Part shown: positions 1 through 64,000 of the stretch, piece after piece
Layout of the letters: each line of letters opens with the position of its first letter
Position numbering within the stretch: the first letter of the stretch is position 1
Source: an uncultured Bacteroidota bacterium
GTDB lineage: Bacteria > Bacteroidota > Bacteroidia > NS11-12g > UBA9320
Reading direction: 5' to 3'
DNA length: 64,000 nucleotides
Assembly: GCA_937124965.1 (NCBI GenBank)
Contig: CAKZLB010000046.1
Coordinates: 100,776 to 164,775 of the forward strand
The notes under the pieces: generated by a model
Databases searched by the model: none
What the model was told of the DNA's origin: nothing
What the model saw: the letters and a program-made list of their open reading frames with translations, nothing else
Translations under genes and position numbers: made by a program

Positions 1-857
1 CTCTTAAGTTGGCAAAAAGAATAACTGGAAGAACTAATTTCGTTTCTATGCAAAACGCTTATCATGGTAGCAGTAGCGGTGCTATGAGTTTGATGAGTGA
101 TCCTTATTTCACAAATGCCTACCGACCACTATTACCAGGCTTCTTTCATGCTTCTTTTAATGATATTCAATCGCTTTCTGTAATCAATAACGAAACTGCG
201 GCGGTTGTACTTGAAATTGTTCAAGCAGAGGCAGGCTATCTTGCTCCAAATCCAGATTTTTTAGCTGCGGTTCAACAAAAATGTAGAGACACTGGTGCGT
301 TACTTATTGTAGATGAGATTCAAACTGGCATGGGGCGAACAGGCAAACTGTTTGCCATCGAACATTACGGAATTGTTCCTGATATCTTATGTCTTGCCAA
401 AGCCTTTGGTGGTGGTATGCCTTTAGGAGCTTTTGTTTCTTCAAAAGAAAATATGCTTCAATTAAGTCATGACCCTGTACTTGGACATATAACAACTTTT
501 GGTGGTCATCCTGTTTGTTGTGCAGCAGGACTAGAGAACCTAAACCAGTTGTCTAAGTCGAAACTCGTATCTGATGTCGAAAGTAAATCTCAATTATTCA
601 AAACGCTCTTGGTGCATCCAGATATTGTTGAAATTACAGGAAAAGGATTTATGCTTGGTGTGCAGTTAAAAAGCAAAGAACGACTTCATGCAGTTGTTGA
701 TCACTGCATCGCCAATGGAGTAATCATTGATTGGTTTCTATTTGCAGAAGACAAACTTCGTATCGCTCCTCCCCTGATTATCACCGAATCTCAAATTAAA
801 AAGGTTTGCAAAGTGATAATCAATGCCTTGGATGCCACAAAACTTGTTACATCTTAA
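1..857 (+). CDS. Class-III (acetylornithine/ornithine-type) PLP-dependent aminotransferase, 5'-truncated by the window edge
   Basis: Motifs LIVDEIQTGMGRTGKLFA and CLAKAFGGGMPLGAF (PLP-lysine region) are typical of class-III aminotransferases. The ORF runs to the window start. Confidence 0.8.
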   Translation, partial: LKLAKRITGRTNFVSMQNAYHGSSSGAMSLMSDPYFTNAYRPLLPGFFHASFNDIQSLSVINNETAAVVLEIVQAEAGYLAPNPDFLAAVQQKCRDTGALLIVDEIQTGMGRTGKLFAIEHYGIVPDILCLAKAFGGGMPLGAFVSSKENMLQLSHDPVLGHITTFGGHPVCCAAGLENLNQLSKSKLVSDVESKSQLFKTLLVHPDIVEITGKGFMLGVQLKSKERLHAVVDHCIANGVIIDWFLFAEDKLRIAPPLIITESQIKKVCKVIINALDATKLVTS

Positions 858-1057
858 TCAATTACTTAAATATTCTTGGTCATTACCTGATCTCTTGATA
901 GATTTTAAGCTTTTGTTGCAATACATTTAAACGCTCAACCAAAGTTTACTTACGTTAAACGAATCAACAGTACAAAGTAGACAACAAAAAGAGTGATTTC
1001 ATGGTTATTCATTGTGAAGAGCTTGAGTGTCAATCTCTTTCCTAATAATGAATCACT

Positions 1058-1375
1058 ATGGTACTACTTCATGTAATTACGAACGATACAAACCAAACAG
1101 ACGAGATAGTTGATCAACTAATCACCCAAAAATTACTTTTAAGCGGTATAACTATCGAAGATGTTAACGTGAAAAAAATGGGTCATGAAGGCAACATTAT
1201 TTCAGAAAAACAATCCTTAATAATGGGTACAACAAAGGCTCTTCTTTTCAATAAAATTGATGCGTTTTTAAGGGATAAATATCCAGATAATGTTCCCACA
1301 GTGTATTCAATTCCTATTGTAAACATGGATTGGGAACAAGCTGACCAATTGGTTAAAGAAACAAAAGCAATCTAA
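1058..1375 (+). CDS. Small CutA1/PII-like-fold protein (possible divalent-cation tolerance protein CutA)
   Basis: 105 aa. The length and C-terminal pattern VPTVYSIPIVNMDWEQADQLVKETK resemble the CutA 'VPEIIALPI...YLDWI' layout. This is similarity by eye only. Confidence 0.4.
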   Translation: MVLLHVITNDTNQTDEIVDQLITQKLLLSGITIEDVNVKKMGHEGNIISEKQSLIMGTTKALLFNKIDAFLRDKYPDNVPTVYSIPIVNMDWEQADQLVKETKAI

Positions 1376-1396
1376 AAACGAACGTTGATTTCGACT

Positions 1397-1418
1397 TTCA
1401 TTTTCATTCGAAAATGAA
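1397..1418 (+). terminator. Perfect 9-bp inverted repeat hairpin (TTCATTTTC-attc-GAAAATGAA) downstream of the CutA-like gene
   Basis: Seen directly. It is not followed by a strong U-tract and overlaps a 16-bp near-palindrome TGAACAATTGTGTTCA at 1415-1430. Confidence 0.3.
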
Positions 1419-1481
1419 CAATTGTGTTCATAATCGGTTTCATTTTGTCATGGAACCTCTGTTTCTAAGACTAAGACAATT

Positions 1482-2486
1482 ATGAATATGTACAAATTAA
1501 TACTCTCACTATTTTTTGTTTTTATTGGATTTAGTTCGGTGAACTTCGTTTATGGTCAAACAACTCGAAATGTTGTTGTTGAACATTTTACAAATACCAG
1601 ATGTGGCATTTGTGCAAATAGAAACCCAGGGCTCTTCACAAACTTAGAATCATCTAAAGAAGTAATGCATTTGTCTATCCATCCAAGTCGACCATACTCA
1701 AATTGCGTTTTAAACAATCACAACACTTCAGAAAACGATGCCAGAACAAACTATTACAATATATACGGAAGCACACCTCGAGTTGTGGTTCAAGGAGAAG
1801 TAAAGTCGGTTGGTGAAGACTTTAGTTCAAAGTCGCTTTTTTCATCGGCGTTGAACCAGACAACGCCAATTGAACTTAGTTTAAATACTATCAAAAAAGG
1901 AGATGATTCATTGGTTGTTGACGTTATCGTTAAAACCACCGAAGCTCACTCATTATCTGATTTAAATTTATTTGTAGTTGCTGCCGAAGATACAGTGTTT
2001 TACGATGCTCCAAATGGCGAAAAACAGCATTATGATGTTTTCCGAAAGGTTCTTTTAAACCAAGCCATTACTCTTTCCTCAACGGATGGAGATTCTACAA
2101 TTTATCGAGTATCAGTAGCAAATCATTCAGATTGGGATGCATCAAGAATGTTTGCAATGGCAATGGTTCAAAACAGTAATGACAAAAAAATTGAGCAAGT
2201 TGAAAGTTCAAAAGGTGATGCAGATGTGATTACAGTCTCTACGAAAAATGTTACCCAAAAGTTTTCTAAGATTTATCCTAATCCGTTTAAAGAAGTACTC
2301 ACAATTCAAACCAACAACGCAGACAATTATGTTGTTGAAATATTTGATGTTACAGGAACACTGATAAAAACCAAAACGTTTCAGAATAGTACCGCTATAA
2401 ATACTAAATCGTTTACAAAAGGCGTCTACATTTTTAGCATTTCTAATGGAGAATCTGTGCAAGTAGAACGACTAATTAAGAATTAG
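1482..2486 (+). CDS. Secreted protein with T9SS type-A (Por) C-terminal sorting domain
   Basis: N-terminal signal peptide (MNMYKLILSLFFVFIGFSSVNFVYGQ). C-terminal ~80 aa KIYPNPFKE...VEIFDVTGTLI...GVYIFSISNGESVQVERLIKN matches the Por_Secre_tail pattern. A FTNTRCGICAN Cys pair lies near the N-terminus. Confidence 0.6.
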   Translation: MNMYKLILSLFFVFIGFSSVNFVYGQTTRNVVVEHFTNTRCGICANRNPGLFTNLESSKEVMHLSIHPSRPYSNCVLNNHNTSENDARTNYYNIYGSTPRVVVQGEVKSVGEDFSSKSLFSSALNQTTPIELSLNTIKKGDDSLVVDVIVKTTEAHSLSDLNLFVVAAEDTVFYDAPNGEKQHYDVFRKVLLNQAITLSSTDGDSTIYRVSVANHSDWDASRMFAMAMVQNSNDKKIEQVESSKGDADVITVSTKNVTQKFSKIYPNPFKEVLTIQTNNADNYVVEIFDVTGTLIKTKTFQNSTAINTKSFTKGVYIFSISNGESVQVERLIKN

Positions 2487-2488
2487 CT

Positions 2489-3196
2489 CTACGCGCCAAA
2501 ATCTAAACGAACACCTATAGCCAATGGAGGTAGGTCAAAATCAATTTCATTATTGGTCAAATCAGACAGACGATAGTCTGCGGTAATTACAAGTTTGTTA
2601 AAACCCACTCTTGCGTGAACAGAGTAATTAGGTTTTTCAATGTATTTTATACCGGTCAAAATTAGTTGACTTTTAGTATGATTAGCCGTTGGGTCTTCAA
2701 CATCACTCTTTGTACTTAATTTTGTGTGGAATACATAATCTCCACTAATACCTAATTCAAGATAATTACCAATTCTATTTCCTCTCTTTCCAAAATTAAA
2801 CCGATTCGCAATTTCTAAGTTAACATCGTTTACGTTTAGGCGGTTATACTTAACTGGGTCACTAGTCTCAAACTCAAACTGAGTAAGTCCATAGTTCAAC
2901 GAGCTAACAATGCTATAAAAGTTCGACACTCGATATTTATAGTAAAGTCCGTAAGAAAATCGCGTTGATTCCCCGGATTTCAACTGAATAGAATCATTAT
3001 CTATTTGTCCTGGCAACAACCCAACACCAATGTACGAACTAAAAAAGTGCTTTCTATTCTTACCAAAATTAGAAATCACGGTATCCGCGTTCACATCTTG
3101 TTCTAGTTCAATTACCTGAGCACTAATCGATTGATATGTAAAAAAGCAGATTAGAAGTGCGAATACTCTATTCATTTTATTATTAATCTTATTCAT
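2489..3196 (-). CDS. Outer-membrane beta-barrel (porin/PorT-like) protein
   Basis: Signal peptide ending ...SISAQ. Alternating amphipathic beta-strand pattern throughout. A 2-nt gap to the upstream S8 protease gene suggests an operon. Confidence 0.5.
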   Translation of the reverse strand: MNKINNKMNRVFALLICFFTYQSISAQVIELEQDVNADTVISNFGKNRKHFFSSYIGVGLLPGQIDNDSIQLKSGESTRFSYGLYYKYRVSNFYSIVSSLNYGLTQFEFETSDPVKYNRLNVNDVNLEIANRFNFGKRGNRIGNYLELGISGDYVFHTKLSTKSDVEDPTANHTKSQLILTGIKYIEKPNYSVHARVGFNKLVITADYRLSDLTNNEIDFDLPPLAIGVRLDFGA

Positions 3197-3198
3197 TA

Positions 3199-4869
3199 TT
3201 ATTTTACTAAAATTTCCTCAACATGCCCCTTATAAAACACGCGAAGTGTAAACGGACGAGCGTAATCCGCTTTTGAAATATTTAATGGAGATGTAGATTG
3301 TGCTCCTTCTTTAAGTTGATTATCATCCACCTTGATGTTTCCAAACAAATCCGTTGGATCTACTACAAAATATTTATCCAAATACCCCTTTGAGTTTTCA
3401 ATATGGTAAAACACATAGTTGGGCCATTTAATATATCGATCTTCGAATTTTAGAGTGTTTTTTGACCCAAGATTTTCATCTTTCATTTTTGAGGTGTCTA
3501 ACAAAATATTGACTGTTGTATTCTTTATTTTAATTTCAAAAGTCTTTTCAGATTTCTGTGGCATCTTAAAGTAATAAGAAGCCTGAGGAACACCATAGCC
3601 ATGAGCATAGTCGAAGTAAGGATACAAATCAGCAGATTTATGAATATCGTCAAAAAGTTGCATGTTCGTGTACCCTGGACGTGCTTGTTTCGCGCAGGCA
3701 GCAAACCCAGCTACTAAAGGTCCACTGAAACTCGTCCCTTGTGTCTCTGAGATTCCTTTAGGTCCAGAACCTATTACATGCCCATAAGCTGTTACATTTG
3801 GTTTTAATCGTTTATCCCACGTTGGACCAAAAGAGCTAAATGACGTATGAATACCCGTTCGTGGATGAATTCCTCCAATTGACAATACACTATCTGCGTC
3901 TGCTGGTGTTCCAATATTTTTCCACTTTGCAGACCCTTCGTTTCCAGCAGAATTGACCACCAAAATACCTTTTCTCGCTGCCATATTTGCTGCTTTTGCA
4001 ACCAAACTTGTCGCACCATCCATGTCTTCTCTAAAATATCTATGATACGTGTAGCCCAATGAACTATTAATCACATCTGCACCGTTTTTATCTGCCCACT
4101 CCGCAGCGGCCAGCCAGTTTTCTTCTTCAGAATAGAACTCAGTCCAAGTCTCAGTTCGTGCTAATAAAAACTCTGCGTCTGTTGCTAGGCCGATGTTATG
4201 TCCATTTATAATTCCTCCGACACAACTCATTACAAATGTGCCATGAGTGCCTCCATTGTCAACGTCTTCTTTCTTTTGAACGAAGTTATACGTTGCGATT
4301 ATTCGGTTATTTTCTCGAATGTGATTAAATGCAGGATTCGTTGTGTAAGACTTAAAACCAACGTCAAAAATGGCAACCCGAACCCCCTTACCAGTAATAC
4401 TATTTTTCTTAAACGACTCCACGCCCATTCGTTGAGTCTGGGCTTTCAAGAATTTTATTTGATCATCTGTTGGTTCAAAATCACCATCCTCATAGGTGGA
4501 AGACAGTCCTGCACAATGCTTTTCGATGGTAGAAACCGTTTTGACGGATTCCACATACGGCAAGTCTAAAATCTTCTTCTTTTGATCTTCCGTTGCGAAA
4601 CAGCATACCCCATTAAACCATCTAGTAACCACTTTTACATTTCCAGTAATGTCTTTAACAGACTTGATGTAATTTGAAGTTACCGCTACATCCGTAAACT
4701 CAACTAATGGTAGGCCGTTCAATAATCGACGATCTATTGCTTTTTGATCAAAGTATTCATACGGATTAAAAGATGAAACATCTTTATCCTTAAAAAAAAC
4801 CCAAACCTTATCTTGCGCAAAACTAGTTGTTGCAATGGCAAGTAATAGCAGTGTAATCAGTTTCTTCAT
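3199..4869 (-). CDS. Subtilisin-like serine peptidase (S8 family), secreted
   Basis: Signal peptide MKKLITLLLLAIATTSFAQ. Catalytic triad motifs FDVGF (Asp), GTHGTFV (His), NSAGNEG (oxyanion Asn) and GTSFSGPLVAG (Ser). Confidence 0.85.
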   Translation of the reverse strand: MKKLITLLLLAIATTSFAQDKVWVFFKDKDVSSFNPYEYFDQKAIDRRLLNGLPLVEFTDVAVTSNYIKSVKDITGNVKVVTRWFNGVCCFATEDQKKKILDLPYVESVKTVSTIEKHCAGLSSTYEDGDFEPTDDQIKFLKAQTQRMGVESFKKNSITGKGVRVAIFDVGFKSYTTNPAFNHIRENNRIIATYNFVQKKEDVDNGGTHGTFVMSCVGGIINGHNIGLATDAEFLLARTETWTEFYSEEENWLAAAEWADKNGADVINSSLGYTYHRYFREDMDGATSLVAKAANMAARKGILVVNSAGNEGSAKWKNIGTPADADSVLSIGGIHPRTGIHTSFSSFGPTWDKRLKPNVTAYGHVIGSGPKGISETQGTSFSGPLVAGFAACAKQARPGYTNMQLFDDIHKSADLYPYFDYAHGYGVPQASYYFKMPQKSEKTFEIKIKNTTVNILLDTSKMKDENLGSKNTLKFEDRYIKWPNYVFYHIENSKGYLDKYFVVDPTDLFGNIKVDDNQLKEGAQSTSPLNISKADYARPFTLRVFYKGHVEEILVK

Positions 4870-4878
4870 TCTTCTAAA

Positions 4879-5685
4879 TTATCTGTTATCTCCATCAAGC
4901 AAATCTCCTATTCCTCCTAACAAACTTCCTTCGCCAGTTCGTTTTCCTCCAACTCTCGGTGCCGAAGCAATTACCTTATTGGCAAGTCGACTAAAAGGTA
5001 AGCTTTGAATCCACACTTTTCCTGGTCCTTCTAAGGTCGCATAAAACATTCCTTCGCCTCCAAAAATAGTATTCTTTATCCCGCCTATAAACTGTATGTC
5101 GTATTTTATATCTTTTGTAAACGCTACAATACAACCAGTATCTACTTTTAGTACTTCTCCAATTTTTAGCTCCTTTTCGGTTATAGTACCTCCAGCATGG
5201 ACAAACGCCATTCCATCACCTTCTAGTTTTTGCATTATAAAACCCTCTCCACCAAAAAAACCTGTTCCTAACTTCTTTTGAAACTCGATTCCAACGGAAA
5301 CACCTTTGGCGGCACATAAAAATGCATCCTTTTGGCAGATAATTCGCTCACCCAATGTCGATAAATCTAACGGAATAATTCGCCCAGGGTATGGGCTTGC
5401 AAAAGCAACACGTGCTTTGTTGAAACCATTGTGGGTAAAGACAGTCATAAACAATCTCTCACCTGTGAGAACACGTTTTCCTGCATTCCACAACTTGTCC
5501 ATAAAGGACTCTGACTGTTTCGAACCATCCCCAAATATTGTTTCCATTTGGATATCGTTGTGCATAAACATGAAACTACCTGGTTCGGCTACCACCGACT
5601 CTTGTGGATCAAGTTCAATTTCAACAAATTGCATTTCTTCGCCATAGATTGAATAATCTATTTCATGTGCGTTACGTGAGTTCAT
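4879..5685 (-). CDS. AIM24/TIGR00266-family protein (DUF124)
   Basis: N-terminus [33 protein letters not shown] and the Gly-rich C-terminal tail are diagnostic of the AIM24 family. Confidence 0.75.
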
Positions 5686-5756
5686 GTTACAATTTTTAAT
5701 ATAAGCTGGTGATTTTTTTTGGTTAATTCGGTAAGAAGATAGAACACTTCTACAAA

Positions 5757-5984
5757 CTATCTCCGCCGTTTCATTTTAGGATCAAAAACACCTTGTTTTA
5801 CTTTTCTCCGTTTTTTTCGTGTCTTTCTGTTTTTTTTGTTTTTATCAATTGTTCCACCAGTCATTCGTGCTTCGTGAAAGGCGGGGCATTCTTTTGCTTT
5901 TCGCCCCCCGCAACCATAGATAATTGATAGTGAAAACATTACAAGTAGGATTCTCAGAATATATTTCAGCTTGTACGCTCTCAT
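5757..5984 (-). CDS. Small putative lipoprotein with extremely basic C-terminal tail (hypothetical)
   Basis: 75 aa. Hydrophobic N-terminus with a lipobox-like IYGC. C-terminus [17 protein letters not shown]...KRRR. Lies directly upstream of the AIM24-S8 operon on the same strand. Coding status is unproven. Confidence 0.25.
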
Positions 5985-6045
5985 AAATCAAATATAAAAG
6001 TTGGCATTCGTTTGACACAATTAGTTGCTTAATTTGTAGACTGAA

Positions 6046-8451
6046 ATGAGAAAGACAATGTTGAGATGGATTTATTTTACAGTGTTGATAGTCTTTGGTA
6101 GCACCTTGTGCTTTGGTCAACAGGTTCGGATAACTGGGTCTGAAAATGAACCGATATCAGAAGTTGATGCGTTGATTTATTCAAAACGAAATCAAACCGC
6201 GTTATCGTCGGATGAAAACGGTATCATTCGATTAAATACCACCGTCTTTGATTCAATTGTTTTTTTTCACCCTTCTTATTTCAGGAAATCACTTAGCCCA
6301 GAAGCCCTGAAAGCGGCAAATAACAATGTTTCGTTAGATGTGAAGGTATATGTGGCACCGACGCTTTATTTCAGACATGATCCTGATTTTGAACGACAAA
6401 AAGATCAGCCAACAAAGCTGGTGACAATGAAGCCAAAGGACACGAAATTTTTCAATCCACAAACCACTGCAGATTTATTAGGGTTAAGCAATCAAGTATT
6501 TATTCAAAAATCTCAAATGGGTGGCGGAAGTCCAATGATACGTGGTTTTTCTGCCAACAATGTGCTTATTGTGGTTGATGGGGTAAGGATGAATAATGCT
6601 ATTTTTCGAGATGGAAATATTCAAAATATTATTACACTTGATGCTAATCTCATTGACCAAACCCAAATAGTTTTTGGCCCAGGGTCTGTCTTTTACGGTA
6701 GCGATGCAATGGGAGGTGTTATGGCGTTTGAAACTAAAACACCTTCAATAGATTCCGGAGCACATTATGATGGAAATGTAATGTTGCGAACTGCTACTGC
6801 CAATAGAGAAAATTCTTGGCATGTTGATTTAAGCTATGGCAAAGGAAAGTTTGCTGGTTTGAGTAGTATTTCTATCTCAAATTTTGGCGAATTGCGAATG
6901 GGTAATGATGGACCCCAAGAATACACCAGACCTTTTTTTAGCGAATACAATGGCTCCACTGATACAATTATCAGAAATGACGACCCTAATGTTCAATACT
7001 TTACAAGTTACAGTCAGGTAAATATCAACCAAAAGTTTCGATATAAACCAGATAGCTTGAATGACTTTGTTCTACATTTTGGATTAGCTACATCTTCCCC
7101 AATTCCACGCTATGACAGACTACTTCAAACCAGAAACGGTTTACCAAGATATGGCGACTGGTATTATGGTCCGCAGAAATGGACCCAGTTAAACGGTAGG
7201 TATTTAAGAATTTTCCCTAAAAAAGTAATCGCTGACAAACTGACTACAACCATTGCATACCAAAGATTTGAAGAAAGTCGCTTTGTACGGCCTTTTCGAA
7301 GTTTTGAGTTGGAAGAAAATAAGGAAAACGTTGATGTCTATTCGCTAAATATTGACTTAGACAAAAAGATAAATAAACTTGATGTTATGTATGGAGTTGA
7401 ACTGGTTTCAAACCTAGTTTCTTCTTCCGGTCAGGGAACAAAACTCGATTCAAACATAACCTTTGACATAGCGACTAGATATCCAGATCAGAGCACGATG
7501 AATACAGCAGCTGGGTATGTGAGTTTAAAAAGAGAGTTTGCAAAATCATGGCTCATTACTGGTGGTGCACGGCTGACTTACATTTCCCTTAATGCTCCAT
7601 TCAAGAATAGTTTTTACAATTTCCCATTCCAAGAAATTAACTTACAAAAATCTGCATTAAGCGGAAGCGTTGGTTTGCGCAAAATCATAAACAAACGATC
7701 ATTTATCTACGGAAGTGTTGCTTCTGGTTTCAGAGCGCCCAACATAGACGATATGGGTAAAATATTTGATAGTCAGCCGGATAGAGTAATCGTTCCAAAT
7801 GAGAATTTAAATCCTGAATATTCATATACCGGTGAAATTGGTTTTCAAGCCGATATCACCAAAAAGGTAAGCGTTCTCGTTAATTCATATTATTCGGTCA
7901 TTGACAACATAATTGTTCGAGAGGATTTTCAATTAAATGGAAGCGATAGTCTTTTTTATAATGGAGAGATGATGCGTATTCAATCTCTTGTTAATGCGAA
8001 CCAAGGTACAATTTCTGGATTAGAACTGCAGGTTAATATTGAGCTAACAAAAGAACTTGACGTTAAATCCTCGTATAACATTATTTCTGGAAGCACGAAA
8101 GACGGTTTACCAATTAGACATGTTACACCAAATTTCGGAAACACCACTATTTCTTGGAAACATAGCAAGTTTAATGTTATCGCTTATGCCAACTACAATG
8201 CTGAGTTGTCTAATGCCAGTTTATCACCATCAGAACAATCTAAAATCCATTTATATGCTAAGGACATCAATGGACTTCCCTACTCTCCCGCATGGTATAC
8301 AGTTAACTTAAAAACTGCCGTTACCTTTTCAAAATCTCTTAACCTAACATTAGGTTTGGAAAATATACTAAACAAACGCTATAGACCATACAGCTCAGGC
8401 ATTTCCGCTCCCGGACGCAATCTTATAATAGGATTGTATAGTAAGTTTTGA
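6046..8451 (+). CDS. TonB-dependent outer-membrane receptor with N-terminal carboxypeptidase-regulatory-like domain
   Basis: Signal peptide. Plug motifs GGGSPMIRGFSANNVLIVVDGVRMNNAIFRDGNIQ. Long beta-barrel with C-terminal ...LIIGLYSKF (terminal Phe). Confidence 0.85.
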   Translation: MRKTMLRWIYFTVLIVFGSTLCFGQQVRITGSENEPISEVDALIYSKRNQTALSSDENGIIRLNTTVFDSIVFFHPSYFRKSLSPEALKAANNNVSLDVKVYVAPTLYFRHDPDFERQKDQPTKLVTMKPKDTKFFNPQTTADLLGLSNQVFIQKSQMGGGSPMIRGFSANNVLIVVDGVRMNNAIFRDGNIQNIITLDANLIDQTQIVFGPGSVFYGSDAMGGVMAFETKTPSIDSGAHYDGNVMLRTATANRENSWHVDLSYGKGKFAGLSSISISNFGELRMGNDGPQEYTRPFFSEYNGSTDTIIRNDDPNVQYFTSYSQVNINQKFRYKPDSLNDFVLHFGLATSSPIPRYDRLLQTRNGLPRYGDWYYGPQKWTQLNGRYLRIFPKKVIADKLTTTIAYQRFEESRFVRPFRSFELEENKENVDVYSLNIDLDKKINKLDVMYGVELVSNLVSSSGQGTKLDSNITFDIATRYPDQSTMNTAAGYVSLKREFAKSWLITGGARLTYISLNAPFKNSFYNFPFQEINLQKSALSGSVGLRKIINKRSFIYGSVASGFRAPNIDDMGKIFDSQPDRVIVPNENLNPEYSYTGEIGFQADITKKVSVLVNSYYSVIDNIIVREDFQLNGSDSLFYNGEMMRIQSLVNANQGTISGLELQVNIELTKELDVKSSYNIISGSTKDGLPIRHVTPNFGNTTISWKHSKFNVIAYANYNAELSNASLSPSEQSKIHLYAKDINGLPYSPAWYTVNLKTAVTFSKSLNLTLGLENILNKRYRPYSSGISAPGRNLIIGLYSKF

Positions 8452-8465
8452 TTAATAGAGCTAGA

Positions 8466-8531
8466 GTGAATAGATTATAGTGTAAAGTGAGTAGTGTATA
8501 GTGTATAGTGAATAGTGAATAGTTTGTAGTT
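8466..8531. repeat. About nine tandem copies of heptamer TGWATAG (tgaatag/tgtatag/tgagtag ...)
   Basis: Seen directly in the intergenic region between the TonB receptor gene and the next CDS. Confidence 0.6.
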
Positions 8532-8627
8532 AATAACACTTAGTTTAAAGTGAACAGTTAATAGTAGTTAGAATTAAAAGTCCCAAAGGAGCATAACAGA
8601 GTTTTCTGTTTAATTAAAAGTTAGAAC

Positions 8628-9422
8628 TTGAGTGATTTGAGTCAAATATCATTAACCAGATACTTCCAAACGTTTTTGACGAATGTGGAAGACATTGAAG
8701 CACCTAAACGCTTTTCAAATCCTTATAAGGTAAACCCTCATGAATTGGCTCAAATTGCGTGTAACGAAGTGAAACACTTTTTGTCGAATCAATCAACCAT
8801 ACCGCACAACTTTGGGTTAGGAAAGCATTCGGAAATAAAGCCTATTGGCAAAATGTTCGGAGTACTTGTTGTTGAAAATGAAGATAATTCAATTGGTTAC
8901 ATCACAGCGTTTTCTGGAAAACTGGCAGGCGGTAATCATCATGCTCATTTTGTCCCTCCGGTTTACGATGCCTTGACTGAAGGTAGCTTTGTTAATGTCG
9001 GAATGACAGAGTTGACCGAAATAAATCAGGAGATAACTAAACTTAGAGAAGACAATTCCAATGAAGGATTAGGTAAGCTAAAAACAGCAATAGATAATAG
9101 AAGAATTCACTGCACTGCGATCCTTGATAAAATCGTAGACAGTTATTTCTTTCTCAACTCTGACGGAATAACACTTGGCTTACGAGAAATATTTGAAAAG
9201 AAACTCAACAAAAAACCTCCAGGTGGTGCTGGTGAATGTGCACTTCCAAAATTACTTCAATTTGCATTTTTGAATAAACTTAAGCCAATCGCAACGGCGG
9301 AGTTTTGGTGGGGCAAAACAGACAAAGCCAAAGTGATGAATCACGGTGAATATTACCCTTCTTGCACTGACAAGTGTGAGCCAATTCTTGAACATATGTT
9401 ATCAGGAATTGAACTCGAATAA
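8628..9422 (+). CDS. Conserved hypothetical protein with C-terminal His/Cys cluster
   Basis: 264 aa with no signal peptide. Motifs GKMFGVLVVENEDNSIGYITAFSGKLAGGNHHAHF and GGAGECALPKLL...PSCTDKCEPILEH. No family assigned with confidence. Confidence 0.5.
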   Translation: MSDLSQISLTRYFQTFLTNVEDIEAPKRFSNPYKVNPHELAQIACNEVKHFLSNQSTIPHNFGLGKHSEIKPIGKMFGVLVVENEDNSIGYITAFSGKLAGGNHHAHFVPPVYDALTEGSFVNVGMTELTEINQEITKLREDNSNEGLGKLKTAIDNRRIHCTAILDKIVDSYFFLNSDGITLGLREIFEKKLNKKPPGGAGECALPKLLQFAFLNKLKPIATAEFWWGKTDKAKVMNHGEYYPSCTDKCEPILEHMLSGIELE

Positions 9423-9425
9423 GAG

Positions 9426-11300
9426 TTACAATACAACAAACTTAACTTGAGCGATACGTTCTTTCTTGTTATCCAATACCTGAACAAAATACATACCCTG
9501 CATCATTTCAACGGTTGGAAACTGAATTTCATTAAGTCCTTTTTTAACAAATGTTGTTAGAAGTTCCCTAACCAATTTACCGTCTACAGTGTAAATATTA
9601 AAAGTTAGCTCCTGGTCTTTTTCAGAATCAAATTGAATAATCGATTGCAAGGTTGCTGGATTTGGAAGAACCATCAAAGAACTTTCACTATTAATCACAG
9701 TCAGTTCATTGTTAACTTGTACTTTACCAATTTGAACTCCATATCTGCCAAGCGGTGCACCCTGAGAAAAAGGACGTCCAAAAGAACCAGACATCCAAAC
9801 CACACCTTCCTCGTTATATTTTGTTTGAATTCCTGTATAATCACCCCAACGCTGCAACGTGTCTGCTTGTCGATTGATTGACATTTCTCCAACCTTAATG
9901 TTAACCACTGGCGAGTAGATTGGTTTCTGACCAACAACTCGATTATGAAGTATTGCACTAGTTCCCGGAAAATCTAATTCTGATGTGTGCGAAAAAGTGA
10001 TAACCGAAGCATGAGGAAAATCACTATTTCCTGCAAAGGCGATGCTTGGGTACGCGTATTCGAATGTATCAGACTGTATATAATTTGCTTGAATTTCACC
10101 AGTTTCGTTGTTTATAAAGCCATGAAAAACTCCAGGCATTTTTGTTTCAGGAACTATTGTACTTTGTACAAATTGAATATATCCATCTTCTGAAATTGCT
10201 GAAAGTACACGGGTATCATTTGTTGCCAAAAGTTTGGCCGGGTCTGGTTGATATGCAGATGGGGGAACGCCGTACTTTTTGTCTGCCGTCAAAACCCTTA
10301 AACTATACTCTGCATTGCCAGATAATCGCGTATCTGTAATTTCATGGAGAAACACAGTATCATTTGATGCGGTGCTTGGTCTCACAGATAAAAACTGCAT
10401 GCCAGGAGAAGTAAAACTACTTCCTCCTTGAACAGTACAAATACTCCAAAGTGGTTGATTGTTGTATTTTAAATCATACCAAACATCTTCGTAAATAGTA
10501 TCCAGCCCAGCGTAACCAGAAGCCTTGTCTACTTGCCATATCACGGATTGTGTAAACCCCTCTTGCCAACTTTCACCATCTCGTAAAATATTTACTGTTA
10601 CAAAAAAGTCCTCTTCAGACAAGCCAATAATTGGGTAATCAGACCACGTTTGTTCACTAAAAGGGTTTCCATTGATTGCGTAAAAATTCCACGTTGAGTT
10701 TGGATCGTTTGTTTCACTAAAACCGACTACAATTCTAGTATCTGCACTTGTTGATCCTTGTAAAAAGACCAAGATAAAACGATCTTCAACTGGATCATAG
10801 GCAACTTTTGGATCGTATGTACGGTCGAGATTTGGTAGTTGCGAACCTACAATTCCAGATAATGGATAATAGCGAATATACTTCCCATCTTCCTCAAGAA
10901 TACTTACAGAAGAGTTCACCACGCTAACAATCTTACCATCGTTAGATATCGCCATGTCATTATCATTTGGAATTCCTGGAACTGCCGTTAACCCAACAAA
11001 AGAAGCTTCAACTGCAGGTTCAATATCTTTCGAGTTCTCTTGATATTTATCTAATCTTGATGTGAATTTTCGTTTTCTATTTCGGTCTAACTGCTTTTTG
11101 AGGTCGTCTGCATGACTCTTAGGACGTGGAGCTACCTCATCAACTAAATATACATGTGGTTTGGACTCCTCTAGATCCGAAAACTTGAGGCTTCGAATTT
11201 TTTCAATTGGAATATCTCGTTTTACTTTGTACTCAAAATCTTGTGCAAATGCATAGGTAAAAGACAGTAAAGTACTTAGAATAATAGCAAACCTGTTCAT
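9426..11300 (-). CDS. Secreted protein with T9SS type-A C-terminal sorting domain (hypothetical cargo)
   Basis: Signal peptide MNRFAIILSTLLSFTYAFAQ. C-terminus LMVLPNPATLQSIIQF...FNIYTVDGKLV...GMYFVQVLDNKKERIAQVKFVVL. Confidence 0.6.
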   Translation of the reverse strand: MNRFAIILSTLLSFTYAFAQDFEYKVKRDIPIEKIRSLKFSDLEESKPHVYLVDEVAPRPKSHADDLKKQLDRNRKRKFTSRLDKYQENSKDIEPAVEASFVGLTAVPGIPNDNDMAISNDGKIVSVVNSSVSILEEDGKYIRYYPLSGIVGSQLPNLDRTYDPKVAYDPVEDRFILVFLQGSTSADTRIVVGFSETNDPNSTWNFYAINGNPFSEQTWSDYPIIGLSEEDFFVTVNILRDGESWQEGFTQSVIWQVDKASGYAGLDTIYEDVWYDLKYNNQPLWSICTVQGGSSFTSPGMQFLSVRPSTASNDTVFLHEITDTRLSGNAEYSLRVLTADKKYGVPPSAYQPDPAKLLATNDTRVLSAISEDGYIQFVQSTIVPETKMPGVFHGFINNETGEIQANYIQSDTFEYAYPSIAFAGNSDFPHASVITFSHTSELDFPGTSAILHNRVVGQKPIYSPVVNIKVGEMSINRQADTLQRWGDYTGIQTKYNEEGVVWMSGSFGRPFSQGAPLGRYGVQIGKVQVNNELTVINSESSLMVLPNPATLQSIIQFDSEKDQELTFNIYTVDGKLVRELLTTFVKKGLNEIQFPTVEMMQGMYFVQVLDNKKERIAQVKFVVL

Positions 11301-11380
11301 ACCTCAAATTTAATTTTATTTAAATGAAATGGTAAACTTGAAAGAAAATCAAAAACAAAAATGTGACCTACCTTTGAGTC

Positions 11381-12979
11381 GTGAAAAAACTTCTACTAAA
11401 TCATAAAATCGAATTAACGGTTTTCATCACTGTAATCATTTCCTTTTTTTACAAACTAGGATACATGCCTCTTAGTGCTGATGAACCGATAAGGACTCTC
11501 ATTGCGATTGATATGATTTACGATGGAAATTATATTTCGCCTAAGCTTAATGGAGAGACTTATTTAAATAAACCGCCTCTTTACAATTGGATACTTGTCG
11601 GTTTTATTAAGATTTTTGGTTCGGTTGAGGAATGGGTAATTCGGCTTCCGAGTATATTATCCCTGCTATTGTTTGCTGGTGTTATTGGTTATATAACAAA
11701 CAAAGAGTTACCAAATAAAAAAGTCGGTTGGATTGTTGGTCTCAGTTTTTTAACCACCGGTAACATTATTATTTATTCTTCATATTTGGGACATATAGAT
11801 ATTACCTATTCCCTTGTAACGTTCCTTCAAATTTATCTCTTATATCACTTCTCCTCCAAAAACAAATGGTGGCAAGCTTTCACAGTGTCATATGGTTTAG
11901 CTTTTGTAGGATTTATGATGAAAGGACTGCCTAGTATTGTATTTCAAGGAATCAGCATCCTTGTTTTGCTGTACGTCTTTAAATCGATACGAAAGCTAAT
12001 TAGTAAAGAACATGTTGTATCAAGTTTGGTTTTCGTATTCCCTCTTCTGTTATACTTATACCTCTTTAGTCTAAATGACGATGTATCCTCTCTTCTAAAT
12101 AAGTTGGTGCTAGAAAGCGGTAGTAGAACTATTGCTGATAAGTCTTTTATGGAAAGCATTAGTCACATTTTCACCTTTCCTTTCACGTATTTTGTTGACA
12201 TTTTTCCTTGGGGGATCATGTCATTGATTTTGTTTTCGTCATCATCTAGAAAAATTATCAGAAGCAACCCTTTCTTAAAAATTTGCTTACTTCTTTTTTT
12301 AAGCAACATAATAGTGTACTGGTTATCTCCAGACTATCGTGCACGCTATGTGTTTATGTTAACTCCCTTTTTGCTAATTCCTTCTATTTATTGTTTTAGA
12401 ATCTTAGTTCCTTTAAAATGGACTAAAAGGATCACTGTAGGTGTTGGTGTAGCAGTACTATTAAGCATTGTCGGTATGTATGTTTATGCTAATTATTCAT
12501 CACAATCATACGTTTCACCATTTAACTTTTTTGTTCTAATTATTCTTGGTGGTTTTATGTTGTTTGGAATATTTCGCAACAAAAACAGAAAGTACTTTTA
12601 TTATTTTTTAGTCTTTTCATTGGCAATGGGTAGGATTGGCTACTCGTATTATATGGTTCCTTATCGTGTAATGAGTGGACCATACTTAACTGAAAAATTA
12701 GAGGGTGAAGAAATTGCAAAAATTACGCATGGAGAACCATTAGCGATGTACAACTGCAATGTGTCTAATACTATGAATTGGTACATTACTATTAATCGAC
12801 ACAAGTCATTGTGCACCGTTACCGAAGACTATTCCTTTGACTCATATTACTTAGTTCCTACTGAAGTGATTAAGGATACATCAAATATCACAACGTATTA
12901 TACCTTTGTTCGTAGATTTGAATCAAAACCATTTAGTTTGGTCAAGTTCAAATACCGATTTCCAGAGATGCCTAAATAA
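11381..12979 (+). CDS. ArnT/PMT-like membrane glycosyltransferase (GT39/GT83 family)
   Basis: GTG start. Multi-pass membrane protein with N-terminal loop motif GYMPLSADEPIRTLIAIDMIYDGNY...LNGETYLNKPPLYNW, characteristic of undecaprenyl/dolichyl-phosphate sugar-utilising C-type glycosyltransferases. Confidence 0.7.
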   Translation: MKKLLLNHKIELTVFITVIISFFYKLGYMPLSADEPIRTLIAIDMIYDGNYISPKLNGETYLNKPPLYNWILVGFIKIFGSVEEWVIRLPSILSLLLFAGVIGYITNKELPNKKVGWIVGLSFLTTGNIIIYSSYLGHIDITYSLVTFLQIYLLYHFSSKNKWWQAFTVSYGLAFVGFMMKGLPSIVFQGISILVLLYVFKSIRKLISKEHVVSSLVFVFPLLLYLYLFSLNDDVSSLLNKLVLESGSRTIADKSFMESISHIFTFPFTYFVDIFPWGIMSLILFSSSSRKIIRSNPFLKICLLLFLSNIIVYWLSPDYRARYVFMLTPFLLIPSIYCFRILVPLKWTKRITVGVGVAVLLSIVGMYVYANYSSQSYVSPFNFFVLIILGGFMLFGIFRNKNRKYFYYFLVFSLAMGRIGYSYYMVPYRVMSGPYLTEKLEGEEIAKITHGEPLAMYNCNVSNTMNWYITINRHKSLCTVTEDYSFDSYYLVPTEVIKDTSNITTYYTFVRRFESKPFSLVKFKYRFPEMPK

Positions 12980-12987
12980 AATTATCA

Positions 12988-13920
12988 ATGCCAGAAGTAT
13001 CAGTTGTGATTGCAATGATGAACGAAGAGGAAAGTATTCAACCTCTTCTAGAACGATGTTATAAGGCTTTAGAGCAATTGTCCTACGAATTAATTTTGGT
13101 TGATGATGGATCGTCTGACGGCACCATAGATGAAGTAAACAAGTATGCCAACGAGCATACACATGTGGTCGAGTTTATGAAAAACTATGGCCAAAGCTCA
13201 GCACTACAAGCAGGTATTGATCAATCGAAAGGTACGTATATCGTAACAATGGATGCTGATTTGCAAAATGACCCTTCAGATATCCCAATGCTTTTGGAGT
13301 TAATAAAATCTAAGAAATGGGATTTAGTAGCTGGAGAGCGGGTTAATCGTCAGGATGGTATGCTAATACGAAAAGTACCGAGCAAAATTGCGAACTATTT
13401 TATTCGTAACCTTACACAAGTCCAAATAAAAGATTACGGATGCACACTTAAAATTTTCAGGAAACAAATTGCCAAAAATCTAAGTTTATATGGTGAACTT
13501 CATCGCTTTATTCCTGTATTAGCGGCTATTCAAGGTGCAAGAATACATCAAGTTCCTGTGAAACACCATTCTAGAGAGTTCGGTAAATCAAAGTACAACT
13601 TAAATAGAACATTTAAAGTTATTAGCGACTTAATATTGATGGTATTCTTTCGCAGATACCTTCAAAAACCTATGCACCTTTTTGGTACATTAGGTACAAT
13701 TATTTTTGGAGTTGGGGGTGTAATAAACAGTTACTTTTTAGTACAAAAAATTCAAGGCCATGACATTTGGGGGAAGCCGATGTTACTATTGGGAATTCTA
13801 ATGCTGCTAGCTGGTGTTCAACTAATTACCACTGGAATCGTGTTAGAGTTATTGATGCGAACGTATTATGAGTCGCAGGATAAAAAAACCTATTCCGTTC
13901 GCCAAATTCACTCATACTAA
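12988..13920 (+). CDS. Family-2 glycosyltransferase, polyprenol-phosphate sugar synthase type (ArnC/DPM1/GtrB-like)
   Basis: VSVVIAMMNEEESI...LVDDGSSDGT...MDADLQNDPSDIP (DXD region). C-terminal transmembrane helices. Confidence 0.85.
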   Translation: MPEVSVVIAMMNEEESIQPLLERCYKALEQLSYELILVDDGSSDGTIDEVNKYANEHTHVVEFMKNYGQSSALQAGIDQSKGTYIVTMDADLQNDPSDIPMLLELIKSKKWDLVAGERVNRQDGMLIRKVPSKIANYFIRNLTQVQIKDYGCTLKIFRKQIAKNLSLYGELHRFIPVLAAIQGARIHQVPVKHHSREFGKSKYNLNRTFKVISDLILMVFFRRYLQKPMHLFGTLGTIIFGVGGVINSYFLVQKIQGHDIWGKPMLLLGILMLLAGVQLITTGIVLELLMRTYYESQDKKTYSVRQIHSY

Positions 13921-13926
13921 ATAGCA

Positions 13927-14796
13927 GTGAAACCAACGTTGAAAAAGCATTCATGGACTGTTCTCAAAATTACGCTGAGTGTTTTAGGTTTCTGGTTTGC
14001 TTTTAGCAAAATCGATTTTCATCTATTCAGAGATGCGCTATCGAATGCCCAATTCTCACTGCTTATTGTTAGCTTGATTCTTTACGTTTTAAGTCAAGTT
14101 GTTTCTTCCTATAGGTTGCAAGTTGTTTTAGATTGTGTTCCACACAAGATTCCGTTTTTATGGAATTTACGGCTATATTTTCAGGGAATGGCGTACAACT
14201 TGTTTTTGCCAGGTGGTATTGGAGGTGATGCATACAAAACGATCGCATACGCCAAAAAATCGAACGACAAATACAAACCAAAAAAATACGTTATTCCTCT
14301 TTTAGGGGATCGCTTGATTGGATTAGTTGGAATAGTTGTTTTGTTAACTATATCGTCGGCATTTTTAACCAAAATCTCTAATTATGGTTTCGTTCGGACA
14401 TTGTTGTTCATTCTAACCCCAGCTGGCTTAATCGTAGGCTATTGGCTACTCAAAAAGTTTTACAAACAGTATGTCACCGTATACTTCCTAACGATCGGTT
14501 TATCGATAATTATACAATTATTGCAACTATTAGCGGTGTTCTTTATTGCAATGTCGATAGGTCTTAACTCCGTTGAAGTAATGCCAATATTGGCAACAGT
14601 ATTTTTAGTCTCTACCATTGCAACCGCAATACCTGTCTTCTTGGGTGGATTGGGAGCGCGAGAAATTGTTTTTGCTTCTATGTTCCCTATTTTTGGTTTT
14701 GACTCAGAAATAGGCGTGTTGATATCAATACTATTCAGCTTAATAGTAGTAGTAAGTTCCGTGCCTGGATTAGGGTTGGGCTTAGTAAGAGACTAG
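13927..14796 (+). CDS. Flippase-like membrane protein (lysyl-PG synthase TM-region/UPF0104 family)
   Basis: Polytopic membrane protein with LPGGIGGDAYK and GGLGAREIVF motifs. Third gene of the ArnT-like/GT2 cluster. Confidence 0.6.
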   Translation: MKPTLKKHSWTVLKITLSVLGFWFAFSKIDFHLFRDALSNAQFSLLIVSLILYVLSQVVSSYRLQVVLDCVPHKIPFLWNLRLYFQGMAYNLFLPGGIGGDAYKTIAYAKKSNDKYKPKKYVIPLLGDRLIGLVGIVVLLTISSAFLTKISNYGFVRTLLFILTPAGLIVGYWLLKKFYKQYVTVYFLTIGLSIIIQLLQLLAVFFIAMSIGLNSVEVMPILATVFLVSTIATAIPVFLGGLGAREIVFASMFPIFGFDSEIGVLISILFSLIVVVSSVPGLGLGLVRD

Positions 14797-16086
14797 CTAG
14801 TTTCTTACTACGGTTTGTACTCGATCTGGACCGAGAGAAACTACTTTAATTGGCACTCCAACTTCCTTTTCCAACCAATCGATATACGATTTAAATGTTG
14901 ATGGGAACTCCGACTCAGCTCTTACTGTTGTCAGATCCTCTGACCAACCTTCATGTTCTGTATAAGCAGATTCAAATTCAGCTGAAACAAAATCGAATGG
15001 AATCGTTGAAACGTGTTCACCTTTGGCGTTAATATAACCAGTACCAACACAAACTTTTTCAAATCCGCTCAAAACGTCAGATTTCATCATAATCAACTCA
15101 TCAACTCCACTAAGCATTACAGCGTACTTAAGCGCTACGAGGTCCAACCAACCGCATCGTCGAGGTCGTCCAGTAGTTGCTCCAAATTCGTGACCCTTTA
15201 CACGTAAATCTTCACCAGTTTGATCAAATAGCTCTGATGGAAATGGTCCGCTTCCTACTCTTGTACAATATGCCTTAAAAATACCTTTTACCGAACGTAC
15301 GTGTTTTGGGGCAACGCCCAAACCAACTGTCATGCCACCAGAAATTGTGTTTGAAGATGTTACAAAAGGATATGATCCGAAATCGATATCAAGCATAGAA
15401 CCTTGAGCACCTTCAGCAAGGATTCTTTTTCCTTGATGAATTAAGTCATTTATAAAATATTCGCTATCAACAAATTGATAGGTTTTTAGCTCCTCAATCG
15501 CTTGAAAGAACTCATTTTCTAAAGATTCTAAATCAAATTCGGTAAAATCATAATGTTGAATAAGAGCTAAATGCCGTTTGATTGTCTCAGCATATTTTTC
15601 GGTAAAATTTGGATCAAACATATCTCCAGCACGAATTCCACTTCTACCGTACTTATCTCTGTAAGTTGGCCCGATACCTCGAAGAGTTGAGCCAATTTTT
15701 TGATCACCTTTATCTTTTTCTGACGCGGCATCAAGTAGCTTATGAGTAGGTAAGATTATGTTAGCCTTTCTACTTATAAAGAGGTTCTTCTTGACGTTTG
15801 CTCCTGCAACTTCAGTACGTTTTATTTCTTCCATCAATCGTACTGGATCCATAACCACCCCGTTGCCGATTAAATTGATACAATTCTCGTGAAAAATTCC
15901 GCTTGGAATAGTATTTAAAACGTGTTTTATGCCATTCATTTCTAAACTATGGCCAGCATTTGGACCACCTTGAAAACGAGCCACAACATCATAATTTGGT
16001 GTTAAAAAATCAGCTATTTTGCCTTTTCCTTCATCACCCCACTGCAAACCTAGAACAACGTCTACGTAACCTTGTGTATTCGACAT
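14797..16086 (-). CDS. purA: Adenylosuccinate synthetase
   Basis: VVLGLQWGDEGKGKIADFL P-loop and GIGPTY motifs. Full length (429 aa). Confidence 0.95.
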   Translation of the reverse strand: MSNTQGYVDVVLGLQWGDEGKGKIADFLTPNYDVVARFQGGPNAGHSLEMNGIKHVLNTIPSGIFHENCINLIGNGVVMDPVRLMEEIKRTEVAGANVKKNLFISRKANIILPTHKLLDAASEKDKGDQKIGSTLRGIGPTYRDKYGRSGIRAGDMFDPNFTEKYAETIKRHLALIQHYDFTEFDLESLENEFFQAIEELKTYQFVDSEYFINDLIHQGKRILAEGAQGSMLDIDFGSYPFVTSSNTISGGMTVGLGVAPKHVRSVKGIFKAYCTRVGSGPFPSELFDQTGEDLRVKGHEFGATTGRPRRCGWLDLVALKYAVMLSGVDELIMMKSDVLSGFEKVCVGTGYINAKGEHVSTIPFDFVSAEFESAYTEHEGWSEDLTTVRAESEFPSTFKSYIDWLEKEVGVPIKVVSLGPDRVQTVVRN

Positions 16087-16099
16087 AAGTCTTTATTCT

Positions 16100-16609
16100 T
16101 TATTCAAATGAAACTTGATTATCACAATTTAAACACAACCCATTTTCATCAATCTTTGGTTTACCATAAAGATTTAGAGAGTGTTGTGTTACTTCAAAAT
16201 TGAGTAAATCACCCATGGTAGATGACGTTTGTTGAATTCGAGGATCACAAAACTCCGACACCTTTCCACAAACAGTACAAATCATATGGTCATGCTGTCT
16301 AAACCCATACGCTTGCTCAAATTGGGCCATGTTTTGACCGAATTGGTGTTTAACAACCAACCCACACTCAAGTAATAAGTCTAAGGTGTTGTAAACCGTA
16401 GCTCGACTTACTTGATAGTTACGATTTTTCATTTGGATGTATAAGGTATCAACATCAAAATGATGTTTTTTCGAATATATCTCGTCAAGAATCGCATAGC
16501 GTTCTGGGGTTTTTCTCTGCCCTTTGAGTTCGAGGTACTTTGTAAAGATGTCCTTAACCTCAGCCCGAATGTTCTTTAGCTGCTCACTCATTTTAAAAGT
16601 AAAGAGCAA
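16100..16609 (-). CDS. fur: Fur-family metalloregulator
   Basis: Winged-helix region [11 protein letters not shown]...[18 protein letters not shown], HxH site [16 protein letters not shown] and second pair CLNCD. True start may be the internal M at 16591. Confidence 0.85.
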
Positions 16610-16675
16610 AGTTAGTCAAAACATGCGTTTATAAACTGAAACTAATAAACAGATTATCCAACTTCTAGACGAAGC

Positions 16676-18874
16676 TTACTCCAAGTCAGTTCGAATGACC
16701 TCGATATGTGGATCACTAGATTTTATCTTTTTTATAAGTCCTTCTAAATGGCTTGTGCTATCTATTTCTAAAATCAGATTTCCAACAAATGTCCCATCTT
16801 TCGCAGCAAATGACACTTTCTTCATGTTTACTTTTAATTCTCTCGAAATAATGTCTGTCACTTTACTAACTAAACCTACGCTATCAATTCCTGTGATTTC
16901 CAAGCCTGCTGAGAATGAATGATCGATTATCGGGAAGCCAGCCCAACGCGCTTTTATTATTCTGTAACCGTAATTAGACATCAGTCTTTCTGCATTCTTG
17001 CAGTTCGTGCGGTGCACTTTGATTCCATCTCCTACTGTAATAAATCCTACTACATCGTCTCCAGGAATTGGAGAGCAGCATTTAGCAAAAGAATACTCAA
17101 GGTCCAAACTGTCGTCTTCTCCAATGATTAAATCTCCCGCTTTTTTAGTCGACTCAACCGGTTTTTCGATTGACTTCTTGCCTGATTCTTTTCTTTCTTT
17201 ATGATTAGCAATTATCTCTTTGTAAGAAATCGTTGACTTTGGCATTTTGTCCTCTTGAACTAATACGTAAAAATCTTGCTCGCTCATTATCCCAAAATAC
17301 AAACACAAAATTCTCATGTTTTCAGTATTCAGAGGAAGCTTCCAATTTCTAAACTTGCGAATAAGTATTTCTTTCCCTTCAGTAGCTTTTTTACGTTTTT
17401 CGTCTTTTAGGACTTGTTTAATTTTTGTACGTGCCTTTCCTGTTACAACAAATTCTAACCAGTTTTTTGAAGGTTTTTGTTTATTTGACGTAATAATTTC
17501 AATTTGATCCCCACGACTAAGTTGATGACTTAAAGGCACTAACCTGCTATTTACTTTGGCTCCGATGCATTTGGAGCCAACTTCTGTGTGAATTTCAAAG
17601 GCAAAATCCAAAGCAGTGGCGTCTTTGGGAAGTTTTTTGATATCCCCCTTTGGTGTAAAAACGAAAATCTCTTCACTGAATAGGTTTAATTTGAAATCAT
17701 CTAGAAAGTCTATCGCATTACTCTGAGGATTTTCTAAAATTTCTCTAATACGCGCCAACCAATCGTCTAATCCGGAATCTCCGGTTTGCCCTTCTTTATA
17801 GCGCCAATGAGCAGCATAACCCATTTCCGCAATTTCGTCCATTCGAACTGTCCTGATCTGAACTTCAACCCATTTTCCTGATTGACCCATTACCGTGGTA
17901 TGTAACGACTCATAACCATTACTTCGTGGGGTTGAAATCCAATCACGCAGTCGGTCAGGGTTTGGACGGTAAATACTCGTAACAATTGAATAGATATTCC
18001 AGCAATCTAACTTCTCCCTTTCAGGTTTTGAATCCACAATAATTCGAACAGCAAATAAATCGTACACCTGTTCAAAATCTACCTTCTGCTTTCGCATTTT
18101 CTGAAGTATTGAATAAATAGATTTTGACCGACCTTTAATTTCAAACGATAGTCCAAGCTGCTCTAACTCTTGTTTTACAGGCTTTATAAACTTTCGAATA
18201 AATCGAGTTCGCTGCTCTTTCGTTGCACTTAACTTCCCTTTAATTTCAGCATATACCTCTGGTTCTGTATACTTTAACGCCAAATCTTCCAATTCAGTTT
18301 TGATAGGGTAAAGTCCTAGTCTATGAGCTAAAGGTGCATATAAATACTTCGTTTCAGATGCAATTTTCAATTGGCCTTTGTTGGACATGTGTTCCAACGT
18401 CCTCATGTTATGTAATCGATCACAAAGTTTAATTAGGATTACTCGAACGTCGTCGTTCAGGGTAAGCAACATACGACGAAAGTTTTCTGCTTGAGGAGAG
18501 TTTGATTGGCCAAAGTAGCCACTCATTTTGGTCAAACCATCAATAATGTTTGCGACTTTTGATCCAAATTCTGACTCAATATATTCTAATGAGGTATCAG
18601 TATCTTCTACTACATCGTGCAACAATGCACAAACAATTGCAGTAGTTCCTAATCCAACCTCTTCTGCTGCAATACGTGCAACAGCAATCGGGTGATAAAT
18701 ATAGGGCTCACCTGACTTTCTACGCATGTCTTTATGCGCATTAACCGCCAACTCAAAAGCCTTTCTTATAATCTTGCCATCGCCTTCTTCACGAGTTCCT
18801 TTTGAAACCCGCAATAACCCTCTATAACGATTGAGTATTTCTTTTTTTTCTTCCTCTAACTCATGCAACTGCAT
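16676..18874 (-). CDS. relA: Bifunctional (p)ppGpp synthetase/hydrolase (RelA/SpoT homolog)
   Basis: HD hydrolase domain (HPIAVARI...LHDVVEDT) and synthetase domain (YESLHTTV, RTVRMDEIAEMGYAAHWRYKE). TGS and C-terminal ACT domains. 732 aa. Confidence 0.9.
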   Translation of the reverse strand: MQLHELEEEKKEILNRYRGLLRVSKGTREEGDGKIIRKAFELAVNAHKDMRRKSGEPYIYHPIAVARIAAEEVGLGTTAIVCALLHDVVEDTDTSLEYIESEFGSKVANIIDGLTKMSGYFGQSNSPQAENFRRMLLTLNDDVRVILIKLCDRLHNMRTLEHMSNKGQLKIASETKYLYAPLAHRLGLYPIKTELEDLALKYTEPEVYAEIKGKLSATKEQRTRFIRKFIKPVKQELEQLGLSFEIKGRSKSIYSILQKMRKQKVDFEQVYDLFAVRIIVDSKPEREKLDCWNIYSIVTSIYRPNPDRLRDWISTPRSNGYESLHTTVMGQSGKWVEVQIRTVRMDEIAEMGYAAHWRYKEGQTGDSGLDDWLARIREILENPQSNAIDFLDDFKLNLFSEEIFVFTPKGDIKKLPKDATALDFAFEIHTEVGSKCIGAKVNSRLVPLSHQLSRGDQIEIITSNKQKPSKNWLEFVVTGKARTKIKQVLKDEKRKKATEGKEILIRKFRNWKLPLNTENMRILCLYFGIMSEQDFYVLVQEDKMPKSTISYKEIIANHKERKESGKKSIEKPVESTKKAGDLIIGEDDSLDLEYSFAKCCSPIPGDDVVGFITVGDGIKVHRTNCKNAERLMSNYGYRIIKARWAGFPIIDHSFSAGLEITGIDSVGLVSKVTDIISRELKVNMKKVSFAAKDGTFVGNLILEIDSTSHLEGLIKKIKSSDPHIEVIRTDLE

Positions 18875-18972
18875 ACTTCAAAAATACACTAGGTTACGTA
18901 TATTAAATATTGAAATCATTAGAAAATAATAACAGAATTAAGGAATTCATTTACCCTTAAAACAAATTGAAT

Positions 18973-21900
18973 TTATCGCAGAATGTTTATGGTACCACTA
19001 AATTCATAGCTTGCCCCTGATAGGCTTGTTGCTTGAATCATGTAAGCATAAATCCCAATTTCGCAGAATTTATTACCTGACTTTCCGTCCCACTCTTCTG
19101 AAATGTCATCAGACTTATAGACTTGTTGGCCCCAACGATTAAATATTTCTATGTGGAATGAAGAAACGTTATTCCCAATAACTTTAAACTCTTCCGTTAT
19201 CTCAGACCCCTTATTGTTAGGTGAAAAGGCACTTGGAATATAGAGTTTAATGTCAGGCCCGACGTAAATATTACGAATAAATATATCTTCACAACTATAT
19301 TGATTAACAACCTTCAATGAAACTGGATAAACCCCTGTATCACTTTCAAAGCTAAATGTTGGAGACATTTCTGAGCTGGTATCTTGTGGGTTATTAGTTC
19401 CAAAATCCCAGAAGAACCTAACATTGTCACGATTAGGTGTCTTATTTACAAAAGAAACAATTGGTTCTCTTATTGAAACTTGGTCGCTAGGCAATGTATT
19501 GAATAGGGCAATCGGACTTTCATGAGCCTTTACTAGGTTTTCCCAAGTAAAGGTGTTCATACATCCTTCATTTGTTTCTGTCGTGAAACTAACAGAATAA
19601 TTCCCAGCGTCTTTGTAATTGTGACTTGGTTTAAGTTTATTTACGGGTTTTGACCCATCTCCATAATTCCAATTCACCATAACGTCTTTCCACATAATCC
19701 CTTCAACCGGAATAGCTTTGAAATTTGGCTCAAAAGTGAACGGAACACACCCTTCATAATAGCTTTCCAATAGTTCGATTTTGGCCAGCGGGTTAATTGT
19801 TATCTTATATTTTTCTATTTCAATTGGACAATAACCAATGCCTTGTAGCTCTAATGTTACTTCTAAAGATCTATTTGTAATATCATTAGCTGAAGGTTGG
19901 TATACCCAACGTTTCTTTTTAGTAAATATTTCGGTTGCACTGTCAGGACCAGTAATCTTTAGCCATCCATTGCTCACATTAATTTGCTCCAATTTCAATT
20001 CTTCCCCTTCACAAATCGAAGCCGGTAGTTGGTTAAACACTGAATACTGAGGTCTCTCAAAGATTTTAAGATTTTGAGGATATGTAAAATTGCAAAAGTC
20101 TTTGTTAACTATATAATCAAATGATACGTTTCCATTTGCTTGTGTGAGATCAATTTGGCTACCAGTTACAAAATCACCCGTAAAATTTCCAATATCAGGA
20201 TTTGCACTCAGGGTGTAAAAATCATCAAATTGACAAACACTATCAACAATATCAAATTCAATTACTGGTTTGCAAACCACAGTCAATGTTAAGTCTTTAC
20301 TCACATAGCACCCAAATTGATCGTATGTATAGTTTAATCCTATAATCCCGCAGCTATCAGGATTCCGGAATTGCGAATTGTATACGTCTTCAAAATCACT
20401 TGTGGAATTCCAACTGCCTCCAATAATAGGTATTGAAAAAATATCAGTTAGTGATCGAACATCATCTTGACATATATTCTTATCGGAAATCTGCGATAAA
20501 TCAATGTTGTCTAACAATGATAAAACTCCAGTATCTCTAGTGGAGCACCCAAAATCATTAGTATATTCTCCAATAATTTGATAGTCTCTAATTTGTAGCC
20601 CCGTTAGTTCTACTAAATGAGGTTTATTGAGTTCATTATGATTAAGTGGGTTCCCATCAATTAACCATGTAATGTCATAGTCGCCAAACGAGAACAAACG
20701 ACTATCCATATTCGTCAAATTGAAATACCCTGTTGCACCACATACAGTCGTTTTTGTCAAATCAAATGAAGGATTTGGATGGACCCACAAACAATATGTG
20801 TCTTTCGAAACACATCCTGACGAAAGTGAAGAGGAAGAAAATTCTTGACATAAATACTCCGAAGTTGTTATGTCGCTTAAACTTGAAAACTGTAGTTTGT
20901 CATCAGATAACATATCATGTTCTAAAGCTTTCCAGTTACCATCTTGGCTATTTGTTATTGTAGATAAGTCTAATTGTTTCTCACTTGCACATAAAAACTC
21001 TATGTTGTTAAACGTTATTTCAGGACCTTGTTCAACCACAATATCAACAGTATGTGTGTCTCGGCACTGTAAACCAAAACGTTTCCCAAAAACAAAAGCC
21101 CCAATTGAGTTTGCTCCATGTAATTGATCAGAAGCGCCAGAAAAACTCTTTTCAGTCTTAAACCTACTGCCATTTAGTTGCCAATAAATTGAATCTACTG
21201 ATGTATTTGTATACCCATTCGCTTCTAAGTGGATTGTATCACCTAGGCAATAATTGGTTTTTCCTTGAACAGTAGTAAAAGATTCAACAAAATCTAGGCG
21301 CGTGCGTTTAATCGGAGTTATAAATGAATCCTTACATCCAAGTTTTGATCGCATAACTGCAATCAGTTGTCCGTCAATTTGTTCGTCTAAAAACACAGTG
21401 TCAGATAACCCGATTGAGTGATATCTAATTTGATTAGACTGGTTTACTATTTTCCAATCAACTTCATGCAAAGTATTTGAATACGTTGAATCTCCAACAA
21501 GTGACAGATTCCCGCACCATAAGTCATTTACAAAAACATTGTTCTCTGGCAGATCCTTAACAAAAATCGTATAATCTTGTGTTATGGAAGATGTCAATGG
21601 GCAGTTATTGTCGGTTGCAGTTACTCTAAGAGTAAAGACATTTCCAGCATCCGTAACCTTAGGTTTCCAGCAAAATGAAAGTTTGTTATAAGGAGCATTT
21701 GATTGTGACACCTCAGTGATTGTGGCGCCAACAATATTTGTCTCATAGGTATAACTTACTGAGTTACTTTTCTGAAAAGACCCATCAGGAAACTTGTAAG
21801 CTTTATCCTCGGCCGTTATATCAAAACACAGCTCTTCGCCTAAGCACACCTCTAAGTCGTTGTCGGTTCCTAATGAAGTACCTTGTAGTCTGGGAGCATT

Positions 21901-22848
21901 ATTGTGTGATCCAATCGACGAAGTTTCTACTAATATATCACGTCGAATAGTACTGATTAATTTAGTTCCCGTTTCAGTATTTCTGAACGTGTTAACCTGA
22001 ATTACAATAGTTGCTTTTTCACTATTTTTTATAGGTGTAAAAGCGAGATATCCAGATTTCTTATTTAGTGTCATGCCAACTGGTAAGTTAGCGAAAGCAT
22101 TCGGTGTACAAGATGCGTCACCGTTGCACCAAACTGTAATCGGACGATTAACAGTATAACCACTTCTGTAGTTTATGGTTTCGTGAGCCTCCCGTAACGG
22201 TTGAGCAAACTCCACCACTACCGAATCGGTGGTATTTAACTGCGAAACATATGTTCTTACCGGTACATTAATTGGGAGGATAAGTTGTGGGTTTGCGGTA
22301 AAACTTGGAGAATCATGTATTTCGAAAGGGTTTATAAAACTATAGTTATACAGACGCTCTTCGGGTGTTGATTGTGACAAATTATCGATATCATCTGCTC
22401 TACTTGATAGTTGCACATACATTTCGAACCCACATGACTGGTACGATTTATAATTTTCAAAATCAATTTGAACAGAAAATGTATGAGCTTCCACGCCATA
22501 GGAAATACCTGTATCACTTTGACACTTTGAACTTGCTGACTGACACAATGGAAGAATCTCTACAATATTCTCTCGAGTCAAAGTCATTGTTCGCAGATTC
22601 GTGCTTGTGCATGTACCACGATCTGAAGTCTTCAAGTATAAAAAAATTGAATCACAATTCTTTGTGTTACTTCCCCCGCCAGCACCAGCAATTTTACATT
22701 CATTACAATCCCTGTAGACAGTAACAAAAGCATTGTATTTATAATCTGAAACATGCTTATAGGTAATTTCTGCTCCCAAGATATGAGAGGCATATGTTGA
22801 ACCACAAAGGCCAACAAGCAACCATAAAACACCTATTATTTTTTTCAC
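18973..22848 (-). CDS. Giant surface protein with T9SS type-B ('gliding motility-associated') C-terminal domain
   Basis: Signal peptide. Mature N-terminus ASHILGAEITYKHV. C-terminus YIPSAFSPNNKGSEITEEFKV...IEIFNRWGQQVYKS...EWDGK matches the PNAFSPNGDG-type CTD. Confidence 0.75.
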   Translation of the reverse strand: MKKIIGVLWLLVGLCGSTYASHILGAEITYKHVSDYKYNAFVTVYRDCNECKIAGAGGGSNTKNCDSIFLYLKTSDRGTCTSTNLRTMTLTRENIVEILPLCQSASSKCQSDTGISYGVEAHTFSVQIDFENYKSYQSCGFEMYVQLSSRADDIDNLSQSTPEERLYNYSFINPFEIHDSPSFTANPQLILPINVPVRTYVSQLNTTDSVVVEFAQPLREAHETINYRSGYTVNRPITVWCNGDASCTPNAFANLPVGMTLNKKSGYLAFTPIKNSEKATIVIQVNTFRNTETGTKLISTIRRDILVETSSIGSHNNAPRLQGTSLGTDNDLEVCLGEELCFDITAEDKAYKFPDGSFQKSNSVSYTYETNIVGATITEVSQSNAPYNKLSFCWKPKVTDAGNVFTLRVTATDNNCPLTSSITQDYTIFVKDLPENNVFVNDLWCGNLSLVGDSTYSNTLHEVDWKIVNQSNQIRYHSIGLSDTVFLDEQIDGQLIAVMRSKLGCKDSFITPIKRTRLDFVESFTTVQGKTNYCLGDTIHLEANGYTNTSVDSIYWQLNGSRFKTEKSFSGASDQLHGANSIGAFVFGKRFGLQCRDTHTVDIVVEQGPEITFNNIEFLCASEKQLDLSTITNSQDGNWKALEHDMLSDDKLQFSSLSDITTSEYLCQEFSSSSLSSGCVSKDTYCLWVHPNPSFDLTKTTVCGATGYFNLTNMDSRLFSFGDYDITWLIDGNPLNHNELNKPHLVELTGLQIRDYQIIGEYTNDFGCSTRDTGVLSLLDNIDLSQISDKNICQDDVRSLTDIFSIPIIGGSWNSTSDFEDVYNSQFRNPDSCGIIGLNYTYDQFGCYVSKDLTLTVVCKPVIEFDIVDSVCQFDDFYTLSANPDIGNFTGDFVTGSQIDLTQANGNVSFDYIVNKDFCNFTYPQNLKIFERPQYSVFNQLPASICEGEELKLEQINVSNGWLKITGPDSATEIFTKKKRWVYQPSANDITNRSLEVTLELQGIGYCPIEIEKYKITINPLAKIELLESYYEGCVPFTFEPNFKAIPVEGIMWKDVMVNWNYGDGSKPVNKLKPSHNYKDAGNYSVSFTTETNEGCMNTFTWENLVKAHESPIALFNTLPSDQVSIREPIVSFVNKTPNRDNVRFFWDFGTNNPQDTSSEMSPTFSFESDTGVYPVSLKVVNQYSCEDIFIRNIYVGPDIKLYIPSAFSPNNKGSEITEEFKVIGNNVSSFHIEIFNRWGQQVYKSDDISEEWDGKSGNKFCEIGIYAYMIQATSLSGASYEFSGTINILR

Positions 22849-22888
22849 TGAGTTATTGTTACACTAAGATACAATTAAATTATAAAAA

Positions 22889-22914
22889 GAAAGCAGTGCG
22901 TTAACACTGCTTTC
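22889..22914 (-). terminator. Rho-independent terminator between the two giant type-B genes
   Basis: On the minus strand, AAAGCAGTG-ttaacg-CACTGCTTT (9-bp stem) is followed by cttttTaTaaTTT. Confidence 0.5.
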
Positions 22915-22932
22915 TAAAATGTTGATTAATAT

Positions 22933-25900
22933 CTATCGAATTAGTGTTACAGTTCCTGTGTATTTGAACTTTTCACCACTCCAGCTTACAATCTCAAGGT
23001 AATATCCGTAAACATCTTGTGTTACATCATCGCGTTGATCATGACCAGCAGTTTTTGGATCACCATCCCATTCTGCATTTCGGCCATACTTTCCATCCCA
23101 CTCAGCTAATCGATCTTTCGTTTCCCAAATCACTTCACCCCATCTATTGAATATCATTAAGTGATAATCTCTAGCAGCATCATTAACAACTGCTCTAAAG
23201 CCATCGTTTGCTTCTGGCCCTCCGCCATCTGGGGAGAACGCATTTGGAATAAATACTAATATGTCTGGTCCAATTAATACTGGGTAAGTAAACTCACTTT
23301 CACAGCCGTAGTTAGTTCTTACTCTCAATGTTACGTCAAAGGTTCCAGTATCAGATGGATAGAAAAATAGTGGACTTACTTCTGTTGAAGTATCATCAAC
23401 TTCAGACAAGATACCGAAATCCCATTCATTATCTACAATGGTACTTCCAAGAACACCGCTCGTTGTAGACTCATTATTAAATTGGAATCTTGGCAATGCA
23501 GCAGTTGTACTATTATTCGGGTTAGGAACAAAAAGAGCATTTGGTATAGGATAAACTTCAACGTCTTCTGTTATTGTCGTATCGCACCCAAAAGCTGAAG
23601 TAACCGTTAATGTTGCTGTATTCAAACCATCAACTGTGAATTGGTATCCTGGATTTTGTGCAACGTCAGAGCCTCCATCATCGTATGACCACTCATAGGT
23701 TGAAGTTGTTGGATCAACGTCGTTCAATATAGAAGTTGTAAATGCAACATCCACAGGGTTACATCCATTCAACGTATCAGCGGTAATTGCAGGTTTTGGG
23801 ACAGGATGAACGAATACTTGTGATGTAGTATCAACCGCAGGGCAAACGTTTCCTGCGTTTACAATTGTTGTTGCATAAAACAGTAGACGAGTCACAGAAT
23901 CGGCAGAAGATGTAAAATTAAACGTAGTTTTATCTGCACTTGGATTTGACATTGATCCACCTAAAAGTGCCAGCCATAACACCTCAGTTGCATTCGTATA
24001 AGTAGCTTCTAACTCGAGAGACATATTGTCATCATATCTACAAAATGAAGTATCCTTAGGAATTTCAATAGTGTGTTTTTGATGTATTACAACCTGAACT
24101 GAATCTCGTCCTTCACAACCATGTATATCGGTATAATCATATTTCATATAAAATGGCTGATTATAATTAGATGCACCTGCAGGGCTAAATGTTCCTGTAG
24201 AAGATAATGCTCCACTTTCAGTTGTTGACCAATCTCCTCCAGAATAGTTCACTTCTAAGTCCATGTCTGGATTTGTTTCACAGAAAGTATATGGAGAAAA
24301 CGAATTGTTTACTTCACCTAGAGGTACTTCGTTGATAATTGGTATAGGAAGACCTCGAATTGTTAAGGTTGTATCTCTAAACGTCGGACAACCTGAACGA
24401 TCGTGTGAAAAACGCATAATATATGTCAAGCTATTTCCTTCACCTGGGTTTGTTGTTCCAAGAGTATTTAATGTGTCACCATTCAAAGTGTCACCTTTCA
24501 AGGCAATATTCAAACCAGACGCTGGAGCAAAACCACTTGAGTCTACTGCTTTCCAAATACCATCGTAAGGAGTTACTTTGGTTAATGCTTTAAGATCAAC
24601 AATTCCCTCATCCCAACATAAATCTGGGAATGCATCGAAGTCAATCTTAGGCACTTTAGTTATTGCTATCTCACCTGTATCTCGGTTATAACAACCGAAC
24701 ACATTTCTAAATTCAAACTCTACAGAGATTGTATCTGATAACTTAGAACCAAGAGGAATTACATTTTCATCAATATGGAGTACATAATCCTGAGTTGCAC
24801 CTGGACCTCCACCATTTACGTCCTCTATAATTTCATTTTCTTTATATGTTCCGCAATCAACACATTTCCATGCTTGACGACCTAAGGCTAGTGTACCGCC
24901 ACCTGGTCTAACGATTATTTTATCATTTTTTACATTGACAATTTCCTTGTCCTGACAGAAGTAACCGTCTCTTAACTCTACAATTGGGAGTGGATTTACT
25001 TTAATCTTGAACGAATCCGTTTTCACACAACCTGTTGAAGGGTGCACATATTGATAACTAATATTCCAAGTCCTTGATTTAGTTGCATGTCCCGCTTTGT
25101 CTGTAATAAACTCAGATTGCTTTTCAACTAGCTCAGCAGAGTCAGAACAAAACCAAATACCACCTGACGCATTCGCATCTTCTAGAATTCTTAGGTTAAT
25201 CTTACCTGCGTCATGACAAACATCCATATCTCCAGGCATTTTAACGGTAGGCAACGGGTTAACCGTTATTATCACTGTATCGGCGTCGTAACATGTTGTC
25301 GTGTCTTCAGTCACAAAAAGTTCTAACTGAAAATCGGTACTATTTTGAATATTATACGCTAGGGTATCTTTAGTTCCCATGTCTGTCCGTGCTGGCGGAT
25401 TTGTTATATCCCACCACCTAAACGTTCCAGATTTGGACGTCCCGGCAGTATCCAACTCAGTTCCTATAAGCTCCATAAAATCATTCCAACAGTATGTTTT
25501 ATCTAAACCAGCATTTGCAACAACGGTATCGTTGACAGCCAACACCATGGTATCCGAGGCATAACAACCTAAACTGTCAATTACTTTGATAACATATTCA
25601 CCTTGGTCATGCAAACCTTCCATGGTCGTATCTTCACTCACCAGAACCCCGTCCAAATACCACTCTTTCAAAAGAGTGTCTCCTTGTCTCACTCTAATTT
25701 CAGAAGTGTCTCTTGGATCATCCCAATACGCTAAACTATCGTTTGGTATCAAATTAATGGTATCATACGTACAAATTCTGCGATCTGGACCAATAAATAC
25801 CAATGGATTCTCTTTCAAGAAAATAACAGTGCTATCCCAAGCAATACAATTATTCTGATCTTTAATTTCTACGTAGAAAGTTGAATCCTCGGTTCTATTT

Positions 25901-27696
25901 GGGATTTGTACATCGACAAACGAAGTGGTATCACCTGTTCCCCATTTGAAGCTTACTGGCATGCTGCCATTCGCAACCTGTGGCTCTAAACGCAACGTTG
26001 TTCCTGCACAAACAAATGTATCTGGACCAAATGCTAAATCAACTTCCAACAATGGTGGAACCACCAATGTGTCATAGTAGTCATTTGGACACTTAGGACT
26101 ATTATTAATAGTATGTTGAATTATATATGTTCCTCCCTTTCTAAACTTTAGGGTATCATATTGTTTAGAACTTATAAAAGAGGTTGTACTTTCAAAATAT
26201 CCAATTCCTTTATCGAAAATAACAACACCGCTAGTATCCTTTAATTGCCAAGAATATTTAGCAGGGTTTTTAAAGTTTGGAAATGGCTTACTTTCAATGG
26301 CATATCGTCCACAATCCAATTTCGTGATTTTTCTATCTGCTTCAGCAATTGGATTTACCTTTACCAAGAATGCTCGAACAGTTACAGCATTCAAAGGACA
26401 AGCATCATCACGTGCAGTTACTGTATATGAATATGGTAGATCACTGGCAGCACCAATTGGAGGTGTCCAACAGAATCGCGCTGATTGATTGATTGCTTTT
26501 GCATTAGTAACCGTAAATGATGCTCCTGGAATACCACGATTCCATTTCACTGTCACCGTATCCGGATCGGGTGTGGGCAACGGTGGTGGCGGAACCTTGA
26601 CCTTGTCCTCCGTGGTTATTGTATAACAGAGCTGGGAGCCCTCACAAACCGTCGAAGTAAACTGCCCTTTTATAATGGGCGGATTATTCCCGGGACATTG
26701 CTTGGTAATAAACTGCATATCCCGCCTTGTGACCCCAATTACTTCATATTTCCCTTTATCGTTCTTTCTCCATTCCTTTACTTCCAATACTGCAACAGTA
26801 ATCTCATCACACTTTACTGGTGTAAAAATTAAATCTCCAGTTTCTTCATCTAAATAGATTCCGATTGGTGGATTAGCATTTTGATTAACATATGGTGGCT
26901 TTAATGAACCTGGGTAGTAAGAATCAAATGGGTTCTTGTACGTATAGTTTCCACTGTAAGCGATTTTATTATTATACCCTCTTAATGGATCAGCAAATGA
27001 ATATGACAATGAATCAAAGTCTGATGTATCCGATGCACCATTATTATAGTAGAATGGTTGGTTACAACATAAGTATGCAATTGGCTCCGTTGTTAACGAA
27101 GGCGAAGAGTTACACGGTGCTTTACAAAGGTCAATAGTAGCATACGTATAAAAGTTCTGGTTTGCAGCTCCCGAAGTAATGTTCGAGTTTCTACAACACT
27201 GCCCTGTTTCTAATCGAATTTCACAACAGCCATTTTTAGTCAAATTACTATAAGGCGCCTTGTTAAAGTCAATAGTAACAGTATAATAATGCTCTTCAAT
27301 GCCGTCACCTGTTCGACTTGTATTAGAAGGATTACAAGGTTTGGTTGCAGTAGCACAAACCGGCGTTACATCTCGAATACTTTGACGTGTCAAAGAAACT
27401 CCTTGTGAAGCTCCAGTTTTTGTACAAATCAACTTCGTGATATTACTTGGGTTACCAAAAGGAACCCCACCACAATAACGATAATATTTTACCGTAAATT
27501 CAAATTTTAATGTGTCGAGACACTTGTACGTGATGTCCGCTCCCATTACGTGTGTTGCTTTTGCTTGTTGTACATTCGCAAACAACACGAATCCAAGTAA
27601 TGCTAGCGTGCTGACAATCAGACGCTTAAACCTCAGTGTATATTTTTGTAGACCTTTTTCCATAATAAACGTGCTAAAATAATCTTTTTTGTCCAA
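22933..27696 (-). CDS. Giant surface protein with T9SS type-B C-terminal domain (paralog of 18973..22848)
   Basis: Signal peptide. Mature N-terminus ATHVMGADITYKCL (same motif as its neighbour). C-terminus VFIPNAFSPDGGGPEANDGF...LMIFNRWGEVIWET...EWDGK. Confidence 0.75.
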   Translation of the reverse strand: MDKKDYFSTFIMEKGLQKYTLRFKRLIVSTLALLGFVLFANVQQAKATHVMGADITYKCLDTLKFEFTVKYYRYCGGVPFGNPSNITKLICTKTGASQGVSLTRQSIRDVTPVCATATKPCNPSNTSRTGDGIEEHYYTVTIDFNKAPYSNLTKNGCCEIRLETGQCCRNSNITSGAANQNFYTYATIDLCKAPCNSSPSLTTEPIAYLCCNQPFYYNNGASDTSDFDSLSYSFADPLRGYNNKIAYSGNYTYKNPFDSYYPGSLKPPYVNQNANPPIGIYLDEETGDLIFTPVKCDEITVAVLEVKEWRKNDKGKYEVIGVTRRDMQFITKQCPGNNPPIIKGQFTSTVCEGSQLCYTITTEDKVKVPPPPLPTPDPDTVTVKWNRGIPGASFTVTNAKAINQSARFCWTPPIGAASDLPYSYTVTARDDACPLNAVTVRAFLVKVNPIAEADRKITKLDCGRYAIESKPFPNFKNPAKYSWQLKDTSGVVIFDKGIGYFESTTSFISSKQYDTLKFRKGGTYIIQHTINNSPKCPNDYYDTLVVPPLLEVDLAFGPDTFVCAGTTLRLEPQVANGSMPVSFKWGTGDTTSFVDVQIPNRTEDSTFYVEIKDQNNCIAWDSTVIFLKENPLVFIGPDRRICTYDTINLIPNDSLAYWDDPRDTSEIRVRQGDTLLKEWYLDGVLVSEDTTMEGLHDQGEYVIKVIDSLGCYASDTMVLAVNDTVVANAGLDKTYCWNDFMELIGTELDTAGTSKSGTFRWWDITNPPARTDMGTKDTLAYNIQNSTDFQLELFVTEDTTTCYDADTVIITVNPLPTVKMPGDMDVCHDAGKINLRILEDANASGGIWFCSDSAELVEKQSEFITDKAGHATKSRTWNISYQYVHPSTGCVKTDSFKIKVNPLPIVELRDGYFCQDKEIVNVKNDKIIVRPGGGTLALGRQAWKCVDCGTYKENEIIEDVNGGGPGATQDYVLHIDENVIPLGSKLSDTISVEFEFRNVFGCYNRDTGEIAITKVPKIDFDAFPDLCWDEGIVDLKALTKVTPYDGIWKAVDSSGFAPASGLNIALKGDTLNGDTLNTLGTTNPGEGNSLTYIMRFSHDRSGCPTFRDTTLTIRGLPIPIINEVPLGEVNNSFSPYTFCETNPDMDLEVNYSGGDWSTTESGALSSTGTFSPAGASNYNQPFYMKYDYTDIHGCEGRDSVQVVIHQKHTIEIPKDTSFCRYDDNMSLELEATYTNATEVLWLALLGGSMSNPSADKTTFNFTSSADSVTRLLFYATTIVNAGNVCPAVDTTSQVFVHPVPKPAITADTLNGCNPVDVAFTTSILNDVDPTTSTYEWSYDDGGSDVAQNPGYQFTVDGLNTATLTVTSAFGCDTTITEDVEVYPIPNALFVPNPNNSTTAALPRFQFNNESTTSGVLGSTIVDNEWDFGILSEVDDTSTEVSPLFFYPSDTGTFDVTLRVRTNYGCESEFTYPVLIGPDILVFIPNAFSPDGGGPEANDGFRAVVNDAARDYHLMIFNRWGEVIWETKDRLAEWDGKYGRNAEWDGDPKTAGHDQRDDVTQDVYGYYLEIVSWSGEKFKYTGTVTLIR

Positions 27697-27718
27697 TATT
27701 AAATTCCTTAAAATGTCA

Positions 27719-29266
27719 TCAATCGGTTGTGAAAATCACTTTCTTTATTATCATTCCGTTTGATGTTGTTGCCTTTATTAAGTAGATACCAGCCGACAAC
27801 TTTTCGCTGCATGGTACCTTATATTTTTTTTTCTCGTTATCCACAACTATTAAACATCCAAGCTTTTTCCCTTCGATGCTCCATAGTTCTGGGTTGTCGC
27901 CAGAAACCATTAATACATCCGAAATGCGCAGATTGAGTGGATTTGGATACACATTAAAACCGTTATTGAAACTAATTTTTCTTAATGATAACGTTTCATT
28001 GTAACGTCTAATTATCCTTTCTGTTTGCTCAGTCAGGGCACCCTCAGACGATTTTGCAGCATCTCCAAGCGCGAAAACGAAAGCAAAATCAATCTTTTTG
28101 AAGGATTTAGGTTGGAAGCTATTAAACTTTGAAACAGCTAAAAATTTTCGAACTCCTGGCGTATCCCCAGAATTTTCATCTCTCCAGTTATACTGCGAAG
28201 TGTTCCATTCTGTTTTTCCTGGATATATAAACTTAGTTTTTTCTGCTTCTGTTCCGACGAAACCTTTACCGTTCGAATATTTCGGATTTCCACTTAACCA
28301 GTTTCCTTCCAAAATCGACAACATCTGGTCTTCTGTTTCAGGAAACCCTCGTGCGCTGTCTCCCTTTACTAGACCTGATGAAGCATATAACCGTTGATTC
28401 AAGAAAAGCACTCCTGCAGAAGGGAGCTTAGTCTCAAATCCACCCTGATCAATTGAGTCACCATTATAACCATAAACCAAATCTCGACTGAGATCCGTTG
28501 CGATATAATTATCGTTTCGGTTCCCCAGTTCTAAATCAACATACTGGCCGTAATAAAAAGGAGAGTAGTTATTTGTTGAACGATTAATAACAAATAGCCT
28601 AACAAATATTGCATTTGACAACATTGGGTCGTCGTAAACAAACGCCATTCCCTGCATTTCTAACCCCATTTTATTGGCCTGTGGAAACACATTTTCTCCG
28701 TACAAGTCATTGAGTATAAAGTAAACCGCGTGATCTCCATTGAAACTTGGGTAATCTCCGTTTTCAGGATCGTATACACCATTTTTATTCCAATCAACAA
28801 AAGGCGCTAAGTACGCATTTACGTTAGTTTCATTGTGTTTTGAAGGCCAGTTATTGAAAGACTCTGGAACTTGATACCCAGTGTTTTGAAAATTTTCTAA
28901 GTGGTTAGTCACCTCAGATTTAGATACTGCCCAAACTTTGGACCAGCTCACGGCACTTTTTGCCAAATTTGTTGCGGTATCAATTGGGCCTGGCCATAAC
29001 TGTTGAGTTTCTCCACCAACATTTTTATTCGCATAAATTGTCCCACCCACTACACCTGCCATCCAACTGTTTGAATAACGAATTAGCTGTGGACCAATAA
29101 CCTCCTCTAAGTTTGACAATGGTTGACTATTCTTTTGAGAGAAAAATGTACCATTCGACTGAACAACCGCATTTAAACTTTTTGAAGAAAGAATACTGGA
29201 GTCACTTTGTCCAAAACAAAATGTTCCAACAAGCATCCACATACAAACGGTTACAATTGACTTCAC
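27719..29266 (-). CDS. Secreted protein with T9SS type-A C-terminal sorting domain
   Basis: Signal peptide MKSIVTVCMWMLVGTFCFGQ. C-terminus NVYPNPLNLRISDVLMV...GIYLIKATTSNGMIIKKVIFTTD. Only a 22-nt gap to the downstream giant gene. Confidence 0.55.
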   Translation of the reverse strand: MKSIVTVCMWMLVGTFCFGQSDSSILSSKSLNAVVQSNGTFFSQKNSQPLSNLEEVIGPQLIRYSNSWMAGVVGGTIYANKNVGGETQQLWPGPIDTATNLAKSAVSWSKVWAVSKSEVTNHLENFQNTGYQVPESFNNWPSKHNETNVNAYLAPFVDWNKNGVYDPENGDYPSFNGDHAVYFILNDLYGENVFPQANKMGLEMQGMAFVYDDPMLSNAIFVRLFVINRSTNNYSPFYYGQYVDLELGNRNDNYIATDLSRDLVYGYNGDSIDQGGFETKLPSAGVLFLNQRLYASSGLVKGDSARGFPETEDQMLSILEGNWLSGNPKYSNGKGFVGTEAEKTKFIYPGKTEWNTSQYNWRDENSGDTPGVRKFLAVSKFNSFQPKSFKKIDFAFVFALGDAAKSSEGALTEQTERIIRRYNETLSLRKISFNNGFNVYPNPLNLRISDVLMVSGDNPELWSIEGKKLGCLIVVDNEKKKYKVPCSEKLSAGIYLIKATTSNGMIIKKVIFTTD

Positions 29267-29281
29267 GAAATAAAATTTTAT

Positions 29282-30757
29282 TTACAATCCAACTTTTAAA
29301 CCGAACATCAGACCATACCCGCGATCTTTTTGACTGATGGTATAACTTGAGTTATTTGTTGGGTTTAAAAAGAACATCGCTCTAGGTTCAGCAATCAGGC
29401 TGATTCGTTTCGTTGCCAAGTAACTAATTCCAGCACCAAAGCCTGCCGAAGCACCAATACTAGTTCTATTAAAGCTTTCTCCTAATTGCATGGTTTCGAA
29501 GGAATTTGTGATAATGTTTCCTTTAGACTGGTTTACAACCTCTAAACCGAATTGACCTGAAACATAACAACTCCATTTTTCAAAACGTGGAACATAAAAG
29601 TTGCGTCTAACACCAAACGGAATAGAAACATGTCTATATTTATTTGAAGAATTCCCTTCTAAAACAGTAGACTTTTGTCGAACTACTGTATCATAAATTG
29701 TAATTTCTCGTTGACCATAAACGGGATGGTATTCAGTTACTTTCTTTTCGGAAACATCAATCCACATGTCATTATTCTCAACGCTAAATTCCATTTTTTC
29801 ATGACGATTAAAACTATTTACTCCAAAGTAACCTTCCCATTTATCCGTCAACCTATAGTTCAGAGAAATTTCAGCCATCGTTGAAGCTCTCTGATATTCG
29901 GTATTGTCACGTAATTCTATCAAACCATTGTCTGTGCTTGAACTCTTCAAGACTCTTTGACCAATCGCTGGCCCTACAGTCATTGAGACACTCCACTTTT
30001 TTGGTTTAACTATAGGTACATCAAATCCTCCCAAATCGTCATCACTGCTTACATCCACCGCATCTTCCGCCATTTTCTCCGTTGATTCGCCCACCTCTAT
30101 GGTTATGTCTTTTTCCTTTGATTCACTTACTGTAATTTCAGGTTGATTGCTGTCGACATCATTATTTTCATGAGAAGTTTGGCTTACGCTTGGTTTGTTT
30201 TCTTCAGGAACTTGAGTAAGTTTTTCGTTTGTTCTAGTTGCCCCCGCAGCCGTATATTGGTTATTATTTGAATTAGTGGTTTCAGATTGTACATGGTTAG
30301 GTTTAGCAATCTCGTTTGGTTTTGTTTCTTTAGAATTTATTGGTTCGTTTATTGGTTTGTTAACCTCAGACTTTACAAAAGTCGCTTCTTGTTCTAATGA
30401 TTTCTCATTTTCTGTTATGTCAACATCCTTTGATGCGACTTTATTAGTAATATCATTTTTTACAACTTCTTTCGCAATTGATTCCACTTTATTAACCTTT
30501 ATGTTCGATTGGTTCGATAACGTGTTTTGAGTTGTGTCGGAATTTGATATAAACCCGAAGTAGCCAATAACTACCCCAACAAATAGAGTAGCAGCAATTA
30601 ACTTATATTTATTCAGTATTAATTTATTTCTGAATATGTAAAACGGTGTTCGTTTTTCAAACACCTTCCCCATCAAATCAGGAGCTTTTTCCTGATGATC
30701 ATAAAGGAGATCTTTTACGCTTTGTTCAAAATTTTTCTTCTGCATTTCAACTTTCAA
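29282..30757 (-). CDS. Putative anti-sigma-like membrane protein with low-complexity linker and C-terminal outer-membrane beta-barrel-like domain
   Basis: Overlaps the ECF sigma gene by 11 nt. Single hydrophobic helix LIAATLFVGVVIGYFGF (~aa 52-70). About 180 aa of N/S/T/E/K-rich linker. The C-terminal ~230 aa show an alternating beta-strand pattern ending ...GYGLMFGLKVGL. Confidence 0.5.
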   Translation of the reverse strand: MKVEMQKKNFEQSVKDLLYDHQEKAPDLMGKVFEKRTPFYIFRNKLILNKYKLIAATLFVGVVIGYFGFISNSDTTQNTLSNQSNIKVNKVESIAKEVVKNDITNKVASKDVDITENEKSLEQEATFVKSEVNKPINEPINSKETKPNEIAKPNHVQSETTNSNNNQYTAAGATRTNEKLTQVPEENKPSVSQTSHENNDVDSNQPEITVSESKEKDITIEVGESTEKMAEDAVDVSSDDDLGGFDVPIVKPKKWSVSMTVGPAIGQRVLKSSSTDNGLIELRDNTEYQRASTMAEISLNYRLTDKWEGYFGVNSFNRHEKMEFSVENNDMWIDVSEKKVTEYHPVYGQREITIYDTVVRQKSTVLEGNSSNKYRHVSIPFGVRRNFYVPRFEKWSCYVSGQFGLEVVNQSKGNIITNSFETMQLGESFNRTSIGASAGFGAGISYLATKRISLIAEPRAMFFLNPTNNSSYTISQKDRGYGLMFGLKVGL

Positions 30758-31310
30758 TTTTTTCCAACATGGAAATTAGATTTCTCCTCGCTCTTGCATA
30801 TTGAGAGCGAGAAGTACTCTCATTTATGTTTAGTAGTTCACCAATTTCTTTGTGGCTGTAACCTTCAACTGCAAAAAGGTTAAAGACCACTTGATAACCT
30901 TCTGGCAGCTTCTTAATCATTGCCATTATTTCTTTTACCCCAATGGAGTCAAGAACCATTTCACTCACGACTGGCTCCTGAACATCATCGATGTTGCCGG
31001 GCTCAAATTTTTTTGATCGCTTATCCCAGCTTCGCAAAGCAGTGTTTACCATAATCCGTCTCATCCACCCCTCAAAACTTCCCTCCTGTCTAAACTTCGA
31101 CACTTTGTCAAAGATTTTGATAAACGCTTCTTGAAGAACATCCTCCGCTTCCTCTTTACTGTTGCAGTATCGCATACAAACACTAAACATTTTATCTGCG
31201 TACTTTTTATACAACAAGCCTTGCATGTGGCGGTCTTCGCGAATGCATCCCTTAATTAGCTCCTCATCGCTATTCATCCATTCTCCACTATGTTGTTCTT
31301 CCTTGCTCAA
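30747..31310 (-). CDS. ECF-subfamily sigma-70 factor
   Basis: Region 2 (LLYKKYADKMFSVCMRYCNSKEEAEDVLQEAFIKIF...FEGWMRRIMVNTA) and region 4 HTH (LPEGYQVVFNLFAVEGYSHKEIGELLNINESTSRSQYARAR). Confidence 0.85.
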   Translation of the reverse strand: MSKEEQHSGEWMNSDEELIKGCIREDRHMQGLLYKKYADKMFSVCMRYCNSKEEAEDVLQEAFIKIFDKVSKFRQEGSFEGWMRRIMVNTALRSWDKRSKKFEPGNIDDVQEPVVSEMVLDSIGVKEIMAMIKKLPEGYQVVFNLFAVEGYSHKEIGELLNINESTSRSQYARARRNLISMLEKIES

Positions 31311-31419
31311 CTCTATGACACTTTGTGTTCTTAAAACGCTGCGTTAACTCTACAAAAGTTTCAATTTTTAAAAATATTCAGCATAATTAACTGAAAAACA
31401 ATGAAATACAAAGTAAAAA

Positions 31420-31452
31420 AATCATTTGACAAGCATATCAGCTTCTTATATT
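31420..31452 (+). promoter_or_regulatory. Bacteroidetes sigma-A type promoter candidate (TTG ... 19 nt ... TATATTTG)
   Basis: tTTGacaagcatatcagcttctTATATTTG matches the -33 TTG / -7 TAnnTTTG consensus, 17 nt upstream of the Ldh_2 start. Confidence 0.3.
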
Positions 31453-31468
31453 TGCAACAAAAAAATGC

Positions 31469-32560
31469 ATGGCTGCTGAATATCACACCGTTAATCCCAA
31501 AAAACTTCTTGAACTAACCACCTCAATTTTTATTAAAATGGGCTGTTCTGCTACAGATGCCGCTCTTGCGGCTGAAGTACTCCAAAGTGCAGACCTGAGA
31601 GGTATCGACAGCCATGGAGTAGCGAGACTTAGTGGTTACGTGCGATTATGGAAAGCTGACCGGATAAATGCAAAAGCAAATCCCAAAATTATCCATGAGA
31701 CGGCAACAACTGCAACATTAGACGGTGATTCTGGCCTAGGACTTACCAATGCTGCAAAGGCTATGGACATTGCCATTGAAAAAGCGAAAAAATATGGTAG
31801 CGGTTGGGTTGCTATTCAAAATTCCAATCATTTTGGCATTGCTGGTTATCACGCAATGAAAGCGCTGAAACATGATATGATTGGCATGTCGTTAACCAAT
31901 GCAAGCCCATTGGTCTCTCCCACTTTCAGTAAAGAACGTTTATTGGGTACAAATCCAATTTGTTATGCAATACCTGCAGGCAAATGCGAACCTGTTGTAA
32001 TCGATATGGCCACTTCCGCAGCTGCAAATGGTAAACTAGAAATTGCAAAACGAAAAAATGAGCCAATTCCTTCTGGTTGGCTTCAGGATAAAAAAGGTTC
32101 TATTTCAAATAATCCAGACGACTTAAAAGGTGGTGGTAGTTTACTCACGCTTGGTAGCACCAAAGAAATGGGCAGTCACAAGGGATATGGTCTAAGTGCT
32201 TTTGTCGATATTTTTAGCGGTGTTTTAAGTGGTGCAAATTATGGCCCATGGGTTCCACCATTTGTAAGTTTTTTACCATTGGCACCCGATATGCCGGGAA
32301 AAGGCATTGGACATTTCGTTGGGGCCATGCGCGTTGACGGATTCCGACCAATTGAAGAATTCAAATCAAACATGGACCAGTGGATACATCGATTTAAATC
32401 TTCACAAACTATTGAAGGTCAAGAAAAAGTGATTATTCCAGGTGAACCAGAAATCGAAATGTTCAAAGAACGGACATCTTCAGGGATCCCATTAATTGAT
32501 GCTGTTTATCAGGATTTACAAACGTTAAGTAATGAACTAGACGTTCAATTTACTATTTAG
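31469..32560 (+). CDS. Ldh_2-family malate/L-lactate/sulfolactate-type dehydrogenase
   Basis: GIDSHGVARL, NSNHFGIAGYHA and the overall 363-aa architecture match the Ldh_2 family. Confidence 0.8.
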   Translation: MAAEYHTVNPKKLLELTTSIFIKMGCSATDAALAAEVLQSADLRGIDSHGVARLSGYVRLWKADRINAKANPKIIHETATTATLDGDSGLGLTNAAKAMDIAIEKAKKYGSGWVAIQNSNHFGIAGYHAMKALKHDMIGMSLTNASPLVSPTFSKERLLGTNPICYAIPAGKCEPVVIDMATSAAANGKLEIAKRKNEPIPSGWLQDKKGSISNNPDDLKGGGSLLTLGSTKEMGSHKGYGLSAFVDIFSGVLSGANYGPWVPPFVSFLPLAPDMPGKGIGHFVGAMRVDGFRPIEEFKSNMDQWIHRFKSSQTIEGQEKVIIPGEPEIEMFKERTSSGIPLIDAVYQDLQTLSNELDVQFTI

Positions 32561-33311
32561 GATTTCTACCAACAATTACAATATTTGGTGTAAACAATAC
32601 ATCATGCCATGTTCGCGCTGTGTAAAACAGCTGAAGTTTTAGTCGCCATTTTGTTATAGACCACCCAAGTTTTCGCATCAGTTCTTTTAACGGATTTTCT
32701 ATGAACACAATGCCTTCTGAGATAGTTACATCTTTAAACCCTGAAGACTCCATCAATTGTATGGATGAACTTTTATTTAGAAAAACTTCATGTGTAAAAT
32801 CAGCAAATGCAAAGACTGACGCTTGAGGTGCATCCATATTGGGTGTTCTAAAAATCACCAAACCACCTGGTTTTAATGCTTTTTTCACCATTGCTAAAAA
32901 CTCTACCAATTCGTCTTTTCCCAAATGTTCAATTAAGTCTACCGCAAAAATTAAATCAAACGAACTCTGTTTGCCTCTTAGATATTCCCGAACATCTCCA
33001 TGCTCAATATTGTCAACTCCGAATGTCTTAGACATTGCCACCTGTTCCTCACTTAAATCAACACCAGCAGTATTCAGATAGCCTAATTCATTTAACCCTT
33101 TAATTAAAGAACCTGTACCACAGCCTATATCTAATATGTTACAGCTTTTATCTTTTGGAAGTTGCTTTTCAAATTCCATTTTAAAGTAGCGAACTTGCTG
33201 TTTAAAATGCGACAACTGAGCACTTTCATCAGTGGTTCCAGAATGTGTCAAATAATAATTTCGGTAAAGTGTTTCTCGGTATTTATACATGATAAAAGGT
33301 TTTGCAAACAT
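32553..33311 (-). CDS. Class I SAM-dependent methyltransferase
   Basis: Motif I ILDIGCGTGSLIKGL, post-I DLSEEQV and motif II FDLIFAVDLIEHL. Confidence 0.75.
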   Translation of the reverse strand: MFAKPFIMYKYRETLYRNYYLTHSGTTDESAQLSHFKQQVRYFKMEFEKQLPKDKSCNILDIGCGTGSLIKGLNELGYLNTAGVDLSEEQVAMSKTFGVDNIEHGDVREYLRGKQSSFDLIFAVDLIEHLGKDELVEFLAMVKKALKPGGLVIFRTPNMDAPQASVFAFADFTHEVFLNKSSSIQLMESSGFKDVTISEGIVFIENPLKELMRKLGWSITKWRLKLQLFYTARTWHDVLFTPNIVIVGRNPK

Positions 33312-33326
33312 AGCTTATTTTTGCCT

Positions 33327-33938
33327 ATGCTAGAGTTTGGGTTGGATGAAAATAGGCTAGAAGCTGGATGCGATGAAGCAGGTCGTGGTTGCATTGCTGG
33401 GCCTGTTTGTGCAGCCTCTGTAATTCTACCGAAAGGCATAAATCTCCCGGAACTCAATGATTCCAAAAAACTGAGTAAAAAGAAACGTGACATACTTCGA
33501 ATTCAAATTGAACAGGAAGCATTGGCATGGTCCGTTGCGATGGTCTGGGAAAAAGAGATTGATCAGATAAACATACTCAATGCTTCAATTAAAGCGATGC
33601 ACTTATCATTAGATTCATTAGACGTTGAACCAGAATTTATTATGGTTGATGGTAATCGATTTAAACCTTACAAATCCATCCCGCACAAAACCATAGTTAA
33701 AGGTGATGCAAAATTTTTAAATATTGCAGCCGCCTCTATTCTTGCAAAAACACACCGTGATGAATATATGGTAAAACTTCATGACGAGTTTCCGCACTAT
33801 AATTGGATTCAAAACAAGGGATATCCAACAATTGAACATCGATCTGCGGTAATAATGCACGGTATGTGCCAACACCATAGAAAGTCATTTAAAAATACTG
33901 ATTCACAATTAAAAATATGGAATTCAAAAACGTTGTAA
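33327..33938 (+). CDS. rnhB: Ribonuclease HII
   Basis: GCDEAGRGCIAGPV active-site region and DSKKLS. Start set at the internal ATG (MLEFGLDE...). The 55-codon upstream extension in the ORF track is not supported. Confidence 0.9.
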   Translation: MLEFGLDENRLEAGCDEAGRGCIAGPVCAASVILPKGINLPELNDSKKLSKKKRDILRIQIEQEALAWSVAMVWEKEIDQINILNASIKAMHLSLDSLDVEPEFIMVDGNRFKPYKSIPHKTIVKGDAKFLNIAAASILAKTHRDEYMVKLHDEFPHYNWIQNKGYPTIEHRSAVIMHGMCQHHRKSFKNTDSQLKIWNSKTL

Positions 33939-34690
33939 CCATACTGTTCATATTCTTTACCTCAACAATTGCTAATGCACAGAAGCAATACTATTTTGGG
34001 ATAGACATTGGGCCAAAATTCGATCAATACAAATTGGTAAAAAATAGTCAACAAGCATTTTCGCCAAACATAAAAATTTATAATCCGTTGGCCGCAACTT
34101 TTGGTGTTTTAGGAGGAATGATGCTGGAAGAAAAATATCAACTTGAAGCGGGCATTTACAAATCAGATTTTCGAGTGAATATTGATTTACTGACACAGAG
34201 TGGTGACAAATTTTTCGTCAATACTCCGATAAACACTTTTACGAGTTACATGATTCCTATTAATTTCAATGTGGTAAAAACATGGCAAGGAAAGTATGAA
34301 CCCAGGCATTTTATATTTGGGACAGGTTTCACGATACTAGCGAACACAAAATTAGGTATCGCAGAAACTTTTTTTAGCCCTGAAGTACCTATTGACCCTC
34401 AAAATTCAAGTGCTGGTGCGATTTCATATGTAATCTCAGATAACACCATTGATGGTGGAATGGTTATGCTTAATCTTAATTTAGCGTATCGATATCCAAT
34501 AAATGAATCAGTAAACATCAGCGTTGGAATGAATTCAAAAATTGGAGTAGCGGGTACCAACTATTTTAATATTTCACATTCTACCCCAAACTTTGCCCCT
34601 GTGAAAAATCGACTTGAAACGAAAGGATCCAGCGTCCAGTTTAATATAGGATTTAGATACTTTCTCGAATCCGAAGAAGCAAATCTATAA
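33917..34690 (+). CDS. Outer-membrane beta-barrel-like hypothetical protein
   Basis: Signal peptide MEFKNVVTILFIFFTSTIANAQ. Alternating hydrophobic strands. Overlaps the rnhB 3' end by 22 nt. Confidence 0.45.
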   Translation: MEFKNVVTILFIFFTSTIANAQKQYYFGIDIGPKFDQYKLVKNSQQAFSPNIKIYNPLAATFGVLGGMMLEEKYQLEAGIYKSDFRVNIDLLTQSGDKFFVNTPINTFTSYMIPINFNVVKTWQGKYEPRHFIFGTGFTILANTKLGIAETFFSPEVPIDPQNSSAGAISYVISDNTIDGGMVMLNLNLAYRYPINESVNISVGMNSKIGVAGTNYFNISHSTPNFAPVKNRLETKGSSVQFNIGFRYFLESEEANL

Positions 34691-34713
34691 ATGAAGATTA
34701 TTTTTGTTGAGCT

Positions 34714-35574
34714 TTGGAAAACACTAAAAATACAAGAACACTCGACAAACATCATCTTAGTCGCAAGGAAAAGTGGCGTGAAATAATTTTTGAGGCAGAA
34801 ACCACAGACGCACGATTATTTGATTTAATCCTACTATGGGCCATTGTTGTGAGCGTTTTTGTGATAATGCTAAGCAGTGTTCAAACGATTTCTGTTAAGA
34901 CCGCCGAAGTATTGCATGTTTTTGAATGGTTCTTTACAATACTATTTAGTATTGAGTATTTTCTCCGTATTTATCTAAGCTCTTCAGCGAAAAAATACGT
35001 TTTAAGTTTTTGGGGAATAATCGACCTAATCAGTACCATTCCAACCTACCTTTCGTTGTTCATTACTGGATCGAAGTATTTACTTATTATTCGAGTTCTC
35101 AGACTCTTACGTGTATTTCGCATTATGCGATTAACGCGATATAGCAAAGAAGCGACAAGTTTGGGTAAGGCTCTTAGAGCAAGTAGTGCTAAAATCACAG
35201 TGTTTCTTGGTTTTATTCTTATAATCGTTGTTTTGATAGGAACGGCAATGTACATTATTGAAGGTGCTTCAACTAATTATGAGCTATCGTCGGACAATCA
35301 GTTTTCAAGTATTCCTGCAAGTATCTATTGGGCCGTTGTAACTATTACTACAGTTGGGTATGGCGACATTACTCCTCAGACTATTCTTGGCAAATTTTTA
35401 TCTTCGGCACTAATGATTTTAGGTTACGCCATCATTACTGTACCAACAGGAATTGTTACCGTAGAGTTTGCTGAACAAAAACGACAAAATAACGTTTGTA
35501 GTACCTGTAAGGTTGAGAATGAAAGAGACTCGAAATTTTGTAAGTCTTGTGGGTCTCAACTAAAGTCACCATAA
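34714..35574 (+). CDS. Voltage-gated potassium channel (6TM Kv-like) with C-terminal zinc-ribbon
   Basis: S4 helix RVLRLLRVFRIMRLTRY, selectivity filter TTVGYGDITP and C-terminal CSTCKVEN...CKSCGS. Confidence 0.85.
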   Translation: MENTKNTRTLDKHHLSRKEKWREIIFEAETTDARLFDLILLWAIVVSVFVIMLSSVQTISVKTAEVLHVFEWFFTILFSIEYFLRIYLSSSAKKYVLSFWGIIDLISTIPTYLSLFITGSKYLLIIRVLRLLRVFRIMRLTRYSKEATSLGKALRASSAKITVFLGFILIIVVLIGTAMYIIEGASTNYELSSDNQFSSIPASIYWAVVTITTVGYGDITPQTILGKFLSSALMILGYAIITVPTGIVTVEFAEQKRQNNVCSTCKVENERDSKFCKSCGSQLKSP

Positions 35575-35582
35575 CACAACTT

Positions 35583-35747
35583 ATGTCAGATCTAAAAGAA
35601 AATGAGGATTATTATATTAATGATGATGGCTTATTGGTAATGACTAAAGCTTATCATTTGAAACGCGGCACATGCTGTGGTAAAAAATGCTTACATTGTC
35701 CGTATGACCATGTTAATGTTCCAAAATGGCGCAAGAAGTTTAGTTAA
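35583..35747 (+). CDS. Small Cys-rich protein (DUF5522-like CCG..C.HCPY motif)
   Basis: 54 aa MSDLKENEDYYINDDGLLVMTKAYHLKRGTCCGKKCLHCPYDH... Start chosen at the internal ATG after the channel stop. Confidence 0.4.
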   Translation: MSDLKENEDYYINDDGLLVMTKAYHLKRGTCCGKKCLHCPYDHVNVPKWRKKFS

Positions 35748-36960
35748 ATTTGATTGCTTTTACTGGCGAAATAAATCGAACCATAATTGCTGGAATTAGC
35801 ATCATAACAGCACTTATAATCAACGTCCCGATATTTAAATAAAGAATTGTTTCCATTGAAATTTGTACCGGCACTGTCGACATGTAATATGTCTCTTCTG
35901 GTAATGTAATTAATCCAGTTTTTACCTGTAAATAAGCCAGCCCTAATCCCAGAACGTTGCCGATTATTAACCCTGGAATAACCATAGAAAGACCTTTTAA
36001 CAAAAATACTCGAACCACTTGACCATTCGTTGCTCCTAAACTCTTTAGCACACCAATCATTTGGGTTCTATCAACGATTAAAATCAAAAAAGCCGTAATC
36101 AAATTTACCACCGAAACTATGGTCATTAGTACAATAATGATTATTGCATTTGAGTCGACAATATTGAGCCATTTAAAAATTACATCGTGTTTCTCCTCGA
36201 CATTTTCTGCTCTTAGTTTTATTCCAATTTGATCGTCGACCCACTCGGTCATTTGATCAAGATTCGTTAAGTCGGTAATGGTAATTTCAAATCCACTAAC
36301 GAGGCTATAATCAGTTGTATAAATACGCTGAATTACACGTATGTCTGTATAACAAATTGTTTTATCAAACTCTCCTAAACCAGTATCGTAAATGCCCACT
36401 AATTTCATTCTGCGTCGCCGCACTTTGGTATCTTGAATAAAAAAAACTTCAATATTTTGGCCGGTATCAAGTTGTAATTTATTCGCTACTTTCTGCGACA
36501 ATAAAAACTCATACGTATCTGTTGTATCCGTAAATCGAGGAAGACGGCCTTTTGACAAATTTGTCTTAATAAATTGCCAGTCGTACGTTGGACCTACACC
36601 TTTAAAAACCATTCCTTCAATCTCTCGCTTGGTGTTTATTATTCCAGCTTTCAGGCAAAACGGTGAAACTGATTTTACTTGTGGATGGTTAGATACCGAA
36701 TCTATAAAATCTTGTTCAATTGGGATGAGTTTCAACTCCCTACTTTGATTGAGATCTAGATTACGAACATGGATATGTCCGTCGAAGCCAACAACTTTAT
36801 TTTTTATTTCTGTTTGGAAGCCTTTAACAACACCAACGGCAATGAGCATTACAGCCAGACTGATGCCTACTGCCGCTATTGCCAGTCTGATAATTAAACG
36901 TGTGAACGTTTTTCCAGACTGCGTGGCTAATTTTTTCCCGACGAAATAACTAAAATCCAT
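35740..36960 (-). CDS. FtsX-like ABC transporter permease (LolC/E or MacB-type)
   Basis: N-terminal TM, large periplasmic domain, and C-terminal FtsX 3-TM bundle (VLKSLGATNGQVVRVFLLKG...). 406 aa. Confidence 0.8.
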   Translation of the reverse strand: MDFSYFVGKKLATQSGKTFTRLIIRLAIAAVGISLAVMLIAVGVVKGFQTEIKNKVVGFDGHIHVRNLDLNQSRELKLIPIEQDFIDSVSNHPQVKSVSPFCLKAGIINTKREIEGMVFKGVGPTYDWQFIKTNLSKGRLPRFTDTTDTYEFLLSQKVANKLQLDTGQNIEVFFIQDTKVRRRRMKLVGIYDTGLGEFDKTICYTDIRVIQRIYTTDYSLVSGFEITITDLTNLDQMTEWVDDQIGIKLRAENVEEKHDVIFKWLNIVDSNAIIIIVLMTIVSVVNLITAFLILIVDRTQMIGVLKSLGATNGQVVRVFLLKGLSMVIPGLIIGNVLGLGLAYLQVKTGLITLPEETYYMSTVPVQISMETILYLNIGTLIISAVMMLIPAIMVRFISPVKAIKFN

Positions 36961-36996
36961 ACTTTCGAACTTTCACAATCGTTATAGCGTTCAAAA

Positions 36997-38289
36997 ATGC
37001 ACAAAATTGGTCTCATAGCTTTCATTCTCATCTGCTTTAATTTTTCCGCATGTGGAGAATCTAATAATTCTTCTTTATTAAACCACGAAGATCCTCCATT
37101 AGGCGACAACATGTCTTCTCCTAAAATCGAAGTAGGCGCATCACGTTTAAACGACTATTTACCCTTACTTAAAGACAAAAAAGTTGCAATGATGGTAAAT
37201 CAAACTAGTGTCATTGGCTCGAGTCATGTGGTTGACACGCTTTTACAATGGGGTGTTGACATCGTTAAGATATTTGCTCCAGAGCACGGCTTTCGTGGCG
37301 ATCACAGTGCAGGTGCTCATGTAAATAGCTCAATTGATGACAAAACTGGCTTACCCATCGTGTCGCTTTATGGCGCTTCAAGAAAACCGAGCCCAGAGAT
37401 GATGGAAGGTATTGATGTTGTAATTTTTGACATACAAGACGTCGGAGTACGCTTTTATACCTATATCTCTAGCATGCATTACCTAATGGAATCATGTTCA
37501 GAAAACAACTTAGAAATGATGGTGCTTGACCGACCTAATCCCAATGGTTTTTATGTAGATGGCCCTGTATTGGATATAAAATACAAATCGTTTATCGGCA
37601 TGCATCCAGTTCCTTTAGTGCACGGAATGACCGTCGGGGAGTTTGCTCAAATGATTAATGGTGAAAACTGGCTTTCGAATAAAAAACCATGTAAACTGAC
37701 GGTAATAAAATGTATAAATTACACACACGATTCACTTTACAAGCTCCCGATTCGCCCCTCTCCTAACCTACCTACCATGGCGTCGATTTATCTTTATCCA
37801 TCTCTGGGGTTGTTTGAAGGAACCAATGTAAGTATTGGACGTGGAACTGAGAAACCTTTTGAAATGATTGGTCGACCTGTTGATTATTCAATAAAAAAGC
37901 GACCGAATCAAGGTTCTTCAAGTGGAAACGACGGTCCTTATTTATTTACGCCACAGTCAATTCCTGGAGTTGCTGACAACCCTAAGCATGAGGGAGTTCT
38001 GTGTGAAGGAAAGCTCTTAACCGATTTCGGAAATAACGTTATTCCTGACTCTAAAAGCATCAATCTTCGATGGTTAGGATATATGTATCTCACCAATAAC
38101 CCAAGTTCAAGTACACCATATTTTAAGTCATTTTTTACCAAATTGGCTGGTGGACCAGAACTGCAAAAGCAAATAGAATCGATACAAACAATGGATGACT
38201 TGGACGAAACCATAACAGCAATACATAAAAGTTGGGAACCTGGTCTAGCAGCATTCAAAATCACAAGAAGCAAATACCTATTATATTAG
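36997..38289 (+). CDS. DUF1343-family exo-beta-N-acetylmuramidase (NamZ-like)
   Basis: VAMMVNQTSVIGSSHVVDTLL...IFAPEHGFRGDHSAGAHV is the hallmark N-terminal block of DUF1343/NamZ. Confidence 0.75.
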   Translation: MHKIGLIAFILICFNFSACGESNNSSLLNHEDPPLGDNMSSPKIEVGASRLNDYLPLLKDKKVAMMVNQTSVIGSSHVVDTLLQWGVDIVKIFAPEHGFRGDHSAGAHVNSSIDDKTGLPIVSLYGASRKPSPEMMEGIDVVIFDIQDVGVRFYTYISSMHYLMESCSENNLEMMVLDRPNPNGFYVDGPVLDIKYKSFIGMHPVPLVHGMTVGEFAQMINGENWLSNKKPCKLTVIKCINYTHDSLYKLPIRPSPNLPTMASIYLYPSLGLFEGTNVSIGRGTEKPFEMIGRPVDYSIKKRPNQGSSSGNDGPYLFTPQSIPGVADNPKHEGVLCEGKLLTDFGNNVIPDSKSINLRWLGYMYLTNNPSSSTPYFKSFFTKLAGGPELQKQIESIQTMDDLDETITAIHKSWEPGLAAFKITRSKYLLY

Positions 38290-38342
38290 CCGAAATAATG
38301 TTTTAAAACTTGCGTTGTAATCATACGTAAAACCCTTTTGCA

Positions 38343-39401
38343 ATGTATCGAATAGTTGTCGTAAACCTTTTCATTTTATTTTCTACGTTGTCCTATGGAC
38401 AATTAGGTGGGAGTCAATCTTTTGCATTTGTCAATATTGACCCAACTGGACGAACCGCCGCTTTAGGGTCAAGTACTATGGCAGATTTCAAAAAAGATTT
38501 GGGCGTTGGATATTTCAATCCATCTGGTTTGAATAAAGATATGGACAATACCGCAATGCTTTCGTACAACAACTACTTTGTAGATATAAACAGCGGATTC
38601 GGAGCGTACGTAAAACATTTCGAAAACATCGGAACCTTCAGCGGTGCTGTAACATACACAGACTACGGATACTTTAAAGAAACTGACGTTACCGGTCGTG
38701 TAATTGGCGAGTTTTGGGCTCAAGATTATGTTTTTCAAATTGGTTATGGGAACATCTGGTCTAGAGATAATCGGTTTACTTACGGAACTAATTTTAAGTT
38801 TTTATATTCGGTATATGAAAAATACGTAGCCACTGCTTTTGCTGTTGATTTTGCTGGAGCCTATCACGACACAGCTTCTGATTTTCATGCATCTATGCTA
38901 ATTCGGAACTTGGGCTACAATGTCATTCCTTACGTAACTGAGCGCGTTGATCTTCCATTTGACATACAACTCGGTTTTTCTAAAAAACTACAACACAACC
39001 CGTTAAAAATGACAGTGGTTGCTCACAACCTCCAGAAATTTGATATTAGTTATGTAAATGTAAACTCTAGAAATAAAAACATTGATCTTGAAACAGGAGA
39101 AATACGCAACGAATCCGTACCAACTGGCGACAAAATTATGCGTCATTTTAACTTCGGTGCGGAATTAGTTTTCTCTGATAACTTTCAAGTACGAGGTGGG
39201 TATAACCATATGCGTCGAAAAGAATTAGCTCCTGAAACCGCCAAAGGTGCTGCAGGTTTTAGCTGGGGCGTTGGTATCGGTATAAAAAAGTTCACACTTG
39301 ATTATGCCATGGTCACCTACTTCCCAGGCGTAAATGTTTCTTACTTTACGGTTTCCAAAAACTTGTCTGATTTCAAGAAAGCCAAGCCTGAAAATTATTA
39401 A
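38343..39401 (+). CDS. PorQ-like T9SS-associated outer-membrane beta-barrel protein
   Basis: Signal peptide. N-terminal GGSQSFAFVNIDPTGRTAALGSSTMA resembles the PorQ/PorP-family 'FLNLP.SAR..ALGG' block. C-terminal Phe-rich barrel. Assignment is by eye. Confidence 0.5.
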   Translation: MYRIVVVNLFILFSTLSYGQLGGSQSFAFVNIDPTGRTAALGSSTMADFKKDLGVGYFNPSGLNKDMDNTAMLSYNNYFVDINSGFGAYVKHFENIGTFSGAVTYTDYGYFKETDVTGRVIGEFWAQDYVFQIGYGNIWSRDNRFTYGTNFKFLYSVYEKYVATAFAVDFAGAYHDTASDFHASMLIRNLGYNVIPYVTERVDLPFDIQLGFSKKLQHNPLKMTVVAHNLQKFDISYVNVNSRNKNIDLETGEIRNESVPTGDKIMRHFNFGAELVFSDNFQVRGGYNHMRRKELAPETAKGAAGFSWGVGIGIKKFTLDYAMVTYFPGVNVSYFTVSKNLSDFKKAKPENY

Positions 39402-39404
39402 AAA

Positions 39405-39788
39405 ATGATACGATTTGTTTGTGTGTTTTTTTCATCGGTATTACTCTATGTTACTTCTTACTCGAAAGACTCTACGGTGAGCACATACGAGCAAATCGAT
39501 AAGAACTTGGATAAGTTAAGTACAGAAATCAAATCCCAAAACCAAGGTAGAAATAATTCAGAAATACACGTTGAAGACAAATATCAAAACAGCGCTCAAC
39601 CAATTTCCAGGTATGAAGTTCAACAGCAAATAGAAAAACAAATAGCCAAACAAAAGCAAAAAAATACGTTACGTTTTCTCTCCTTCATCTTTGCAATAAC
39701 CGTCTTGTTCACCACGTTGCTTTCGCGTTATGGAAAACGGAAGCGTGAAAAAGCGAAAGACGATGCAGAAGTAAATCAAAGTGAGTAA
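39405..39788 (+). CDS. Small bitopic membrane protein (hypothetical)
   Basis: N-terminal hydrophobic segment, central Q/K-rich coiled-coil-like region, C-terminal TM (LSFIFAITVLFTTLL) and a KRKREKAK tail. Starts 3 nt after the PorQ-like stop. Confidence 0.35.
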   Translation: MIRFVCVFFSSVLLYVTSYSKDSTVSTYEQIDKNLDKLSTEIKSQNQGRNNSEIHVEDKYQNSAQPISRYEVQQQIEKQIAKQKQKNTLRFLSFIFAITVLFTTLLSRYGKRKREKAKDDAEVNQSE

Positions 39789-40429
39789 GTACCATTTAAA
39801 AATGGGTTGTATTGTTTTTCGTGGCCTATAGTTGTTTCTGGACCATGACCAGAATAAACCAAATAGCTGTCTGGTAACGTGCACAACTGCTCTTCAATCG
39901 ACTTCAATAAAACCTTCGGATCACCGCCAGGAAGGTCTGTCCGTCCAACACTGTGGCGGAACAAAACATCACCACCAAGAACAAAACCTTCATCGTTTGC
40001 AACAAAGCTTAAACTACCCGGCGAATGGCCCGGAGTGAATAGAATATCCATACGAGAATTACCAAAAGTCAAAGTATCTTTCTCAGTAATAAACGTAGAA
40101 ATATCTGGCGACTCATCATACGGTATCCCATACATTTTCGCAGACATTTTTCCACTTTCTAAAACCGGAATTTCAAGCCTGTTTGCTATTAAATTTAATC
40201 CAAATCTTTTCACCACATAACTGTTCCCAAGTATGTGGTCAATGTGACAATGTGTATTTATTAGTTTCACAGGTTTTAAGTCTTGCCCGCCTATAAACGT
40301 GCACAATTCCATTTGTTCAGACGCCGTTGAACAACCTGGATCAACAATGACACATTCCAGCGTATCATCCCAGATGACATATGTGTTTTCTTGGAATGGA
40401 TTAAACGTAAAACGATGCAAGTGAATCAT
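39776..40429 (-). CDS. MBL-fold metallo-hydrolase (glyoxalase II-like)
   Basis: THCHIDH (HxHxDH) and downstream His/Asp ligands. 217 aa. Confidence 0.8.
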   Translation of the reverse strand: MIHLHRFTFNPFQENTYVIWDDTLECVIVDPGCSTASEQMELCTFIGGQDLKPVKLINTHCHIDHILGNSYVVKRFGLNLIANRLEIPVLESGKMSAKMYGIPYDESPDISTFITEKDTLTFGNSRMDILFTPGHSPGSLSFVANDEGFVLGGDVLFRHSVGRTDLPGGDPKVLLKSIEEQLCTLPDSYLVYSGHGPETTIGHEKQYNPFLNGTYSL

Positions 40430-40496
40430 ACTGCGAAGATAACAGGCTTGTTTTTATTTTTATGTACTAGAACTAGCTAGCCTACGTTAACTACAC

Positions 40497-41273
40497 ATGC
40501 CCTATTTTAAACCACTTTTGGGACTGTGTCTTTTTGCTGTTGCTTGCAACAATTCTCAAACAATCTCAACAGACCAAAACGTACCCTCAGAAGAGGTTAC
40601 AGAAGTAATTTCTAAAGACGATGCACAAGGCATTCAGAAAAAATCATTTAGTAGTAAATCTCTTGGATCGGTATCAGAAGGACGTTTGGTGAATGGAAAA
40701 AGTGTGCCTTTTGAAGGTCCTAATTTTCGTTATTTTGACTCGCTAAGCTTTGTAAACGAAAGGTGCTATCTCAACGATAGGGTACTGTCTGTTGTACTGC
40801 ATGCATATGAAGATTTGGAAAGAAAAGCACCGAACCGACAGTTCACCATTATGGAGTGTTCCAACAAAGATGGAGGTGTTATCCAGCCTCACCGAACCCA
40901 TCAAAACGGTTTAAGTATTGACTTTATGGTTCCCTTACAAAAAGATAATTTACCATGTTACGATTATGACGCTATAGGAGGAAGACATTATTTACTTGAT
41001 TTCAATAATAACGGCCAATTAGTCTCAGACACCGATGTACAGATCGATTTCGACTTAATAGCAAAGCATCTATTAACCCTTGACTCCATTGGAAAAACCA
41101 AAAACGTACAGATTAAAAAAGTAATTCTTAAAACCGAGTTTAAAAAACAATTATTTAACACATCTAGCGGCAACGTTTTAAGGTCAGCAGGCATCTATTT
41201 TGTGCAAAAGCTAACACCGTTAATTAACGAACTACATGACGACCATTACCACATTGATTTTGAAATTATTTAA
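40497..41273 (+). CDS. mepA: Penicillin-insensitive murein endopeptidase (peptidase M74, MepA-like)
   Basis: HRTHQNGLSIDF and ELHDDHYHIDF correspond to the MepA zinc-binding blocks (HxxHQxGLDVD / HDDHFHV). Signal peptide present. Confidence 0.75.
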   Translation: MPYFKPLLGLCLFAVACNNSQTISTDQNVPSEEVTEVISKDDAQGIQKKSFSSKSLGSVSEGRLVNGKSVPFEGPNFRYFDSLSFVNERCYLNDRVLSVVLHAYEDLERKAPNRQFTIMECSNKDGGVIQPHRTHQNGLSIDFMVPLQKDNLPCYDYDAIGGRHYLLDFNNNGQLVSDTDVQIDFDLIAKHLLTLDSIGKTKNVQIKKVILKTEFKKQLFNTSSGNVLRSAGIYFVQKLTPLINELHDDHYHIDFEII

Positions 41274-42309
41274 CCATTCAACTTTTTTTGTACTTGGTTG
41301 CATAATGGTATGTTACAGTTGTGATGATCAAACAGGTAAGGCAAATGAAACTTCAAATCACCTTACAACTGAGGAAAACTATGAGGTAATTAAAAGTGTA
41401 AATAATTACTCTTACTACAATTCTCAGTACACTGTTACGATTAAAACGGTTAAAAATTCAAATATCTACAAAGTCAATATGGTTCGGGACAGCTTATTGG
41501 TATTTGATGCTTGGATTGACTCCGAACAATTGAGAATTGCAACCGATTCTTCAAAGAACAAAAACATCATTAAAGAGTATTCCCGTTTAGCTAATTTACC
41601 CGTCCAAGAACTAGCTTCTACTGGCGGTGGACGCTTAGGTTACACGTATTTCAAAGCCACTTTTGCACCACCAAATGACAAAAAAGTTGTTTTACGATTT
41701 GGGATAAACTATTTAAAAGATCCTGGAAAAATTGTGGTTTTAGGGATTTATACTTTACAGAACCCAATTGTAGATTATGAAAAGGAATCACCTACTACTG
41801 ATTTAAAGAGAAACCATGAAAACGAACGAACGGCATTTATTCAGAACTTTTTGGGGCGATATCGATTCGAAAAGACTTCTTCAGCAGAACCATATTCTCG
41901 TGTGATAAAAGCCAACCGTTTTTATCAAATAAATCTCAAATCTACTGAGTCATTCATTAACAAGTATAGTCAAAAAGATTACAACGAATTTCGTTTTGAT
42001 TTCTATTATTACAGAAATAGTGATGAACTTAAAGAAGTCAGGAAAGAGATTATTTCAAATTATGGGACGGGAGGAATGGAAATTACACCTGAAACAAAAG
42101 GCGTTAAAAACCCACCACAATACTACATATTTAACGATTCAACGCTTATTGTTGGGAAGATGTCGTGCGAAACCATGGATATGGATTCCTTTTGGACCTG
42201 GGACCATGTTAAACAAGCTATGCGTGAAGCTTTTGCAGATTCTACCAGTGAAATAATTGGTAACGATTGCGCTAGTCCGTTTTATTGGATTAATAATAAG
42301 GAAGAGTAA
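41236..42309 (+). CDS. Hypothetical (lipo)protein
   Basis: Possible lipobox VLGC near the N-terminus. Alternative start at 41305. No recognisable domain. Confidence 0.4.
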   Translation: MTTITTLILKLFNHSTFFVLGCIMVCYSCDDQTGKANETSNHLTTEENYEVIKSVNNYSYYNSQYTVTIKTVKNSNIYKVNMVRDSLLVFDAWIDSEQLRIATDSSKNKNIIKEYSRLANLPVQELASTGGGRLGYTYFKATFAPPNDKKVVLRFGINYLKDPGKIVVLGIYTLQNPIVDYEKESPTTDLKRNHENERTAFIQNFLGRYRFEKTSSAEPYSRVIKANRFYQINLKSTESFINKYSQKDYNEFRFDFYYYRNSDELKEVRKEIISNYGTGGMEITPETKGVKNPPQYYIFNDSTLIVGKMSCETMDMDSFWTWDHVKQAMREAFADSTSEIIGNDCASPFYWINNKEE

Positions 42310-42341
42310 CGGACTGACTGGAAGATTGACGATAGCAATAT

Positions 42342-43469
42342 TTATTCTTTAACGTAGTTTACCCCTCGATCGCTAAGATATTTTAGAATAAAGTCAAAAC
42401 ACTGTTCATCCTTGCCCAAATATTCCGGTGGTGAAATCCCTTTTACCGTATACAAGTCTTTCAAAAACAACTCAACGGCTGCCGTGGCCGTATAACCTGT
42501 GCAACGCGCCATAGAAGATGTCTGAGTTGTCATATCGTATGTATCTTGAAGATCGTAAACAATTTTGACGTTTTTACCTTTTTTGTTCAATCCTTCAATC
42601 GTCACCCGCATAACGGTCAACTCCTCATCGGTTGATTCAAGTTTCCACTCATTGAACAGAACCTTGCTCGTAAATTCCAATGGAGAAATGGAAACACCAT
42701 TAACCAAAAGCTTCTTTTCACTAAAAAAGCCAGACGCTTTTAACACCTTGATGTACTCAGCATGGCCAGGATAGCGCAACGTCTTTTCCTTCATGTTCGG
42801 AATGTGCGACATGGTAAAAAGTAACGATCGCAGTCCATCTGAGTTAAAGGACTCCAGTGTCCCCACGTGTGGAAACTCATGCAATTCTACATCGGTTAGT
42901 GGCTCACGAACAATCACATTACTATTTTCGACAAATCGAGCAGGACGCGTATATTCTTCAATTACATCGATTGGTGAAAACGGTGCTTTATAACAAAACG
43001 GCCATTTTCGCTCTTTAGGTAATCCTCCGACCAAACACTCGAAATTCGTAACGGTCAATTCTTCATTGTATCGACCAAGAATGATATTGTCCATGCCTGG
43101 AGCAACACCACAATCGACGATTGCGGTTACCCCATTTTCTAAAGCTAAATCGTGAAGCAACAGTGCATCTTCTGGGAAGAAAGAAATATCTACAACGTCT
43201 TTTTTCGCTTTTATAATCGACTTCAGTGTTTGGAATCCTAAAAATCCAGGCACTGCACAGACCACCAAATCAAACCGTTGAATTACCTCAATCAATAGTT
43301 TTTTGTCCGTCACATCTACAATTTTAGTTGTAAGCAACGACTGTTTCGCCAACAAATTTGCCAATGCTTGTTCGTTAGCATCAAAAACTGTAACTTCATG
43401 ATTTTGAGACAAGTCAATAGCCATTGCGCTTCCAACCATTCCTGCTCCTAATACTGCTATTTTACTCAT
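42342..43469 (-). CDS. Saccharopine dehydrogenase-family NAD(P)-binding oxidoreductase
   Basis: Rossmann start MSKIAVLGAGMVGSAMAIDL and Sacchrp_dh-like C-terminal half. Confidence 0.8.
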   Translation of the reverse strand: MSKIAVLGAGMVGSAMAIDLSQNHEVTVFDANEQALANLLAKQSLLTTKIVDVTDKKLLIEVIQRFDLVVCAVPGFLGFQTLKSIIKAKKDVVDISFFPEDALLLHDLALENGVTAIVDCGVAPGMDNIILGRYNEELTVTNFECLVGGLPKERKWPFCYKAPFSPIDVIEEYTRPARFVENSNVIVREPLTDVELHEFPHVGTLESFNSDGLRSLLFTMSHIPNMKEKTLRYPGHAEYIKVLKASGFFSEKKLLVNGVSISPLEFTSKVLFNEWKLESTDEELTVMRVTIEGLNKKGKNVKIVYDLQDTYDMTTQTSSMARCTGYTATAAVELFLKDLYTVKGISPPEYLGKDEQCFDFILKYLSDRGVNYVKE

Positions 43470-43564
43470 GATTTATATTGTATTTTTTTATAAGAGATGA
43501 GCAATATAAGGTTCCATTTCTAATATTTGGAATGTCAGCTTGTACGGCTGTAAATTTGCCGTAC

Positions 43565-44260
43565 ATGAATAAACGAATAATAACCATCTTACTAATGCTT
43601 TTCGGGTTGACTCCATCGTTATTGTATGGACAAATCGATAGTGACCAACTTGGATCTTGGTACATTTATTTCTGGAAAACTCAATTAGCCGAAAAACAAT
43701 GGGGGTTTCAAGGCGATATCCAATACCGAAATTGGAATATTCTTGGAGATCTTGAGCAGCTACTAATTCGCGGTGGCGTTACGTATACACCAAAAAACAC
43801 AGAGGTTTTACTTACCGTTGGTTATGCTAATATTAACACGGGTCAATATGGTCAAAGACTTACTAGTACCATCATGGAAAACCGAATCTACCAAGAAGCA
43901 TTACTACCAAACACCATTGGGAAATTTCACTTTACACATCGGTTTCGTTACGAACAACGCATTATGTACAACCAAGAGTTTAGGACACGATATCGTTACA
44001 ACCTTTTTCTAAACATCCCTCTTAAGGGAAATACTATAGATGTAAAGTCACCGTATTTAGCTCTTTATAATGAGTTGTTTATCAATGGTCAAAACAGTTA
44101 TGGACAAACGACCAATACCTATTTTGACCGCAATCGATTCTATGCTGGCATTGGATATAAAGCGCAAAAAAATCTAAAATTTCAACTTGCCGTTATGAAG
44201 CAAACAACAAATAATTATTCGAAGAATCAGCTTCAAATTAGCGGACACCATAGTTTTTAA
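43565..44260 (+). CDS. Secreted/outer-membrane hypothetical protein (possibly DUF2490-like)
   Basis: Start set at MNKRIITILLMLFGLTPSLLYGQ (signal peptide). Beta-rich with aromatic girdle residues. Confidence 0.45.
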   Translation: MNKRIITILLMLFGLTPSLLYGQIDSDQLGSWYIYFWKTQLAEKQWGFQGDIQYRNWNILGDLEQLLIRGGVTYTPKNTEVLLTVGYANINTGQYGQRLTSTIMENRIYQEALLPNTIGKFHFTHRFRYEQRIMYNQEFRTRYRYNLFLNIPLKGNTIDVKSPYLALYNELFINGQNSYGQTTNTYFDRNRFYAGIGYKAQKNLKFQLAVMKQTTNNYSKNQLQISGHHSF

Positions 44261-44264
44261 TCGG

Positions 44265-44915
44265 ATGACCGCCGAATATTTATTTGACGAATACGCCGAG
44301 ATTTACCAGAACAAATATTGGGATGTTTCTAAGTATTCTAAAAGCATTGACGCCCTTTGTTCTGAGATAAAAAAAGACTGTCCAACACTAATTGAACTCG
44401 GCTGTGGCCCGGGTAATTTAACCAATGCACTGTTAGCCCAACTGCCTACTTCAAATTATTTGGCAACGGATATTTCTTCAGAAATGGTGAAGCTTTCGGT
44501 TAAAAACAATCCAACAGCCGACCACGAAGTACTTGACATAAATAACCTAGCAACCCGCTCAAAAACCTACGATGGTATTGTAGCGGGATTTTGCATTCCT
44601 TACCTATCGCCCGAACAGGTTGTTGATTTTTTAGAAGCGGCGAAACGCATGTTAAATCATGGTGGTATGCTTTATTTAAGTGCAATAATCGCCACTCAAA
44701 ACAGCAAGGAACGCACTGTTTCCAGCGATGGCCAGCAACATCTTGACATGTATTATTATTCTAAGTCATGGTTAATTAACCAACTAAAAAACCATGGTTT
44801 TACGCTATTATTTGATGAAACCATTCACATAGATAACAATCCCAAAAATGAAAAAATGGATTGGACTGCAGTGATGCGGTTGGATTATAATAAAAAGTCA
44901 CCTTGCCCTAGTTAG
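44265..44915 (+). CDS. Class I SAM-dependent methyltransferase
   Basis: LIELGCGPGNLTNAL motif I. The last 7 codons and the stop lie inside direct-repeat copy 1. Confidence 0.7.
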   Translation: MTAEYLFDEYAEIYQNKYWDVSKYSKSIDALCSEIKKDCPTLIELGCGPGNLTNALLAQLPTSNYLATDISSEMVKLSVKNNPTADHEVLDINNLATRSKTYDGIVAGFCIPYLSPEQVVDFLEAAKRMLNHGGMLYLSAIIATQNSKERTVSSDGQQHLDMYYYSKSWLINQLKNHGFTLLFDETIHIDNNPKNEKMDWTAVMRLDYNKKSPCPS

Positions 44916-45052
44916 GTGACCTTATTTACAACACGAAATATTAATGAGGGTTGTTGGCCTTGGCCATGCGAAAAACCTCTTTTACCATTAAAGTCTAATA
45001 AATTTTCTGTTTTGATTACGGAGATGTCAGATTGGATTGCATAATACAACCT
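44892..45052. repeat. Direct-repeat copy 1: hairpin (AAGTCACCT..AGGTGACTT) plus degenerate copy of the icd 3' end
   Basis: About 85% identical over ~160 bp to 48008..48170. The minus-strand translation gives ...DISVIKTENLLDFNGKRGFSHGQGQQPSL, against the real icd C-terminus DIDVIKTENLYDFNGNRGYSLGQGQ*. Confidence 0.75.
44938..45030 (-). pseudogene. Displaced 3'-terminal fragment of icd (about 25 codons, no upstream gene body)
   Basis: See direct-repeat copy 1. Only the terminal codons are present, and its stop is shifted relative to the real icd. Confidence 0.6.
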
Positions 45053-45175
45053 TTAGCTAAGCGCATGTGTATCTCAGGGCATTGCGTATAAGCTTTGTTG
45101 TATGCTGTTTTTTCATTTTTTGTTTAAGCCTTTGAAACAAATAGCCCCGAATTGCTCGGGATGGTTTGTTACAAG

Positions 45176-47449
45176 TTAGTTTTTCACTGTTACAAACCAC
45201 ATGTCAACTTCCCCTTTGCCTTTTGCCTCAATCTTACCTCTGTGTTCAAAATCGAAGTGTGGTTCATCTTTGATGATTTCATAGGTGGTGTTGGAGATGT
45301 TGACCTTCCCCACTTCACCAGCACTTTCCATGCGGCTGGCGGTGTTTACCGTATCACCCCAAATATCGTATTGGAATTTGGTTGCACCAACAATACCAGC
45401 CACAACAGGACCGGTATGAATACCCGCTCTCATTTCAAAAGCAGGTTTGCCAGCCGCATCATTTTCTGCTTTGCGCGATGTTATAAACGCTTGCATTTCT
45501 AATGCAGCCAATACAGTATTCTTCGTTGATTCGGCTGTTGGTATAGGCAAACCTCCGGCCGCCATATAAGCATCTCCAATGGTTTTGATTTTCTCTACGT
45601 TGTACTTTTTACAAATGGAGTCAAAGGCTTCGAAGCAGATATTGATTTCTGCCACTAGCTCTTTGGCGCTGAGCTTTGCCGATGTCTGTGTAAATTCCTT
45701 GAAGTCGGTGAAGAGAATGGACACGTTTTCAAAATCACGGGCTTCGGCTTTGCCATTTTCTTTGAGCTCTGCAGCTATATCTGCAGGGAGAATGTTTAGC
45801 AATAGATTGTCGGAACGGTCTTTTTCTTTGGAGATGGTGTCTCTTGATTTTTTAATATAGCGGTTACGAGAATACAGTCCGCCTGCAATTAGTAGCAACA
45901 GCATTCCACCACCTGCCAACATATTTCTCGTTCTGTTCTTAATAGCAACTTCTTCTTGGTGGGCTTCTTGCACTAGACGGGCTTCTTCGGCTTTTGCAAT
46001 GCTGTCTTGCAATATGGTCTTGGCAAACTCCATTTGTTGGAGTTTTTGGGTAGTTTCTTGTGCATTTAAACTGTCATCAATGACTTTCATTTTTTCCATG
46101 TATATCAACGCCATATTGCCGTTACCGATGGCTTTGTAGGACTGGTAAATGCATTGACATGGACCGCTCTGATCTTTCAAAACATTTACTTCTTCAGCTA
46201 GTGCCAACCCTTGCATACAATATTTAAGTGCTTCGTCGTATTGTCTTTTTGAAAGGTAAATATCTCCAATATTCGTAAAAACACCTGATGTTCGCTTTTT
46301 AAGCCCAAATTGTTCATATTGTTTTAAGGAACGATGAAAATATGCTAGCGCGTTTGTGTAATCACCTTGCCTACTATAAACAAGACCAATATTGTTCAAA
46401 AGGTCTGCAATCAACTTTTCAAAAACAATCTCTTCTGCAATTTGTAAAGCTTGGTTGTAATAATCCAATGCCATAGTATAGTTACCCTGGTCAGAGTATA
46501 CATTTCCTATCAAATTTTGAGTTGCAGCGACGTCGTTTTTAAGTCCTAGGCTTGTTGATAAATTTAGGGAACGGTTGCAATACTTCAATGCTTCGGTGAA
46601 GTTTTCTTGATACAAGTAAATTATGCCAATATTAGACAAACAAAGTGAAACTCCTCGTTCGGACTTTGCCCCTTCAAACATTATTAATGAACGCTTAATA
46701 TATTCAAGAGCTTTGTCGTACATACCTTGTTCAACGTATATACTTCCGATGTTAAAAAAACTTCCTGCAGTATTTAAACTATCCTCAATTTCTATATTAT
46801 ATTTAAGTTCTCGATTGAAAACGTTTATGGCCATAGCGTATTTACCCTGCATCTTGAATAATTTACCAAGAGAATTTAAAGCAGTTCCAACTCCTGCTTT
46901 ATAGCCAACCTTTTCAGAAATAGTGATGGACTGATTTACATATTCAATTGCTTTGTCTAAATCGCCTTGTTGCTCATAAACGTTCGAAATTCTAGCCAAC
47001 AGCTTTGCAACCCTTCTATCTTCGCCTAATTCTTCATATATCTTTAGTGCATAATTGTAGTTCTCCAAGGTTTTGGTGAAGTCTTTTTTATTGAAATATG
47101 AAGCTGCTATATTATTGAATCCCTTTGCCTCACCCAATGGGTAATTATTTTTTTTACTGTAGGCAATTAACCTTTCTGAAAGAGCAATGGCTGTGTCTGG
47201 ATTGGATGTTACATATCCGGACCAAATGTAATGTTGGAAAGCCTTGGTCCGGCTTGAATCATGTTGTGTTTCATCTTGCCAAACGCCGTATAAGGAGTCT
47301 AGGTTTTGCCCATGCGCAGAATTAGTTCCAATAGCTACCGGGAGCGAAAAACTGATTAAAGTTAAAAGTGAATAGTTAAGGATTCTAGTTTTCATAATGA
47401 GTCGGGATTTCACTGCTTTTGATTTTGTTTTTATAAAGGTATCTCTCAT
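45176..47449 (-). CDS. TPR-repeat sensor adenylate/guanylate cyclase (class III cyclase homology domain)
   Basis: N-terminal signal/TM and about 10 TPR units (…YNQALQIAEE…). Also a TM helix, a coiled coil and a C-terminal cyclase domain (FTDFKEFT...GDAYMAAGGLP...RAGIHTGPVVAGIVG...WGDTVNTASRMES). Alternative start at 47395. Confidence 0.85.
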   Translation of the reverse strand: MRDTFIKTKSKAVKSRLIMKTRILNYSLLTLISFSLPVAIGTNSAHGQNLDSLYGVWQDETQHDSSRTKAFQHYIWSGYVTSNPDTAIALSERLIAYSKKNNYPLGEAKGFNNIAASYFNKKDFTKTLENYNYALKIYEELGEDRRVAKLLARISNVYEQQGDLDKAIEYVNQSITISEKVGYKAGVGTALNSLGKLFKMQGKYAMAINVFNRELKYNIEIEDSLNTAGSFFNIGSIYVEQGMYDKALEYIKRSLIMFEGAKSERGVSLCLSNIGIIYLYQENFTEALKYCNRSLNLSTSLGLKNDVAATQNLIGNVYSDQGNYTMALDYYNQALQIAEEIVFEKLIADLLNNIGLVYSRQGDYTNALAYFHRSLKQYEQFGLKKRTSGVFTNIGDIYLSKRQYDEALKYCMQGLALAEEVNVLKDQSGPCQCIYQSYKAIGNGNMALIYMEKMKVIDDSLNAQETTQKLQQMEFAKTILQDSIAKAEEARLVQEAHQEEVAIKNRTRNMLAGGGMLLLLIAGGLYSRNRYIKKSRDTISKEKDRSDNLLLNILPADIAAELKENGKAEARDFENVSILFTDFKEFTQTSAKLSAKELVAEINICFEAFDSICKKYNVEKIKTIGDAYMAAGGLPIPTAESTKNTVLAALEMQAFITSRKAENDAAGKPAFEMRAGIHTGPVVAGIVGATKFQYDIWGDTVNTASRMESAGEVGKVNISNTTYEIIKDEPHFDFEHRGKIEAKGKGEVDMWFVTVKN

Positions 47450-47639
47450 TGTTCGTTGTTCACTATAAACTTTTCACTGTTATACAATATCCGACGGGTT
47501 TATGCTGTTGTTGGGTTTTGAATGGTGGTTCATGCTGTTGTTGCAAATTAAGAAAAATATGGGTTTGGACAACCTCCAGAGTTCGTGAACGTTGCTCGTA
47601 TTGTTCGTTGATTTTTGTTGGTTTGGAATTACTAAAGAG

Positions 47640-47930
47640 TTGTTGGGGGTGGCACATAGTTGGTTTGCAAAAGACGGATGTTGCGCCCCGAGACTGGAGG
47701 CCTGAACGCAGTGAAGGGTGCGCAGCACGGAGCAACGCGAACCCGTAAGGCGAGGAAATGGCGCCAAAGAAAATGATATTCAACCAGTTGTTTGTGCGCT
47801 TCGTAGGAAGATAGCGGTGTTCTCACATCGTGTATGGCGCTCAATGCATGATGTAGGGTTTGTCGACTAACTGTTTACAAACCCACTCGACCTTCACACA
47901 ACCGCCATTAGTGGGTCAGAGCTGCCTCGT
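47640..47930. other. GC-rich, ORF-free element: candidate structured RNA or other non-coding element of unknown class
   Basis: Local GC is far above the flanks. Contains palindromes (GGCGCC) and complementary blocks GCGCCCCGAG.../...GGCGAGGAAATGGCGCC. Only short overlapping ORFs on both strands. Confidence 0.25.
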
Positions 47931-48007
47931 CGACTTCGTTTTATGATATTCTAAACCTATTACTTTGGTTTCTACGAAGTCCCAAAACATCTCTCGGGTA
48001 TAAAAGT

Positions 48008-48170
48008 AAAAAGTCACCTAACCGAAGCTAGGTGACCTTATTTACAACACGAAATATTAATGTGGGTTATTGGCCTTGGCCAAGCGAATAACCTCTGTTA
48101 CCATTAAAGTCATATAAATTCTCTGTTTTGATTACGTCGATGTCTGCAACAATTGCATGATTCAATAAGC
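48008..48170. repeat. Direct-repeat copy 2: terminator hairpin plus authentic icd 3' end
   Basis: AAAAAGTCACCT-aaccgaagct-AGGTGACTTATTT hairpin immediately 3' of the icd stop. Homologous to 44892..45052. Confidence 0.75.
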
Positions 48171-49500
48171 TTGTAATGAATAACTTACTAAATTTCCCAC
48201 CATTCTTCACTTCGAATCTACATCGCCAGTGATCCGTGCAAAAAGTTTCTTCAAATCCGTTCGGCCACACCTTCACGCCTCGATTGGTAATCATGGTGAG
48301 CGTTGTTTCGTCGTTTAACTTTTGAAGTTTTGCTGCTAATTGGTCAGGATTACTTCCTTTCCAATCGACAAACAAATCGACGCCTTTTAATTCCTTATTC
48401 TGCGGTGCTGGGCGCTTATACTCAGGAATTTTAATAGAAACCGTAGAATCATATTTAGCAGGTTTAAACATTTTTGGAATTGATCCTAAACGCTCAATGA
48501 CCGCCTCGCCAAATTCTTTCGTACCAACTTTCGATGAACTAACTCCATCTTTATAAATATCGACAGTATGAACGCCGTCTTCTAGTGTTTTTAACCATGC
48601 GTTCTCAATTTTTTCAGCAATGTCTTGTTGTCCAATTTGATTTAACATCAATACCGATGCGCGTAATAATCCTGATGGATTGGCAATATTTTTTCCTGCA
48701 ATATCGGGTGCCGAGCCATGAATAGCCTCAAACATAGAACAGGTTTGACCGATATTCGAAGTTCCTACAAGTCCAACCGAACCAGAAATCTGAGCAGTTA
48801 TGTCAGAGATAATATCACCATATAAATTTGGCATTACCACAACATCGAAAATCTCTGGCGTGTCTGCTATTCTTGCCGCTCCAATGTCAACAATCCAGTT
48901 ATCAGATTCTATCTCTGGGTATTCAGCTGCAATTTCTTTAAAGACTTTATGAAACAAACCATCGGTGTGTTTCATAATATTGTCTTTGGTAAAACAGGCT
49001 ACCTTTTTTCGACCATATAACCTGGCATACTCGAAGGCATAACGGATAATTTTTTCAGATCCGGGTCGAGTTATCAACTTAAGACATTGCACTACCTCGT
49101 CTGTTTGTTGATGCTCGATGCCGGCATAAAGGTCTTCTTCGTTTTCTCTAATAATTACAACGTCCATTTCTGGATGTTTTGTAGAAACAAAAGGGTGGAA
49201 ACTCTGGCATGGTCTGACATTACCAAAAAGCCCTAAAGACTTTCTCATGGTTACGTTCAGACTCTTATATCCTCCCCCTTGAGGTGTGGTGATTGGTGCT
49301 TTTAAAAACACTTTGTTTCTGCGGATACTTTCCCACGCCTCCTCTCCTATTCCACTTGAATTTCCCGCTAAATATACCTTTTCACCAACTTGAATTTCTT
49401 CAAAATCAATGCGCGCACCTGCGGCTTTTAAGACTGCCAACGTTGCGTCCATTATTTCTGGACCAATTCCATCTCCTTTTGCGTATGTAATCTTTTGCAT
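48067..49500 (-). CDS. icd: NADP-dependent isocitrate dehydrogenase
   Basis: AKGDGIGPEI, PITTPQGGGYKSLNVTMRKSLGLFGNVRP, VIIRENEEDLYAGIE and NLYGDIISD blocks align with E. coli Icd. 477 aa with a C-terminal extension. Confidence 0.8.
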   Translation of the reverse strand: MQKITYAKGDGIGPEIMDATLAVLKAAGARIDFEEIQVGEKVYLAGNSSGIGEEAWESIRRNKVFLKAPITTPQGGGYKSLNVTMRKSLGLFGNVRPCQSFHPFVSTKHPEMDVVIIRENEEDLYAGIEHQQTDEVVQCLKLITRPGSEKIIRYAFEYARLYGRKKVACFTKDNIMKHTDGLFHKVFKEIAAEYPEIESDNWIVDIGAARIADTPEIFDVVVMPNLYGDIISDITAQISGSVGLVGTSNIGQTCSMFEAIHGSAPDIAGKNIANPSGLLRASVLMLNQIGQQDIAEKIENAWLKTLEDGVHTVDIYKDGVSSSKVGTKEFGEAVIERLGSIPKMFKPAKYDSTVSIKIPEYKRPAPQNKELKGVDLFVDWKGSNPDQLAAKLQKLNDETTLTMITNRGVKVWPNGFEETFCTDHWRCRFEVKNGGKFSKLFITSLLNHAIVADIDVIKTENLYDFNGNRGYSLGQGQ

Positions 49501-49625
49501 TGATTAATTTTTCACAAAAAAAGAGACATTTATTCATAATTTTATATTTATTCTATTTCTGAATTACATAACTTTTATTTATGTTTTTCAAAACTTCAGG
49601 GCATCTAAAAAATCCGATTGTACAC

Positions 49626-49662
49626 AAAAAAGTCCTAACCGAATGAACAGTTAGGACTTTTC
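49626..49662. terminator. Bidirectional terminator-like hairpin in the lpdA-icd intergenic region
   Basis: AAAAA-AGTCCTAAC-(10 nt loop)-GTTAGGACT-TTTT. A-tract and T-tract on either side. Downstream of lpdA on the minus strand. Confidence 0.5.
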
Positions 49663-50021
49663 AATCCTGTCCTAAATATTTTTACATATAGTTCTACTTG
49701 GCTTATCAGCCAAACCGATTTTACTTTTTGGCTTGAACCAAAAAGTAAACAAAAAGTTCAAGGCTCCTTTGGCGTTGTTCGTTTCCGCTAGTTTTTCTTG
49801 GAATCCTGCGGGTGATTCTCGAACAAGTTCTCGACTTCCCTTGGATTTGACCAAAAAAACTTCTCGGACACTCCACCTCCAAAAATGCCATTACCTAAAC
49901 AATAAATTTAGATAGGTAGTAAACGCGAGATCATTCAAAGTACACCTTGCCTTTGTTCATTGGGATCCCAAGCATTACTAAAAGGACGTTATATAGGACT
50001 TTTGATAATTTTAAGTTGTCT

Positions 50022-51407
50022 TTATAAATGAATTACTTCGTCGTAAGCTGCTGCAGCTGCTTCCATAACCGCCTCGCTCATCGTTGGGTGCGGGTGAACA
50101 GATTTAATAATTTCATGTCCTGTTGTTTCCAATTTACGTGCAACAACTACTTCAGCAATCATTTCAGTTACATTCATACCAATCATGTGGGCTCCTAAGA
50201 ACTCGCCATACTTAGCATCAAAAATAACTTTCACAAAACCTTCTTTTGCTCCTGCAGCACTTGCTTTACCACTTGCCGAAAACGGGAACTTACCAATCTT
50301 CAACTCATGTCCTGCTTCTTTTGCTTTTGCTTCAGTCATTCCAACGGATGCAATTTCTGGTGAACAATACGTACAACCAGGTATATTGCCATAGTCTAAT
50401 GGCTCTGGGTTATGACCAGCGATTTGCTCCACACAAATAATTCCTTCTGCACTTGCGACGTGTGCTAATGCTGGACCAGCAACGATGTCTCCAATGGCGT
50501 AAACTCCAGGAACATTTGTTTGATAGTAATCGTCAACAACCACTTTTCCTTTTTCGGTTTTAACACCCATCATTTCTAAGCCAATGCCTTCCAGGTTGGT
50601 TTGAACTCCTACCGCTGATAATATAATGTCGACGTTCATTTCTTCCATTCCTTTTGACGTTTTGATAGAAACTTTACATCCAGTTCCAGAGGTATCAACT
50701 TTTTCGACAGATGAATTGGTCATCACGTTTATGCCTTGTTTTTTGAATTCCTTTTCTAATGCTTTGGAAACGTCTACGTCTTCAGCAGGAACGATGTTTG
50801 GCAAATACTCCACCAACGTTACTTCTGTACCCATAGCGTTGTAGAAATACGCAAACTCGCTTCCTATCGCTCCACTTCCTACAATAACCATTGACTTAGG
50901 AAGTTTTGGCAAAACCATTGCCTCATGGTATCCAACTACTTTCTTCTTGTCTATTTTCAAATTTGGCAATTCTCTTTCTCGAGCACCCGTTGCCAATATG
51001 ATATTTTTTGCTTCAACAATAGTTTTTTTACCATCGTTATCAACTTCAACTTTTCCCTTTCCAACAAGCTTCCCAAATCCAGTGTGAATCTCAATTTTGT
51101 TCTTTTTCATTAAAAATTGAATTCCCTTGCTCATTCCGTTCGCAACGTCACGGCTTCGTTTTACAACCGCTCCAAAGTCTGCAGATGCATCTTTAACTTC
51201 AATACCGTAATCTGATGCGTGATTGATATAACTAAAAACTTGTGCTGATTTCAGTAATGCCTTTGTCGGAATACAACCCCAGTTTAAACAAACTCCACCT
51301 AACTCCGCTTTCTCTACAATCCCTACTTTCATGCCTAACTGTGCGCCACGTATTGCGGCTACATATCCTCCAGGTCCACTACCAATAACTAATAAGTCAA
51401 ATGCCAT
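50022..51407 (-). CDS. lpdA: Dihydrolipoyl dehydrogenase
   Basis: FAD site GSGPGGY, redox disulfide GGVCLNWGCIPTK, NAD site VIVGSGAIGSEFA and interface domain HPHPTMSE. Confidence 0.95.
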   Translation of the reverse strand: MAFDLLVIGSGPGGYVAAIRGAQLGMKVGIVEKAELGGVCLNWGCIPTKALLKSAQVFSYINHASDYGIEVKDASADFGAVVKRSRDVANGMSKGIQFLMKKNKIEIHTGFGKLVGKGKVEVDNDGKKTIVEAKNIILATGARERELPNLKIDKKKVVGYHEAMVLPKLPKSMVIVGSGAIGSEFAYFYNAMGTEVTLVEYLPNIVPAEDVDVSKALEKEFKKQGINVMTNSSVEKVDTSGTGCKVSIKTSKGMEEMNVDIILSAVGVQTNLEGIGLEMMGVKTEKGKVVVDDYYQTNVPGVYAIGDIVAGPALAHVASAEGIICVEQIAGHNPEPLDYGNIPGCTYCSPEIASVGMTEAKAKEAGHELKIGKFPFSASGKASAAGAKEGFVKVIFDAKYGEFLGAHMIGMNVTEMIAEVVVARKLETTGHEIIKSVHPHPTMSEAVMEAAAAAYDEVIHL

Positions 51408-51471
51408 TATCTATTTTTTTTGCAAATGTATAATTAACTTGAATAAAAGAGGGACACTATTGAATTGATGC

Positions 51472-54348
51472 CTACAAATTAAAAACGGATGGATAACCAA
51501 CGAGTATTGTCTTAACGCGTTGATCTTGGAAATACGGCTCGTTTTGAAGCAGATGTAAGAAATCGCCATGCCTAATGTTTATTTCAACATTCCATGTGTG
51601 ATACTGAATGGCTGGCGAAATCTGGTTTTGCAATTGAGCTTTAACAAAAGTATACAGAGCTGCATCAAAAGAAATACTGCTCACTTTTTGATATTTCAAC
51701 TGCTTGATTAGTTCTACTGCCTTATTTCTCTGTTCATCTTGAGTCATTTGAGCAATCTCAGTCGGTAAATAATAACTTACGTCAAATCCCTGTTGAGCAA
51801 TTAATGAAACGTTATAATCCGTTGCACTGGTTTCAACAATCAATTTCTTCTTTAAACCAAAAAGACTGTCAATTTCATTTAATCCACGGATACAGCGTTG
51901 CAGATTTTCCTTGTTGATATTCTTTATATCTAACCAAACTTTGGATACGTCTCTTAAGTCAACCGAAATCAAATAGTCTTTCAGTTGTGTGTTGCTCATG
52001 GCATCATCTTCACCGTGACCAACAAGTAACTGACCATTGACAATTTTTATGTCTAATTCGATCACTTCAAAGCCATCACGTTGCACTTCGTTCAATTTCC
52101 CAAAAGAATTTACACGATGTATTCCTACCCGACTTAGCTGATTGAGACTTTTTAATGAATCTTTATTTGTTAAGGTATTTGTATACTGATTTGACGGTGA
52201 ATCATACAATAGTCGACCTCCTTTTGTCTTGAAGGTATCCACTGCAAATCGAAAATCGGTTAGGTCATAAACGGGATTATAGTACGGTGTTTCCACTCCA
52301 GTAAGACTCAACGCTAATTGAAAGAACAAATCATTTGAAAACCTCTGCCCCTTTGAATCCTCAACAGCATCCCATATCAATGGATATCTCTCCTTGTATT
52401 CCTTATCCGCCCAAATAAACATGGGTATTTGAGTCATTCGATAGGTAAATTGTCCCGAATTATGGCCTCGTCCACCACTCAAATCTTCTGCATGATCAGC
52501 AAAATACGTCATAAGCTTTACATCTCCAGGAGCATCACTCAGGACGTCTTGTATTTGGCCTAATACATAATCATTGTACAAAATTGAGTTATCATAAGCT
52601 TCCCATGTAGAAACTTCTCGATCAGATCCAAAATCACTTTTACCTCGTGAAGGTAGTTTCTTAAAGGATGCTGGATACCTCTCGTCGTATTTACCATGAT
52701 TTCCTAATAAATGGATAAAAATGGCCTTATTCTTTGAAGACTTTGTATCAAGAATTTTCTCTAATTCAGGTATTAAGGATTCATCGTAGGGACTTTTAGA
52801 AACAGCCTCTCCGATGTTCTTATTGACAAAAATCTGCTTCTTGCAACCGCTCGCTATTGCTGAAACGATGTTATCCCAATTACTCAGTTTTACTTGATTG
52901 CTTAACCAAACGGTTTCAAAATCAGCAGCGTTTAAGATGTTTATCAAACTTGGCACCTCGGTGTACTTCAAACCATTATATTGATTCGATTGGGTTAAAG
53001 CGTCCTGCAACACCATAATGGTATGGGTATGACTTGAATAAGCCTCGCTAAAAACTTCAATTTCTCTCCGCGAATTCATAGAATCTAAAAACGGAGTGGT
53101 TTTGCGGTGATACCCATACAACGACATGTGCTCTTTGCTTTGAGATTCGCCAATCACAAATATGTATGTTTCACCAGTTTCGTCTTTTGAGGCAGTTATG
53201 CTCTTAGGTTGATTGAATCGGTTTTGAACCTCATTAAACTTCGCTATCTCTTCGTAATATTGGAAGTATGCTGCCGAAGTATCTGTCAGGAAATTGCTCG
53301 AACCGATCAATCCAACCACAACTAAGCCAGACAAAATCATTGCAATCAAATGGTTTATTTGCAAACTCTTTTTGGCAATTCTATTTTCTATCCATAAAAG
53401 AAAAAATGGAACTATTAAAAGCAGCACCAAGGCTCCGATAGTTAAGACATTCAGTTCAGAAATGGCAAATTCGAGGGTTTCTGAAATGTTCGACTGCAAC
53501 ACCGCGACAATGGTATCGTAATCTATTCTAAAACCAAATCGTTTGTAGTTCCATACAAATCCAGCTAAAATAACGACGACAGCTAAAAGCAGATAGTCGT
53601 AAATTAAAACAAGGATTCCGCTAATGAATCGTATCGGAAATTTTGACACCAGAAAACGCAACAAGGCGAGTCCCATAAAACCAAATACGAATCCAATCAT
53701 TGGAATAATCCACTCCGTTGAAGGATACAAATGTTCATTGTAAACAGACAGTAGAAACGCTAAACTTGGTAGAACAAAGTGATACCCTTTAACAAAGTAC
53801 ATCAGTATCAACCCACACAAAAAGTATAAGAGGATTACGACGTAAATAAGCAATTGATTTTTAGAATTACTAAGCTCAAATTTTACTCCAACCTCAGAGT
53901 TGCTATGCGCCGACGCACGAACGTGTATTTTAAAATAATCACCTTTTCTAAGTTTTATACTTCTTACTTGAACCGAGTTTAAAACATCAAAAGAATCAAT
54001 ATCTACACCATTAATAGCATACAAAAGTTGACAACCAGTCTCGCTTTTTTTAGTTTGAAATTTAAACCGATAGAACCCAGATGTTTTAATAAACAGTTCG
54101 GCTGTTGCTGTTTGGCTTTGATACGCAACAAAATCAATGACCCCATTGTAATCCACTACATAACCATCTGAAGTGTCGGTTTGAATTGCAAGTGAATATT
54201 GGTCATGATTAACCGCAACCGTTGCTTTATTGAACGGTTTTAATATCATCACAAGGGCAAGTAAACTAAGAACAAATAGCATCCATCGAAGCCAATTATA
54301 CCAAGCCCTACTGCCTTTCGACTTTACTATTTCCCCTGATTCTTCCAA
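51472..54348 (-). CDS. Large multidomain membrane protein: N-terminal beta-rich domain + polytopic TM + EptA-like sulfatase-family (phosphoethanolamine transferase) domain + C-terminal GDPD-like phosphodiesterase domain
   Basis: Sulfatase block TYIFVIGESQSKEHMSLYGYHRKTTPFLD. C-terminal IHRVNSFGKLNEVQRDGFEVIELDIKIVNGQLLVGHGED resembles the GDPD HR...E..D block. Five or more TM helices between them. Confidence 0.7.
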   Translation of the reverse strand: MEESGEIVKSKGSRAWYNWLRWMLFVLSLLALVMILKPFNKATVAVNHDQYSLAIQTDTSDGYVVDYNGVIDFVAYQSQTATAELFIKTSGFYRFKFQTKKSETGCQLLYAINGVDIDSFDVLNSVQVRSIKLRKGDYFKIHVRASAHSNSEVGVKFELSNSKNQLLIYVVILLYFLCGLILMYFVKGYHFVLPSLAFLLSVYNEHLYPSTEWIIPMIGFVFGFMGLALLRFLVSKFPIRFISGILVLIYDYLLLAVVVILAGFVWNYKRFGFRIDYDTIVAVLQSNISETLEFAISELNVLTIGALVLLLIVPFFLLWIENRIAKKSLQINHLIAMILSGLVVVGLIGSSNFLTDTSAAYFQYYEEIAKFNEVQNRFNQPKSITASKDETGETYIFVIGESQSKEHMSLYGYHRKTTPFLDSMNSRREIEVFSEAYSSHTHTIMVLQDALTQSNQYNGLKYTEVPSLINILNAADFETVWLSNQVKLSNWDNIVSAIASGCKKQIFVNKNIGEAVSKSPYDESLIPELEKILDTKSSKNKAIFIHLLGNHGKYDERYPASFKKLPSRGKSDFGSDREVSTWEAYDNSILYNDYVLGQIQDVLSDAPGDVKLMTYFADHAEDLSGGRGHNSGQFTYRMTQIPMFIWADKEYKERYPLIWDAVEDSKGQRFSNDLFFQLALSLTGVETPYYNPVYDLTDFRFAVDTFKTKGGRLLYDSPSNQYTNTLTNKDSLKSLNQLSRVGIHRVNSFGKLNEVQRDGFEVIELDIKIVNGQLLVGHGEDDAMSNTQLKDYLISVDLRDVSKVWLDIKNINKENLQRCIRGLNEIDSLFGLKKKLIVETSATDYNVSLIAQQGFDVSYYLPTEIAQMTQDEQRNKAVELIKQLKYQKVSSISFDAALYTFVKAQLQNQISPAIQYHTWNVEINIRHGDFLHLLQNEPYFQDQRVKTILVGYPSVFNL

Positions 54349-54477
54349 TTATTGTATTCTCGGCGCAAACATACAATATCAAGACTTCACTTTTTAGGAC
54401 GTTTCTTATGCACTTTTTACTAAGTAACCTTTATTGTTACATTGTTTTGTAACAACTTTGCCGCTTTAAGAACGCAC

Positions 54478-55746
54478 ATGTTAGAAGTACAGCATATTAG
54501 AGAAGATTTCGAAGGCATTAATGGCCGTCTTTCAAAAAGAGGGAAAAGTTTTGAAGATGCATTGAACAAAGTGCTTGAACTAGATGATCAACGCAAGCAA
54601 ACACAAACTACGTTAGACGGTATGTTGGCCGAAATGAATGCGATTTCGAAAGAAATCGGCATCTGCTTTAAATCAGGGAAACGAGATGAAGCGGAAGCAC
54701 TCAAAGCCAAAACTGTTGAAATCAAAGAATCTTCAAAGCAATTGGAAAATACGCTAAAAGAAACCATAGAAGAATTGACCAATGCGTTAACTCAAATTCC
54801 TAACGCACCGCACGATTCTGTTCCAAATGGAAAAACTCCCGAAGAAAACGAAATTGTACTTTCTCATGGAGACATGCCTGAATTAGCGCACAAACTTCCA
54901 CACTGGGAACTTGCTGAGAAATATGATTTAATTGATTTTGAACTTGGTGTAAAAATTACTGGAGCTGGTTTCCCTGTGTACAAAGGGAAAGGTGCAAGAC
55001 TACAACGTGCGTTAATTAACTTCTTTCTTGACGAAGGATTGAAGCACGGATACAACGAAGTTCAACCACCGATTTTCATTAATGAGGCATCCGGTTTTGG
55101 AACAGGTCAATTACCCGACAAAGAAGGTCAGATGTATCACATGACGGTCGATAACCTATTTGCGATTCCAACGGCAGAGGTTCCGATTACCAATTTATAC
55201 CGAGACGTAATTGTTAAAAAAGAAGATTTCCCAATTAAGAATATGGCGTATACACCATGTTTTAGACGAGAAGCAGGAAGTTACGGTAAAGACGTTCGTG
55301 GTTTAAATCGCTTGCATCAATTCGACAAAGTCGAAATCGTTCAACTTGCGCATCCTGATGAATCGTATACCATTTTAGAAGAAATGAGTTCATATGTTCA
55401 AAGCTTGCTTCAAAAACTTGGATTAAACTACCGAGTATTACGATTATGTGGCGGAGACATGGGATTCACCAGTGCTTTAACGTACGACATGGAAGTGTAT
55501 TCTGGTGCTCAAGAACGATGGTTAGAAGTTAGTTCTGTTTCGTGTTTTGAAACATACCAAAGTAATAGGCTAAAACTTCGATTTAAGAACGAAAACGGCA
55601 AAATGCAATATGCCCATACGTTAAATGGAAGTGCACTTGCGTTACCTCGAATTGTTGCAGCCTTATTGGAAAACAATCAAACCGAAAACGGAATTGAAAT
55701 GCCAGAGGTATTACGACCGTATTTGGGTTTTGATCGGATAGATTAG
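54478..55746 (+). CDS. serS: Seryl-tRNA synthetase
   Basis: N-terminal coiled-coil arm and class-II motifs (FRREAGSYGKDVRGLNRLHQFDKVE, GSALALPR). Start set at MLEVQHIRED. Confidence 0.9.
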   Translation: MLEVQHIREDFEGINGRLSKRGKSFEDALNKVLELDDQRKQTQTTLDGMLAEMNAISKEIGICFKSGKRDEAEALKAKTVEIKESSKQLENTLKETIEELTNALTQIPNAPHDSVPNGKTPEENEIVLSHGDMPELAHKLPHWELAEKYDLIDFELGVKITGAGFPVYKGKGARLQRALINFFLDEGLKHGYNEVQPPIFINEASGFGTGQLPDKEGQMYHMTVDNLFAIPTAEVPITNLYRDVIVKKEDFPIKNMAYTPCFRREAGSYGKDVRGLNRLHQFDKVEIVQLAHPDESYTILEEMSSYVQSLLQKLGLNYRVLRLCGGDMGFTSALTYDMEVYSGAQERWLEVSSVSCFETYQSNRLKLRFKNENGKMQYAHTLNGSALALPRIVAALLENNQTENGIEMPEVLRPYLGFDRID

Positions 55747-55774
55747 AGGCCAAAAACATTTTAATAAACCATAA

Positions 55775-56908
55775 ATGAATCGAATAATAATCATTGGAAA
55801 CGGTTTTGACCTCTCGCATGACTTAAAAACTAGTTATGGCGATTTTGCCCTGCATCACATAAAACTTGCCTATCACAAGTTAGTGGATAAAAACTCTTCT
55901 GGCTCTAAGTTATTTAGTCTGCAAAGAGGAGATTCGTTCTATGACCATGAAGAGGTAAAAGATATTGACACTTATCGTTCTATGGTTAAAAACGGTAGTA
56001 TTATTGTTTTGAAACCGAATCAGACTGGAAATAATGTCAATAATAGGCTTTTTTCGGACTCTTTAGATTTTCTAATAGACCAAAGATGGGTTGATTTTGA
56101 AATATCTTTTTATCAATCTTTAACAGAAGTTTTGGATAAACCAAATTTGTATATAAAAAATGGACGACTAAATCGAGATGGTTTATCGTATGTTGCGGAG
56201 AGAAACAGACAACTTGAAGAAATTAAAGTTGAACTAGAAAAGTATATTGTTACTCAAGTAATAAACAAAACTGAAGTGGTTCAATTTGATTCTTACATGA
56301 ATCTTTTCTATGAACGATTATTTCACCACAGTACTGATCCAAAATATCCTCAACAAACTTGCTTTCTTAATTTTAATTACACGAATACTTTAGAACGCTA
56401 CACAAGCAAAGTCTATGTCCAAGAAGCAAAAATTGAAACTAAAAAAATCGACGTTATTAACATTCATGGAACTGCAGGAGACGTGAATAATCCTATAAAT
56501 TTTGGTTATGGTGCAGAGCTAGATGGCCGATTTAAGGAGTTACGAAATCTTCACGAAAACTCAATTTTAAAGTTTGTTAAGAGTTATGATTATCATTTAA
56601 ACTCTGATTATCAAAAGCTGCTAAAATACCTTAAAACAGATTATGAAGTGTATATATTTGGGCACTCTTGTGGTCAATCAGACGGAACAATACTCCATCA
56701 ATTACTTGACAATCCTCGCTGTAAAAGAATTAAAATTTTCCCTTTTAAAAGCTCAGAAAACTTTAGGACAATTACACAAGAAATATCTGGACACTTTGAA
56801 GATTGGAAAGAGATGTATCACAAGATAACTCCCTTCACTGAAACAGATTTATGTCCTCAGTACTCTGATCGGCATCTTATTAAAACACTTTTTCCTAATG
56901 TAAATTAA
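55775..56908 (+). CDS. AbiH-family abortive-infection protein
   Basis: N-terminus MNRIIIIGNGFDLSHDLKTSYGDF and later INIHG...INFGYG...YIFGHSCGQSDGTILHQLL reproduce the conserved AbiH blocks. Confidence 0.7.
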   Translation: MNRIIIIGNGFDLSHDLKTSYGDFALHHIKLAYHKLVDKNSSGSKLFSLQRGDSFYDHEEVKDIDTYRSMVKNGSIIVLKPNQTGNNVNNRLFSDSLDFLIDQRWVDFEISFYQSLTEVLDKPNLYIKNGRLNRDGLSYVAERNRQLEEIKVELEKYIVTQVINKTEVVQFDSYMNLFYERLFHHSTDPKYPQQTCFLNFNYTNTLERYTSKVYVQEAKIETKKIDVINIHGTAGDVNNPINFGYGAELDGRFKELRNLHENSILKFVKSYDYHLNSDYQKLLKYLKTDYEVYIFGHSCGQSDGTILHQLLDNPRCKRIKIFPFKSSENFRTITQEISGHFEDWKEMYHKITPFTETDLCPQYSDRHLIKTLFPNVN

Positions 56909-56909
56909 C

Positions 56910-57191
56910 CTACTCCTCCACCTTCACACCTTTCCAAAAAGCAACTTTCCCTTCGATGCTTTTGGCTAATTCGCTGGTTTTTGGATAGTACCACGCCGCG
57001 TCTTTGTTTTCTTGACCGTCGACTTCTACGGTGTAATACGATGCCTCCCCTTTCCATGGACAGGTTGAATGCGTGTTGCTTGGTTTAAAATATTCCTTTT
57101 TTATTGATTCTACTGGGAAGTAAGGATTTCCTTCTACATTTACGGTTTCATCGCTCTCGGCGACTACGGTATTATTCCAAATGGCTTTCAT
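56910..57191 (-). CDS. DUF427-family protein
   Basis: MKAIWNNTVVAESDETVNVEGNPYFP...STCPWKGEASYY is the DUF427 signature. 93 aa. Confidence 0.7.
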   Translation of the reverse strand: MKAIWNNTVVAESDETVNVEGNPYFPVESIKKEYFKPSNTHSTCPWKGEASYYTVEVDGQENKDAAWYYPKTSELAKSIEGKVAFWKGVKVEE

Positions 57192-57220
57192 TGTTATGCT
57201 TTAGTGTTATCAACTCGTTT

Positions 57221-57790
57221 TTACGTGTTTTGTTCATTGTTTGCTCGAAAAGATTCTTCCCAAGTCTTCACATCCTCGATGCTCGGATACAGAGAGTTTA
57301 GCTTTTTAATATACCTCCAAGGGAAAAACGCTGGATTGCGACCAAACTCTTTAGAAACAACTAGTTCTTTTATCAGACCATGCTCCACAGCATTACGATC
57401 GGCCGTAATTTCTGCTTTTTTCAAAAACGATTTACTGAAATAATATAAAACACCAAACCATGCTAAGTCCCAACTGCCCCGTAGCTTGTAATCCAACACG
57501 TGACCTAATTCATGACCCAACCAGCCTATCATCACATCGGATGGAACCCGATTATTCGGTACTTTCTTATTCTTAAGAAAGAATTTCTTCCTCATGATGA
57601 TTTGATATTCTCGTCGTTCTTTGGGTCGAAACAACGTTGGAACCTTGGGTTGTGCCAGCATAAACGAGTGTTGCGTAAAAATACCCCACCGAAAATGGAT
57701 TGGCACATTGCGTAATTCGGGATAATGCGACAACGCTTTTTCGACTTCCGCTTTAATTTTACTTGGATACTTTTTATTCCCAACCCGCAT
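57221..57790 (-). CDS. HExxH-motif putative zinc metallopeptidase-like protein (ImmA/IrrE- or DUF4157-like)
   Basis: MIGWLGHELGHVLDY with a downstream Glu/His (ADRNAVEHG). No signal peptide. Lies 29 nt upstream of DUF427 on the same strand. Confidence 0.4.
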   Translation of the reverse strand: MRVGNKKYPSKIKAEVEKALSHYPELRNVPIHFRWGIFTQHSFMLAQPKVPTLFRPKERREYQIIMRKKFFLKNKKVPNNRVPSDVMIGWLGHELGHVLDYKLRGSWDLAWFGVLYYFSKSFLKKAEITADRNAVEHGLIKELVVSKEFGRNPAFFPWRYIKKLNSLYPSIEDVKTWEESFRANNEQNT

Positions 57791-57911
57791 GTGTCAAATG
57801 TAAAAAACTTTAACAGTCGAATGAACGTTCTATAAAAACAATCAGGCGCACTGCACCTATATTTATCTGAATTAATGGAAATGTATGAAGACTAATTGAT
57901 ACTTTTGAGCT

Positions 57912-58403
57912 ATGAAATCAATGTACAGAGCCCTATTTTTTCTCCTCTTTTTTGCAAGTGCATCATTGACTTCTAAAGCACAGTTCAACCAACAATGTGT
58001 TGATTCTGGGAGAGTTGACCCCTTCTTTCAGTGCAACGATCCAAGTTTCTTACCTGTATGTGGTTGTAATTTGGTAACTTATAGAAACGAATGTGTAGCT
58101 AATAGAAACGGTGGTGTCAACTTCATCAATTCAGACGGAGTTTGCCCAAACGACTACATTTACGCGGAAATTTTCCCGACAATTGTTACAGACTATATTA
58201 CCCTTTACCTGCAGTTTTACGAAAAAGGTTCAGCCTTTATACAGATACGTGACACCTATGGCAAAATTATGTTTAGCCAAAATTACTTGTCTCTCACTTC
58301 ACGTATGTTTAGCCTCGATCGAAGTGGGTATGGAACTGGAATTTATTATGTCCTAGTCTCAGCAGGTAACGTTCAAAAAATTCTAAAATTTGTAGTTTTA
58401 TAA
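57912..58403 (+). CDS. Secreted Kazal-type protease-inhibitor domain protein with T9SS C-terminal sorting domain
   Basis: Signal peptide. Kazal core CNDPSFLPVCGCNLVTYRNECVANRNGGVNFINSDGVCP. C-terminal ~80 aa ...GIYYVLVSAGNVQKILKFVVL resemble a Por secretion tail. Confidence 0.6.
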   Translation: MKSMYRALFFLLFFASASLTSKAQFNQQCVDSGRVDPFFQCNDPSFLPVCGCNLVTYRNECVANRNGGVNFINSDGVCPNDYIYAEIFPTIVTDYITLYLQFYEKGSAFIQIRDTYGKIMFSQNYLSLTSRMFSLDRSGYGTGIYYVLVSAGNVQKILKFVVL

Positions 58404-58404
58404 T

Positions 58405-59247
58405 ATGCGATTAGCAGCAATTCATACCGGTAATTTCAGATTAGATGGAGGCGCCATGTTTGGTGTTGTTCCAAAGGTTATATGGCAACGTTATAACCAA
58501 CCCGATGAAAACAATTTATGTAATTGGGCAATGCGCTGTCTTTTAGTTGAAGATGGTGATCGACTTATACTTATAGATAATGGCATTGGAGATAAACAAA
58601 GCGAAAAATTCTTCGGCTACTATTTCTTAAACGGCGAACAATCACTCAAAAACTCGTTGCACAAAGCAGGAGTTGATTTTGACGACATCACCGATGTGGT
58701 TTTAACGCATCTTCATTTTGACCATTGCGGAGGAAGCGTGCATTGGAATTCCGGAAAGACGCACATCGAACCTACGTTTAAAAACGCAACCTATTGGAGT
58801 CATGAAGGCCATTGGAATCATGCTATAAACCCTAACCCAAGAGAAAAAGCATCCTTTTTGTCAGAAAACATTTTACCCATAAAAGAAAGCGGACAATTAA
58901 AATTTGTTGGAGACGATTTGAAAATTTCCGATAATATTTCTATGATTTTAGCAAACGGACATACTGAAAAGATGATGTGTCCAAAAATTCAATACAAAGA
59001 TCAAACATTAGTATTTGCTGCGGATATGATTCCTTCAGCAGCTCACGTCCCTCCACACTATGCAATGGGTTACGACATTCGACCATTAGTTCGTATGGAA
59101 GAAAATGCAGCATTTTTACAAGAGGCCGTCGACAATGATTACACCTTGTTTTATGAGCATGATTTAATGAATGAATGTGGCAAAATCACGCTGAACAACG
59201 GTAAGTTTAAAGCTGGAGAAGTTTTCCCTCTTTCAGAATTTATTTAA
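58405..59247 (+). CDS. MBL-fold metallo-hydrolase
   Basis: THLHFDHCGG motif, downstream His ligands (ANGHTEKMM) and Asp (AADMIPS). Confidence 0.8.
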   Translation: MRLAAIHTGNFRLDGGAMFGVVPKVIWQRYNQPDENNLCNWAMRCLLVEDGDRLILIDNGIGDKQSEKFFGYYFLNGEQSLKNSLHKAGVDFDDITDVVLTHLHFDHCGGSVHWNSGKTHIEPTFKNATYWSHEGHWNHAINPNPREKASFLSENILPIKESGQLKFVGDDLKISDNISMILANGHTEKMMCPKIQYKDQTLVFAADMIPSAAHVPPHYAMGYDIRPLVRMEENAAFLQEAVDNDYTLFYEHDLMNECGKITLNNGKFKAGEVFPLSEFI

Positions 59248-59254
59248 CACATAT

Positions 59255-59689
59255 ATGCCTATTGAAGTTGGTTTAATCGAATTCAATTCGGAGCAATATA
59301 TCGAGTCCGTAGCCTTACGTCAGGATGTTTTGCGAACACCATTGGGACTAAAATTTACCAAAGAAAATATGGTAACCGACGAGCATGAATATCACCTGGC
59401 TGCTACAGATGGTGAAAAGCTGGTGGGAATATTATTGCTTAGACCAATTAACGACGATGTGGTTAAAATGCGCCAAGTAGCCGTAAGTCATGAGGTTCAA
59501 GGCCAAGGAATTGGAAAATTAATGGTTAAACATTCAGAAGAATTAGCTAAAAACCTTGGGTTTAATTTACTTGAATTAAATGCTCGTAAAGTAGCACTAG
59601 ACTTCTACTTGTCGCAAGGATATTCTATTGAAGGTGAGGAATTTCTAGAAATTGGCATTCCGCATTTTAAAATGTTCAAACGCCTATAA
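59255..59689 (+). CDS. GNAT-family N-acetyltransferase
   Basis: Acetyl-CoA motif A VAVSHEVQGQGIGKLMVKHSEELAKNLG. Confidence 0.8.
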   Translation: MPIEVGLIEFNSEQYIESVALRQDVLRTPLGLKFTKENMVTDEHEYHLAATDGEKLVGILLLRPINDDVVKMRQVAVSHEVQGQGIGKLMVKHSEELAKNLGFNLLELNARKVALDFYLSQGYSIEGEEFLEIGIPHFKMFKRL

Positions 59690-59719
59690 ATCAAACGTTT
59701 TTCTTTTCTTTGTCGCTTC

Positions 59720-61465
59720 TTGGAAACAAATTCAAAATCACCTACCCTTTTGTCTGAGCTGCGAGCTTTAAGTATCGATATGCTTCCTCAATATTGTGAC
59801 GATTATCGTCAGTTTTTGATCAATGAAATCCAATTACACGGCGGCCATTTTAGTGCAAACCTGGGAACTGTAGAACTTACCGTTGCGCTTCATTATGTCC
59901 TAAACACTCCAACCGATCAACTCATATGGGACGTTGGACATCAGTCGTATTTACATAAAATTATTACTGGAAGGAAAAATCAGTTCCATACCATTCGAAA
60001 GAAAAATGGGTTAAGTGGTTTTCCAAGCAGAAGTGAAAGTGAATTTGACACTTTTGGAACAGGCCACTCAAGCACATCCATAAGTGCTATTTTAGGAATG
60101 GCTGAAGCAGACAAACTATTAGGATTTAAAAGACAACATGTTGCAGTTATTGGCGATGGAAGTTTAACGGGTGGAATGGCTTGGGAAGCATTGAACAACG
60201 CGGCAGTAAGCGATACAAACGTTTTGATCATCATCAATGATAACCAAATGGGTATCGACCCTAATGCTGGTGCACTGAACCAATATCTACAAGATCTAAA
60301 GCCTAATGATAATTTTTTTATCGACTTAGGTTTTGACTATTTCCACACAAAAGATGGCCATAACGTAACGGAATTAGTATCCACGTTACAATCACTCATA
60401 GACATCAACAAACCTAAAATTTGGCACATTAAGACTGTCAAAGGCAAAGGATATCAGCCAGCTGAAGATGAACAAACGAAATGGCATTCCGTGAAGTATG
60501 TAAAAGTTGGTGGTGACAAAAAACTTCATGAAGGTGATAAATTTCAGGATGTATTTGGGTTAACGCTGCTAGATCTGGCTTCGAAAGATAAAAAAGTAGT
60601 TGGTGTTACCCCAGCTATGCCTTCAGGTTGCTCGATGAAAATTTTGATGGACGCTTACCCAGCACAAGCGTTTGACGTTGGAATTGCAGAACAACACGCA
60701 GTTACTTTTTCGGCAGGATTAGCAGCTAACGGTCTTACCCCTTTTTGCAACATTTACAGTACATTTTTACAACGAGGTTATGATCAGGTAATTCATGACG
60801 TATGCCTTCAAAACTTGCCCGTTATTTTTTGCCTAGATCGCGCCGGAGTGGTCGGCGAAGACGGTGCTACACATCATGGTTTGTTCGATATTGCATTTTT
60901 AAATTGCATACCAAAGGTTACCATAGTTGCGCCTTCAAATGAAGTTGAACTAAGAAACCTAATGTTTTCATCCATATCATGGAATAGGCCTGTTGCCATA
61001 CGCTACCCTAAGGGATTTGGCAAATTAAAACACTGGCGAAAGGATTTCGATAAAATTGAATTCAAGCAATCAAAGACCATCAACTCTGGAGAGGATGTCT
61101 GTATTTTAGCTATTGGCCCAATGGTCGATTCTGCGTTACAAGTTGCTGAAAAGCTTTTGACAGAAGGTGTTTCTGTTGAAGTGATTGACGTTCGATTTAT
61201 TAAACCCTTAGATGACGTTCGATTGCACGAAGTTTTTGCAAAATTTGAAATAATTATAACCATTGAAGATGGGACCCTAGTTGGAGGTTTTGGATCCAGC
61301 ATACTGGCTTTCAGCAATCTAAACGGTTATTCAAGTCAAATAACAACCTTAGGTTTTCCGGACGAATTCATTGGTCACGCTACTCGAGAAGAGTTGTTAG
61401 AAATGTATAACTTAGATTCTGAAGGACTCTTTCAAACTATCAAAGAAACTATCCAGCCAAAATAA
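59720..61465 (+). CDS. dxs: 1-deoxy-D-xylulose-5-phosphate synthase
   Basis: GGHFSANLGTVELTVALHYV, TPP-binding GDGSLTGGMAWEALN...IINDNQMGI, and transketolase pyrimidine and C-terminal domains. Apparent TTG start. Confidence 0.9.
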   Translation: METNSKSPTLLSELRALSIDMLPQYCDDYRQFLINEIQLHGGHFSANLGTVELTVALHYVLNTPTDQLIWDVGHQSYLHKIITGRKNQFHTIRKKNGLSGFPSRSESEFDTFGTGHSSTSISAILGMAEADKLLGFKRQHVAVIGDGSLTGGMAWEALNNAAVSDTNVLIIINDNQMGIDPNAGALNQYLQDLKPNDNFFIDLGFDYFHTKDGHNVTELVSTLQSLIDINKPKIWHIKTVKGKGYQPAEDEQTKWHSVKYVKVGGDKKLHEGDKFQDVFGLTLLDLASKDKKVVGVTPAMPSGCSMKILMDAYPAQAFDVGIAEQHAVTFSAGLAANGLTPFCNIYSTFLQRGYDQVIHDVCLQNLPVIFCLDRAGVVGEDGATHHGLFDIAFLNCIPKVTIVAPSNEVELRNLMFSSISWNRPVAIRYPKGFGKLKHWRKDFDKIEFKQSKTINSGEDVCILAIGPMVDSALQVAEKLLTEGVSVEVIDVRFIKPLDDVRLHEVFAKFEIIITIEDGTLVGGFGSSILAFSNLNGYSSQITTLGFPDEFIGHATREELLEMYNLDSEGLFQTIKETIQPK

Positions 61466-62135
61466 CCCCTTTGGCCCAAGTCAATGCAATTTTAGCCTGC
61501 TCATCACGCGTCATTTCCGTATTATTCAGTACAATGGCATCTGGTGCTTGCATCAACGGACTATTTTCTCTCGAAGAGTCAAATCGATCACGATGAATTA
61601 CATTTTCATAAATCTCCTGTAAATCAGCTTCTATGTCTTTTGACTTTAACTCTAAATAACGCCTTTTCGCTCGAACCATTGGTTCTGCCGTCATAAATAT
61701 TTTTAGTTCTGCATCTGGGAAAACTACAGTTCCGATATCACGACCATCCATAACAACTCCCTTGTCCTCTCCCATTTTTTGTTGTTTGTTAACAAGATAG
61801 TTACGCACCTCTTTAACTGCACTAACTTCACTCACCCACTTCGAAACTTGCATGCCGCGTATCTCAGACTCAACATTTTCACCGTTTAAGTAAGTGTTGT
61901 AAAAACCTATCATCGGATCTAGTCTAAAATCAATGTCAATCTCCAGGAGCAAACTGGGATTTTTCGGAATTTCGTCAAGAGTAATTTGGTGTTGAATAAG
62001 ATATAGCGTTACCGCACGATACATCGCACCAGAATCAATAAACATGTAACCTAACTCTTTTGCTAAGTTTTTTGCTAAAGTCCCTTTGCCACAACTGGAG
62101 TGACCATCAATAGCTATGTTTATTTTTCGTGACAT
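61449..62135 (-). CDS. cmk: Cytidylate kinase
   Basis: INIAIDGHSSCGKGTLAKNLAKELGYMFIDSGAMYRAVT P-loop/NMP region. Convergent 17-nt overlap with dxs. Confidence 0.9.
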   Translation of the reverse strand: MSRKINIAIDGHSSCGKGTLAKNLAKELGYMFIDSGAMYRAVTLYLIQHQITLDEIPKNPSLLLEIDIDFRLDPMIGFYNTYLNGENVESEIRGMQVSKWVSEVSAVKEVRNYLVNKQQKMGEDKGVVMDGRDIGTVVFPDAELKIFMTAEPMVRAKRRYLELKSKDIEADLQEIYENVIHRDRFDSSRENSPLMQAPDAIVLNNTEMTRDEQAKIALTWAKGVILAG

Positions 62136-62287
62136 ACACTTTAGATTTAGCGGGCAATATAACAGAAGTTTTATTAAATGACATTTCTAAATCGATTAAT
62201 TTGAATTCAAATAATTGAAAATTTGGTTCGTATACAATCCAATTTATCTCAACATAAACTGTTCATTTGATTAAATTTGTCCCCATT

Positions 62288-63943
62288 ATGACAACCTCAA
62301 TGAGTTTATATACAAAACACGAAGAGTTATTAGAGCAAGCAGTAAAGGCACTACATACTAGAACCTACTACACTCCTTATCCAGAGCACCCAAAAGCTTA
62401 TCCAGCGGAAGCGAACGATAAAGGAAAAGATTGGTTTGCAGGAATGATGAACCAAGATTTTAAGGAATTAAATATCGAAAGTAATTCTTGGATTGGAGAA
62501 GAAGTTTCGCCTTACTTTCAAACTGGTATTGGAGTTACATACCCATCTCTTTCGGTTGACTCACTTGTTGAAAACGCAACCAATGCAAAAACATGGAAAT
62601 CTACTCCTGTAAAAGAGCGAGCAGCTCTGTTGATAGAATCTCTTGAACGAGTAAAAGAAAGATACTTCGATATCGCATACGCAACTATGCATACCACCGG
62701 TCAAAGCTTCATGATGGCATTTCAAGCTTCTGGACCACATGCAAATGACCGTGCACTTGAAGCAATTGCAATGGGATATCATGAAATAAATCGATTCCCT
62801 TCAGAAACTGAATGGGTTAAGCCAATGGGCAAATTTGATTTAACACTTAAAAAGACTTGGAAAGCTGAGCCAAAAGGTATCGCATTAGTTATTGGATGCT
62901 CTACATTTCCTACATGGAATACGGTTCCAGGAATGTATGCAAGTTTAATTACTGGCAACCCTGTGATTATAAAACCTCACCCAAAAGCGATTTTACCTAT
63001 TGCTGTTGTTGTTGCGGAACTACGAAATGTATTGGTAGAAAATGGCCTAAATCCAGATATTATTCAACTTGCTGTTGATACCGTTTCAAACCCAATAACC
63101 AAACAATTAGCTGAACATAAAGCCGTAAAGTTGATTGATTATACTGGAGGAAACGTTTTTGGCGACTATATCGAGAGCTTAAACAAAACAACGTTTACGG
63201 AAAAAGCAGGTGTAAATAGTGTAATACTTGATTCAGCTAAAGACATTAAATCGGTTGCACAAAACATTGCATTTTCAGCCTCATTATACTCTGGTCAGAT
63301 GTGTACAGCACCCCAAAACATTTATGTACCGGAAGAAGGTATTGAAACAGAAGAAGGACATGTATCCTTTGATGAAGTAACCAAGCACGTTGCAGCTGCA
63401 ATTGAAGGTTTAGTAAATCACCCTAAAATGGGTGCTGGTACACTAGGTGGAATTCAGAACGATAGTACTATTAAACGCATAGAAGATGGAGGAAACTTTG
63501 GTGGAACATTAGCTTTAGGTGGCCAAGAGATTTCAAATCCTGAATTTGAAAATACTCGGTTGTTTACTCCTCGAGTAATCGCTACGGATCACACGAACAA
63601 AGAAGCTTATAGCCAAGAGTGTTTTGGTCCTATCGTTTTTGTTGTTAAAACCAAAAATAGAAATCACTCCGTTGAAATTGCTGCTGAATTAGCGGAAACA
63701 AAGGGAGCGCTTACATGTCTTGCGTACTCAACAGATTCAGATATGATGAACACCATCGAAAATCGAATGAACGAAGCATTTACTCCTGTCTCTTTTAATT
63801 TTGGAGGAGCGGCTTTTGTCAATCAACATGCTGCATTCAGCGACTTTCACGTAACTGGCGGGAACCCTGCAGGAAATGCTAGTTTTACAAATCCTGAATA
63901 CGTAAATAAGCGCTTTGTTTGGGTGGGTAATCGTTATGCATAA
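62288..63943 (+). CDS. PaaN-like ring-opening/semialdehyde aldehyde dehydrogenase family protein
   Basis: N-terminal block LYTKHEELLEQAVKALHTRTYYTPYPEHPKAY, an ALDH-like fold and catalytic Cys region SGQMCTAPQNIYVP. Alternative start at 62267. Confidence 0.6.
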   Translation: MTTSMSLYTKHEELLEQAVKALHTRTYYTPYPEHPKAYPAEANDKGKDWFAGMMNQDFKELNIESNSWIGEEVSPYFQTGIGVTYPSLSVDSLVENATNAKTWKSTPVKERAALLIESLERVKERYFDIAYATMHTTGQSFMMAFQASGPHANDRALEAIAMGYHEINRFPSETEWVKPMGKFDLTLKKTWKAEPKGIALVIGCSTFPTWNTVPGMYASLITGNPVIIKPHPKAILPIAVVVAELRNVLVENGLNPDIIQLAVDTVSNPITKQLAEHKAVKLIDYTGGNVFGDYIESLNKTTFTEKAGVNSVILDSAKDIKSVAQNIAFSASLYSGQMCTAPQNIYVPEEGIETEEGHVSFDEVTKHVAAAIEGLVNHPKMGAGTLGGIQNDSTIKRIEDGGNFGGTLALGGQEISNPEFENTRLFTPRVIATDHTNKEAYSQECFGPIVFVVKTKNRNHSVEIAAELAETKGALTCLAYSTDSDMMNTIENRMNEAFTPVSFNFGGAAFVNQHAAFSDFHVTGGNPAGNASFTNPEYVNKRFVWVGNRYA

Positions 63944-64000
63944 TTTCCGTTGGTCAATTACCACAATCGGATTATAAAACGATAACACTTCAGAGCATAA

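Follow-up and report, generated by a model that had tools for sequence, protein, structure and literature searches.

What does a bacterium encode directly behind an ECF sigma factor gene when the product carries no recognizable anti-sigma domain, and could a single chain of this kind connect the cytoplasm with the outer membrane? The question is raised by two adjacent reading frames on the minus strand of a 64,000-nucleotide stretch of DNA (the window) from an uncultured marine-type Bacteroidia bacterium. We predict that the locus consists of an ECF sigma gene followed by the gene of its inhibitor, and that the inhibitor has one end in the cytoplasm and the other in the outer membrane. With a probability of roughly 0.8, the partner is a Dma-type anti-sigma factor that bridges the inner membrane to an outer membrane barrel and releases the sigma factor for its own operon. 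A preliminary description of this DNA had put forward a single envelope-spanning polypeptide as a notable design; the predicted layout is upheld by an AlphaFold2 (AF2) model and by the precedent of Dma1 (PMC10927553), whereas the novelty is not, as a prediction of the one-chain design dates from 2022 (PMC9308784) and its test from 2024. The pair is a divergent new member of that known type. Coordinates are collected in Table 1.

Table 1. Features of the sigma/anti-sigma locus, with positions in the window.
Feature	Coordinates	Strand	Details or basis
Putative autoregulated ECF-type promoter, GCAGC-N18-GTC (-35/-10-like)	31317..31342	minus	upstream of sigma gene
ECF sigma factor	30747..31310	minus	187 aa with TTG as start; 176 aa with the ATG at 31277
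Dma-type anti-sigma factor (probable)	29282..30745	minus	conserved ATG start; 487 aa and a stop codon
Residues 1-46, predicted to lie in the cytoplasm and bind sigma	30608..30745	minus	helices 3-15, 24-28, 34-44
Residues 47-69, single predicted inner membrane helix, N-in topology	30539..30607	minus	hydropathy, AF2
Residues 70-245, predicted disordered acidic periplasmic tether	30011..30538	minus	composition, pLDDT <50
Residues 246-487, predicted outer membrane beta-barrel, read as 8 strands, OMP_b-brl_2-related	29285..30010	minus	AF2, Foldseek
Residues ~313-372, long beta3-beta4 hairpin, candidate sensor, presumably outside the cell	29630..29809	minus	DSSP
Third gene, secreted product of ~500 aa with a C-terminal sorting domain of T9SS type A	27719..29266	minus	15 nt after anti-sigma stop
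Fourth gene, 1587-aa PKD + CHU_C protein (T9SS type B sorting domain), adhesin-like	22933..27696	minus	22 nt after third gene
Intrinsic-terminator-like hairpin, end of four-gene unit	22888..22915	minus	12-bp stem plus T run

Both reading frames of the preliminary description are present, and the upstream product is, judged by its profile matches, an ECF sigma factor (Pfam Sigma70_r2 2.8e-17 and Sigma70_r4_2 1.1e-15; TIGR02937 1e-26). Its best specific match in NCBIfam, sigma_PG0214 at 90.9 bits, falls under the 130-bit cutoff, and its identity is 88-89% to close relatives and 40-56% to the sigma factors of distant cassettes. ECF21 sigma factors are described as occurring only in Bacteroidota and adjoining Dma proteins (PMC13088901), and the host and neighbouring gene seen here fit this description. 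The two genes had earlier been called coupled on the strength of an 11-nt overlap. That overlap arises solely from a non-conserved TTG at 30757, with which a longer version of the partner frame begins (29282..30757, minus strand, 491 aa). All homologues begin with a conserved Met-Gln; in the window this corresponds to the ATG at 30745 and leaves a gap of 1 nt from the sigma TGA at 30747-30749; in locus L001 the upstream TTG, as read from the printed sequence, is out of frame with the conserved ATG. The coupling itself stands, since 10 related loci have spacings of -17 to +5 nt between sigma stop and partner ATG, and the partner directly follows the sigma gene, with codons overlapping or abutting, in 11 of 11 loci when the window is included. 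An ECF sigma gene also lies directly upstream of the partner in all seven distant relatives examined and in every close one. On the evidence of gene positions, tight coupling is a property of the whole family.

The partner has four parts, and the layout expected beforehand (an N-terminus of about 50 aa, one transmembrane helix, a spacer of about 180 aa and a C-terminal region of about 230 aa) was found with lengths of 46 aa for the N-terminus, 176 aa for a disordered tether and 242 aa for the C-terminal domain. As had also been claimed, no FecR or zinc-finger anti-sigma domain is present: searches of Pfam and NCBIfam for FecR/DUF4974, zf-HC2, RsdA-type or other anti-sigma domains gave none, even at E<=0.1 or 10. 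The partner has no above-threshold match of any kind in the two collections, and the weak Pfam matches are limited to Autotransporter (0.034) in the window protein and OMP_b-brl (2e-3) in three of four close relatives. The N-terminal 46 residues carry a net charge of +4, with four K/R just ahead of the transmembrane helix, and share the family motif FExxxKxKLxxxExxxPxxxxxxIxxxR. They are the best-conserved part of the protein, with 72-74% identity to close relatives as compared to 37-40% in the barrel and 15-21% in the linker, which is the pattern expected of a sigma-binding module. By analogy with Dma1 of Bacteroides thetaiotaomicron, in which residues 1-40 pull down Das1, its sigma factor (PMC10927553), this segment would bind the sigma factor.

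The proposed topology likewise agrees with what we found. The highest 19-residue hydropathy window of the partner (2.19) is at residue 49, AF2 places the helix at residues 46-66, R39, K41, K46 and K48 are basic residues ahead of the hydrophobic helix, and a second hydrophobic segment is absent in 136 of 136 full-length family members, the window protein included. The tether that follows is composed to 70% of N/S/T/E/K/Q/D/P with 2% aromatic residues and has a net charge of -17. An exhaustive HMMER search, from which our figure for the size of the family is taken, returned 529 cluster representatives (50% identity clusters) at E<=1e-3; a word-indexed homologue search returned 5 proteins with the single protein and 11 with a 100-sequence profile, and a narrower family alignment found 7 MAG loci. 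Nearly all of the listed members are 420-600 aa long, carry the domain C-terminally and have a transmembrane helix that starts at residue 37-75, and among the 150 listed, 135 besides the window protein are full-length with the same layout. The partner frame is, on these homologues, not a chance ORF. Every close relative comes from a Bacteroidia or Bacteroidetes MAG, and the named distant ones belong to Flavobacteriales and Crocinitomicaceae, which keeps the known range of relatives so far within Bacteroidota.

A protein made as one chain need not act as a physical bridge. The transmembrane helix might do no more than direct export without being cleaved, and the tether might be cut shortly afterwards. 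That would leave an ordinary short membrane anti-sigma stub and an independent small outer membrane protein, and the chain would relay no signal. In the case of Dma1, outer membrane vesicles (OMVs) hold only C-terminal barrel fragments, dominated by species of ~20 and ~17 kDa, and the full-length protein is gone in stationary phase (PMC10927553); the linker sequence of the present family is moreover almost unconserved. However, full-length Dma1 is found in total membranes with the tags at both ends detected (PMC10927553), and the fusion is retained across the 135 other full-length homologues. The length of the linker (181 +/- 31 aa across the 136 members, never below 110) is conserved as well, which suggests a spanning constraint. 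Deletion of dma1 de-represses its regulon (PMC10927553), Reo/EcfO of P. vulgatus behaves in a like manner (PMC9308784, PMC13114119), and loss of the anti-sigma gene has this effect in three Bacteroidales species in all. We therefore judge early cleavage into two independent proteins to be improbable, and retain the bridging anti-sigma factor as our reading.

The pair belongs to a larger cassette. The third gene encodes a secreted protein for which Por_Secre_tail was found in 6 of 6 aligned homologues, with matches to C-terminal sorting domains in the PDB too; its 56 relatives are named merely 'T9SS type A sorting domain-containing protein', and homologues occupy the same position in loci L015, L016, L018 and L021. 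The succession of sigma factor, Dma-like protein and ~500-aa T9SS cargo is thus kept in distant relatives. In the window the cassette continues with the 1587-aa adhesin-like T9SS protein, whose position is filled likewise in close relatives, while in the distant locus L016 a large ORF follows, and then ends at a terminator-like hairpin starting 18 nt past the stop of this gene. Among the 9 terminator-like sites in 18000-31600, this hairpin has the longest stem (12 pairs) and the most G+C pairs (5). No NigD-like gene was noticed near the sigma/partner pair, and Rfam gave no matches on 22000-32000.

Upstream of the sigma gene, within about 150 nt, the pattern GCARC-N18-(G/C)TC occurs in the window, in every close relative and in L015, L016 and L018, and the same pattern has no match upstream of sigma in L019-L021. 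By reading of the printed sequences, a relaxed -10 (ATC/TCT, N17-18) is seen in L019-L021. The motif is low in information and not enriched window-wide (3 matches as compared to 1.6 expected); the site upstream of sigma is the sole intergenic and correctly oriented match, the two at 10801 and 59378 being dismissed as antisense within ORFs. By analogy with the Dma1/Reo experiments and with general ECF biology, the upstream site may be the sigma factor's target promoter. A generic sigma-70 promoter scan gave nothing above shuffles. Separately, a candidate second target site was seen at 41170, where the downstream gene, at 41236-42309, encodes a lipoprotein; a metagenome scan for relatives of this lipoprotein returned none.

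The constant presence of T9SS cargo genes in the cassette, together with the missing anti-sigma domain, could be taken to mean that the partner is no anti-sigma factor and is instead an outer membrane protein or T9SS-associated component that merely sits in the operon or regulon of the sigma factor. This is very unlikely. Outer membrane proteins are not exported by way of a 46-aa cytoplasmic N-terminus and a transmembrane helix, and it is precisely this N-terminus that is the most conserved segment of the protein, tracking a highly conserved sigma factor. The position abutting or overlapping the sigma gene in every locus speaks against a passenger gene as well, as does the finding that the N-terminal 40 aa of Dma1 suffice for sigma binding (PMC10927553). 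An anti-sigma role for the partner is consequently preferred.

Whether the C-terminal domain is a barrel or a soluble beta-sandwich had been set beforehand as a refutation test in the preliminary description, and it was predicted as a barrel. AF2 with a 136-sequence alignment gave block-mean pLDDT values of 91-98 for this domain, and Foldseek against the PDB gave 109 matches at E<=1e-3, of which all 50 listed are outer membrane barrels and none a sandwich. The domain had also been called porin-like. The outer membrane barrel holds and the porin does not, for the best fits are 8-stranded (OmpA transmembrane domain, TMt 0.70 and rmsd 4.6; NspA, TMt 0.73), and the modelled domain resembles a small OmpA/OmpX-type barrel rather than a porin. 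These structural statements are predictions, and the count of 8 strands and the long hairpin are read from the DSSP string, not from coordinates. An initial DSSP string had suggested a 10-strand barrel; 8 strands plus one extended hairpin are preferred because strands 303-340 and 344-384 are continuous, because of the hydrophobicity pattern, and because the best fits are 8-stranded. Residues 246-487 show strands of alternating hydrophobicity and end in GLKVGL, the last residue being Leu as compared to the aromatic residue common in beta-signals; of the 136 family members, 62 end in F, 40 in L and 20 in K. PF13568 (OMP_b-brl_2) has no match in the window protein, and is matched by 54 of 100 HMMER relatives (OMP_b-brl by 51 of 100). 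Neither the protein nor the family profile had a meaningful match among PDB sequences. The lack of a Pfam match above threshold and the final Leu in place of Phe would suit an ordinary anti-sigma factor that spans the membrane once and senses through a soluble beta-sandwich in the periplasm, but this is scarcely credible given the confident barrel model, the uniform Foldseek matches, the predicted membrane strands with alternating hydrophobic residues and the barrel profiles matched by homologues.

The relatives that match PF13568 show an insertion of ~40 aa relative to the model, which corresponds to the long beta3-beta4 hairpin in the predicted structure of the window protein. The two strands of the hairpin are unbroken in DSSP with polar distal halves, its tip H-P-V is conserved, and P341 is invariant in 25 sequences. 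In the modelled barrel, the hairpin is presumably exposed outside the cell.

The partner is most like Dma1-type proteins, which are likewise limited to Bacteroidota and encoded at once after an ECF sigma gene, with a cytoplasmic N-terminus of ~40-46 aa where a classical anti-sigma domain would be expected, one transmembrane helix, a long disordered tether, a small outer membrane barrel of the OMP_b-brl_2 kind and a size of ~490-500 aa (~55 kDa). Dma1 is annotated with PF13568, whereas the window protein itself falls below it, and the tie to Dma1 (WP_008766767.1), as to Dma2 (WP_008762208.1) and Dma3 (WP_011108473.1), is an indirect one that runs through the PF13568 matches of relatives. The proteins differ in that the barrel domain here measures ~238-242 aa, compared to a barrel-containing fragment of ~20 kDa in Dma1, with the ~40-aa insertion making up the extra length; in the conserved downstream genes, which encode T9SS cargo here and NigD lipoproteins in the Dma1/EcfO regulon; and in the host, an uncultured environmental Bacteroidia lineage. 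Dma2 shares the four-part architecture and an operon of sigma factor, Dma and third protein of unknown function (BT_1557), but is reported only in the genus Bacteroides, where it affects OMV production and PUL expression. FecA-FecR-FecI similarly relays an outer membrane signal to an ECF sigma factor through an inner membrane anti-sigma factor; it does so with a separate TonB-dependent transducer and FecR, whereas receptor and anti-sigma factor would be combined in one polypeptide here. The likely logic of release, in which a single-pass anti-sigma factor would be degraded stepwise after an envelope signal, recalls RseA and sigma-E. RseA, however, has a classical anti-sigma domain, senses unfolded outer membrane proteins through a soluble periplasmic domain and DegS, and does not insert into the outer membrane.

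Building on how the genes and domains are arranged, on the barrel fold, the size of the family, the conserved cassette and the upstream motif found here, we propose the following mechanism. Sigma factor and partner would be translated from abutting frames on a shared transcript, and the N-terminus of the partner would hold the sigma factor against the cytoplasmic side of the inner membrane. The single helix would cross the inner membrane, the ~176-residue acidic tether would cross the periplasm, and the 8-stranded OmpA/OMP_b-brl_2-type barrel would sit in the outer membrane with its long beta-hairpin pointing outward. When the outer membrane or cell surface is disturbed, proteolysis of the tether and transmembrane region would be triggered, and the freed sigma factor would transcribe its own operon from the GCARC-N18-GTC promoter, including the genes for the conserved ~500-aa T9SS-secreted protein and the 1587-aa T9SS adhesin-like protein. 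Sigma binding, insertion into both membranes and proteolytic release are drawn from the Dma1/Reo experiments and from general ECF biology. It is possible, though we hold this wider reading tentatively and consider it doubtful at present, that the locus represents a distinct and widespread non-gut Dma subfamily, with a surface hairpin of ~27 residues per strand and a conserved tip, hard-wired to a T9SS cassette, which senses surface state or T9SS cargo display and controls adhesin- or gliding-related genes. Such a T9SS-linked role would be unlike the NigD/OMV stress response of Bacteroides.

The locus extends the Dma-type architecture to uncultured environmental Bacteroidia, where the family is large and partly missed by current Pfam and NCBIfam models. 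'Hypothetical' genes of this kind that follow ECF sigma genes should be annotated as Dma-type anti-sigma factors. The T9SS cargo genes of the cassette point to an output away from that of the gut Bacteroides case with its NigD lipoproteins, and the conserved cassette and the long hairpin provide handles on what signal the barrel senses.

The preliminary description paired an ECF sigma factor gene with a translationally coupled partner, and both minus-strand open reading frames were found where it had placed them. The upstream frame does encode an ECF sigma factor (Sigma70_r2, 2.8e-17; Sigma70_r4_2, 1.1e-15; TIGR02937, 1e-26; Pfam and NCBIfam scans). The 11-nt overlap from which coupling had been argued did not hold, as it needs a TTG start at 30757 that is not the start of the homologues. 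All of these begin with a conserved Met-Gln, which places the partner start at the ATG at 30745, one base past the sigma TGA; in the relative L001, read by eye from the printed sequence, the upstream TTG and the conserved ATG are in different frames. Tight coupling itself stands, however: the distance from sigma stop to partner ATG is -17 to +5 nt in ten related loci, and the close juxtaposition of sigma and partner is a family trait.

As had been claimed, Pfam and NCBIfam scans detected no anti-sigma domain of FecR, zinc-finger or other type in the partner, nor any above-threshold match; weak matches were to the Autotransporter beta-domain (0.034) in the window protein and to OMP_b-brl (2e-3) in three of four close relatives. 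Region-wise composition bears out the layout described for it, from short cytoplasmic N-terminus through a single TM helix and spacer to the C-terminal domain (see table). Identity to close relatives is 72-74% in the N-terminus, about 40% in the TM helix, 15-21% in the linker and 37-40% in the barrel. The cognate sigmas of these relatives are 88-89% identical to that of the window. The strongest constraint therefore falls on the cytoplasmic segment, as expected of a sigma-binding module. The linker keeps its length and not its sequence, as expected of a spacer.

A first AlphaFold2 run on five sequences gave long strands with pLDDT 70-86. A second run, with 136 aligned family members as input, gave block-mean pLDDT of 91-98 over residues 251-486, helices at 3-15, 24-28 and 34-44 and a TM helix at 46-66 (pLDDT 70-89), and a linker below 50. 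Foldseek comparison of the partner model with the PDB returned 109 matches at E<=1e-3. Since all 50 of the matches listed are outer-membrane (OM) beta-barrels and the best target-normalised fits among them are 8-stranded, a soluble beta-sandwich at the C-terminus is disfavoured, and the barrel-like domain first proposed is supported; these best fits are NspA (TMt 0.73), the OmpA TM domain 9fzc_A (TMt 0.70, rmsd 4.6 A) and OmpW (TMt 0.58). Counted from the DSSP string aligned to the sequence, and not from coordinates, there are eight predicted membrane strands. Strands 3 (303-340) and 4 (344-384) are unusually long in this string, with polar distal halves; together they would make a presumably extracellular hairpin with a conserved tip, H340-P341-V342, in which P341 is invariant across 25 sequences.

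Word-indexed searches found 5 to 11 relatives of the partner, and an exhaustive HMMER search with a profile of its C-terminal domain found 529 cluster representatives at E<=1e-3 and 95 at E<=1e-10. The same plan recurs in 135 other full-length members among the best 150 of the 529, giving 136 with the window protein. Across these, length is 420-596 aa, the TM helix starts at residue 37-75 (median 45) after 11 residues holding a median of 4 K/R, the linker is 181 +/- 31 aa (minimum 110) and the barrel domain 238 +/- 5 aa; no second hydrophobic segment was found in the 136. An N-terminal motif of the FExxxKxKLxxxExxxPxxx(W)xxIxxxR type is common to the family. PF13568 (OMP_b-brl_2) matches 54 and PF13505 51 of 100 members scanned, and in five members checked the PF13568 alignments carry about 40 residues extra relative to the model, which is consistent with the long hairpin.

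Machines of this kind are already in the literature. In 2022, Phocaeicola vulgatus M0N98_03760, encoded 3' of a sigma gene, was predicted to cross the periplasm and to end in an OM barrel (PMC9308784). Dma1 (BT_4721) is annotated OMP_b-brl_2 and was modelled as an N-terminal helix, a disordered region and an eight-stranded barrel; a segment of its first 40 residues recovers the ECF21 sigma Das1 in pulldowns, the full-length protein with two tags was found in total membranes, only C-terminal fragments reached OMVs, and dma1 deletion de-represses a regulon including NigD lipoproteins (PMC10927553). ECF21 sigmas are noted to adjoin Dma proteins (PMC13088901). The family is reported to be Bacteroidota-restricted, with Dma1 in 27 of 29 genomes sampled. 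Reo/EcfO has been described as extending through all five compartments and as a probable sensor of OM stress (PMC13114119).

The partner shares with the Dma family a single TM helix, a disordered tether, ECF sigma adjacency, restriction to Bacteroidota and a predicted barrel that fits 8-stranded barrels best. We read it as a Dma-type anti-sigma factor, with a probability of 0.8. Since the envelope-spanning design has itself been published, the locus is a divergent further member of the Dma family and not a new design; the layout and the barrel model agree with the preliminary description on the sequence and on the kind of machine, a sigma with an envelope-spanning partner. Unlike the characterised Dma cases, the window protein has no PF13568 match, its modelled barrel domain is larger, with a long hairpin inserted, its conserved neighbours are T9SS cargo genes whereas theirs are NigD genes, and its host belongs to an environmental, uncultured lineage.

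The close relatives, all uncultured Bacteroidia/Bacteroidetes MAGs, have the whole neighbourhood in common with the window. Distant family members are 15-24% identical overall, and in seven of seven with usable contigs an ECF sigma, 40-56% identical to that of the window, lies directly upstream. Directly downstream, four of the seven, from distant Bacteroidia lineages, carry a homologue of the third gene (25-30% identical, 50 invariant columns; E=1e-60 for L021). Sequence beyond the pair is available for two of the others: L019 encodes there a 275-aa PKD protein bearing a T9SS sorting domain, and in L020 a serpin follows. The third-gene protein has a signal-peptide-like N-terminus and then about 430 residues without a recognisable domain; no Pfam domain was found over the N-terminal ~430 residues of its family, which has a conserved, calcium-loop-like DxNxNGxYDPxxGDYP motif. 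Its terminal sorting domain, present in six of six aligned homologues, matches CTD structures in the PDB, and the 56 relatives detected bear the sole name 'T9SS type A sorting domain-containing protein'. Because the fourth gene lies 22 nt past the third and is followed by a terminator, the sigma, partner, third and fourth genes read as a four-gene operon.

Features of the sigma/partner locus, the partner protein and the distant loci
Feature	Position	Strand	Remarks
ECF sigma factor gene	30747..31310	-	Sigma70_r2, Sigma70_r4_2, TIGR02937
Partner, residues	1-46		basic, net charge +4
Partner, residues	47-69		hydrophobic
Partner, residues	70-245		70% N/S/T/E/K/Q/D/P, 2% aromatic, net charge -17
Partner, residues	246-487		12% aromatic, alternating hydrophobic residues, ends GLKVGL
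Third gene, ~500-aa secreted protein	27719..29266	-	T9SS type A sorting domain
Fourth gene, 1587 aa	22933..27696	-	PKD + CHU_C (T9SS type B)
Terminator	22915-22888	-	12-bp stem, 3' of fourth gene
Putative lipoprotein ORF, 357 aa	41236-42309	+	downstream of candidate ECF-type site
Third-gene homologue	L015:5533-7044		directly downstream of sigma/Dma-like pair
Third-gene homologue	L016:2419-3918		directly downstream of sigma/Dma-like pair
Third-gene homologue	L018:5435-6955		directly downstream of sigma/Dma-like pair
Third-gene homologue	L021:5659-7203		directly downstream of sigma/Dma-like pair

The fourth gene and a 1291-aa gene at 18973-22848 (-) form a consecutive pair of giant PKD + CHU_C (T9SS type B sorting domain) genes, with a strong terminator between them, that is conserved in close relatives; the products look like SprB-type surface adhesins. 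Just downstream, a RelA/SpoT-family (p)ppGpp synthetase/hydrolase gene (HD_4, RelA_SpoT, TGS, ACT; 16676-18874, -) appears ordinary. Elsewhere, a 257-aa ORF at 33917-34690 (+) has a signal-peptide-like N-terminus and weak OMP_b-brl (E 0.007) and PorP/SprF (E 0.03) matches. The ORF keeps its position in relatives, there without a Pfam match, and may encode either a small OM barrel or a protein like PorP that partners the type B T9SS cargo nearby.

Close relatives share about 85% identity 5' of the sigma gene, and identity in intergenic 31343-31470 is likewise about 85% among relatives with anti-sigma proteins just ~35% identical. One element, GCARC-N18-(G/C)TC, recurs across independent lineages: in the window, every close relative, L015, L016 and L018, a regular expression finds it no more than ~150 nt 5' of the sigma gene. 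The expression gave no match in L019, L020 and L021; by eye, the same -35 box precedes ATC or TCT in these three, at a spacing of 17 or 18 nt in L020. The two boxes resemble a -35/-10 pair of ECF type, through which the sigma would be autoregulated. The motif carries little information and is not enriched across the window, where two further exact matches lie antisense inside ORFs and were set aside. For the extended -35 box GCAACGTTTTA, the window holds two occurrences, one of them upstream of the sigma gene, where 0.12 would be expected. The second copy, GCAACGTTTTA-N-ATCT at 41170-41196 (+), falls inside the last part of a Peptidase_M74 gene. The putative lipoprotein ORF begins about 40 nt further downstream and may thus belong to the regulon; a search for relatives in which to check conservation of the site found none.

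A nearly invariant ~40-nt block in 31343-31470, TTTTTTTACTTTGTATTTCAnTGTTTTTCAGTTAATTATGC, contains TTTG-N19-TAATTATG, which may be a second, housekeeping promoter because it resembles the Bacteroidota primary-sigma -33/-7 promoter consensus. A divergent Ldh_2 gene (31469-32560) borders this region and is also a neighbour in the distant locus L018. Read from its TTG, the sigma ORF has an N-terminal extension (LSKEEQHSGEW, 31278-31310, -) whose DNA sequence relatives conserve. As transcription from the putative ECF promoter would begin close to this TTG, translation of the sigma may really start at the ATG at 31277 (MNSDEEL), the conserved stretch then being a 5' leader.

Two features keep the locus of interest: the hairpin predicted at the surface, and the sigma/Dma/T9SS-cargo cassette with its conservation. 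Because of these two features we tentatively suggest, as a rather doubtful reading, a T9SS-linked Dma subfamily whose input or output would be unlike that of the Bacteroides OMV/NigD systems.

Follow-up and report, generated by a model that had tools for sequence, protein, structure and literature searches.

Direct repeats of the icd 3' end flank a cyclase gene in an uncultured Bacteroidota bacterium, a possible scar of an e14-like insertion

We analyzed a 64,000-nt stretch of DNA from an uncultured Bacteroidota bacterium (hereafter, the window) and found that a 3.1-kb segment downstream of icd, the gene for isocitrate dehydrogenase (IDH), is bracketed by direct repeats made of the icd 3' end and its terminator hairpin. 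The repeat copy next to icd (copy 2) completes the gene, and the distant copy (copy 1) is a pseudo-3' end that has decayed neutrally. This layout matches the one that the cryptic prophage e14 leaves in icd of Escherichia coli. We tentatively read the bracket as a scar that dates from a single old insertion of the Campbell type at the icd 3' end, of the kind known from e14 and the lambdoid phage 21, and put the probability of this reading slightly below an even chance.

The direct repeats occupy positions 44891 to 45049 (copy 1) and 48007 to 48165 (copy 2), with a spacing of 3,116 nt, and in register they differ by 23 mismatches over 159 nt (85.5% identity). A repeat scan of the window recovered one direct-repeat family of 166 nt (44884 to 45049 and 48000 to 48165, 84% identical), and when the region was compared to the whole 64-kb window using blastn, this was the sole such pair, with a core of 138 nt (44891 to 45028 versus 48007 to 48144, 89.1% identity, E = 2e-44). 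An earlier note on this DNA had described direct repeats of about 160 bp, with about 85% identity, that contain about 25 codons of icd. We confirmed the pair, with the claimed coordinates right to within a few bases, and measured its coding part as the last 26 to 33 codons. To the right of 45049, we found no similarity to icd, and the alignment score dropped to the level of shuffled sequence, which agrees with the earlier claim that copy 1 has no gene body attached. With no homology left beyond 45049, the remnant of a whole-gene icd paralogue is ruled out; such a sharp end would be expected at a crossover boundary but not if a whole-gene paralogue had decayed. Divergence within the repeat is highest in its inner 29 nt (10 of 29 positions mismatched versus 13 of 130 elsewhere, p = 0.002), whereas the first 11 nt of the corresponding e14 block are identical, and no identical core is recognizable at the inner boundary in the 159-nt alignment. 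The divergence at this boundary could be a result of decay, or the true homology could end near 45028.

The icd gene is intact (48067 to 49500, minus strand) and encodes a 477-aa protein with an extra bacterial C-terminal domain, as found for this Bacteroidota host by Pfam (Iso_dh, E = 1e-95; Isocitrate_DH_C_bact, E = 1e-43). Longer IDH homologues (484 to 503 aa) were checked for altered C termini, and their extensions are all N-terminal. From the position of the icd ORF, it follows that copy 2, on the minus strand, spans the last 26 to 33 codons, the stop codon (48067 to 48069), a 27-nt spacer, and a terminator-like hairpin followed by a T run. The terminator scan placed this hairpin at 48039 to 48010, with 13 pairs, a TTCG loop, and a fold energy of -23.6 kcal/mol. 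Copy 2 keeps every C-terminal residue that is invariant in 155 relatives and forms the functional terminus of icd.

Translation and alignment of copy 1 (minus strand) gave a different picture. Its pseudo-coding part (44951 to 45049) has lost the stop codon (TAA to CAA) and carries changes at positions that are invariant or near-invariant in IDH among the 155 relatives (D to S, Y to L, and L to H); the Y that is replaced by L is present in 155 of 155. The hairpin of copy 1 (44894 to 44923) is weakened, with a fold energy of -15.4 kcal/mol. Copy 1 is a nonfunctional duplicate of the icd end. The neighboring gene, which is convergent with icd, encodes a class I SAM methyltransferase according to Pfam (44265 to 44915, plus strand), and the copy 1 hairpin contains its last approximately eight codons together with the TAG stop. 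When the methyltransferase was aligned with 15 homologues, conservation of its body ceased at the start of copy 1, and the tail NKKSPCPS is extra. The position of the body end, together with the stop inside the hairpin, fits copy 1 as the original terminator shared by two convergent genes. The combination of an intact copy 2 with a strong terminator and a copy 1 reduced to a pseudo-end favors an insertion scar.

We used the divergence between the two copies as a record of their history. The ratio pN/pS between copy 1 and copy 2 is 0.93, with no excess of synonymous differences. Both copies have rare lineage-specific residues in common (D at alignment position 32 and N at 34), which indicates that copy 1 derives from the icd of its own lineage. 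This neutral pattern would fit one copy decaying after two near-identical copies arose; homologous recombination without an integrase accounts for it equally well. In the e14 pair, by contrast, both frames are open and nearly all differences are synonymous (pN/pS = 0.054), so that the e14 copies look like two functional alleles, whereas the copy 1 stop is lost here. Given the value of 0.93 versus 0.054, there is no sign that copy 2 was a separately evolving mobile allele.

For comparison, we re-measured the e14 repeat in E. coli K-12. The repeated icd block is 216 nt and 87% identical in e14, compared to 159 nt and 85.5% here; in both cases it begins at an internal codon and takes in the stop as well as the terminator hairpin that each copy possesses. 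The target gene, icd, and the construction of direct repeats from a gene 3' end are shared with both e14 and phage 21, and the division of roles is that of e14 and the icdC pseudogene it leaves: the copy next to icd makes the gene functional, whereas the far one is an orphaned 3' piece. The distance from crossover to stop differs (55 codons in E. coli e14, 26 to 33 codons in the window). Overall, a unique repeat that runs from an internal codon to the terminator in the same layout as e14 favors an insertion scar. At the 3' end of icd, e14 and phage 21 each replace approximately 165 bp (PMC6379469, PMC4129442), and where the site used by an integrase lies deep within a gene, such as icd, blocks of identity can be as long as approximately 250 bp (PMC10111431). 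Excision of e14 and empty sites are also documented (PMC13626634). The two cases differ in content: e14 is 15.2 kb with intE, xisE, and phage genes, whereas the bracket spans 3.1 kb, contains a single cyclase gene, and lacks a recombinase. The e14-like integration proposed in the earlier note is thus partly supported: the layout matches that of the re-measured e14, but the integrase, excisionase, phage, and transfer genes that would go with it were found neither in the bracket nor among the window ORFs of at least 150 aa.

A similar comparison applies to genomic islands and integrative mobilizable elements of the TIGER/Islander type, which target tRNA or protein genes at their 3' ends, bring a replacement end within attP, and have an extended identity block as the window does. 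The Bacteroides element NBU1 is an integrative element of this class. In these islands, the target gene is restored by the long stretch of identity that attL and attR share (PMC10111431). Islands of the TIGER/Islander type are called from an integrase gene plus a reference attB that is uninterrupted, and we found neither here.

The cargo between the repeats consists of one gene and a GC-rich noncoding block, as the earlier note had claimed and as Pfam and composition confirmed. The gene (45176 to 47449, minus strand) is intact and encodes a 757-aa protein with a signal peptide, TPR repeats, a membrane segment, and a class III adenylate/guanylate cyclase domain (TPR_12, E = 2e-58; Guanylate_cyc, E = 2e-56); of these features, the first and third come from inspection of the translation rather than from a predictor. 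A 126-nt junction segment (45050 to 45175) separates it from copy 1 and contains the cyclase gene's own terminator-like hairpin (45145 to 45161, minus strand), identified in the terminator scan. Thousands of cyclase homologues occur in Bacteroidota at approximately 50% identity, the nearest in the protein database being 53 to 63% identical, and the family is chromosomal, without phage association. Because the closest homologues are found in unrelated genomic contexts, the adjacency of icd and the cyclase gene is not conserved, which favors an insertion scar. The GC and GC3 of the cargo are like those of the genome, and its tetranucleotide usage is mildly atypical (z of approximately 1.9); by these three measures, a foreign composition was not demonstrated.

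We searched the window and related genomes for genes that could have mobilized this segment. Among the 45 window ORFs of at least 150 aa, Pfam recovered no family of integrases, excisionases, transposases, phage proteins, or transfer proteins, and 9 of the 45 had no Pfam match of any kind. Within the bracket, the cyclase gene is the only ORF with a Pfam match; there is no tyrosine integrase gene beside either repeat and no phage or other mobility gene as cargo. We therefore confirm the earlier observation that an integrase is missing, both within the bracket and across the 45 ORFs. The lineage is isolated, without close relatives in the collections searched: protein searches with the methyltransferase, cyclase, and icd products returned the window's own proteins and then only distant homologues. 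Among the matches listed, the nearest icd has 78% protein identity in genomes and 75% in metagenomes, and the nearest methyltransferase in the protein database is 43% identical. In approximately 150 distant Bacteroidota relatives, we found no second or displaced icd C terminus within approximately 10 kb of icd and no icd with this cyclase gene downstream, which would be the donor-like order; synteny around icd is not conserved. No integrase family was common to at least two of 140 ORFs downstream of the relatives' icd (Pfam; singletons are still possible), and E. coli IntE had no phmmer match among all ORFs of the relatives' icd loci. The check that the earlier note had called for, integrase-bearing elements at the icd 3' end of relatives, thus turned up none among these approximately 150 genomes. 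In viral contigs, the window's C-terminal peptides detected no icd 3' fragment. The one viral contig matched by a 61-sequence profile was rejected as a candidate; it comes from a phage and encodes an icd-like gene at full length, not an attP mimic. The lack of recombinase genes, and of any other icd element in the relatives and viral contigs, argues against an insertion scar, as do the pN/pS of 0.93 between the copies, the host-like composition of the cargo, the chromosomal nature of the cyclase family, and the apparent lack of an identical core at the inner boundary.

If the bracket is the scar of an e14-like insertion, we infer the direction of insertion, a circular intermediate, an integrase, and its later loss as follows. 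Circular DNA carrying its own icd 3' end and terminator would have recombined with the chromosomal icd approximately 26 to 33 codons before the stop, thereby placing the cyclase cassette (45050 to 47999) between icd and the convergent methyltransferase gene. In the process, copy 2 would have become the new end of icd, and copy 1, the end that had been resident, would have been displaced by 3.1 kb. The coding part of copy 1, released from selection, would then have lost its stop and changed at invariant residues, while its hairpin stem may have survived because it holds the methyltransferase stop and can still terminate converging transcripts. An element-encoded tyrosine integrase may have catalyzed the recombination and later been deleted with the rest of the element, which would make the cyclase gene, kept by selection, the sole leftover.

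An alternative that is possible, but which we consider rather unlikely, is that DNA from a sister strain with a cyclase gene downstream of icd was inserted by homology without an integrase. The incoming DNA could have been a circularized fragment that underwent a single RecA crossover in the icd 3' end, or a linear fragment anchored in icd whose other end was joined illegitimately 33 codons before the resident stop; both routes leave the resident icd 3' end as a remnant. Such an event would yield the exact structure without a recombinase gene, consistent with none being found in the bracket or in window ORFs of at least 150 aa. The rare residues common to both copies and the lack of an excess of synonymous differences are what a very close donor and recipient would produce, the host-like composition and the cyclase family suit ordinary chromosomal Bacteroidota cargo, and an end of homology at the end of the terminator fits a difference in gene order between donor and recipient. 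In naturally transformable bacteria, homology-facilitated illegitimate recombination or a Campbell-type single crossover inserts foreign DNA beside a homology anchor and can leave a duplicate or remnant of part of the anchor gene without a recombinase gene. These insertions are one-off events that form no family, and the window shows no identifiable junction microhomology or donor. However, this explanation requires circularized incoming DNA or a rare illegitimate join, the donor-like order of icd and cyclase is absent from the approximately 150 relatives, and the near-perfect match to the e14 design would be a coincidence.

Local duplication or rearrangement without any insertion is, in our view, improbable. 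The cyclase gene and the GC-rich block would then be neighbors of icd from the outset, and a copy of approximately 160 nt of the icd 3' end and terminator would have been made secondarily beside the methyltransferase gene, for example by tandem duplication and internal deletion or by template switching during repair. Copies that were seemingly near-identical at birth (pN/pS of approximately 1, rare residues in common), the absence of mobile genes, and the native-looking composition of the cargo would all be compatible with this history. Nevertheless, two or more precise events would be necessary, the stop and terminator that belonged to the methyltransferase gene would need to be replaced, and we observed neither synteny of icd and cyclase in relatives nor an intermediate, such as a partial second cyclase copy.

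Extremely improbable is a repeat that forms part of a working element, either a transposon with long terminal repeats or a diversity-generating retroelement with its TR/VR pair. When part of a gene 3' end recurs a few kb downstream, the arrangement superficially resembles a variable-repeat/template-repeat layout, but the mismatches fall in all base classes rather than being adenine-specific, there is no reverse transcriptase or transposase, terminal inverted repeats and short target duplications are missing (the bracket has no more inverted repeats than chance would give), and copy 1 alters invariant residues of a housekeeping enzyme, whereas copy 2 does not. The mismatch spectrum and gene content effectively refute a diversity-generating retroelement, and an insertion sequence or transposon is ruled out by the absence of a transposase, terminal inverted repeats, and a target-site duplication.

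If the bracket is an integration scar, two distant phyla have independently come to use icd as an attachment site, and the design, a replacement end plus terminator, is the same in both. It would also show that a signaling gene can be left behind and kept after decay of the element that brought it. The locus offers a worked example of how scars can be dated and polarized from nothing more than the sequence, by means of the pN/pS of the two copies and of substitutions at invariant residues. On present evidence, it is an isolated, old, and inactive remnant in a lineage without sequenced relatives, and its wider significance is therefore limited.

A broader reading, which we find very doubtful, is that the icd 3' end is an integration hot spot outside Enterobacteria too, through a new class of Bacteroidota elements or a recombinase-free cassette. 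In the first version, Bacteroidota elements with a replacement icd end and terminator would deliver sensor cyclase genes; in the second, a 3.1-kb recombinase-free unit would move with the help of a portable homology arm, made up of the icd 3' end and terminator. Under both versions, a structured RNA would be one possible role for the GC-rich block, and a recombination or regulatory region another. This 550-nt noncoding block (47450 to 47999) lies upstream of the cyclase gene and has a GC-rich core (47600 to 47900) with approximately 50% GC versus 37.5% for the window. We found no similar DNA in phages, plasmids, the rest of the window, or the relatives' loci; six-frame peptides of 47380 to 48070, which include the block, matched no Pfam family and contained no recombinase remnant. 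Rfam gave no match at E ≤ 1 and only noise at E ≤ 10. Folding of the block yielded z = -2.4 for the plus strand and z = +0.3 for the minus strand. At 50 to 100 nt upstream of the cyclase start, the block contains two 17-nt direct repeats, GGTTYATGCTGTTGTTG, spaced 30 nt apart (47497 to 47545, plus strand), which are possibly regulatory sites.

The region contains a sole long direct repeat, found at 44884-45049 and 48000-48165 (166 nt, 84% identical, spacing 3116 nt). When 44800-48250 was compared with the whole window by blastn, this pair was the only one returned, its core spanning 138 nt with 89.1% identity (E 2e-44). The match is not due to chance, and the earlier note's claim that the icd 3' end is duplicated here is borne out, at coordinates that the repeat search and alignment show to be essentially right. 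Aligned in register, copy 1 (44891-45049) and copy 2 (48007-48165) differ at 23 of 159 positions. The mismatches are skewed toward the icd-internal end, with 10 in 29 nt versus 13 in the other 130 nt (Fisher p = 0.002), and an identical run of 34 nt (44913-44946) spans the 3' stem and spacer (p ~0.06 given 23 mismatches). To the right of 45049, the DNA aligns with icd no better than shuffled sequence does; at the opposite edge, similarity stops a few bases from the terminator T run.

Copy 2 belongs to icd itself (48067-49500, minus), which encodes a 477-aa isocitrate dehydrogenase (IDH) with Iso_dh and bacterial IDH C-terminal domains. It takes in the final 26-33 icd codons with their TAA stop, then a 27-nt spacer and a hairpin of 13 pairs with a TTCG loop and a T run (fold energy -23.6 kcal/mol); we infer that it ends icd and terminates its transcript today. 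We judged both copies against the IDH C-termini of 155 relatives. All invariant or near-invariant residues are kept in copy 2. Read in the icd frame, copy 1 gives ...YYAIQSDISVIKTENLLDFNGKRGFSHGQGQQ, with the stop changed to CAA; S replaces D (D in 147 relatives, E in 8), L replaces Y (Y in 155 of 155), and H replaces L (L in 146). The two copies have in common a D at alignment position 32, which is outside the five commonest residues among the 155 relatives, and an N at position 34 (18 of 155), and because these residues are rare, copy 1 must come from this lineage's own icd rather than a distant one. Over 32 sense codons, pS is 0.176 and pN is 0.164 (Nei-Gojobori), and this ratio of 0.93 shows that the copies differ by neutral decay of an unselected fragment. 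A neutral divergence of about 0.11-0.17 per site suggests an old event, which is compatible with the loss of everything lacking selection.

A class I SAM methyltransferase gene (44265-44915, plus) is convergent on the 3.1-kb segment between the repeats. The conserved body of its product, as aligned with 15 homologues, stops where copy 1 starts, and its final eight residues and TAG stop are encoded within the copy 1 hairpin, which thus seems to supply its stop codon today. The upper stem of this hairpin is degraded (-15.4 kcal/mol); the basal stem, with the methyltransferase stop, is intact. A junction segment of 126 nt then carries the cyclase gene's own terminator-like hairpin (45145-45161). 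Lying between the methyltransferase and cyclase genes, the copy 1 hairpin probably terminates transcription in both directions, a role that would explain why the stem persists while the pseudo-coding part decays.

The cargo between the repeats consists of one gene and a non-coding block. The 757-aa product of the gene (45176-47449, minus) combines TPR repeats with a class III cyclase domain and has an N-terminal signal peptide and membrane segment, the last two read from the translation without a predictor. By its sequence the gene is intact, and the 550-nt block upstream (47450-47999) presumably drives its expression. The closest cyclase homologues occupy unrelated gene contexts, and the family is abundant on Bacteroidota chromosomes, with one Spirosoma plasmid copy (41%), and essentially absent from phages. 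The cargo's GC (0.388), GC3 (0.363), and tetranucleotide z (~1.9, like other repeat-rich genes) carry no mark of recent foreign origin.

The closest known parallel to the proposed scar is e14, the cryptic prophage at the icd 3' end of E. coli. In E. coli K-12, annotated e14 starts within icd and has the icdC pseudogene at its other end. Aligning the two ends of e14 gave a 216-nt block of 87% identity that begins at the e14 boundary and contains the last 55 icd codons, then ~50 nt beyond the stop, through the terminator hairpin in each copy. Both e14 and the window thus repeat a unit running from an internal codon to the terminator end. They differ in that the e14 pair has both frames open, with pS 0.288, pN 0.016, and a ratio of 0.054, indicating two alleles that were each functional, whereas the window pair has no such signal. 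With either e14 or phage 21, the 3' end of icd is replaced by one that the element brings (PMC6379469, PMC4129442), and identity blocks reach up to ~250 bp when the integrase has its target deep within a gene, "as occurs at icd" (PMC10111431).

A circular DNA with a near-identical copy of the icd 3' end, recombining once with that end on the chromosome, would give a Campbell-type insertion, as in e14. This would explain why the repeats are in direct orientation, why the inner boundary is sharp and the outer one falls at the terminator end, why icd is intact at the proximal copy, and why the distal copy is an orphan next to the methyltransferase gene. We tentatively read the segment as a decayed e14-like element, a reading we place a little short of even. 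On this reading, a site-specific integrase, later deleted, would have made the insertion. In its favor, the layout is exactly that of e14, and selection on elements with targets inside genes is known to produce this layout; the earlier note's interpretation is partly supported. Counting against an integrase, no recombinase remnant and no other case in the phylum were found, the cargo looks native, and synonymous sites show no excess divergence between the copies. These points leave room for insertion from a close donor by host homologous recombination, with no integrase, which we consider rather unlikely on balance. Less probable still is that the cyclase gene was an ancestral neighbor and that the layout arose by local duplication or rearrangement. 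Readings based on a DGR or transposon were rejected as highly improbable. If the e14-like reading is true, this single inactive remnant would be a decayed element of known type in a new phylum.

The statement that no integrase is present holds for the segment and for the 45 window ORFs of at least 150 aa, none of which matched integrase, excisionase, transposase, phage, or transfer families (9 of the 45 had no Pfam match); no tRNA genes were found in the search. The neighborhood is housekeeping or Bacteroidota typical (lpd, serS, dxs, cmk, purA, relA/spoT, type IX secretion substrates). Directly downstream of serS, amid housekeeping genes, is a 377-aa AbiH-family abortive-infection gene (55775-56908, plus) with low GC (0.321; GC3 0.254), which looks like a small defense-gene insertion. 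The window's strongest tetranucleotide outliers (z up to 2.9) are two very large tandem genes (18973-27696, minus; 1291 and 1587 aa) with PKD domains and CHU_C type IX secretion signals.

The lineage is of Bacteroidota, with type IX secretion signals, and none of the collections searched held a close relative; proteins of the window were found on two contigs only, the longest being 318,742 nt. Among the matches listed, the best icd protein identity was 78% in species-representative genomes and 75% in metagenome contigs; it was 78% in a 5.8-billion-protein collection. The best IDH matches came from Cytophagales, Saprospiraceae, and Flavobacteriaceae (all 75-78%). Beyond the window's own proteins, methyltransferase homologues reached at most 43% identity and none of the cyclase homologues exceeded 53-63%. 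Among ~150 distant relatives, gene order around icd varies, and no second icd 3' end was found within ~10 kb of icd. In a search for integrase-bearing elements at the icd 3' end of relatives, also suggested earlier, no integrase family was matched by two or more of the 140 ORFs located up to 3.5 kb past icd. No attP-like icd fragment was found in viral contigs, and the sole one with such an IDH C-terminus has a full-length icd-like gene. This IMG/VR contig (L164, 6636-8078) encodes a 480-aa IDH-like protein, 48% identical to the window's over the C-terminal 60 residues, and has genes for a phage tail sheath and a dNMP kinase; either the phage carries a metabolic gene or the contig includes host flank. 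A 2.8-kb metagenome contig (L149, 1391-1538) has a perfect 73-nt tandem duplication of the last ~40 nt of icd and ~33 nt downstream, either an artifact of assembly or the product of local duplication there very recently.

The 550-nt block has no credible ORF, its six-frame peptides matched no Pfam family, and it matched no Rfam family; similar DNA was not found in phage or plasmid collections, nor a second copy in the window or relatives' loci. Its plus strand folds somewhat better than shuffles, with z = -2.4 (0 of 100 shuffles as stable), and its minus strand folds no better than shuffles. The block is GC-rich (47600-48040, plus; ~50% GC versus 37.5% for the genome) and is followed on the plus strand by the copy 2 hairpin, which a terminator scan found terminator-like in this orientation too. 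This block could be an undescribed small RNA; homologues for covariation analysis were not found in the collections searched. The 550-nt block also holds, a short way upstream of the cyclase start codon, two 17-nt direct repeats of the motif TCATGCTGTTGTTGCA with 30 nt between them (47497-47545, plus), which are candidate regulator binding sites. A third copy, inverted and with 2 mismatches, lies within icd, where copy 2 has its inner edge (48145-48160, minus). Allowing up to 3 mismatches, the motif has 5 matches in the window versus 0.79 expected, 3 of them within 660 nt; the copies may be regulator sites, and the one in icd may be a coincidence.

Follow-up and report, generated by a model that had tools for sequence, protein, structure and literature searches.

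The GC-rich, gene-free block that separates icd from a TPR-cyclase gene in a 64,000-nt stretch of DNA (hereafter, the window) is, to judge from sequence comparison, real and non-coding, but it is conserved elsewhere over only about 85 bases, in one metagenomic Bacteroidota-like contig, L083. This core looks like a small undescribed structured RNA; the resemblance is suggestive, and two examples are insufficient as proof. We tentatively propose, with a confidence a little short of an even chance, that the core may be a small structured regulatory RNA of about 85 nt, read from the + strand, which would act either in cis, like a riboswitch, or as a small RNA in its own right, divergent from a regulator gene, and which lies in unexplained GC-rich DNA of an old insertion at the icd 3' end. 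An earlier sequence-only reading had proposed a structured RNA over 290 bp. The core, with its pairing-preserving substitutions on the + strand, its indel and its GC spike, lends support to that proposal, and the rest of the 290 bp does not; beyond the core, about 200 bp of the block still have no explanation.

Composition of the block and searches for known matches

Over positions 47640-47930 the GC content amounted to 52.6%, as compared with a mean of 37.5% (sd 3.2) for all 290-nt windows of the 64 kb, and the richest of these windows (53.4%) started at 47645. The statement of the sequence-only reading that the GC content is far above that of the AT-rich surroundings was thus confirmed. High GC in AT-rich genomes is a classic signature for finding structured RNAs (PMC6429828). 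The gap between icd and the TPR/class III cyclase gene is gene-free and, with 617-670 bp, the largest such gap in the window; the position previously given for the block, between the icd terminator and the cyclase gene, proved correct (Table 1). The mention of "only short ORFs" was largely correct: the block is overlapped by two mechanical ORFs, of 99 and 106 aa, neither of which matches Pfam or anything else, and stop-free frames of 99-118 codons are present on both of its strands.

The "dense self-complementarity" that had been noted was not borne out, as folding of the block did not exceed that of shuffled controls. The + strand of 47620-47950 had an MFE of -108.9 kcal/mol (z = -1.5), and 5 of 100 dinucleotide shuffles were equally stable; the - strand gave z = +0.75 against shuffles of the same kind. 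With 120-nt windows, the lowest z value on the + strand (about -2.5) was found at 47790-47940, and the strong signal on the - strand came from the icd terminator.

Two other regions of the window are unusual in composition. The second-highest GC peak (26356-26812, 49.7%) is coding and lies inside a 1587-aa ORF (22933-27696, - strand) whose product carries a PKD domain and a type IX secretion signal of the CHU_C type. The other, a very AT-rich gap of 520 bp (49501-50021, GC down to 24-30%), extends from a dihydrolipoyl-dehydrogenase-like gene to the icd start, and a 35-nt imperfect direct repeat is present at both of its ends (49533-67 and 50002-36).

Scanning the whole window with the Rfam 15 covariance models at gathering score gave no match, and scans at E<=10 of slices of 851 nt and 111 nt, as well as of the L083 copy, gave nothing inside the block or the core. 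The unmatched families include RNase P, tmRNA, SRP, 6S/Flavo-1/Bacteroidales-1, riboswitches, ribozymes and HEARO, and ARAGORN found no tRNA or tmRNA. The earlier judgement, made by eye, that the block is not RNase P RNA, tmRNA, SRP RNA or a common riboswitch therefore holds even at E<=10. A resemblance to RNase P was considered: an 18-mer from the GC peak, AACCCGTAAGGCGAGGAA, which served as the seed for the scan described below, also occurs in an archaeal RNase P RNA. We rejected this as chance, since the similarity stops at the word and the RNase P models gave no score on the block. The archaeal RNA (L082, 120-484, - strand; Rfam RF00373, 168.6 bits) comes from a brine metagenome.

The concatenated six-frame translation of 47450-48005 was searched against 5.8 billion protein clusters without a match at E<=10. 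This set does contain the cyclase and icd of this very genome, so the result argues that 47450-48005 holds no public gene call or recognisable pseudogene; it also lends no support to the fallback explanation of the sequence-only reading, a decayed integrase remnant. Furthermore, tblastn of the proteins encoded around the L083 core against the spacer was negative, blastn of 47450-48000 against phage and plasmid collections gave no match, and seven pattern scans of viral contigs returned chance matches only. A literature search for the invariant words of the core found no paper.

The conserved core and its candidate folds

An exact-word scan of 241 million metagenome records with the same 18-mer returned six loci. 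Five of these were chance matches, and the alignment extended only in L083, which makes the core a rare element in these records. The blastn alignment with L083 covers 93 nt at 80.6% identity, with an E-value of 3e-17 in the fetched set, which corresponds by rough scaling to about 1e-9 in a database of terabase order. L083 is a 485-kb, AT-rich metagenomic contig of Bacteroidota-like character, and the 9.4-kb locus that was fetched from it has 36% GC. The window and L083 are unalignable outside 47683-47764, and 47640-47682 and 47766-47930 had no detectable relative in any search run. The boundaries of conservation coincide with helix P1, described below. In both cases the core is GC-rich (62-67%) in a genome of 36-37% GC; in L083 it forms a GC spike, with 59-63% in 90-nt windows and 67% over the model match. 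The Rfam and conservation checks that had been suggested gave no Rfam 15 match and a core that is conserved at about 80% in L083, where the surroundings are unrelated.

A covariance model built from both copies scored 113.7 and 105.5 bits on them, and less than 13 bits everywhere else searched, that is, in the rest of the window (filters off), in about 1-1.2 Mb of Bacteroidota loci and in additional fetched loci. The core is therefore single-copy in the 64-kb window by this model with filters off. Two blocks of 16 and 22 nt are identical in the window and in L083 (Table 1), and a 1-nt indel between them rules out a shared reading frame.

In L083 another intergenic gap, 5 kb away from the core, carries an inverted, partial second copy of its 3' 32 nt (7843-7874, + strand; 26 of 32 positions identical), in which the 3' part of the second invariant block recurs. 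Beside this partial copy, at 7684-7724, a near-perfect hairpin of about 16 bp is followed by a T-run and is oriented against both flanking genes. The partial copy hints at repeated or mobile DNA, and a duplicated hairpin module would explain it equally well.

Table 1. Positions in the window of the GC-rich block, its core, the candidate helices and the neighbouring features
Feature	Position	Strand	Remarks
GC-rich block	47640..47930		52.6% GC, highest of the window
Conserved core	47683..47764	+	sole part with a homologue (L083 2848-2759, ~80% identity); covariance-model match spans 47677-47771
Invariant block 1	47687..47702	+	CCCGAGACTGGAGGCC, 16 nt, identical in window and L083
Invariant block 2	47737..47758	+	GCGAACCCGTAAGGCGAGGAAA, 22 nt, identical in window and L083
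Closing stem P1, 5' strand (candidate)	47683..47687	+	GCGCC; GCGGC in L083
Closing stem P1, 3' strand (candidate)	47760..47764	+	GGCGC; GCCGC in L083
Hairpin P2 (candidate)	47694..47725	+	47694-96/47723-25 and 47700-03/47716-19; three one-sided changes, all keeping G-U or G-C
Hairpin P3 (candidate)	47727..47746	+	ACGG/CCGU; A:U to G:U in L083
Alternative 5' hairpin (candidate)	47680..47726	+	47680-89 with 47716-26; in both MFE folds; excludes P1 and P2
Alternative 3' hairpin (candidate)	47749..47765	+	GGCG/CGCC, loop AGGAAAUGG; then A-rich tract and AUG at 47773
Non-conserved GC-rich remainder	47766..47930		local + strand hairpins 47826-47853 and 47856-47884; no relative found
TPR + class III adenylate/guanylate cyclase gene	45176..47449	-	757 aa as publicly called (P0001); Guanylate_cyc domain; divergent from core
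icd, NADP isocitrate dehydrogenase gene	48067..49500	-	Iso_dh + Isocitrate_DH_C_bact; convergent with core
icd intrinsic terminator hairpin	48010..48039	-	scores on + strand too (48013-48036); could end a rightward transcript from the core
Right repeat copy	48000..48165		functional 3' end of icd + terminator
Left repeat copy	44884..45049		degenerate pseudo-3' end of icd, without the stop codon; most differences non-synonymous

Candidate helices were derived from the closing stem given by RNAalifold, followed by a listing of every helix able to form in both sequences. On the + strand they compose a three-helix junction (P1, a two-part P2 and P3), in which 32 of 32 cells of the four candidate helices pair, with one double and four one-sided changes; on the - strand the same helices pair in 28 of 32 cells. 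The double change is compensatory and lies in P1, where C47686:G47761 becomes G:C in L083. The one-sided changes are all G-U-mediated (U:G to C:G, G:U to G:C, G:C to G:U and A:U to G:U). This junction model was picked with both sequences in hand and is hence biased. As an unbiased check, we used the MFE fold of the window sequence only, of which 18 of 20 core pairs were kept in L083, against 15.1 ± 1.6 expected from random placement of the 16 substitutions of L083 (P = 0.064, with two sequences). Five of these 16 substitutions fall in paired columns of this fold, which make up 40 of its 83 columns. The folding energy of the core was not exceptional when compared with shuffles (z = -1.1 and -0.3 for the two cores on the + strand, -0.9 and +1.2 on the - strand). 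For covariation, which the sequence-only reading had named as a check on its proposal, the single full homologue offers one compensatory change and four one-sided, pair-preserving ones, too few to establish it statistically.

The MFE architecture is common to both sequences, at about -31.5 kcal/mol, as compared with about -26.3 kcal/mol when P1 is enforced. It consists of the alternative 5' hairpin, P3 and the alternative 3' hairpin (47749-52 with 47762-65), and it reuses both strands of P1. In L083 the alternative 5' hairpin persists through coordinated changes at 47686, 47719 and 47720. The one variable P1 base, C47686 (G in L083), is matched at both of its alternative partners, G47761 being replaced by C, and U47719 and G47720 by C and A, which moves the bulge by one position. 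These predicted folds hint at a conserved conformational switch on the + strand and stop short of demonstrating one.

Gene context and the duplication of the icd 3' end

In L083 the core lies in a 293-bp divergent gap and points at an hppD-like gene encoding two Glyoxalase-superfamily domains, the AUG of which is about 130 nt downstream; behind it, in the opposite orientation, is the gene of a small membrane protein that carries a GerE/LuxR helix-turn-helix domain. The window copy has the cyclase gene behind it and the icd end ahead, with no + strand gene downstream. The reverse complement of the core is co-oriented with, and upstream of, a regulator gene in both loci, being 234-288 nt before the cyclase start in the window and about 80 nt before the LuxR-type start in L083. 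An alternative cyclase start, at 47395, would provide the protein with a signal-peptide-like N-terminus. A gene association of the kind seen with cis-regulators, 5' of the hppD-like gene, is found in L083 only, and the downstream genes on the - strand are unrelated between the two loci. The core is followed in both loci by an A-rich tract and an AUG, which open ORFs of 13 and 33 codons; the peptides look unrelated, and we gave them no weight.

No perfect match to the Bacteroidetes -7 box, TAnnTTTG, was present in 47396-48066; a version with one mismatch, TTGGTTTG, was seen by eye at 47660-67. No convincing promoter or terminator bracketing the core was found in its flanks on either strand, and the only terminator-like site downstream of it on the + strand is the two-way icd hairpin. 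Short T/G-rich direct repeats in the interval from the cyclase start to the core (47436-47670) may be regulator binding sites in a divergent promoter region. They comprise GGTTYATGCTGTTGTTG, present twice with a spacing of 30 nt (47497-47513 and 47527-47543), ATTGTTCGTTG (47448-58 and 47600-10) and GTTGGTTTGSAA (47617-28 and 47659-70), each present twice.

We considered the possibility that the core is linked to the cyclase family. This was rejected, since four cyclase homologues (in five loci, L115, L117, L118, L120 and L121), with upstream gaps of 16 to 755 nt, were devoid of the core and of a GC-rich leader. Relatives of the two flanking proteins are distant. The cyclase has none above 63% local identity, its top-scoring match being 53% identical over 91% of the length, and icd has none above 78% identity among about 15 billion proteins. 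Proteins identical to the two were found on no more than two public contigs. Neither the neighbours nor the block of the window recur at the 80 best icd loci of species representatives, which makes a synteny-based comparison impossible. As judged from these sequences, the source lineage is very poorly sampled. One of the icd relatives (L116, 77% identity, on a 3.05-Mb contig) is followed by a gene-free gap of about 755 nt (11435-12188) with several hairpin-like stretches, unrelated to the block.

The sequence-only reading had placed the block in a repeat-flanked segment, and the repeat was readily found, as two direct copies of 166 nt that are 84% identical (44884-45049 and 48000-48165). The duplicated stretch comprises the last ~33 codons of icd and its terminator, the copies being 3.1 kb apart. 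In the alignable part of the left copy, 9 of 11 codon differences are non-synonymous or at the stop codon. The 3.1-kb segment between the repeats contains only the TPR-cyclase gene, the GC content of which is ordinary, and the GC-rich spacer. No recombinase or integrase, or remnant of one, was detected within it by Pfam on the ORFs and by the six-frame search of the spacer. In E. coli, integration of e14 generates a 163-bp pseudo-icd' (PMC6379469). The best reading of the locus, by analogy, is that it represents an old, e14-like insertion at the icd 3' end.

Readings of the core and comparison with known systems

According to the reading that we favour, the core would be transcribed rightwards, divergently from the adjacent regulator gene (that of the TPR-cyclase in the window, that of the LuxR/GerE membrane protein in L083). 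The transcript could adopt two mutually exclusive folds, the three-helix junction closed by P1 and three hairpins in a row, with the P1 strands paired to other partners, and most of the invariant tracts CCCGAGACUGGAGGCC and GCGAACCCGUAAGGCGAGGAAA would fall in junctions and loops. Most likely, the core would be a conformation-switching regulatory RNA. It might act in cis as a sensor before a downstream gene, its location in L083 being about 130 nt 5' of the hppD-like gene, or as a stand-alone small RNA produced from a divergent promoter beside its regulator. In the window, the rightward transcript would cross the rest of the GC-rich block up to the two-way icd terminator, with a length of about 370 nt. 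That no + strand gene follows in the window is odd for a cis-regulator.

The same core might have no RNA function and be a relic of mobile or horizontally moved DNA, the 3.1-kb segment being a decayed integrative island, the GC-rich stretch its integration end, and the core a REP/MITE-like or recombination-site module that is also present in L083. The 166-nt icd 3' duplication, which brackets the cyclase gene and the block and has a decayed distal copy, would fit this view and mirrors the 163-bp pseudo-icd' of e14 in E. coli (PMC6379469). So would the conservation of the core in differing neighbourhoods, the inverted partial copy of its 3' 32 nt (26/32 identical) 5 kb off in L083, and a higher GC content, which is compatible with a foreign origin. 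Yet no integrase, transposase or protein similarity was found in six frames and no match in the phage, plasmid or viral collections searched, and the GC content of the cyclase gene is ordinary. The core has neither a target duplication nor terminal inverted repeats beyond 5 bp, and no island features surround it in L083. As to repetitiveness, the 9.4 kb of L083 hold one full and one partial copy, the 64-kb window holds a single copy (filters off), and the core is absent from about 1.2 Mb of other Bacteroidota loci. On balance we regard a relic as unlikely, though it is the alternative to which we give the most weight.

The remaining possibilities appear less probable still. The core might act on the - strand, within a long 5' UTR of the adjacent signalling gene (TPR-cyclase, or LuxR/GerE in L083), as was implied when the sequence-only reading spoke of the "long leader of the cyclase gene". 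Its reverse complement is indeed upstream of and co-oriented with the regulator gene in both loci, and P1 and its compensatory change are strand-neutral, but on the - strand 4 of 32 pairs fail in the other helices, and folding there is no better than in shuffles (+0.75 for the block, -0.9 and +1.2 for the cores). Moreover, the four cyclase homologues have no core or GC-rich leader, and the two downstream genes encode unrelated proteins; we consider this reading improbable. About the same low probability seems appropriate for a decayed coding remnant, such as a lost integrase or a gene once controlled by the core, an explanation that would apply mainly to the non-conserved 47766-47930. The int gene of integrative elements is often found next to the attachment repeat, and the block indeed lies beside an att-like repeat, with an atypical GC content and stop-free frames of 99-118 codons on both strands. 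Long open frames are, however, expected in GC-rich DNA, the indel in the core excludes a shared frame, and no match was obtained in six frames at E<=10 (5.8 billion clusters), in Pfam or with the L083 neighbour proteins. Finally, the block might be devoid of any function and the L083 match fortuitous, in keeping with the weak thermodynamic signals and with the five of six 18-mer matches that arose by chance. This we judge highly improbable, as the L083 alignment reaches 93 nt (E=3e-17), includes a second exact 16-mer, and has conservation boundaries that coincide with a helix.

If the core is indeed a regulatory RNA, it would add a small structured RNA not described before from a Bacteroidota lineage of which hardly any relatives have been sequenced, and little is known of regulatory RNAs in such lineages; with its two conserved alternative folds, it would be a candidate sensor. 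The boldest form of this reading, to which we grant a slim chance, is that the core is the founding example of a new riboswitch-like class of switching RNAs in sparsely sampled Bacteroidota, that it senses a metabolite tied to the hppD-like gene of L083, and that the window copy was carried in on a decayed integrative island. Should that gene be a true hppD, the sensed metabolite would be linked to tyrosine/4-hydroxyphenylpyruvate catabolism. The icd context, for its part, would illustrate that insertion at the icd 3' end, as by e14, occurs outside enterobacteria as well. As it stands, the core is one more orphan RNA candidate with thin comparative support.

Orphan structured-RNA candidates have been found as GC-rich intergenic regions in AT-rich genomes (the GC-IGR approach; PMC6429828, PMC8632094). 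The core is like these candidates in its high GC content within a long gene-free gap of an AT-rich genome, in its short length with pair-preserving changes and in giving no coding signal. It is unlike them in that they have tens to thousands of representatives and significant covariation, whereas the core is known from two full copies and matches no Rfam 15 family. With riboswitch aptamers it shares a three-helix model closed by P1, invariant junction tracts and a competing fold that reuses both strands of P1; in L083 it is, in addition, 5' of and co-oriented with a metabolic (hppD-like) gene and is followed by an A-rich tract and an AUG. It departs from them in that the gene association exists in one case only, the window copy being without a downstream gene, and in showing neither a terminator nor a clear ribosome-binding switch nor a match to a known class.

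Several small RNAs are transcribed divergently from the gene of a regulator, as in the pairs OxyS/oxyR, GcvB/gcvA and SgrS/sgrR. The core is comparable to these in that both of its loci have it divergent from a neighbouring signalling or regulator gene, with one intergenic region common to the two; the regulators are, however, unrelated (a TPR-cyclase and a GerE-type HTH protein), and no promoter or terminator is defined. As for the icd locus, it differs from e14 in E. coli in that it spans 3.1 kb only, contains no integrase or phage genes, has a cyclase gene and a GC-rich spacer as cargo and belongs to a Bacteroidota-like host. It is like e14 in that the duplicated icd 3' end is of near-equal length (166 nt versus 163 bp), the gene-proximal copy keeping icd intact and the distal one being a pseudo-fragment (PMC6379469).

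Follow-up and report, generated by a model that had tools for sequence, protein, structure and literature searches.

A solitary and divergent AbiH-family gene between serS and a DUF427 gene in an uncultured Bacteroidota bacterium

I analysed a 64,000-nucleotide stretch of DNA, hereafter the window, from an uncultured Bacteroidota bacterium (GCA_937124965.1 CAKZLB010000046.1:100776-164775). An uninterrupted AbiH-family (Pfam PF14253) ORF at positions 55775-56908 on the plus strand, with an ATG start codon and a TAA stop codon, encodes a protein of 377 amino acids whose N-terminus is MNRIIIIGNGFDLSHDL. On its left lies the seryl-tRNA synthetase gene serS (54442-55746, plus strand; Pfam tRNA-synt_2b and Seryl_tRNA_N), which ends 28 nt upstream of the ORF on the same strand. 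The SerS alignments of relatives begin at residue 13 of the serS product, a Met residue that is probably the true start. On its right lies a DUF427 gene (56910-57191, minus strand; Pfam PF04248, 110 bits), which is convergent to the AbiH gene, the stop codons of the two being separated by only 1 nt. In the 10 kb to the left and to the right, Pfam recognised genes for isocitrate dehydrogenase, a pyridine-nucleotide-disulphide oxidoreductase, a sulfatase-family membrane protein, a metallo-beta-lactamase-fold protein, a GNAT acetyltransferase, dxs, cmk, an aldehyde dehydrogenase, and a TPR-adenylate cyclase. Genes for integrases, transposases, toxin-antitoxin systems or other defence functions were not detected in the same range. 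No HerA-type ATPase partner gene was found there either, the adjoining genes being serS and DUF427, and the whole window has no tRNA gene and no Rfam match. A sequence-only reading of this DNA had described a solitary gene between serS and a DUF427 gene with no partner toxin, antitoxin or mobile-element genes. This description holds: the scanned genes within 10 kb on either side are all housekeeping genes, and no recurrent neighbour family emerged from 85 loci of AbiH homologues.

Does the ORF belong to the AbiH family? The Pfam AbiH profile PF14253 matched the protein with 101.2 bits (E = 1.4e-28), about three times the gathering cut-off of 30.9, and the match spans residues 4-322 and profile positions 1-257 of 260. 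Thus, the family assignment made from the sequence alone was borne out by the HMM search. The two blocks on which it had relied are both present, the conserved N-terminal AbiH block at residues 5-17 and the GHSxG block as GHSCG at residues 296-300. The PADLOC AbiH model PDLC02345, which stands in here for the lactococcal type of AbiH that has been characterised by experiment, gave a weak match of 28.9 bits (E = 1.9e-7), which is confined to residues 3-260 and to model positions 2-224 of 343, that is, to the N-terminal two-thirds. An NCBIfam scan of the protein returned only noise. A family alignment of 116 sequences was built with the window protein as the reference, and PF14253 was matched by all 116 aligned relatives. 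The alignment has 22 invariant columns, all of them present in the window protein (itself the reference): G8, N9, G10, F11, D12, W105, E109, F200, N201, Y202, T203, I230, H231, G232, G244, K269, Y273, G296, H297, S298, G300, and D303.

The spacer between serS and the AbiH gene (55747-55774, plus strand) is 28 nt in length and has no recognisable promoter or terminator. A terminator scan found no terminator-like site between the two genes, sigma-70-like sites upstream of the AbiH gene did not exceed the expectation from shuffled sequences, and the Bacteroidetes TAnnTTTG motif is absent from the 475 nt upstream. Since no promoter motif was found for the gene itself, it is most likely expressed by read-through from serS.

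The sequence-only reading had also suggested a comparison of synteny in relatives, and this comparison revealed a clean empty site in a close relative. A 1454-nt Logan contig (L166), reached through the DUF427 protein, encodes a SerS that is 94.9% identical and a DUF427 protein that is 94% identical to those of the window. In L166, the serS stop codon is followed by 2 nt and then by the DUF427 stop codon, with no AbiH gene in between. The window positions 54681-55745 and 56911-57292 are colinear with L166 at 84.4% and 85.1% nucleotide identity, respectively. The segment between them, 55746-56910, consists of the 28-nt leader, the AbiH ORF and 1 nt; it has no counterpart in L166, which has 4 nt instead. 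Since serS and the DUF427 gene abut each other in L166 without the AbiH gene, the AbiH gene alone constitutes the indel. The segment 55746-56910 is thus a clean, single-gene, ORF-only indel. Furthermore, no AbiH homologue was found near serS in any of 80 Bacteroidota serS loci of related genomes. The best of these 80 loci (L001; SerS 84% identical) lacks both the AbiH gene and the DUF427 gene. The gene order retained there is a sulfatase-family gene, serS, a 189-aa gene, a Kazal/T9SS gene, a metallo-beta-lactamase gene, a GNAT gene, and dxs, and the stop codon of serS overlaps with that of the 189-aa gene.

The GC content of the AbiH gene (0.322) is the lowest of the 45 genes in the window (mean 0.378, z = -2.7), and its GC3 is 0.255. 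Codon-usage distance does not set the gene apart among the window genes; GC content alone does so. Because two relatives do not have the gene and its GC content is the lowest, a gain in the window lineage is more parsimonious. The indel is directly visible in the alignment, and its direction is probably a gain, by horizontal acquisition. Signs of a mobile element at the insertion were sought as an integrase or transposase gene within 10 kb, flanking repeats, or a tRNA target, and none was found. A repeat search around the insertion returned only matches of 10-24 nt at chance level, none of them at the junctions.

The absence of both genes from L001, together with stop codons lying 1 nt apart, raised the idea of a two-gene module in which AbiH would be paired with its DUF427 neighbour, for example, as an effector with a regulator or antitoxin. 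This idea is effectively refuted by L166, which keeps the DUF427 gene next to serS without AbiH. A DUF427 gene lies beside none of the 85 AbiH-homologue loci (0/85). Across Flavobacteriia, Cytophagia and other Bacteroidota, DUF427 homologues retain 73-94% identity, and they are found in unrelated gene contexts. The two genes of the window are convergent, and their GC contents deviate from the window mean in opposite directions (0.434 for DUF427 vs. 0.322 for AbiH). The presence of the DUF427 gene beside serS in the closer relative L166 and its absence there in L001 indicate that its position is not fixed among relatives. DUF427 is a beta-tent-fold domain with no assigned function and no link to defence (PMC4287342). 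The "DUF427" of the Menshen paper is in fact DUF4276 and is irrelevant to this gene. The DUF427 gene is thus a native conserved gene and not a partner of AbiH, and a two-gene module is the least credible of the readings considered here.

How are the relatives of this gene distributed? A word-indexed search retrieved 1599 homologues, all with PF14253, the best non-identical one having 34% identity. When 1.84 billion cluster representatives were searched exhaustively with HMMER, 2063 clusters (clusters at 50% identity) had E <= 1e-3, and 315 of these reached E <= 1e-30. The closest relative in the exhaustive search is only 37-38% identical to the window protein, which itself forms a singleton cluster. 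The relatives that have a name belong to Pedobacter, Flavobacterium, Algoriphagus, Arcicella, Imperialibacter, and Bacteroidales; NCBI already lists them as "AbiH family protein". Each of the five closest homologues on long contigs stands alone, in a housekeeping setting that differs from one to the next, namely, Band_7 with biotin synthase, Rnf, acetyl-CoA carboxylase, peptidase M20, and ClpB. No single neighbour family is shared by more than 5 of the 85 homologue loci. The neighbours that do recur in these loci are alpha/beta hydrolases, tyrosine integrases, type IIG restriction-modification enzymes and type I HsdS, and no HerA-like family is among them. Type IIG restriction-modification enzymes of the Eco57I/MmeI type lie directly upstream of AbiH homologues with a median gap of 13 nt. 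When 126 nearest neighbours were classified by Pfam and PADLOC, there were four type IIG restriction-modification genes and two each of type I specificity, type I methylase, DRT2, HEPN, and integrase genes; the remainder were housekeeping genes. Restriction-modification, DRT or HEPN genes thus stand beside about 10% of the homologue loci, and the majority of the loci are in housekeeping surroundings rather than in defence islands. In 43 of 60 loci, the upstream neighbour has the same orientation as the AbiH homologue, and in 31 it is no more than 100 nt away.

Relatives at a greater distance (24-38% identity) also occur on 106 IMG/VR contigs (32 clusters among the 80 kept), with repressors, integrases, endolysins, major head proteins, and DNA polymerases among their neighbours. 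A tblastn search gave one weak plasmid match (Persicobacter, 22% identity), and no match was obtained by tblastn against the INPHARED curated phage genomes. The AbiH clade looks like fast-turnover, single-gene cargo that is found at times in defence or prophage settings and often among core genes. For members of this clade, it is normal to stand alone among core genes.

Such placement may raise the question of whether the gene serves defence at all. It might instead encode a lineage-specific, SIR2-like metabolic or regulatory enzyme that is co-expressed with housekeeping genes such as serS. The housekeeping surroundings in the window and around all five closest long-contig homologues (Rnf, biotin synthase, ClpB, peptidases) would fit such an enzyme, as would the frequent location of AbiH genes less than 100 nt downstream of a co-directional gene and the low share, only about 10%, of recognisable defence genes among the nearest neighbours. 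However, the gene is missing at the same site in L166 (SerS 95% identical) and at all 80 of the serS loci, and no AbiH orthologue exceeds about 38% identity, whereas the adjoining DUF427 gene keeps 73-94%. The atypical GC content, the relatives directly behind restriction-modification genes and in prophage-like contigs, and the phage resistance conferred by the AbiH family members that have been tested also argue against it. A non-defence role is therefore unlikely.

An AlphaFold2 model made with the 116-sequence alignment has a pLDDT of 89.5 and a pTM of 0.89, and no segment falls below pLDDT 50. In a Foldseek search against the PDB, the nine best matches were all the SIR2 subunit of SIR2-HerA/Nezha defence complexes, from E. 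coli and other sources (E = 2.1e-5 to 6.5e-3, best probability 1.00), and the next match of another kind had an E of 0.24. Six of the nine have E <= 0.001: 8SUB, 8UAE, 8SUW, 8J4U, 8WLD, and 8SXX. The SIR2 matches show TM-scores of only 0.31-0.38, rmsd of 12-16 A and sequence identity of 10-12%, which set the window protein apart from the SIR2-HerA (Nezha) subunits of 8SUB, 8UAE, 8J4U, and 8WLD even though these are its only significant structural match. Given the low TM-scores, only part of the AbiH model superposes on SIR2. The superposed part is taken to be the Rossmann core, and the model thus suggests a SIR2-type Rossmann fold in the window protein. The SIR2 subunit resembles the AbiH protein in length as well (380-400 aa) and in the combination of a Rossmann core with a helical cap, the cap being a proposed one in AbiH. 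A Foldseek search against viral structures (BFVD) found nothing at E <= 0.001.

The link to SIR2 was not apparent in sequence comparisons. A PDB sequence-profile search with the AbiH family found nothing relevant, and SIR2 and SIR2_2 are absent among the 25 most-matched Pfam families tallied for the 116 AbiH members. The AbiH family profile aligned by hhalign with Sir2Tm (1YC5) with a probability of 0.2%, which is not significant; the only local alignment pairs VINIHG with VIELHG, which contains the catalytic H116. For the SIR2 domain of ThsA (6LHX), the probability was 0.4% with the single sequence and 0.2% with a 62-sequence profile. Since the hhalign templates were shallow and low in diversity, these negative results at the sequence level are weak. 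The best local alignment with ThsA paired non-equivalent motifs, so no residue was mapped from it.

Could the gene be what is left of a former defence gene, now decaying or inactive, that has persisted by chance? The want of a promoter of its own and the position as a singleton cluster with no close relatives could be taken that way. However, the ORF is intact and of full length, its N-terminus fits the family consensus from residue 1, all of the family-invariant residues are kept, and the fold is predicted with high confidence throughout. Hence a relic is very unlikely, though it is not as implausible as the two-gene module.

In the model and the alignment, each core strand directly precedes an invariant motif: residues 2-7 precede GNGFD, 194-199 precede FNYT, 224-229 precede HG, and 290-295 precede GHSxG. 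In sirtuins, the order of motifs is GAGxS, (T)QNxD, HG, and G(T/S)S, and a small domain is present where AbiH has its helical insertion. Since the sequence links to SIR2 are not significant, the mapping of catalytic residues follows motif order only. The invariant glycine-rich loop G8-N9-G10-F11-D12 (55796-55810, plus strand), directly after strand beta1, would be the equivalent of the dinucleotide-binding GAGxS loop of sirtuins. Between beta1 and the next core strand, the model places a mainly helical insertion at residues 21-190 (55835-56344, plus strand), which carries the invariant residues W105 (56087-56089) and E109 (56099-56101). This insertion of about 170 residues may be a cap or small domain and is a candidate phage sensor. 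The invariant F200-N201-Y202-T203 (56372-56383, plus strand) contains the putative catalytic Asn, N201, which would correspond to N112 of ThsA and N226 of SaSir2. H231 in the invariant I230-H231-G232 (56462-56470, plus strand) is the candidate for the catalytic His of the sirtuin HG motif. Lastly, the GHSxG block G296-H297-S298-C299-G300-Q301-S302-D303 (56660-56683, plus strand) is a putative equivalent of the NAD-ribose-binding G(T/S)S loop of sirtuins. The S. aureus SIR2-HerA protein contacts ADPR through S55, E152, T225/N226, H287, Y352, and H412 (PMC11514289). It is suggestive that D12, E109, N201, H231, Y273, and H297 of AbiH come in the same order. N201 and H231 are a candidate pair comparable with the Asn/His dyad, N226/H287, of the S. 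aureus protein (PMC11514289).

The prototype of AbiH is reportedly the abiH gene of Lactococcus lactis S94, cloned in 1996 by Prevots et al. The prediction that AbiH is a Sir2-superfamily enzyme dates back to 2012 (PMC3506569), and AbiH is now counted among the "SIRim" proteins, the immune branch of SIR2 (bioRxiv 10.1101/2024.09.18.613514). Lactococcal AbiH protects Lactococcus against phage, and NAD+ depletion has been proposed as its action (PMC13064643). S. thermophilus AbiH inhibits the replication of Vansinderenvirus (PMC12322248), and an AbiH from Vibrio, which the phage proteins Tlaloc and Enki inhibit, protects by 5.7 logs (bioRxiv 10.1101/2024.06.14.598830). DS-37 has been found co-localised with about 12% of AbiH genes (PMC13639185). 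The sequence-only reading had called the mechanism of AbiH poorly understood. This stands insofar as no demonstration of NADase activity for any AbiH was found in the literature searched, and it needs amendment insofar as a Sir2-like enzyme and NAD+ depletion had already been put forward.

The window protein shares with AbiH (PF14253) a full-length Pfam match, an N-terminal GNGFD, a later GHSxG, a length of roughly 350-380 aa, and the organisation as a single gene that has no constant partner. It differs from the lactococcal type in being only distantly related to the proxy model, as the low PADLOC score and the N-terminal restriction of that match indicate. Many named members of its clade belong to Bacteroidota, and nothing in the clade is more than about 38% identical to it. 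In addition, lactococcal AbiH genes are largely carried on integrative conjugative elements (PMC13064643), whereas the window copy has no mobile element around it. The abortive-infection role of the window gene may be proposed from its family membership, and the gene is a divergent copy of the known single-gene anti-phage family AbiH.

The comparison with SIR2-HerA extends to one more difference, namely that the HerA ATPase partner is absent from both the window and the homologue loci. Since S. aureus SIR2 needs HerA for activation (PMC11514289), activation of AbiH must work differently. ThsA and DSR1/DSR2 (SIR2_2, PF13289) resemble the AbiH protein in the proposed logic of a SIR2-type NADase that is released on infection and in a comparable order of motifs, that is, a glycine loop, xxNY(D/T), HG, and G-x-S. 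However, the comparison with the 62-sequence ThsA profile is not significant, and AbiH has neither a SLOG domain nor a large C-terminal sensor domain, nor is a ThsB-like signal producer encoded nearby. From the canonical sirtuins (CobB, Sir2Tm and SIRT3), AbiH differs in the non-significant Sir2Tm alignment, in that no sirtuin-type zinc-binding module is evident by eye, and in its much larger beta1-beta2 insertion.

Taken as a whole, the reading I prefer, with moderate rather than strong confidence, is that the gene encodes a stand-alone AbiH, a single-gene abortive-infection effector with a SIR2-like Rossmann core and a helical insertion of about 170 residues, which probably acts by NAD+ hydrolysis. 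A bare ORF would have been acquired horizontally where the stop codons of the convergent core genes serS and DUF427 face each other and would be transcribed by read-through from serS. The protein would be held inactive and switched on only when a phage component affects its helical insertion or its oligomeric state, by analogy with ThsA, DSR2, and SIR2-HerA. The active site, as judged from the fold, the motif order and the published proposals for AbiH, would consist of the G8-D12 loop, E109, N201, H231, Y273, and G296-S298. It would hydrolyse NAD+, starving the infected cell and thereby aborting phage replication, and no partner protein would be required.

The main rival reading agrees on the family and on a role in defence but assigns another chemistry to the SIR2-like site: the enzyme would ADP-ribosylate a protein or nucleic-acid target or make a signalling nucleotide rather than deplete bulk NAD+. 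Mono-ADP-ribosylation or nuclease activity has been raised for defence Sir2 enzymes including AbiH (Makarova et al. 2012, PMC3506569), and the literature searched yielded no NADase assay for any AbiH. In the comparisons made, no sirtuin residue was paired with the invariant W105, E109, K269, and Y273, so the AbiH pocket could differ. On the other hand, the SIR2-domain defence effectors ThsA, DSR2, and SIR2-HerA are all reported to be NAD+ hydrolases, and the only significant fold match of AbiH is such an NADase. I regard the different chemistry as a minority possibility, clearly behind NAD+ hydrolysis and ahead of the other readings.

More speculatively, the AbiH clade might spread as promoter-less, ORF-only cassettes. 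These would land precisely in stop-to-stop gaps of convergent core genes or immediately behind essential genes and would be expressed by read-through, as proposed for serS, and the helical insertion would sense the phage with no partner or sensor domain. I consider this idea a long shot. If it is true, ORF-only cassettes would be an unrecognised route by which defence genes are acquired without mobile-element machinery.

The SIR2-like prediction for AbiH and the phage protection by homologues from three genera are already published. New in this study are the empty site at nucleotide resolution, the ORF-only indel without hallmarks of mobility, the exclusion of DUF427 as a partner, the census of the solitary placement of the clade, and an explicit, as yet unproven, proposal for the active site. 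The window gene adds a very divergent chromosomal example from Bacteroidota to AbiH and leaves the known picture of the family unchanged. Its practical value lies in a small, partner-free protein with a confident model, candidate catalytic residues (N201/H231) and a natural empty-site comparison. It is thus a convenient gene for asking whether AbiH is an NADase and how a SIR2 core with neither a sensor domain nor a partner detects phage.

AbiH-family genes were found on 106 predicted viral contigs of IMG/VR (L169-L248), with 24-38% identity to the window protein. Many of these contigs form one group, 30-55 kb in length, in which the AbiH genes lie close to repressor, integrase, and lysis genes. 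This setting is consistent with prophage-borne cargo. In the curated INPHARED phage set, no AbiH-family gene was found by tblastn.

At several of the homologue loci, a gap of about 13 nt separates the start of the AbiH gene from an upstream gene for either a type IIG (Eco57I/MmeI-like) restriction-modification enzyme or type I HsdS. Examples are found in two such loci, L147 (2906-5965) and L109 (4797-5990), both on the plus strand. This placement fits the linkage of Sir2-like genes to type I restriction-modification systems noted earlier (PMC3506569). Some homologues are much longer than the rest; the ORF of another homologue locus, L149 (147-2183, plus strand), encodes 678 aa, and the homologue protein P0191 has 608 aa. 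These lengths suggest that the AbiH core is fused to extra domains, which might be sensors.

Several other proteins encoded around the window AbiH gene were also noted. A 757-aa protein (45176-47449, minus strand) is a fusion of TPR repeats and a class III adenylate/guanylate cyclase domain. The 958-aa membrane protein encoded at 51472-54348 (minus strand) has a central sulfatase-family domain (PF00884) between long N- and C-terminal regions without a Pfam match; its counterpart in L001, a relative's serS locus, is 55% identical. Beside the DUF427 gene, a 189-aa ORF (57221-57790, minus strand) has no Pfam match and carries a GHELGH motif of the HExxH type. Its L001 counterpart is 75% identical, and the short contig of a closer relative, L166, contains its 3′ end. 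This ORF possibly encodes a small, as yet uncharacterised metallopeptidase-like protein.

The next gene (57912-58403, plus strand) encodes a 163-aa protein that matches two domains below threshold, one a Kazal-type inhibitor and the other a C-terminal sorting domain of type IX secretion. Its synteny with the downstream metallo-beta-lactamase-fold gene is kept in L001 and in two other relatives' loci, L002 and L004. In L001, an extra 244-aa gene (7947-8681, minus strand), absent from the window, lies between the 189-aa gene and the Kazal/T9SS gene. Thus, the serS-dxs stretch differs among relatives by several small indels.
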